Assembly (NCBI GenBank): GCA_026391215.1
Contig: JAPLDX010000016.1
Location: 1 to 16,852 of the forward strand
DNA: 16,852 nucleotides
Source: Bacteroidia bacterium
Lineage (GTDB): Bacteria > Bacteroidota > Bacteroidia > Bacteroidales > VadinHA17
Reading direction: 5' to 3'
The translations under genes were made by a program, and so were the position numbers. Of this stretch, positions 1 to 16,852 are shown piece after piece. The notes under the pieces were generated by a model. It was not told the origin of the DNA. It ran no database searches and was given only the letters and a program-made list of their open reading frames with translations. Numbering within the stretch: position 1 is the stretch's first letter; each line of letters opens with the position of its first letter.

Positions 1-282
1 CGCGGTTCATGACTCATAATGAGAGTTTGCTGATTAGCAATGATGGAACCGCTCCGCGGTTCATGACTCATAATGAGAGTTTGCTGATTAGCAATGATGG
101 AACCGCTCCGCGGTTCATGACTCATAATGAGAGTTTACTGATTAGCAATGATGGAACCGCTCCGCGGTTCATAACTCATAATGAGAGTTTGCTGATTAGC
201 AATGATGGAACCGCTCCGCGGTTCATGACTCATAATGAGAGTTTGCTGATTAGCAATGATGGAACCGCTCCGCGGTTCATGA
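1..282. repeat. Tandem array of a 54-bp unit (5 full copies plus a 12-bp partial; probably continues left of the window), hairpin-rich and REP-like
   Basis: Unit CGCGGTTCATGACTCATAATGAGAGTTTGCTGATTAGCAATGATGGAACCGCTC starts at 1, 55, 109, 163 and 217, with a partial at 271. Only two substitutions are seen (G>A at 137 and 173). Hairpin GAACCGC-TCC-GCGGTTC spans each unit junction. Confidence 0.95.
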
Positions 283-300
283 AGGCCAAAAAGAAATTTA

Positions 301-368
301 AATTCCGGAGGAATTCCATAATTGCTAACACAATATACTCTAATCTATTATAAACCCCGGAGGGGTTT
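301..368. repeat. Diverged inverted copy of the 54-bp unit, bounded by two GGA-loop hairpins
   Basis: Hairpins AATTCC-GGA-GGAATT (301-315) and AAACCCC-GGA-GGGGTTT (352-368). GAGGAATTCCATAATTGCTAA matches the reverse-complemented unit GAGCGGTTCCATCATTGCTAA, and ATAAACCCCGGAG matches ATGAACCGCGGAG. Confidence 0.75.
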
Positions 369-389
369 CATTTGTATTTAAAAATTCTG

Positions 390-397
390 TAGGTTTG
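390..397 (+). promoter_or_regulatory. Bacteroidota -7 promoter element for pgk
   Basis: TAGGTTTG fits TAnnTTTG, 37 nt upstream of the pgk ATG. No canonically spaced -33 TTTG. Confidence 0.6.
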
Positions 398-434
398 TAC
401 ACTTAATTAGTAACCAAATTAAACCATGTGATAT

Positions 435-1700
435 ATGAAAATGATTCAGGACTTCAATTTCAAAGGTATAAAAGCCATTGTAAGGGTTGATTTCAATGTG
501 CCTCTTGACAAAAAGACATTTGTTGTAACGGATGACACCCGCATCAGGGGCGCTTTGCCGACAATAAATAAAATAATAAATGACGGAGGATGTGTAATCC
601 TGATGTCACATCTGGGTAGACCGGAGGGCAGGATGGAAAAATATTCACTTAAGCCGGTGCTTCCTGTACTTGAAAAACATCTTGGCAGGAAAGTCCTTTT
701 TGCCGACGATTGCCTTGGAGAATCAGCTGTTAAAATGTCGGCAGGGCTGAAACCCGGAGAAATTTTATTGCTTGAAAATGTCAGGTTCTATCCTGAAGAA
801 GAAGGGAAACCCATTCTTCCGGAAACAGCGACTGATGAGGAAAAGAAGGCTGCGAAGGCAGAGATGAAGATAAAGCAGAAAGAGCTCGCAAAGAAACTCT
901 CCGGTTATGCTGAAATATATGTGAATGATGCTTTCGGAACAGCGCACAGGGCTCACGGGACCACTGCTGTTATTGCAGATTATTATCCTGAGGATAAAAG
1001 GATGTTTGGCTTTCTTATAAACAGCGAGCTTGCTGCAATGGATAAAGTGCTCAATAATGCCCAGCATCCGTTCACAGCAATCATGGGAGGCGCAAAGGTA
1101 TCTGATAAAATAATGCTTATTGAAAACCTGCTTAACAGGGTAGATAACCTCATAATAGGAGGAGGCATGACCTATACCTTTATTAAAGCAAAAGGCGGGA
1201 AAATCGGGAAATCATTATGCGAGGAGGATAAGCTTGACCTGGCATTGAAGATCATCGAAAAAGCCAAGGAAAAGAAAGTCAATCTGTATCTGCCGGTTGA
1301 CAGCCTTAATGCGGATAAATTTGAAAATGAAGCTAATACAAATATTACCACAGTCGATTCTGTACCGGATGGATGGCTGGGACTTGATATTGCTGATAAA
1401 ACAATTAAGGAATTTTCAGCTGTAATAGAGAATTCGAAGACCATTCTCTGGAACGGCCCTATGGGTGTATTCGAGATGGAGAAATTTTCAAAAGGAACAA
1501 CAGCCATTGCTGAAGCCATTGCTGGTGCAACAGCTAAAGGTGCCTTCAGTTTAATCGGAGGAGGCGACTCCGTTGCAGCGATCAATAAAAATAACCTGGC
1601 CGATAAAGTAAGCTATGTTTCTACGGGCGGAGGCGCAATGCTCGAATATATGGAAGGTAAAAAGCTTCCTGGAATCACGGCAATCAGGGGAGATAAATAA
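435..1700 (+). CDS. pgk: Phosphoglycerate kinase
   Basis: Motifs [55 protein letters not shown] and STGGGA; 421 aa. Confidence 0.99.
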
Positions 1701-1701
1701 C

Positions 1702-1733
1702 GGCGCAAAGGCACAAAGGCACAACGGTACAAC
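1702..1733 (+). repeat. 4 degenerate tandem octamers (GGYRCAAM)
   Basis: GGCGCAAA GGCACAAA GGCACAAC GGTACAAC directly after the pgk stop codon. Confidence 0.8.
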
Positions 1734-1747
1734 GACATATACAAACT

Positions 1748-1774
1748 AAGGCTGCTGAAAAATGCAGCCTTTTT
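1748..1774 (+). terminator. Intrinsic terminator of pgk
   Basis: AAGGCTGC-TGAAAAAT-GCAGCCTT followed by a T-run. Confidence 0.85.
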
Positions 1775-1802
1775 CTTAAAACAAACCTGTATTAAAATCC
1801 GT

Positions 1803-1810
1803 TATCTTTG
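1803..1810 (+). promoter_or_regulatory. Bacteroidota -7 promoter element for the lipoprotein/LuxE pair
   Basis: TATCTTTG ends 8 nt before the ATG at 1819. Confidence 0.65.
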
Positions 1811-1818
1811 TACATGCA

Positions 1819-2343
1819 ATGAGAAAAGCAGTTTATATATTATTACCACTCTTATTAATCTGTCACTCCTGTAAGAAGAACGATATTCCGACTTCAGGAA
1901 CAATTACTATAGACAATACCCTGACATTTGACCAGACTAAGCAGGCTTATTTTGGTTATGGATTCCTGTTCTCAAAGGCTGAATTGGTATCAACTCTTGA
2001 AAATCCCGGCCCTGACATCACTGTTGACAGTGACGGGACAAACGTATTCTTCCAGGCAGAAAACTATAAAAATTCATTTTATATGGTTGCTGAATTTGAT
2101 GATGCGGCGTCGGCAGAACAGGCATTCAGCAACCTGACAGCCCCGGTTGTGAATACATGGGCAGAGTGGGCCAATCCTGTGAATCAAAACCAGATATGGA
2201 TATACAGATCAGACTCTGAACACTATGCAAAACTGAGGATCATAAGCATTGTTTCAGAGGTGAGGGGTAGCCGGGATTTTGCTGAATGCACCTTTGAATG
2301 GGTTTACCAGCCGGATGGATCATTAACTTTCCCGGGTAAATGA
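1819..2343 (+). CDS. Hypothetical lipoprotein
   Basis: Signal peptide II MRKAVYILLPLLLICHS-C followed by KKND. The mature part looks beta-rich. Stop overlaps the next start (ATGA). Confidence 0.85.
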   Translation: MRKAVYILLPLLLICHSCKKNDIPTSGTITIDNTLTFDQTKQAYFGYGFLFSKAELVSTLENPGPDITVDSDGTNVFFQAENYKNSFYMVAEFDDAASAEQAFSNLTAPVVNTWAEWANPVNQNQIWIYRSDSEHYAKLRIISIVSEVRGSRDFAECTFEWVYQPDGSLTFPGK

Positions 2344-3329
2344 TACCTGAAATAATAAATAGTATATTCAATATAAAGAAACAGGATGATTTTCAGAAAA
2401 CAGCCCTGGAAATATTTAAATATCAGGCTGATAACAATCCTGTATATCGGAATTTCATTAATCTTCTGGGAATAGATCCCGCTACTGTAGCCTCCTGCAG
2501 AGAGATACCTTTTCTTCCAGCCGGATTCTTTAAGCTGCATAAAATCATTACCGGCAGCCAGCAGCCTGTAATTATTTTTGAAAGCAGCGGCACTTCAGAT
2601 TCACCGGTCAGCAAACATTATATTGTTGATCCATTAATATATGAGGAAAGCTTTTCAAGGACATTCAGGCTCTTTTATGGCGATCCGGCAGAATACTTCA
2701 TTGCCGCTCTTTTACCATCATACACTGAAAGGAAGAGCTCTTCACTTGTTTATATGGTGGGCGGGTTGATAAAAAAGAGCGCCTGGCCTGACAGCGGTTT
2801 TTATAAGGAGAAAATTAACGAGTTGCTTATAAATATTAAAACAGCTAAAAGCAAGAACAGGAAAGTCCTTTTAATAGGAGTAAGCTTTGCGCTTCTTGAT
2901 CTTGCTGAACAATATGCCCCGGATCTGTCGGGAGTTATTGTCATGGAAACAGGAGGGATGAAAGGCAGAAGGAATGAGATAACAAGGGGAGAACTGCATT
3001 CAATATTAAAAAAGAGCTATAATTTACAGAATGTCCATTCTGAATATGGTATGACTGAGTTGTTAAGTCAGGCATATTCAAAAGCGGACGGTATCTATTT
3101 CCCTCCACCATGGATGAAGATACTTATAAGGGATCCGCAGGATCCGTTATCTGTAATCACTGAACCCGGAAAGACCGGAGGTATAAATATAATTGATCTG
3201 GCAAATATTTACTCCTGCTCCTTTATTGCGACAGACGATCTTGGAAAACTTCACGAAGGCGGAAGCTTTGAAGTGCTTGGCCGAATAGACAACAGTGATA
3301 TCCGCGGATGTAACCAGATGATTGAATAA
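2340..3329 (+). CDS. LuxE/PaaK-family acyl-protein synthetase-like acyltransferase
   Basis: Adenylate-forming motifs FESSGTS, METGGMKGRR, SEYGMTELLSQAY, IATDDLG and FEVLGR...RGC; 329 aa. Confidence 0.88.
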   Translation: MIPEIINSIFNIKKQDDFQKTALEIFKYQADNNPVYRNFINLLGIDPATVASCREIPFLPAGFFKLHKIITGSQQPVIIFESSGTSDSPVSKHYIVDPLIYEESFSRTFRLFYGDPAEYFIAALLPSYTERKSSSLVYMVGGLIKKSAWPDSGFYKEKINELLINIKTAKSKNRKVLLIGVSFALLDLAEQYAPDLSGVIVMETGGMKGRRNEITRGELHSILKKSYNLQNVHSEYGMTELLSQAYSKADGIYFPPPWMKILIRDPQDPLSVITEPGKTGGINIIDLANIYSCSFIATDDLGKLHEGGSFEVLGRIDNSDIRGCNQMIE

Positions 3330-3393
3330 GTCGTGCAAGTCGTGCAAGTCATGCAGGTCATGCAGGTCATGCAGGTCGTGCAGGTCGTGCAAG
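3328..3393. repeat. 7 tandem 9-mers (ARGTCRTGC) filling the gap between convergent genes
   Basis: AAGTCGTGC x2, AAGTCATGC, AGGTCATGC x2, AGGTCGTGC x2, then AAG. Confidence 0.95.
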
Positions 3394-3399
3394 ACAATT

Positions 3400-4608
3400 C
3401 TAGATTCCGAGTTTTAATTTGATTTCCGGTGGAATACCATTCTTATGGACCATGATAAACAGAGTCTTTGCCCTGACATAGCTTTCTGACATATTCAGAT
3501 ATCCTCCAAAAGCATTCCTGTCAGTTCCCCAGGAGTTTTTAGTCTTGTAGTATTTTGTTCCGTTCTGGTCTTTAGCGACTCCGGTAAGGTGCATAAGATG
3601 ATCATCGGTGGTTGTGAAGCTCTCATAGCCCGCCTGCCGCAGCTCCTGTGTCACATTTATCTCGGGACCAGGATTTACCGGCAGGACAGGAGTCGCCGGA
3701 CCCTGACCAGGTGCTCTTTCCAGCCTGGCCCTGTCACTCATCTGACCTCTTTCATTTGACGGGAGCTGAGGCAGAATGGCATATCCGTTTGTGTGTGAGA
3801 ATCCTCTTTCACTTACATCTCCATCCCAGTTAACAGTATAACCGTTATTGAATGAATAATCCATGATCTCAATCAGCTCATCCAACGGGACATTGTAGAA
3901 TTGAGCCATTGACCAGTTATCGGGCACTTCAAGAATACCCTGGGTGTAAAACGGGAAATGGGTGAATGATGTTATTTGAATGTAATCATCGGGATTGATA
4001 TTCAGGCTTGCAGCAAACGATTTCGGGGTATAGGTAACATCCTTATATGTAAATGATTCAGGATATTCTCCAAGATACGAATCCAGCACAGCATTGACGA
4101 TTTGATGATATTGAGTGCTTTCATTTTTACGTTCCACAGGAACAGATGCTACAGCATTTATAAATTCCTGCAGCTCGCTGTGATTATGAAGAGTCGATCC
4201 GTAATTCAATCCGGGATAGATCTCATCAGGGACAATTCCGTATTCCGTGAACACTCTCATCCAGTCGTGTGAAAGGCTTCCGGGGCCAAGGTTTCCTTTT
4301 CCCCTTCGCAGGTAATTATCTTTTAACCTGTCTATATAATTCTGTCTTACTATGTACATTTCTGACAGGTCATACTCTTCCCTGCCCATCCTGAGCAATT
4401 CGGACTCAATGAATGACGTTGTGGCAAAGCACCAGCAGGTTCCTGTCGCAGACTGGTTCTTTACGGGAGTGGCTTTCAAATCCACGACATATGTGAATTT
4501 ATAACCTTCCTCGGTTTTTGGCTGTGGAGCTGCTGCATCTTTCTTTTGAGCACTTACTGGCACCAGTGAAGAAGCAATCAATGCAACAAATAACAAACGG
4601 ATTTTCAT
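3400..4608 (-). CDS. Exported papain-family (C1, bleomycin hydrolase/aminopeptidase C-like) cysteine peptidase
   Basis: Signal peptide; catalytic motifs QSATGTCWCF (Gln/Cys), DDHLMH (His) and KNSWG (Asn). Confidence 0.93.
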   Translation of the reverse strand: MKIRLLFVALIASSLVPVSAQKKDAAAPQPKTEEGYKFTYVVDLKATPVKNQSATGTCWCFATTSFIESELLRMGREEYDLSEMYIVRQNYIDRLKDNYLRRGKGNLGPGSLSHDWMRVFTEYGIVPDEIYPGLNYGSTLHNHSELQEFINAVASVPVERKNESTQYHQIVNAVLDSYLGEYPESFTYKDVTYTPKSFAASLNINPDDYIQITSFTHFPFYTQGILEVPDNWSMAQFYNVPLDELIEIMDYSFNNGYTVNWDGDVSERGFSHTNGYAILPQLPSNERGQMSDRARLERAPGQGPATPVLPVNPGPEINVTQELRQAGYESFTTTDDHLMHLTGVAKDQNGTKYYKTKNSWGTDRNAFGGYLNMSESYVRAKTLFIMVHKNGIPPEIKLKLGI

Positions 4609-4627
4609 ATAAATGGTATTAGGTTAT

Positions 4628-4993
4628 CTATTTCAAAGTAGGGTAAAATGCATTCTCTATGTGATCAATATCGGGTTTATCATCCTTCATTATTATTATG
4701 ATTACATCAAAACGACTCTCTTTATCAATTTTGTTCCGATTGACATAATTCTCTGCTGCAAATATAATTGATCTCTGTTTTTCCCTGTTTATGGCTTTCC
4801 TTGGATCATCCTTAAAATCAGCAGAACGTGTTTTGACTTCAACAAAAACAATATAATCCTTGTTTTCCGCAATTATATCAATCTCAAGCTTTCCTGATTT
4901 CCAGTTCCGTTTCAGGATCCTGAAACCTGAGTCTTTAAGGTGATTTACAGCAATATCTTCACCGGTGGGGCCAAGATTCTGGAGATCTGTCAT
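4628..4993 (-). CDS. yraN: YraN/UPF0102 family PD-(D/E)XK nuclease-like protein
   Basis: GEDIA...RNW...EIDIIA...FVEVKTR...RFDVI...HIENAF pattern; 121 aa. Confidence 0.95.
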   Translation of the reverse strand: MTDLQNLGPTGEDIAVNHLKDSGFRILKRNWKSGKLEIDIIAENKDYIVFVEVKTRSADFKDDPRKAINREKQRSIIFAAENYVNRNKIDKESRFDVIIIIMKDDKPDIDHIENAFYPTLK

Positions 4994-4994
4994 T

Positions 4995-5636
4995 TTATAT
5001 TTCTATAAGTTTATTCCTTATTGCAAACAGAATAAGGCTCGCAGTATTCTTCGAATTTGTCTTTCCCAGGAGGTTAGCCCTGTGCTTATCCACGGTTCTT
5101 TTACTTATGAATAATGTATCTGCAATTTCCTGGTTTGAAAGGCCTTCGCATATTTTGTAAAGCACTTCCTTCTCTCTTTTTGACAGATTGGCTGATTTGC
5201 TTTCCTGCTCACGGTGTTTGATCTTCTGTATGACATGGTAAAGCAGCTCCTGTGAAAAATAGCTTCCTCCTTTTATTACTGTAAGTATGGCTTCTTTAAC
5301 TTCAGATATATCGGAGTCTTTGAGTAAAAATCCTTTTGCTCCCGCATCGACCATCTTATAATAATATTCTTCCTCTCCATACATTGACAATGCTATTACG
5401 CTGATTGCGGGACATATTTTGAGACCTTTCCTGGTCGCTTCTATTCCATCCATTTCCGGCATATTTATATCCATCAGTGCAATATCGGCCGGGCAGGTTT
5501 TAATTAATGTAAGGAACTCTTCTCCGTTGGATGCTTCTCCGGTTACTTCAAATTCCGGGAAGGAATTAAGGAGTATCTTTAGTCCGTTCCTGAAAAGCTG
5601 ATGATCATCAGCAATTATAATCCGTGTTTTTTCCAT
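4995..5636 (-). CDS. NarL/LuxR-family response regulator
   Basis: Receiver domain ADDH...MDINMPEMDG...GFLLK; LuxR HTH LSKREKEVL...GLSNQEIA...ISKRTVDKHRANL. Confidence 0.96.
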   Translation of the reverse strand: MEKTRIIIADDHQLFRNGLKILLNSFPEFEVTGEASNGEEFLTLIKTCPADIALMDINMPEMDGIEATRKGLKICPAISVIALSMYGEEEYYYKMVDAGAKGFLLKDSDISEVKEAILTVIKGGSYFSQELLYHVIQKIKHREQESKSANLSKREKEVLYKICEGLSNQEIADTLFISKRTVDKHRANLLGKTNSKNTASLILFAIRNKLIEI

Positions 5637-5653
5637 TTATGGACTCTCCAGTA

Positions 5654-6610
5654 TTATGAGTCTTCGTCAATTACTTTGATCAATGCTGTCGTTCCTTTTC
5701 CGTCGGAGCTTTCAAGTATAAAAACACCTTCAACCGATTTAACGCGTGTCTCAATATTTGACAGTCCCATGCCTTTATTATCTTCCTTATTCAGGTTTGA
5801 AGTATCGAAACCACGACCATTATCATAGTATTGCAAGGTAACAAATTTTTCATGTTTATTGAGCTCAATATCTATCCTGGAAGCTCCGGAATGACGGATG
5901 GAATTATTAATGAGCTCGCATACAGCTCGATAAATAACGACCTCCTTATCATTTTCCATGCGCTGGTTTTCCATATTTGATTTAAAATCAATCTCAACTA
6001 CCTTGTTCTGGCTGATCTTTGTGGTGAAGGCGCTTATGGCGCTGGTAAGGCCGAAATTTGACAGGACATGAGGGCTCAGGTTGTTGGACACATCTTTTAT
6101 AGTACTTAATGCTTCATTCACGAGATAGTTGGTATTGTTAAGGATTTCAATGCCAACGGGATCTTTTATCTTGTCATTCAGCGATGATATTGACATTTTT
6201 ACAGTCGAAAGAAGCGGGCCAAGACCATCATGTAGATCATTGGCAAATCTTCTCCTTTCATTTTCTTCAGTATTTATTATTGCATTCAGTACCCTTCTTT
6301 CTGTCCTGGCACGGTCAATCTCTGCCTTTTTAAGAGAGTAGAAGATCTCACGTATAAGGATCACGCCAGCGATGATCATGATTGATACTAGAACCCCTGT
6401 CCATTCGTCAATCATCTGCCATGTATAAGACGGCGTTCCTCGGAAAATCTCAAACAGCTGAATTATTTTCCGGACTGCCATTAAAGCGAACGACAGGGAA
6501 ATAAGGATCCATGAGAGCCTGTATTTTGTCAATTTTATGAAACTAAGGGCAATTGAGGCTGCAATGATCTGCAGGACAATGGAGATGATGAGAGCAACAA
6601 GTCGTACCAT
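5654..6610 (-). CDS. HisKA_3 (NarX/DesK-like) membrane sensor histidine kinase
   Basis: About 3 N-terminal hydrophobic helices; H-box EENERRRFANDLHDGLG, N-box ELINNSIRHS, G1 DNGRGF, G2 GMGL. Confidence 0.95.
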   Translation of the reverse strand: MVRLVALIISIVLQIIAASIALSFIKLTKYRLSWILISLSFALMAVRKIIQLFEIFRGTPSYTWQMIDEWTGVLVSIMIIAGVILIREIFYSLKKAEIDRARTERRVLNAIINTEENERRRFANDLHDGLGPLLSTVKMSISSLNDKIKDPVGIEILNNTNYLVNEALSTIKDVSNNLSPHVLSNFGLTSAISAFTTKISQNKVVEIDFKSNMENQRMENDKEVVIYRAVCELINNSIRHSGASRIDIELNKHEKFVTLQYYDNGRGFDTSNLNKEDNKGMGLSNIETRVKSVEGVFILESSDGKGTTALIKVIDEDS

Positions 6611-6630
6611 GATAAATGGATTAGGTCATA

Positions 6631-6662
6631 CAAAAATAGGAGTAATTTTTAAAAAGGTGCAA
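6631..6662 (-). promoter_or_regulatory. Promoter of the HK-RR cluster
   Basis: Minus-strand TATTTTTG (6631-6638), with TTG (6660-6662) 21 nt upstream. Confidence 0.6.
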
Positions 6663-6687
6663 CGGTGCAACGGTGCAACGGCTCAAC
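6656..6687 (+). repeat. 4 tandem octamers of the same family as 1702-1733
   Basis: GGTGCAAC x3 plus GGCTCAAC. Two more units lie inverted at 6830-6845 (GGCGCAAG GGCACAAA on the minus strand). Confidence 0.85.
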
Positions 6688-6698
6688 GGGAAAGGAAG

Positions 6699-6829
6699 GA
6701 CCCCCGTCACGCCGTAGCGTGACTGCCCCCTGGCAGGGGGCTTAAACTTTATTTACTATCAAATTTTCATATGGGAAGGGTTTAGCCCCCCTACTAGGGG
6801 GGTGTTCCGCTTTAGCGGAACGGGGGGTC
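6699..6829. repeat. GC-rich bipartite palindromic element (REP/REPIN- or MITE-like)
   Basis: Terminal inverted repeat GACCCCCG...CGGGGGGTC; four hairpins at 6706-6723, 6725-6741, 6786-6802 and 6804-6821; AT-rich core. Confidence 0.75.
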
Positions 6830-6860
6830 TTTGTGCCCTTGCGCCTTTTTATTATATTTG
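6830..6860 (+). promoter_or_regulatory. Canonical Bacteroidota promoter of waaA
   Basis: TTTG (6830-6833), 19 nt, then TATATTTG (6853-6860), ending 15 nt before the ATG. Confidence 0.75.
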
Positions 6861-6875
6861 ACCACTTAAGATAGA

Positions 6876-8099
6876 ATGAGATTACTTTATAATATTGGCA
6901 TAGAGCTGCTTACAGGATTAGCCTGGCTGATTTCGCCTTTTAATCAAAAGGTCCGGTTGTGGACTAATGGCCGCAAAAACTGGTTTGAAATATTGAAAAA
7001 GAAAATCAGTTCGGGGGAGAGATATGTATGGATACATTGTGCTTCGCTTGGAGAGTTTGAGCAGGGGAGACCGGTTATTGAAGCCTTGAAAAAGGAAAAA
7101 CCCCATATTAAAATAGTACTTACTTTTTTTTCTCCATCAGGATATGAGATAAGGAAGAATTACCAGATGGCTGATATAATATGCTATTTGCCACCCGATA
7201 CTCGGGGCAATGCAGAAAAGTTCATAGAGATGATAGATCCTGCCGTTGTGATATTCGTTAAATATGAATTCTGGCATAACTACCTTACCATCCTCGGCAA
7301 AAAGAAAATTCCATTGTATCTCATCTCGGGTATATTTAACAAGGACCAGAATTTCTTTAAATGGTACGGATCTTTCTTCAGGAGGATACTGAAGAACTTC
7401 AGCTGGTTTTTTGTTCAGGATCAGCAATCTCTTGAACTGCTGCGTACTATTGGTCTTGAAAATGTCACTGTTGCCGGAGATACCAGATTTGACAGGGTTA
7501 TGCAGGTTGCTGGCAGTGCCATGGATATTCCACAGCTGGAACGCTTCAGGGGGAATGAAAAGCTTTTCCTTGCAGGCAGCAGCTGGGAAAAGGATGAGGA
7601 AATAATTACGACATATATCAACAGGTTCCCTGACAGGATGAAATGGGTTTTCGCCCCGCATGAGATCGACAGTGGAAATATCGAAAGACTGGTTAAGCTT
7701 TTAGAAGTAAAATATGTAAAGTTTTCCGGATTTACTGATGGAGATGCTGATGCAAGGGTGTTGATAATTGATAACATTGGCATGCTCTCTTCAGCTTACC
7801 GCTATGCACACATTGCTGAAATAGGTGGAGGATTCGGTAAAGGGATACATAACATTCTTGAACCTGCATGCTGGGGGATCCCTGTTATATTCGGGCCTAT
7901 AAATAAGAAGTTCCGAGAAGCCCTTGAAATGATAAAGGCAGGCGGAGCTCAGACATTCAGAGATTATCGCGGATTTGAAAGTATTATAGACCAATGGCTG
8001 AATGATGAGGGCTTATATAAAAAAACTGCTGATGCTGCCGGAATATTTGTAAGGGAAAACACCGGTGCCACCGATAGAATCATGAAGGGAATCGTGTGA
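6876..8099 (+). CDS. waaA: 3-deoxy-D-manno-octulosonic acid (Kdo) transferase
   Basis: WIHCASLGEFEQ, TFFSPSG, KYEFW, GDTRFDRV, AGSSW, APHE, IGGGF and HNILEPA motifs. Confidence 0.96.
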   Translation: MRLLYNIGIELLTGLAWLISPFNQKVRLWTNGRKNWFEILKKKISSGERYVWIHCASLGEFEQGRPVIEALKKEKPHIKIVLTFFSPSGYEIRKNYQMADIICYLPPDTRGNAEKFIEMIDPAVVIFVKYEFWHNYLTILGKKKIPLYLISGIFNKDQNFFKWYGSFFRRILKNFSWFFVQDQQSLELLRTIGLENVTVAGDTRFDRVMQVAGSAMDIPQLERFRGNEKLFLAGSSWEKDEEIITTYINRFPDRMKWVFAPHEIDSGNIERLVKLLEVKYVKFSGFTDGDADARVLIIDNIGMLSSAYRYAHIAEIGGGFGKGIHNILEPACWGIPVIFGPINKKFREALEMIKAGGAQTFRDYRGFESIIDQWLNDEGLYKKTADAAGIFVRENTGATDRIMKGIV

Positions 8100-8107
8100 A
8101 AAGATAC

Positions 8108-8133
8108 TAACAAATTATGCTCATAATTTGTTA
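8108..8133. promoter_or_regulatory. Perfect 12-bp inverted repeat, candidate operator upstream of the TBDR gene
   Basis: TAACAAATTATG-CT-CATAATTTGTTA. It is AT-rich with a 2-nt spacer, unlike a terminator. Confidence 0.5.
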
Positions 8134-8196
8134 AAAACTAATCTTTTTGAAATCCTTAAACATCCTTTAAAGAGATGTAAATTGTTGCTCCGGATT

Positions 8197-8204
8197 TATT
8201 TTTG
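8197..8204 (+). promoter_or_regulatory. Possible -7 element for the TBDR operon
   Basis: TATTTTTG fits TAnnTTTG, 80 nt upstream of the start. No clear -33 element. Confidence 0.35.
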
Positions 8205-8284
8205 AATCATTTCCGGAATTATCAAATAATCAAGTTATTACGATAAGAAACTAAAAACAATTATTAATCCTTAATCCTAATTCT

Positions 8285-11200
8285 ATGATGAAACAATTAA
8301 AACGCACATTTACGATGTTGCTGTTTCTTGCCGTTTCTGCAGGGATATACGGACAGGTAACAACCTCATCAATGAGTGGAAAAGTGACTGACAACAATGG
8401 AGAACCTCTTCCGGCGGCAACTATTGTTGCAACTCATGTTCCCTCAGGTACCAGGTATGGAGCTCTGGCAAATAATCAGGGCCAATATTCCATTCAGGGT
8501 ATGCGTCCTGGTGGTCCTTATTCAGTCAATGTAAGTTTCATTGGCTACAAAACCCAGAGTTACACTGAGATTACCCTGTTGCTTGGAGAAAATACAACCC
8601 TGAACTCGACCATGGCATCAACCACGACCGAAATGACCGAGGTTACCGTGGTTGGTTACGCGACATCAAAATTCAATACCACGCAAACCGGTGCAGTGAC
8701 GAATATCTCAAATACCCAGTTAGCTAATATGCCTACAGTAAGCCGCAGTATTATAGATGTTACCCGCCTTTCACCTTACGGAGGGAATGGTATGAGCTTT
8801 GTAGGCGCAGATGGTCGTACGGCTAACTTTACAGTGGATGGAGCGAATTTCAACAACAACTTCGGTTTGAGTTCTGCTCTGCCCGGTGGAGGCAACCCAA
8901 TTTCTATTGAATCTATCGAAGAATTACAGGTTGTAATCGCTCCATATGATGTTCGTCAGACTAACTTTATAGGTGGTGGTGTAAACGCTATTACAAAATC
9001 CGGGACAAATACCTTTAAAGGCAGCGCCTATACTTATCACAGAAATGAAAACATGCATGGTGATGCTGTTAATGGTATGCAAATCGCAGGTGCGCGTGCT
9101 GTTGACCGCAATACATCTTATGGTTTTACTTTTGGCGGACCTATTGTTAAAAACAAATTGTTCTTATTTGTAAACGGTGAAATGGCTAAAACACCAACCG
9201 TTGTCAATCGTTGGAGAGCTTCAACGGATGGTGTCGCCGATGCCGACAATTATATTTCCCGCACAACAGAAAGCGATCTTCAAACAGTTTCTGATTTTGT
9301 TAAAAGCAGGTATGGATATAATACGGGATCGTTTACAAATTTCCCTGCTGATGAAAACAACTACAAACTTCTTGCGCGTTTGGATTGGAATATAACAGAC
9401 AAACATCATCTGGCCCTGCGTTATAACTACACAAAAAACCTTTACTGGAGCTCTCCAAATGCTTCATCTATGGACGGAGGTACCCGTATGTCTGAGGCAA
9501 GGATGTCACAAGCCTCAATGTCTTATGCAAACTCGATGTATTCTATGAACAATCTTGTTCATTCATTCTCTTTTGACTTAAACAGCCGATTGTCAGATAA
9601 CTTATCTAACCAGTTACTGGCAACATTCTCAAAACTTGACGATGTCCGCGGATCTACTTCCGATGAATTCCCTTTCATCGATATTTTGAAAGACGGACAA
9701 GCCTATCTCTCTTTGGGGTATGAGCTTTTCACCTGGAACAATGCTGTTCACAACAACGTTTTGAATATCAAAGACGAACTAACACGCTATTTAGGCAATC
9801 ATAAAATTGTAGCTGGAATAGCTTACGAATACAAGATGGCAGATAATGCTTATATGCGTAACGGTACAGGATACTATCGCTACTCAAGTCTTGACGACTT
9901 CTTAAACGAAGCAACACCTGAAATTGTAAACTTAACATATGGTTATGATGGAGAGAGCAATCCTGCAGCTCGCATAAGAACAAACAAAATTGGAGTTTAC
10001 GGGCAAGATGATTGGAGGGTTAATACAAATTTCAAACTTTCTTATGGACTTCGTATAGATGGGCTTTTCTTCGATAATAATGATCTGATGACAAACCAAG
10101 CTATTTATGACCTTGATTATTCCGGTCGTAATATCGATACAGGAGAATGGCCTACAGCAAATCTCATATTCTCTCCACGCATAGGTTTTGTGTGGGACGC
10201 ATTTGGCGACAAGAGCCTGAAAGTACGCGGAGGTACCGGTCTTTTCTCGGGTAATTTACCGCTTGTATTCTTCACCAATATGCCTACCAACGGTGGAATG
10301 GTACAGTATCAGGCACAGATAAATGCGGCGAACGCAGCAAAAAAAGGTTTCACAATGGATGAATTTGCCGGCGGTCTTGTAACTGATGCTGACGGAAATG
10401 CTACTACTGCTGCACTTTATGATAAGTTAATATCATTGGGATATCCTTCAACGATTTCTCCCGAAGACGGGACTGTTCCTTCTGCTGTTAATGGTGTAGA
10501 TCCAAATTTCAAAATGCCGCAAGTATGGAAAACGTCACTTGCTGTTGATTATGCATTCAAAACATCTTTCCCATTCTCTGTAACGGTAGAAGGAATTTAC
10601 AACAAAACAATCAACGGTGTTTCTATTTCTGACTGGAGTATTCCAAATGTTGGTGGTTTCTCCCGTTTCAACGGTGTTGACAATCGTCCGATTTATCCTG
10701 CCGGTTATCGTACCAACACAAAAGCCTTTGTGCTGGAAAGCACAAGCCTCGGTTATGGCTGGTCAGGTAACATTACTATCAATGCTCAACCGGCAAAATG
10801 GCTCAATTTGATGGCTGCCTATGCACACACGGTTGCCAAAGATGTGACCGGGATGCCCGGATCGGCTGCAGAATCTGCATTTACATACGTGCCCACGGTG
10901 GAAGGTCCCAACTTCATCAGATTGCACAATTCCCAATACAACACACCCGATCGTCTGGTGACTTCGCTTACTGCCAACGACAACAGCGGTAATCACTATA
11001 GCCTTATCTATGAAGCATGGCTTGGTGGAGCAAACTACTCATACATGATGGTTAACGATATCAACAGTGACGGTTACAACTACGATGCAATCTATGTTCC
11101 CACCGACGCTGATGTGGAAAGCAATCAATTCCGGTTTGTTTCGGCAGACGACCAAACCCGCTTTATGGACTATGTTCATGCCAACAGTTATTTGAAAAAT

Positions 11201-11560
11201 CACCAGGGGGAATATGCAGAGCCCTATAGCGTTTACTCTCCCTGGGTTCATCGCATTGACTTTGGCTACAAACACGATTTTGTTTTTAATGCGGGCAAAG
11301 ACAAACATACGCTGCAACTTAGCCTCGATCTCAAAAATGTGCTGAACCTGTTTAACTCTGAATGGGGTGTCGCCAAATATCTGAATCCGGCAATCGGTTC
11401 GGAAGCTCGTATCCTCAAATATGAAGGTGTGGATGCTGAAGGAGTGGCTACATTCTCCACACCCTCTTCAATCAACGGTGATACCAAAACATTCACACCA
11501 AGCTACTCATTGGGTCAGTGCTGGTATGCTTTAATAGGCATCAAATATATTTTCAACTAA
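8285..11560 (+). CDS. Oar-like TonB-dependent outer-membrane receptor with N-terminal carboxypeptidase-regulatory-like domain
   Basis: Signal peptide; SGKVTD..GEPLP..GGPYSVNVSFIGY domain; plug motifs NFTVDGANFNNNFGL and GGGVNAITKSGTN; barrel motifs YGQDDW and SPRIGF; C-terminal IGIKYIFN. Start may be 8288. Confidence 0.93.
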   Translation: MMKQLKRTFTMLLFLAVSAGIYGQVTTSSMSGKVTDNNGEPLPAATIVATHVPSGTRYGALANNQGQYSIQGMRPGGPYSVNVSFIGYKTQSYTEITLLLGENTTLNSTMASTTTEMTEVTVVGYATSKFNTTQTGAVTNISNTQLANMPTVSRSIIDVTRLSPYGGNGMSFVGADGRTANFTVDGANFNNNFGLSSALPGGGNPISIESIEELQVVIAPYDVRQTNFIGGGVNAITKSGTNTFKGSAYTYHRNENMHGDAVNGMQIAGARAVDRNTSYGFTFGGPIVKNKLFLFVNGEMAKTPTVVNRWRASTDGVADADNYISRTTESDLQTVSDFVKSRYGYNTGSFTNFPADENNYKLLARLDWNITDKHHLALRYNYTKNLYWSSPNASSMDGGTRMSEARMSQASMSYANSMYSMNNLVHSFSFDLNSRLSDNLSNQLLATFSKLDDVRGSTSDEFPFIDILKDGQAYLSLGYELFTWNNAVHNNVLNIKDELTRYLGNHKIVAGIAYEYKMADNAYMRNGTGYYRYSSLDDFLNEATPEIVNLTYGYDGESNPAARIRTNKIGVYGQDDWRVNTNFKLSYGLRIDGLFFDNNDLMTNQAIYDLDYSGRNIDTGEWPTANLIFSPRIGFVWDAFGDKSLKVRGGTGLFSGNLPLVFFTNMPTNGGMVQYQAQINAANAAKKGFTMDEFAGGLVTDADGNATTAALYDKLISLGYPSTISPEDGTVPSAVNGVDPNFKMPQVWKTSLAVDYAFKTSFPFSVTVEGIYNKTINGVSISDWSIPNVGGFSRFNGVDNRPIYPAGYRTNTKAFVLESTSLGYGWSGNITINAQPAKWLNLMAAYAHTVAKDVTGMPGSAAESAFTYVPTVEGPNFIRLHNSQYNTPDRLVTSLTANDNSGNHYSLIYEAWLGGANYSYMMVNDINSDGYNYDAIYVPTDADVESNQFRFVSADDQTRFMDYVHANSYLKNHQGEYAEPYSVYSPWVHRIDFGYKHDFVFNAGKDKHTLQLSLDLKNVLNLFNSEWGVAKYLNPAIGSEARILKYEGVDAEGVATFSTPSSINGDTKTFTPSYSLGQCWYALIGIKYIFN

Positions 11561-11575
11561 TAAAAAGTACAGACT

Positions 11576-13075
11576 ATGAAATTGAAATATTTTTTCCCAT
11601 TATTCATTGCGGCAGTTGCCTTAATGGTGAGCTGTGACGATGAAGTCTCTATGACGCTGCTTGATGAAATTCAGGTATCGTCGTCTTACGTGTCTATCCC
11701 GGTAGAGGGTGGTTCTACATCCATTACCGTAACAGCTAATGATAGCTGGACAGTAGAGACCAGTATACAATGGCTGACTATCTCTTCAACCTCTGGCACT
11801 GCCGGTGAATCAGAGCTTACGTTTTCAGCTTCATCTACCTTGAATGGTCGCACCGGAGAGGTAAAAATTCAATGTGGAGGCAAAACTCAGAGAATAAACG
11901 TCATCCAGGGCCTGGCAAAAATTGAATCTGCCACCTGTGCAGAGGTAATTGCCGGGCCAAACGACAAGACCTATCAGGTAACCGGGGTTTGTACCTTAAT
12001 AGACAATACAACTTACGGTAACTGGTATTTAAAGGATGCAACAGGTTCCATATATATTTATGGTACTCTTGATGCGAAGGGTGCTACGAAAAACTTTTTA
12101 AGTTTAGGACTTGAAGTGGGGGATGGAGTAACTGTTCAGGGACCAAAAACTACCTACGGAACAACGGTGGAATTGGTAAATGTAACAGTTATCAAAATTT
12201 CTAAATCACTTGTGAAAGTTGATTCGGTAGCAAACGCAACGCTTCCTCTAGAAGGTGGTGAATTTATTACATACCTTACCTGCAAAGGACAAGGCGTATC
12301 GGTGGAAATTCCTGAAGATGCCGTATCCTGGTTGTCAATTTCCTCCATCCAATCGGCAGGAACCAGTTCTGTTGTGAAATTCAAAGCCACTGCCAATGCA
12401 GGCGGAGACCGCAAAACCACAATCACATTCCATACCACTGACGGGACTAAAGACTATTCTGCACAAACAACTCTTACCCAAAAAGGAGCGATTATAAATG
12501 CATCTGTTGCCGAGTTTATTGCGGCTGCAGTCAGCACTACACAATATTATCGTTTGAAAGGTGTTATTACCAGTATTACCGATGCCACAACCGGCAAATT
12601 GAACATCAGAGATTTCTCAGGTGAAGTATATGTTTATAAAATTGTTGATTTTGCCACAAAAGGTCTGAAAGTTGGTGACATTATTACGATTGTCGGAACA
12701 CGTGGCGCATATAGTGGAACTCCACAGGTGAATGGTGCAGTTCTGGAAAGCTTTATTCCTGTAACTGCGGCCACTATTGCAGAGGTGCTGACTAAACCTG
12801 ACGACGCTAATACATACTTTATGGTAACCGGTGTAATTACATCGATTACCAGTACTACATATGGTAATCTTTATTTGAAAGACGGCGCCAGTGAAATCTA
12901 CGTGTATGGCTGTTATCCGGGTTATGGTGCAACAGGCGACTATAGAAAATACCTGATAACTAACAAAGGCATTAAAGTAGGAGACCAACTGACGGTTATT
13001 GCACCGAAGGGATCTTATGGCGGAACACCGCAGCTTTCGAATAGTATTTATTTCAGCCACGTAAGTTCTAAGTAA
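11576..13075 (+). CDS. Surface lipoprotein with two BACON-like domains and three OB-fold-like repeats (putative nucleic-acid binding)
   Basis: Lipobox LMVS-C followed by DDE. BACON signatures SWTV..WLTIS..R.GEV..Q and SWLSIS..DRKTTITF..LTQ. Three repeats of the form vtGvitsI....G.l.l.D..g.iYvY...Gl.VGD..Tv.g....Y.g. Confidence 0.85.
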   Translation: MKLKYFFPLFIAAVALMVSCDDEVSMTLLDEIQVSSSYVSIPVEGGSTSITVTANDSWTVETSIQWLTISSTSGTAGESELTFSASSTLNGRTGEVKIQCGGKTQRINVIQGLAKIESATCAEVIAGPNDKTYQVTGVCTLIDNTTYGNWYLKDATGSIYIYGTLDAKGATKNFLSLGLEVGDGVTVQGPKTTYGTTVELVNVTVIKISKSLVKVDSVANATLPLEGGEFITYLTCKGQGVSVEIPEDAVSWLSISSIQSAGTSSVVKFKATANAGGDRKTTITFHTTDGTKDYSAQTTLTQKGAIINASVAEFIAAAVSTTQYYRLKGVITSITDATTGKLNIRDFSGEVYVYKIVDFATKGLKVGDIITIVGTRGAYSGTPQVNGAVLESFIPVTAATIAEVLTKPDDANTYFMVTGVITSITSTTYGNLYLKDGASEIYVYGCYPGYGATGDYRKYLITNKGIKVGDQLTVIAPKGSYGGTPQLSNSIYFSHVSSK

Positions 13076-13141
13076 GTAATAAGAAACTTTATACCATTGG
13101 TAACAAGGCACGCAGTATAAGTTGCGTGAGAGATAGTAAAA

Positions 13142-13175
13142 GGGGCTGCCTCAAAGAGAGGCAGCTTTCTTTTTT
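13142..13175 (+). terminator. Intrinsic terminator of the TBDR-lipoprotein operon
   Basis: GCTGCCTC-AAAGA-GAGGCAGC followed by TTTCTTTTTT. Confidence 0.9.
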
Positions 13176-13186
13176 ATCAGCGTGCC

Positions 13187-13323
13187 GGCCGTGATGCAAG
13201 CAACGTTCCCAGTTTCTCGATGGTTCAGGTTGACGGCGCTTATCCGACAGAAACCTATTCCACATATCTGAACATAAGCAGGTCTGGAGATTACAGGTTG
13301 TTCTTCGCTATATCTTCAATTAA
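13187..13323 (+). pseudogene. Orphaned, frameshifted 3' end of a second Oar-like TonB-dependent receptor
   Basis: Reads GRDASNVPSFSMVQVDGAYPTETYSTYLN, then a 1-nt frameshift near 13274-13278, then QVWRLQVVLRYIFN-TAA. It is collinear with the intact receptor end GVDAEGVATFS...TKTF...QCWYALIGIKYIFN. Confidence 0.85.
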
Positions 13324-13351
13324 ATTGTAGAATTTTAATTTAGTATAAGGG

Positions 13352-13384
13352 GCCGTTTCATAACATAATTGAGACGGCTTTTTT
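13352..13384 (+). terminator. Second intrinsic terminator, belonging to the TBDR remnant
   Basis: GCCGTTTCA-TAACATAAT-TGAGACGGC (one G-U pair) followed by TTTTTT, 28 nt after the remnant stop. Confidence 0.8.
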
Positions 13385-13502
13385 ATTTGAGTTTTTTCAT
13401 GTCTGCCAGTTATACCCGGGCTTTAACTGGCAATCGAGCATGTGGCCCTCTTTTATTCTAATATGAAGGATAAGAATAAAAGAAAGTAAGAATAACGATG
13501 CA

Positions 13503-14402
13503 CTATTTGAGTATTATCTCAACAGGTCGATGATCAGATACGGTATACCTGTATCCGGGATAGCATTTGTCGGGCATCAACACCATCGTCGTATCAACAT
13601 TTGAAAAGAGTTCATCAGTGATAAGAATATGATCAATATGACTCGGATATGAAGGATATGACCAGTATCCCGGGCTGCCAAGGGCTATTCCCATATCGGT
13701 GAATAAATAATCAGAAGCTGAAGATGCCAGATTGTAAAAAACATTTGTCTCATAAGTTTTTCCGCTTATATCATCGTTATAATCGCCTAATACAATTACG
13801 GGATCATCCATTCTTTGAGAGGTTAAATAACTTTGGAGCTTTTCAGAAGCATCTCTTCTTCTATCTTCATTGACAGTCCCTCCGCAGCATTTAAGATGTA
13901 TATTAATAAGATACAGACTTATTTTGAGAGATTTATGGGTAATGAAAATCTCAAAAGGAGGGCGGGGAAAAGCATATGAGTCATCCGAAAAAAGTAACCT
14001 GGTTTTTGAATCATCGTTTTCTATTTCAGATGACTTGATGATGTATGCAAGATTCCACGGTGATTCGTCAATTGTATAAAAAATACTTTCCCAGCCATCA
14101 AGAGAATCAACAAGAGCTGAAAAATCATTTTCGGAGGCTATTTCCTGAAAAGCAATTATATCAGGATCTGCTTTATTGATGAGTTCCTGAACAATTGAAA
14201 CAGTCTCTTCTCCTTTCTTCGGGTATCCTTCCAGATTTAACGTGACAATCTCAAATGAAGTCTTACTCCCGGGAGTGATGCAATCATCAAAAACAGAAAC
14301 CTCTTCTTTTTTTTCCGGTAAAGGGATTTTTTTACAAGATTGCTGTATGGCCAGTAATAATGGCAATGAAACTATTAATATTTTGAATGGATTAAACCTC
14401 AT
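13503..14402 (-). CDS. Endonuclease/exonuclease/phosphatase (DNase I-like) lipoprotein
   Basis: EEP motifs TLNL, FQEI, HLK, GDYND, HIDHI and SDHRPV. Start moved from 14444 to 14402 because MRFNPFKILIVSLPLLLAIQQS-C is a clean lipoprotein signal. Confidence 0.92.
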   Translation of the reverse strand: MRFNPFKILIVSLPLLLAIQQSCKKIPLPEKKEEVSVFDDCITPGSKTSFEIVTLNLEGYPKKGEETVSIVQELINKADPDIIAFQEIASENDFSALVDSLDGWESIFYTIDESPWNLAYIIKSSEIENDDSKTRLLFSDDSYAFPRPPFEIFITHKSLKISLYLINIHLKCCGGTVNEDRRRDASEKLQSYLTSQRMDDPVIVLGDYNDDISGKTYETNVFYNLASSASDYLFTDMGIALGSPGYWSYPSYPSHIDHILITDELFSNVDTTMVLMPDKCYPGYRYTVSDHRPVEIILK

Positions 14403-14719
14403 AGCCTGATGATAATATGCAAAAATGCAAAAATTACCCGGCATATCAAAAAGCCATATTATGCATCTTTTTAGAATACATCATTAATTAATATAGTTCA
14501 GTGTTTAATATCTTGTTCTTTTATTTAATGTAAGGTACCGGCCTAAAATACATAATTACTTATTTTATAAAATGGCATCAAATCCCTGATATGACAATAA
14601 TACCTGTTTATTAATTAGCACATTATACTGCCGCGTTTGGGTAACACTATGAAAATCAAGGTATAATAAAATAGTTAATAACTATGGGATATACTGTTAA
14701 TAAACTTAAAAATTTTGTC

Positions 14720-14750
14720 TTGCATTGAGATCAACGCTTGTCTAATTTAG
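14720..14750 (+). promoter_or_regulatory. Probable nrdJ promoter
   Basis: TTG (14720-14722), 20 nt, then TAATTTAG (14743-14750), one mismatch to TAnnTTTG. Confidence 0.55.
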
Positions 14751-14824
14751 CAACTACCCACCAAAAATATCAGTGGTCGTTTAATCCTATTATAATCAAG
14801 GACTAACAGTATTATTAAGCATAT

Positions 14825-16852
14825 ATGGGAGAACTATTTGTCCAGGAACCAGCTATTGCACCTGAGAAATCAAAAGATGAACAACTAACAACCGGAGTAC
14901 AGACGGAAGTTGAAGAGAAGGAAATTATAAAGCCGGCAAAGCAGGGAAATAAAAAAGTTGTTTATTCTCACGATGAAGCTGTGCAGGCAAGCATTGAGTA
15001 TTTCAAGGGCGATGAGCTTGCAGCAAGAGTCTGGGCAAATAAATATGCACTGAAGGATTCCTTCGGGAACCTTTATGAAAAAACGCCCGACGACATGCAT
15101 CACCGCCTGGCTCGCGAAATACACAGAATTGAACTGAAATATAAGAATCCTTTGCCTGAAGATCTTATCTACAGCGTTCTTAAGGACTTTAGATATATTA
15201 TACCGCAGGGAAGTCCAATGACAGGAATAGGAAATGAATACCAGATTGCTTCCCTTTCAAATTGCTTTGTCATTGGCAATGACGGTTCATCTGATTCTTA
15301 TGGCGGCATAATGAAGATCGACCAGGAGCAGGTACAGCTGATGAAACGCCGCGGAGGCGTGGGTCACGATCTTTCGCACATCCGGCCCAAGGGTACCCCG
15401 GTGCTAAACAGCGCCCTTACTTCGACAGGGGTGGTTCCATTTATGGAGAGGTACTCTAACTCAACACGTGAAGTTGCACAGGACGGAAGAAGAGGTGCCC
15501 TGATGCTTTCAATATCCATAAAGCATCCGGATTCCGGAAAATTCATAGATGCAAAAATGGAAAGCGGCAAAGTTACAGGCGCTAATGTTTCAGTAAAGAT
15601 CACCGATGAATTCATGAAGGCAGTGGAAGAGAAGAAAATCTTCCGCCAGCAATACCCGATAAACTCAAATAATCCGAAATTCGTAAATGATACTGATGCG
15701 AATGAGCTCTGGACCAAGATAATCCATAATGCATGGAAATCAGCTGAACCCGGTGTACTTTTCTGGGACACCATAATAAGGGAAAGCGTTCCGGACTGTT
15801 ATGCAGATCTTGGCTTTGCAACAGTATCCACAAATCCATGCGGCGAAATACCACTTTGTCCCTATGACAGCTGCAGGCTGCTTGCCATAAATCTTTACAG
15901 CTATGTAAAAAATCCATTTACTCCCGAAGCTGAATTTGATTTTGAGCTGTACAAGGAACACGTAGGCCTGGCTCAGAGGATGATGGATGATATCATTGAC
16001 CTGGAAATGGAGAAGATCGATGCCATACTGGCAAAGATCGATGGAGATCCGGAACCAGACGAATTGAAAATGGTTGAAAGGAACCTCTGGAAGAATATCA
16101 GTAAGAAATCACTGGAAGGAAGAAGGACAGGTATCGGGATCACAGCTGAAGGCGATATGCTGGCAGCACTTGGATTGAGATATGGCACCGGGGAGGCTAC
16201 TGATTTTTCCGTCGGAGTTCATAAGACACTGGCACTTGAAGCCTATAAATCATCAACATACCTGGCAAAGGAAAGAGGTCCATTCACAATTTTTAACGCT
16301 GAACGCGAGAAAAACAATCCTTTCATCCTGAGAATGAAAGAGGCTGACCCTGTGATGTATAACAATATGGTGAAATTCGGCAGGAGAAATATTGCCCTGC
16401 TGACTATTGCACCAACTGGTACTACAAGCCTCATGACACAAACAACATCAGGAATTGAACCCATCTTCTCTATTTTCTACAAACGCAGAAGAAAAGTTAA
16501 TCCGAATGACCTGGATGTTAAGGTAACGTTCAAGGATGAGGTTGGTGATTCATGGGAGGAATTCAATGTGTTCCATCATAAGTTCGTCGATTGGCTCAGG
16601 CTTAACGGATATGATCCTGACGAAGTAACAAGGATGAATGATCAGGAGATAGAATTAATAGTTGCAAAATCACCCTACGCAAAGGCAACTGCCAACGATG
16701 TTGACTGGGTGGCAAAAGTAAAAATGCAGGGAGCAATTCAAAAGTGGGTGGATCATTCAATAAGCGTGACCATCAATCTTCCAGCCGATGCAAAAGAGGA
16801 GATGGTCAGCGAACTATACCTTACAGCATGGAAATCAGGATGCAAGGGAGCA
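14825..16852 (+). CDS. nrdJ: Class II (adenosylcobalamin-dependent) ribonucleotide reductase, 3'-truncated by the window edge
   Basis: Open frame from ATG 14825 to the window end, not in the ORF track. Motifs GDELAARVWANKYALKD, PQGSP, SLSNCFV, RRGGVG, QDGRRGA, STNPCGEIPL, TIAPTGTTS, WVDHSISVTINLP and GCKG. Confidence 0.95.
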   Translation, partial: MGELFVQEPAIAPEKSKDEQLTTGVQTEVEEKEIIKPAKQGNKKVVYSHDEAVQASIEYFKGDELAARVWANKYALKDSFGNLYEKTPDDMHHRLAREIHRIELKYKNPLPEDLIYSVLKDFRYIIPQGSPMTGIGNEYQIASLSNCFVIGNDGSSDSYGGIMKIDQEQVQLMKRRGGVGHDLSHIRPKGTPVLNSALTSTGVVPFMERYSNSTREVAQDGRRGALMLSISIKHPDSGKFIDAKMESGKVTGANVSVKITDEFMKAVEEKKIFRQQYPINSNNPKFVNDTDANELWTKIIHNAWKSAEPGVLFWDTIIRESVPDCYADLGFATVSTNPCGEIPLCPYDSCRLLAINLYSYVKNPFTPEAEFDFELYKEHVGLAQRMMDDIIDLEMEKIDAILAKIDGDPEPDELKMVERNLWKNISKKSLEGRRTGIGITAEGDMLAALGLRYGTGEATDFSVGVHKTLALEAYKSSTYLAKERGPFTIFNAEREKNNPFILRMKEADPVMYNNMVKFGRRNIALLTIAPTGTTSLMTQTTSGIEPIFSIFYKRRRKVNPNDLDVKVTFKDEVGDSWEEFNVFHHKFVDWLRLNGYDPDEVTRMNDQEIELIVAKSPYAKATANDVDWVAKVKMQGAIQKWVDHSISVTINLPADAKEEMVSELYLTAWKSGCKGA

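Follow-up and report, generated by a model that had tools for sequence, protein, structure and literature searches.

At the receptor locus between waaA and a ribonucleotide reductase gene (RNR) in an uncultured freshwater-sediment Bacteroidales bacterium, the body of a resident Oar-like TonB-dependent receptor was, with good probability, replaced by a horizontally acquired receptor-plus-lipoprotein pair, apparently serving nucleic-acid uptake, which recombined into the resident gene. The window analyzed here is a whole stretch of 16,852 nucleotides, a single complete 16.9-kb contig of a metagenome bin composed of 135 contigs, the genome being 98.9% complete; features lie on the plus strand unless stated otherwise. 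Comparison with relatives demonstrates, at the level of sequence, a remnant of the resident gene, both boundaries of the exchange and the resident state of the locus, and it shows that the interior is of foreign origin. The original prediction, which had proposed an in-place receptor swap, is thus largely supported, with both joins refined.

Results

In nine congeners (eight loci retrieved with both flanks, and G008), the gene order is HK, waaA, one intact resident receptor and RNR, and neither the lipoprotein nor the EEP gene described below occurs in the waaA–RNR gap of these nine resident-type loci. It had been anticipated that relatives would carry a single intact receptor after waaA, devoid of the lipoprotein and matching the remnant in its C-terminus and the window's gene in its 5′ part; such receptors exist, but RNR flanks them instead of the expected EEP gene. 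A receptor at least 74% identical to that of G008 over the last 200 residues is present in 16 of 150 congeners. RNR lies directly 3′ of a receptor or receptor remnant at 27 of the 30 loci inspected (15 of the resident type, one remnant, and 11 of two more distant types). Among relatives, the waaA/RNR slot therefore has the composition of a replacement island, the same flanking genes enclosing divergent alternative contents, and the site upstream of RNR is a hot spot of receptor exchange in sediment Bacteroidales that form an abundant uncultured group. No second Oar-like receptor was detected elsewhere in the genome (tblastn, no alignment above 150 residues at E 1e-10). Among the 12 longer ORFs of the window that were compared with Pfam, none encodes an integrase, a transposase or another mobility function, in agreement with the predicted lack of a mobile element.

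The resident receptor is represented in the window by its last 46 codons and stop codon (TAA), at positions 13184–13323, as established from reading frames and alignment to intact relatives. A remnant of about 45 amino acids had been proposed at 13187–13323, with one base missing after the AAC that ends at 13273, and the alignment places the deletion exactly there: the frameshift results from loss of one base at 13274–13275, directly after AAC 13271–13273. Assignment of the remnant to Oar-like receptors is by homology to intact members and covers only the last 46 residues of the barrel, of which 35 are identical in the syntenic receptor of G008, 32 in receptor 1 of G018, and 15 in the C-terminus of the window's own intact receptor (14 of 45 by the earlier count). 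When positions 13080–13500 were compared by blastn with 24 congeners and 16 genomes of other families, two syntenic receptors were matched at their 3′ ends, that of G008 with 79% identity over 158 nt (E 3e-30) and that of G018 with 78% (E 5e-23); no further receptor 3′ end was hit. A profile built from 16 resident 3′ ends matched the tail of the window with E 2e-34, the best value obtained with shuffled sequences (20 per tail) being E 4. Homology of the remnant, as judged from both searches, is therefore far above chance.

The alleles nearest to the remnant are those of G105 (81.6% nucleotide identity) and G060 (80.3%). Over 45 codons, the remnant differs by 25–28 nucleotides from G105, G060 and G008, by 32 from G018 and by 39 from L064, and its being closer to the alleles of the genus than to the last of these, the resident allele of a neighbouring clade, by a slight margin counts against our interpretation. 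Relative to G105, 25 of these 45 codons are identical, 12 differ synonymously only and 8 non-synonymously; the corresponding numbers for two working alleles, G008 and G105, are 31, 6 and 9 of 46 codons. The codon changes in the remnant thus resemble those between functional genes, which suggests that the truncation is recent.

A hairpin terminator is located 3′ of the remnant, in the segment 13347–13390, its hairpin and U run lying at 13347–13384 (−18.1 kcal/mol, z −5.7, with none of 200 shuffles as good), about 25 nt past the stop codon. It confirms the terminator that had been predicted at 13352–13384, and hairpins occupy the same relative site after the intact resident genes of G008, G105, G060, G018 and L064. 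Copies of this hairpin with 94–98% identity were also noticed at non-syntenic sites in other congeners and on other contigs from the same samples.

The 5′ end of the intact receptor gene resembles the resident type as well. The waaA–receptor intergenic region (8100–8284), presumably containing the promoter and the 5′ UTR, is 72–78% identical to the regions upstream of the resident receptors of G079, G060, G008 and G018, against a background of 62–66% for the cassette-native upstream type; in blastn, the similarity begins at −166 for G018 and at −61 for G008. The following signal-peptide coding segment (8285–8353), which starts with MMKQLK, shares 17 of 24 residues with the receptor of G060 and 15 of 24 with that of G105, and its first 19 nt are identical to those of G060, one of the two congeners whose 3′ ends are nearest to the remnant. 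Cassette-native genes, on the other hand, start with MRKLKF. The nucleotide identity of the signal-peptide segment to the best resident alleles is just 72–75%, which counts against its assignment. The match of 8100–8353 to the resident type agrees with the proposal that the native signal peptide and the putative promoter were retained.

Transition from the resident to the cassette type takes place at 8330–8356, where similarity to G013 and G139 begins (CDS +67 to +69). At a 3-nt indel at the mature N-terminus (Q-VTT versus Q-GSTT), the window has the cassette type. The exact crossover point most likely falls within about 8330–8356, at the end of the signal peptide and the start of the mature protein, where genes of both types share sequence, as would be expected of a homology junction. 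Recombination in the 5′ part of the resident gene had been predicted correctly, but its breakpoint, placed near 8700, has to be moved to the end of the signal peptide.

The N-terminal CarboxypepD_reg segment behind this join (8354–8545, residues 24–87) is a genus-local variant of the cassette, with nucleotide identity of 95–96% to G139, 82–96% to G097, 65–79% to cassette alleles of the neighbouring clade and 64–75% to resident alleles. Its identity fits neither parent, which is a point against the proposed exchange. The plug and barrel of the incoming receptor (8546–11560) are 91–98% identical to neighbouring-clade alleles, with L024 at the top, so that identity to this clade rises from 65–79% to 91–98% at about residue 87/88. 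A uniform phylogeny of the receptor had been named as evidence that would speak against a swap; by these identities, the intact receptor does not have one. The whole gene (8285–11560) encodes 1091 amino acids with the domains of Oar-like receptors (CarboxypepD_reg PF13620, 1.4e-20; OMP_b-brl_4 PF25183, 1.2e-47), and its product is just 53% identical to the resident receptor of G008. It is followed by a gene for a surface lipoprotein of 499 amino acids (11576–13075), with Cys20 succeeded by DDE and the architecture BACON-OB-BACON-OB-OB (Pfam BACON in two stretches; structural model with pLDDT 86).

For rpoB, nucleotide identity amounts to 75–76% with the neighbouring clade and 79–82% inside the genus. 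In the rpoB tree, the two clades are split at 100/100; the tree of the cassette is star-shaped, its terminal branches measuring 0.03–0.14. The identity of 91–98% in the receptor interior and lipoprotein, compared with about 75% for rpoB, indicates horizontal transfer, although no foreign GC signature was found along the cassette by GC content, which counts against it. The pair had been predicted to be foreign, and this is upheld with the refinement that the cassette is a widespread two-gene unit of Bacteroidia, found at this same locus in the neighbouring clade. Its lipoprotein is present in 5 of 150 other congeners, and its receptor is 67–92% identical across Bacteroidia orders.

At the 3′ end of the cassette, folding and comparison of loci define the operon terminator hairpin, its T run and a conserved tail ending ATCAGCGT (13142–13183). 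The hairpin (13142–13168) with the T run has an energy of −20.2 kcal/mol (z −3.5), and the tail up to this end is common to G097, G163, G121 and 12 neighbouring-clade loci. The right join falls on a 13-base patch, TGCCGGNCGTGAT (13183–13195), in which the donor-type tail and the resident gene are identical at 12 of 13 positions and which provides the codons for A-G-R-D in the resident gene. The window, G097 and the 12 neighbouring-clade loci have the tail in common through this patch and diverge beyond it; there the window continues as resident genes do, and the neighbouring-clade loci run into different sequence. Searched with the resident 3′-end profile, the donor-type tails contained nothing beyond the patch above shuffled controls, as expected of a microhomology junction. 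The patch thus points to a join guided by microhomology: the 3′ join was rightly predicted near the end of the resident gene, but it was not blunt.

Beside the swap, on the minus strand, lies a gene for a predicted lipoprotein of the EEP family (13503–14444; Pfam Exo_endo_phos), a separate insertion. Its product has weak matches to xth and MnuA and a lipobox-like N-terminus (...QQSC). In G121, the EEP gene is on the opposite side of the remnant, which comprises 24–28 codons, with the EEP gene in between. The remnant of G163 has 106 codons and comes after an extra donor-type tail; G000 also carries a remnant, G139 has a decayed N-terminal fragment, and G013 has no remnant and keeps the cassette's own MRKLKF-type upstream region. 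The left boundary in G097 and G121 is of the same kind as in the window. G097, which was assembled independently, also shares the right join of the window and has lost about 50 nt in addition. The varying lengths and junctions of these remnants could mean either that the event recurred or that later deletions reshaped it.

Discussion

In the history that we propose, the ancestor would have had a single Oar-like receptor without the lipoprotein between waaA and RNR, as many congeners still do. DNA from a related lineage, its donor resembling the clade that has the pair at the same locus, would have recombined into the resident gene, with the left crossover in or just past the signal-peptide coding region. 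With a crossover there, expression and export of the incoming receptor would depend on the native intergenic region and signal peptide. The right join would have formed between the post-terminator tail of the donor and the A-G-R-D codons of the resident gene on their patch of 12 matching bases in 13, and 46 resident codons with their terminator hairpin would have been left stranded downstream. The most plausible mechanism would be homology-anchored recombination of taken-up DNA, with replacement occurring in one step or through insertion followed by deletion. Given the tandem loci of G018, L064 and L034, a multi-step history through a tandem intermediate may be considered.

It is also conceivable, but in our opinion unlikely, that the cassette settled beside a complete resident receptor and that ordinary deletions followed, with no recombination inside the resident gene. 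The locus does harbour receptors in tandem: in G018 the resident receptor precedes a second type, in L064 a full receptor of the resident type precedes the cassette (both genes were seen complete in L064 alone), and in L034 the cassette is succeeded by an N-terminal receptor fragment of 97 residues and then by a receptor of the second type. Progressive decay would likewise fit the unequal remnants of G163, G000, G121 and G097 and the decayed fragment of G139. Two full tandem receptors in relatives had been regarded as evidence against a swap; however, with the gene order of G018 and L064, deletion cannot produce a resident tail 3′ of the lipoprotein. A tandem with the cassette first would retain the MRKLKF-type upstream region, as G013 does, whereas in the window a resident-type 5′ end is fused to the cassette, and both scars would demand at least two extra events.

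Still less probable is that the chimeric locus was built once in another congener and imported whole through homologous replacement in waaA and RNR. The right join that G097 shares with the window, the similar left boundaries of G097 and G121, and a cassette interior that was clearly swapped between lineages would all suit such an import. Yet the identities of the upstream region and signal peptide are 73.5% and 66.7% with G097 and 74.1% and 73.9% with G121, compared with 78.4% and 75.4% for the resident-type G079 and 75.7% and 72.5% for the resident-type G060. The 5′ end of the window is thus no closer to the other chimeras than to resident-type genomes, and its flanks look vertically inherited. 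Moreover, in local alignments the remnant of G097 scores 45 with G018, 41 with G008 and 26 with the remnant of the window, which itself has almost no neutral decay. That contigs of two organisms were fused near 13176–13187 is hardly credible, even for one whole contig of a bin of 135, because three runs of a single study (two of which may be the source sample) yielded, in separate assemblies, contigs that cross this interval without differences, removing a doubt that the original prediction had raised, G097 carries the same join, and synteny with relatives is continuous on both sides.

The replacement of the resident receptor by recombination within its gene is a well-resolved natural case of a type of event already known and does not amount to a new mechanism. 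Homology-facilitated illegitimate recombination is known from natural-transformation experiments with Acinetobacter and Streptococcus, and displaced 'orphan' C-terminal modules are known downstream of the cdiA and rhs toxin genes. As in the former process, homology would have anchored one end, in the shared 5′ part of paralogous receptors, and the other end would have joined on a short patch (13183–13195) with loss of the recipient DNA between them; unlike in those experiments, we are dealing with a natural fossil in an uncultured bacterium, whose anchor is a diverged paralogue (about 65–80%) instead of a near-identical sequence. The likeness to cdiA and rhs orphans lies in a cassette recombining in the conserved 5′ part and shifting the former C-terminal part downstream, where it stays behind unexpressed, but the gene affected here encodes a nutrient receptor instead of a toxin, an immunity gene is lacking, and 46 codons are left. 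The term homology-facilitated illegitimate recombination occurs in PMC6336857 and PMC11751169.

Replacement flexible genomic islands of marine bacteria, Alteromonas and Salinibacter, as portrayed in PMC3542563 and PMC6060240, likewise combine a fixed slot and conserved flanks with divergent sets of surface genes and no mobile-element genes; here, the slot upstream of RNR is occupied by the cassette in some genomes and, in others, by the resident receptor or one of at least two more types. Unlike in those portrayals, the crossover lies inside the replaced gene and not in flanking genes, so that the 5′ end became chimeric and the 3′ tail was stranded, and the exchange spans genus-level divergence. 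Natural exchanges of surface receptors with both scars still readable seem to be uncommon; in this one, the putative promoter and the signal peptide were kept at the 5′ flank, and the old tail was stranded at the 3′ flank. The locus would present, at base resolution, the replacement of an outer-membrane transporter inside its own transcription unit, the new gene inheriting native regulation and export signals without a mobile element.

A separate question is what the acquired pair does, and the answer suggested here is drawn from fold similarity and gene neighbourhood. Residues 118–211 of the lipoprotein model match the HIN OB folds of p204, p202, IFI16 and AIM2 with Z 10–12 and rmsd of about 2 Å over 84–88 residues (4JBM, Z 11.0), so the predicted structure has a HIN-like OB fold in the sense of fold similarity only; residues 397–499 match the OB fold of LysRS (Z 10). 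A search with the DUF5689 model (PF18942) missed the lipoprotein even at E 10 and had no match anywhere in the genome; the model did match the B. thetaiotaomicron control. Nuclease or phosphodiesterase genes are adjacent at four of eight distant pair loci (Endonuclease_1 at L083, Endonuclease_1 with DUF5689 at L086 and L097, and a phosphodiesterase at L069, with a xanthine/uracil permease two genes on), the scanned stretch of the other four containing none; in the window, the EEP-family predicted lipoprotein adjoins the swap. The BACON and HIN-like OB folds, together with some relatives beside nucleases, suggest that the pair probably takes up nucleic acids, as a binding and uptake system in which a transporter would be combined with an OB-fold surface lid, like DdbCD.

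DdbC-DdbD is presented in PMC12478041 as a DNA-utilization locus of Bacteroides thetaiotaomicron, DdbD being reported there to resemble p202 (PDB 4JBM), and RA0C_RS04915/04920 appears in PMC8459023 as the counterpart from Riemerella anatipestifer, reported to admit DNA for transformation. Common to DdbC-DdbD, as presented there, and to our pair are a TonB-dependent transporter gene and, beside it, one for a surface lipoprotein with a HIN-type OB-fold model; nuclease-type genes lie near some loci of our pair. Our lipoprotein differs from that account in lacking DUF5689 and in its BACON-OB-BACON-OB-OB architecture, and our transporter in being Oar-like with CarboxypepD_reg; the pair is known here from sequence and models. 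Next to DdbCD, which was described recently, it may represent a second, candidate family of transporters that scavenge DNA or nucleotides. One could go further and regard the pair as a self-contained exchange unit for nucleic-acid uptake among Bacteroidia, free of mobility genes, with the conserved N-terminal domain as left arm and a fixed patch of the post-terminator tail as right landing site, which would repeatedly enter resident Oar-like genes and whose same join would arise independently in different species; if it also admitted DNA for transformation, as is reported of its Riemerella counterpart, it would promote its own spread. We consider this extension doubtful. Carriers of the cassette that have strain names include Proteiniphilum acetatigenes DSM 18083 and Limibacterium fermenti me31.

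Identity of the locus and its resident remnant

In this locus the traces of an in-gene receptor replacement are real and can be read unusually well: an Oar-like TonB-dependent receptor together with a BACON lipoprotein occupies the place of the receptor resident in the genus. The fossil falls under known kinds of event, namely replacement islands, illegitimate recombination anchored by homology and C-terminal remnants left displaced; it is new in its resolved junctions, in an interior of cross-clade origin and in the BACON-OB family of lipoproteins. No paper on this locus, or on an in-gene TonB receptor swap in Bacteroidales, was found in the limited collection of literature searched. The window, which is one entire 16,852-bp contig (C81), comes from a 3.39-Mb, 98.9%-complete metagenome bin, and public contigs containing the stretch originate from freshwater sediment; the 20 sequencing runs found to hold it include none of RNA. 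It begins with pgk, a 174-aa ORF and a LuxE-like gene, continues with genes on the minus strand for a C1 peptidase, a UPF0102 protein, a response regulator and a histidine kinase, and reaches waaA (6876-8099), the receptor (8285-11560), the lipoprotein (11576-13075), an EEP-family gene on the minus strand (13503-14444) and ribonucleotide reductase (RNR, from 14825). An Rfam scan of 8000-14900 (E up to 1) gave a sole match, a sub-threshold snoRNA inside the receptor gene, which was disregarded.

The tail of a second receptor, which the original prediction had placed after the operon terminator, is real, as two frames of 13175-13330 combine into a receptor C-terminus. Alignment to intact relatives delimits a remnant of 46 codons and TAA at 13184-13323, from which a single base is absent at 13274-13275. 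Its residues are identical at 15/46 positions to the window's own receptor, and at 35/46 and 32/46 to the syntenic receptors of the congeners G008 and G018. When the intergenic region was compared by blastn with 40 relatives, the matched 3' ends were exactly those of these two syntenic genes (G008, 79%, E 3e-30; G018, 78%, E 5e-23), and a profile built from 16 resident 3' ends recovered the window tail at E 2e-34, shuffled controls reaching E 4 at best. The alleles nearest the remnant belong to two further congeners, G105 (81.6%) and G060 (80.3%). Over 45 codons compared with G105, 25 are identical, 12 differ only synonymously and 8 non-synonymously; the corresponding counts over 46 codons between working alleles are 31, 6 and 9 (G008 and G105) and 23, 9 and 14 (G008 and G018). 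Since the codon changes of the remnant resemble those among working alleles, with little neutral decay bar the one-base deletion, the truncation of the resident gene is young.

Both hairpin terminators, that of the operon and that of the remnant, fold strongly. Copies of 23-48 nt of the hairpin at 13347-13398, 94-98% identical and non-syntenic, occur in six other congeners, and it is also found with different flanks on unrelated contigs from the same metagenome runs. It may thus belong to a dispersed family of REP-like terminator hairpins and is not necessarily the original terminator of the resident gene. It is not a multi-copy repeat within the window's genome, where just 14-nt chance matches were seen.

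A variable receptor site and the origin of the incoming pair

The remnant-type, resident receptor is present in 16 of the 150 congeners sampled. At all eight loci retrieved with both flanks, as well as in G008, the order is histidine kinase, waaA, resident receptor and RNR, which is the arrangement that had been named in advance as support for a swap; the lipoprotein and the EEP gene are absent from all nine. G018 carries an extra, 39%-identical receptor placed after the resident one. RNR lies within 1.5 kb at 27 of the 30 loci examined (15 hold the resident type, one a remnant, and 11 receptors that fall into two more distant types). As other congeners hold further Oar-like types directly upstream of RNR, this slot is best described as a variable receptor site, highly polymorphic across the genus. 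Receptors in that position at loci L135-L137 and L140-L148 of other congeners are just 38-44% identical to known types.

The lipoprotein was found in only 5/150 other congeners (G097, G013, G139, G121 and G163), always in this slot. The receptor-lipoprotein pair itself is widespread, with 154 encoded relatives confirmed and 77 loci retained, at receptor identities of 67-92% and lipoprotein identities of 51-92%, in records under names such as Paludibacter, Proteiniphilum, Prolixibacteraceae, Carboxylicivirga and Prevotella. Proteiniphilum acetatigenes DSM 18083, Limibacterium fermenti me31 and Maribellus sp. YY47 are candidate cultured carriers. At 20 of the 77 loci the pair adjoins RNR; the five congeners account for some of these and a neighbouring clade (L024, L026, L031, L061, L064, L065, L066 and others) for the rest. 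Between the window genome and this clade, rpoB is 87.6-88.0% identical in amino acids and 74.9-76.5% in nucleotides, against 92.6-93.9% and 79.3-82.1% within the genus, whereas the cassette is 91-98% identical in nucleotides across the same pairs. In the rpoB tree the two clades separate at 100/100 support, with a path of ~0.56 substitutions per site between the window genome (G000) and L024; the tree of the cassette is star-shaped, its terminal branches measuring 0.03-0.14. On these comparisons, the interior of the cassette is judged to be foreign. The congener G163 retains ~25 nt of neighbouring-clade-type tail past the position at which resident sequence takes over in the window, which points to the neighbouring clade as the donor side. 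GC content gave no signal of foreign origin (cassette 0.39-0.47, flanks 0.38-0.44).

The left boundary and the mosaic receptor

The intergenic region and signal peptide of the window can be aligned with those of resident-type genomes, G097 and G121. No such alignment holds for G013, G139 and the neighbouring clade, whose shared upstream region (~240 nt) is a different one and whose signal peptide starts with MRKLKF. The window signal peptide matches that of the resident receptor of G060 at 17/24 residues and that of G105 at 15/24, the two genomes also nearest the remnant. Behind this resident-type signal peptide, the start of the mature protein is already of cassette type (3-nt indel), which places the left boundary at ~8330-8356. 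A uniform phylogeny of the intact receptor was not found, as identity to neighbouring-clade cassette alleles shifts at residue 87/88 (~8545), a second breakpoint, from 65-79% before it to 91-98% after it. Residues 24-87 are about as close to the resident type (64-75% identical) as to the donor lineage (65-79%), fitting neither parent in particular, and are 95-96% identical to G139. Given the differing identities of the signal peptide, of residues 24-87 and of the region beyond, the receptor is a mosaic that has no single phylogeny.

That the finished chimera came from a different congener is unlikely, as the 5' flank shows no special closeness to G097 or G121, being no nearer to them than to resident-type genomes. 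Simple loss of a tandem paralogue is contradicted by the resident-type 5' end of the window and by gene order, as the resident gene precedes the cassette in L064, a neighbouring-clade locus and the sole one with both complete (resident-type receptor 1144-4428, cassette 4711-9494). Both receptor genes of L064 begin with the MRKLKF-type signal peptide of their clade, so that the signal peptide tracks host clade and not receptor type. At another locus, L034, the lipoprotein and a second-type receptor are separated by a 97-residue receptor N-terminus that includes the signal peptide (10001-10291); this assembly is noisy, with many frameshifts, rpoB included.

The right join and the other carriers

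The lipoprotein terminator is common to all carriers, and so is the tail as far as ATCAGCGT (13176-13183). GCCGGNCGTGAT follows in the window, in G097 and in 12 neighbouring-clade loci; after it the window tracks the resident gene, whereas the neighbouring-clade loci go on with another sequence. The same 13-base patch (13183-13195) is found, 12/13 identical, at A-G-R-D codons of the G008 resident gene. The donor tail might instead have been an older resident remnant, but local alignments were only 2-3 sd above shuffles, and the profile of 16 resident 3' ends placed no neighbouring-clade tail above shuffled controls. As that reading finds no support, the patch is read as a microhomology join. 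To the extent that contigs can tell, an assembly artefact is excluded, since the join is spanned with zero differences by contigs from separate assemblies of three runs of one study; an independent assembly, G097, has an identical join.

The carriers differ in their remnants and joins, which implies either recurrence of the event or later reshaping. G163 retains 106 in-frame resident codons and G121 24-28 codons, with an EEP gene between terminator and remnant; G097 combines the window's join with a ~50-nt deletion, and G013 has no remnant. In G139 (L021/L030) the entire cassette is turned around with respect to waaA and RNR. Head-to-head with it, in the stretch from RNR to the start of the receptor, lies a decayed, frameshifted receptor N-terminal fragment (~residues 46-124) that is ~70% identical to both resident and cassette types. 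The G121 receptor (L022/L043) is 68% identical to the window's over its first 735 residues and 93% over the last 355; its reading frame is interrupted at several points, as are those of RNR and rpoB in that assembly, and a mosaic allele or sequencing error, or the two combined, could explain it. The EEP-family gene, whose N-terminus is lipoprotein-like, has a GC content of 0.32-0.36, the lowest in the window. Its copies in G121 (58-61% identical, between cassette terminator and remnant) and L065 (48%, beyond RNR) look, with that of the window, like separate insertions.

Predicted function of the pair

The lipoprotein has its lipobox cysteine at position 20, followed by DDE, which fits the Bacteroidota surface-export motif quoted in PMC12478041. 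The predicted model (pLDDT 86) comprises BACON (31-114), OB (118-211), BACON (211-304), OB (307-396) and OB (397-499) domains, and in model comparison the first OB fold resembles HIN-domain dsDNA binders, 4JBM among them, at Z 10-12. The same structural likeness is described in PMC12478041 for DdbD, the partner of the transporter DdbC in a DNA-utilization locus of B. thetaiotaomicron, and the DdbC-DdbD pair is tied there to outer-membrane DNA transport in Riemerella. DdbD is a DUF5689 protein, whereas the window lipoprotein is not a member of that family. NCBIfam offered no informative family for receptor or lipoprotein, and the lid preprint of Price et al. (10.1101/2023.03.17.533168) nowhere mentions DUF5689, BACON, OB-fold, DNA or CarboxypepD. 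The neighbours of the pair in the window are the predicted EEP-family lipoprotein and RNR. Of eight distant loci scanned, four have a nuclease or phosphodiesterase neighbour: Endonuclease_1 at three (with DUF5689 and a type IX sorting domain as fusion partners at two of these), and at the fourth a phosphodiesterase, with a xanthine/uracil permease two genes further. The HIN-like OB fold, the likeness to DdbD and the nuclease neighbours make nucleic-acid binding and uptake the best functional guess for the pair. At L086 (9693-11594) and L097 (2573-4477), from Maribellus and a Prolixibacteraceae genome, the cassette neighbour is a secreted protein in which Endonuclease I and DUF5689 are combined with a sorting domain for type IX secretion.
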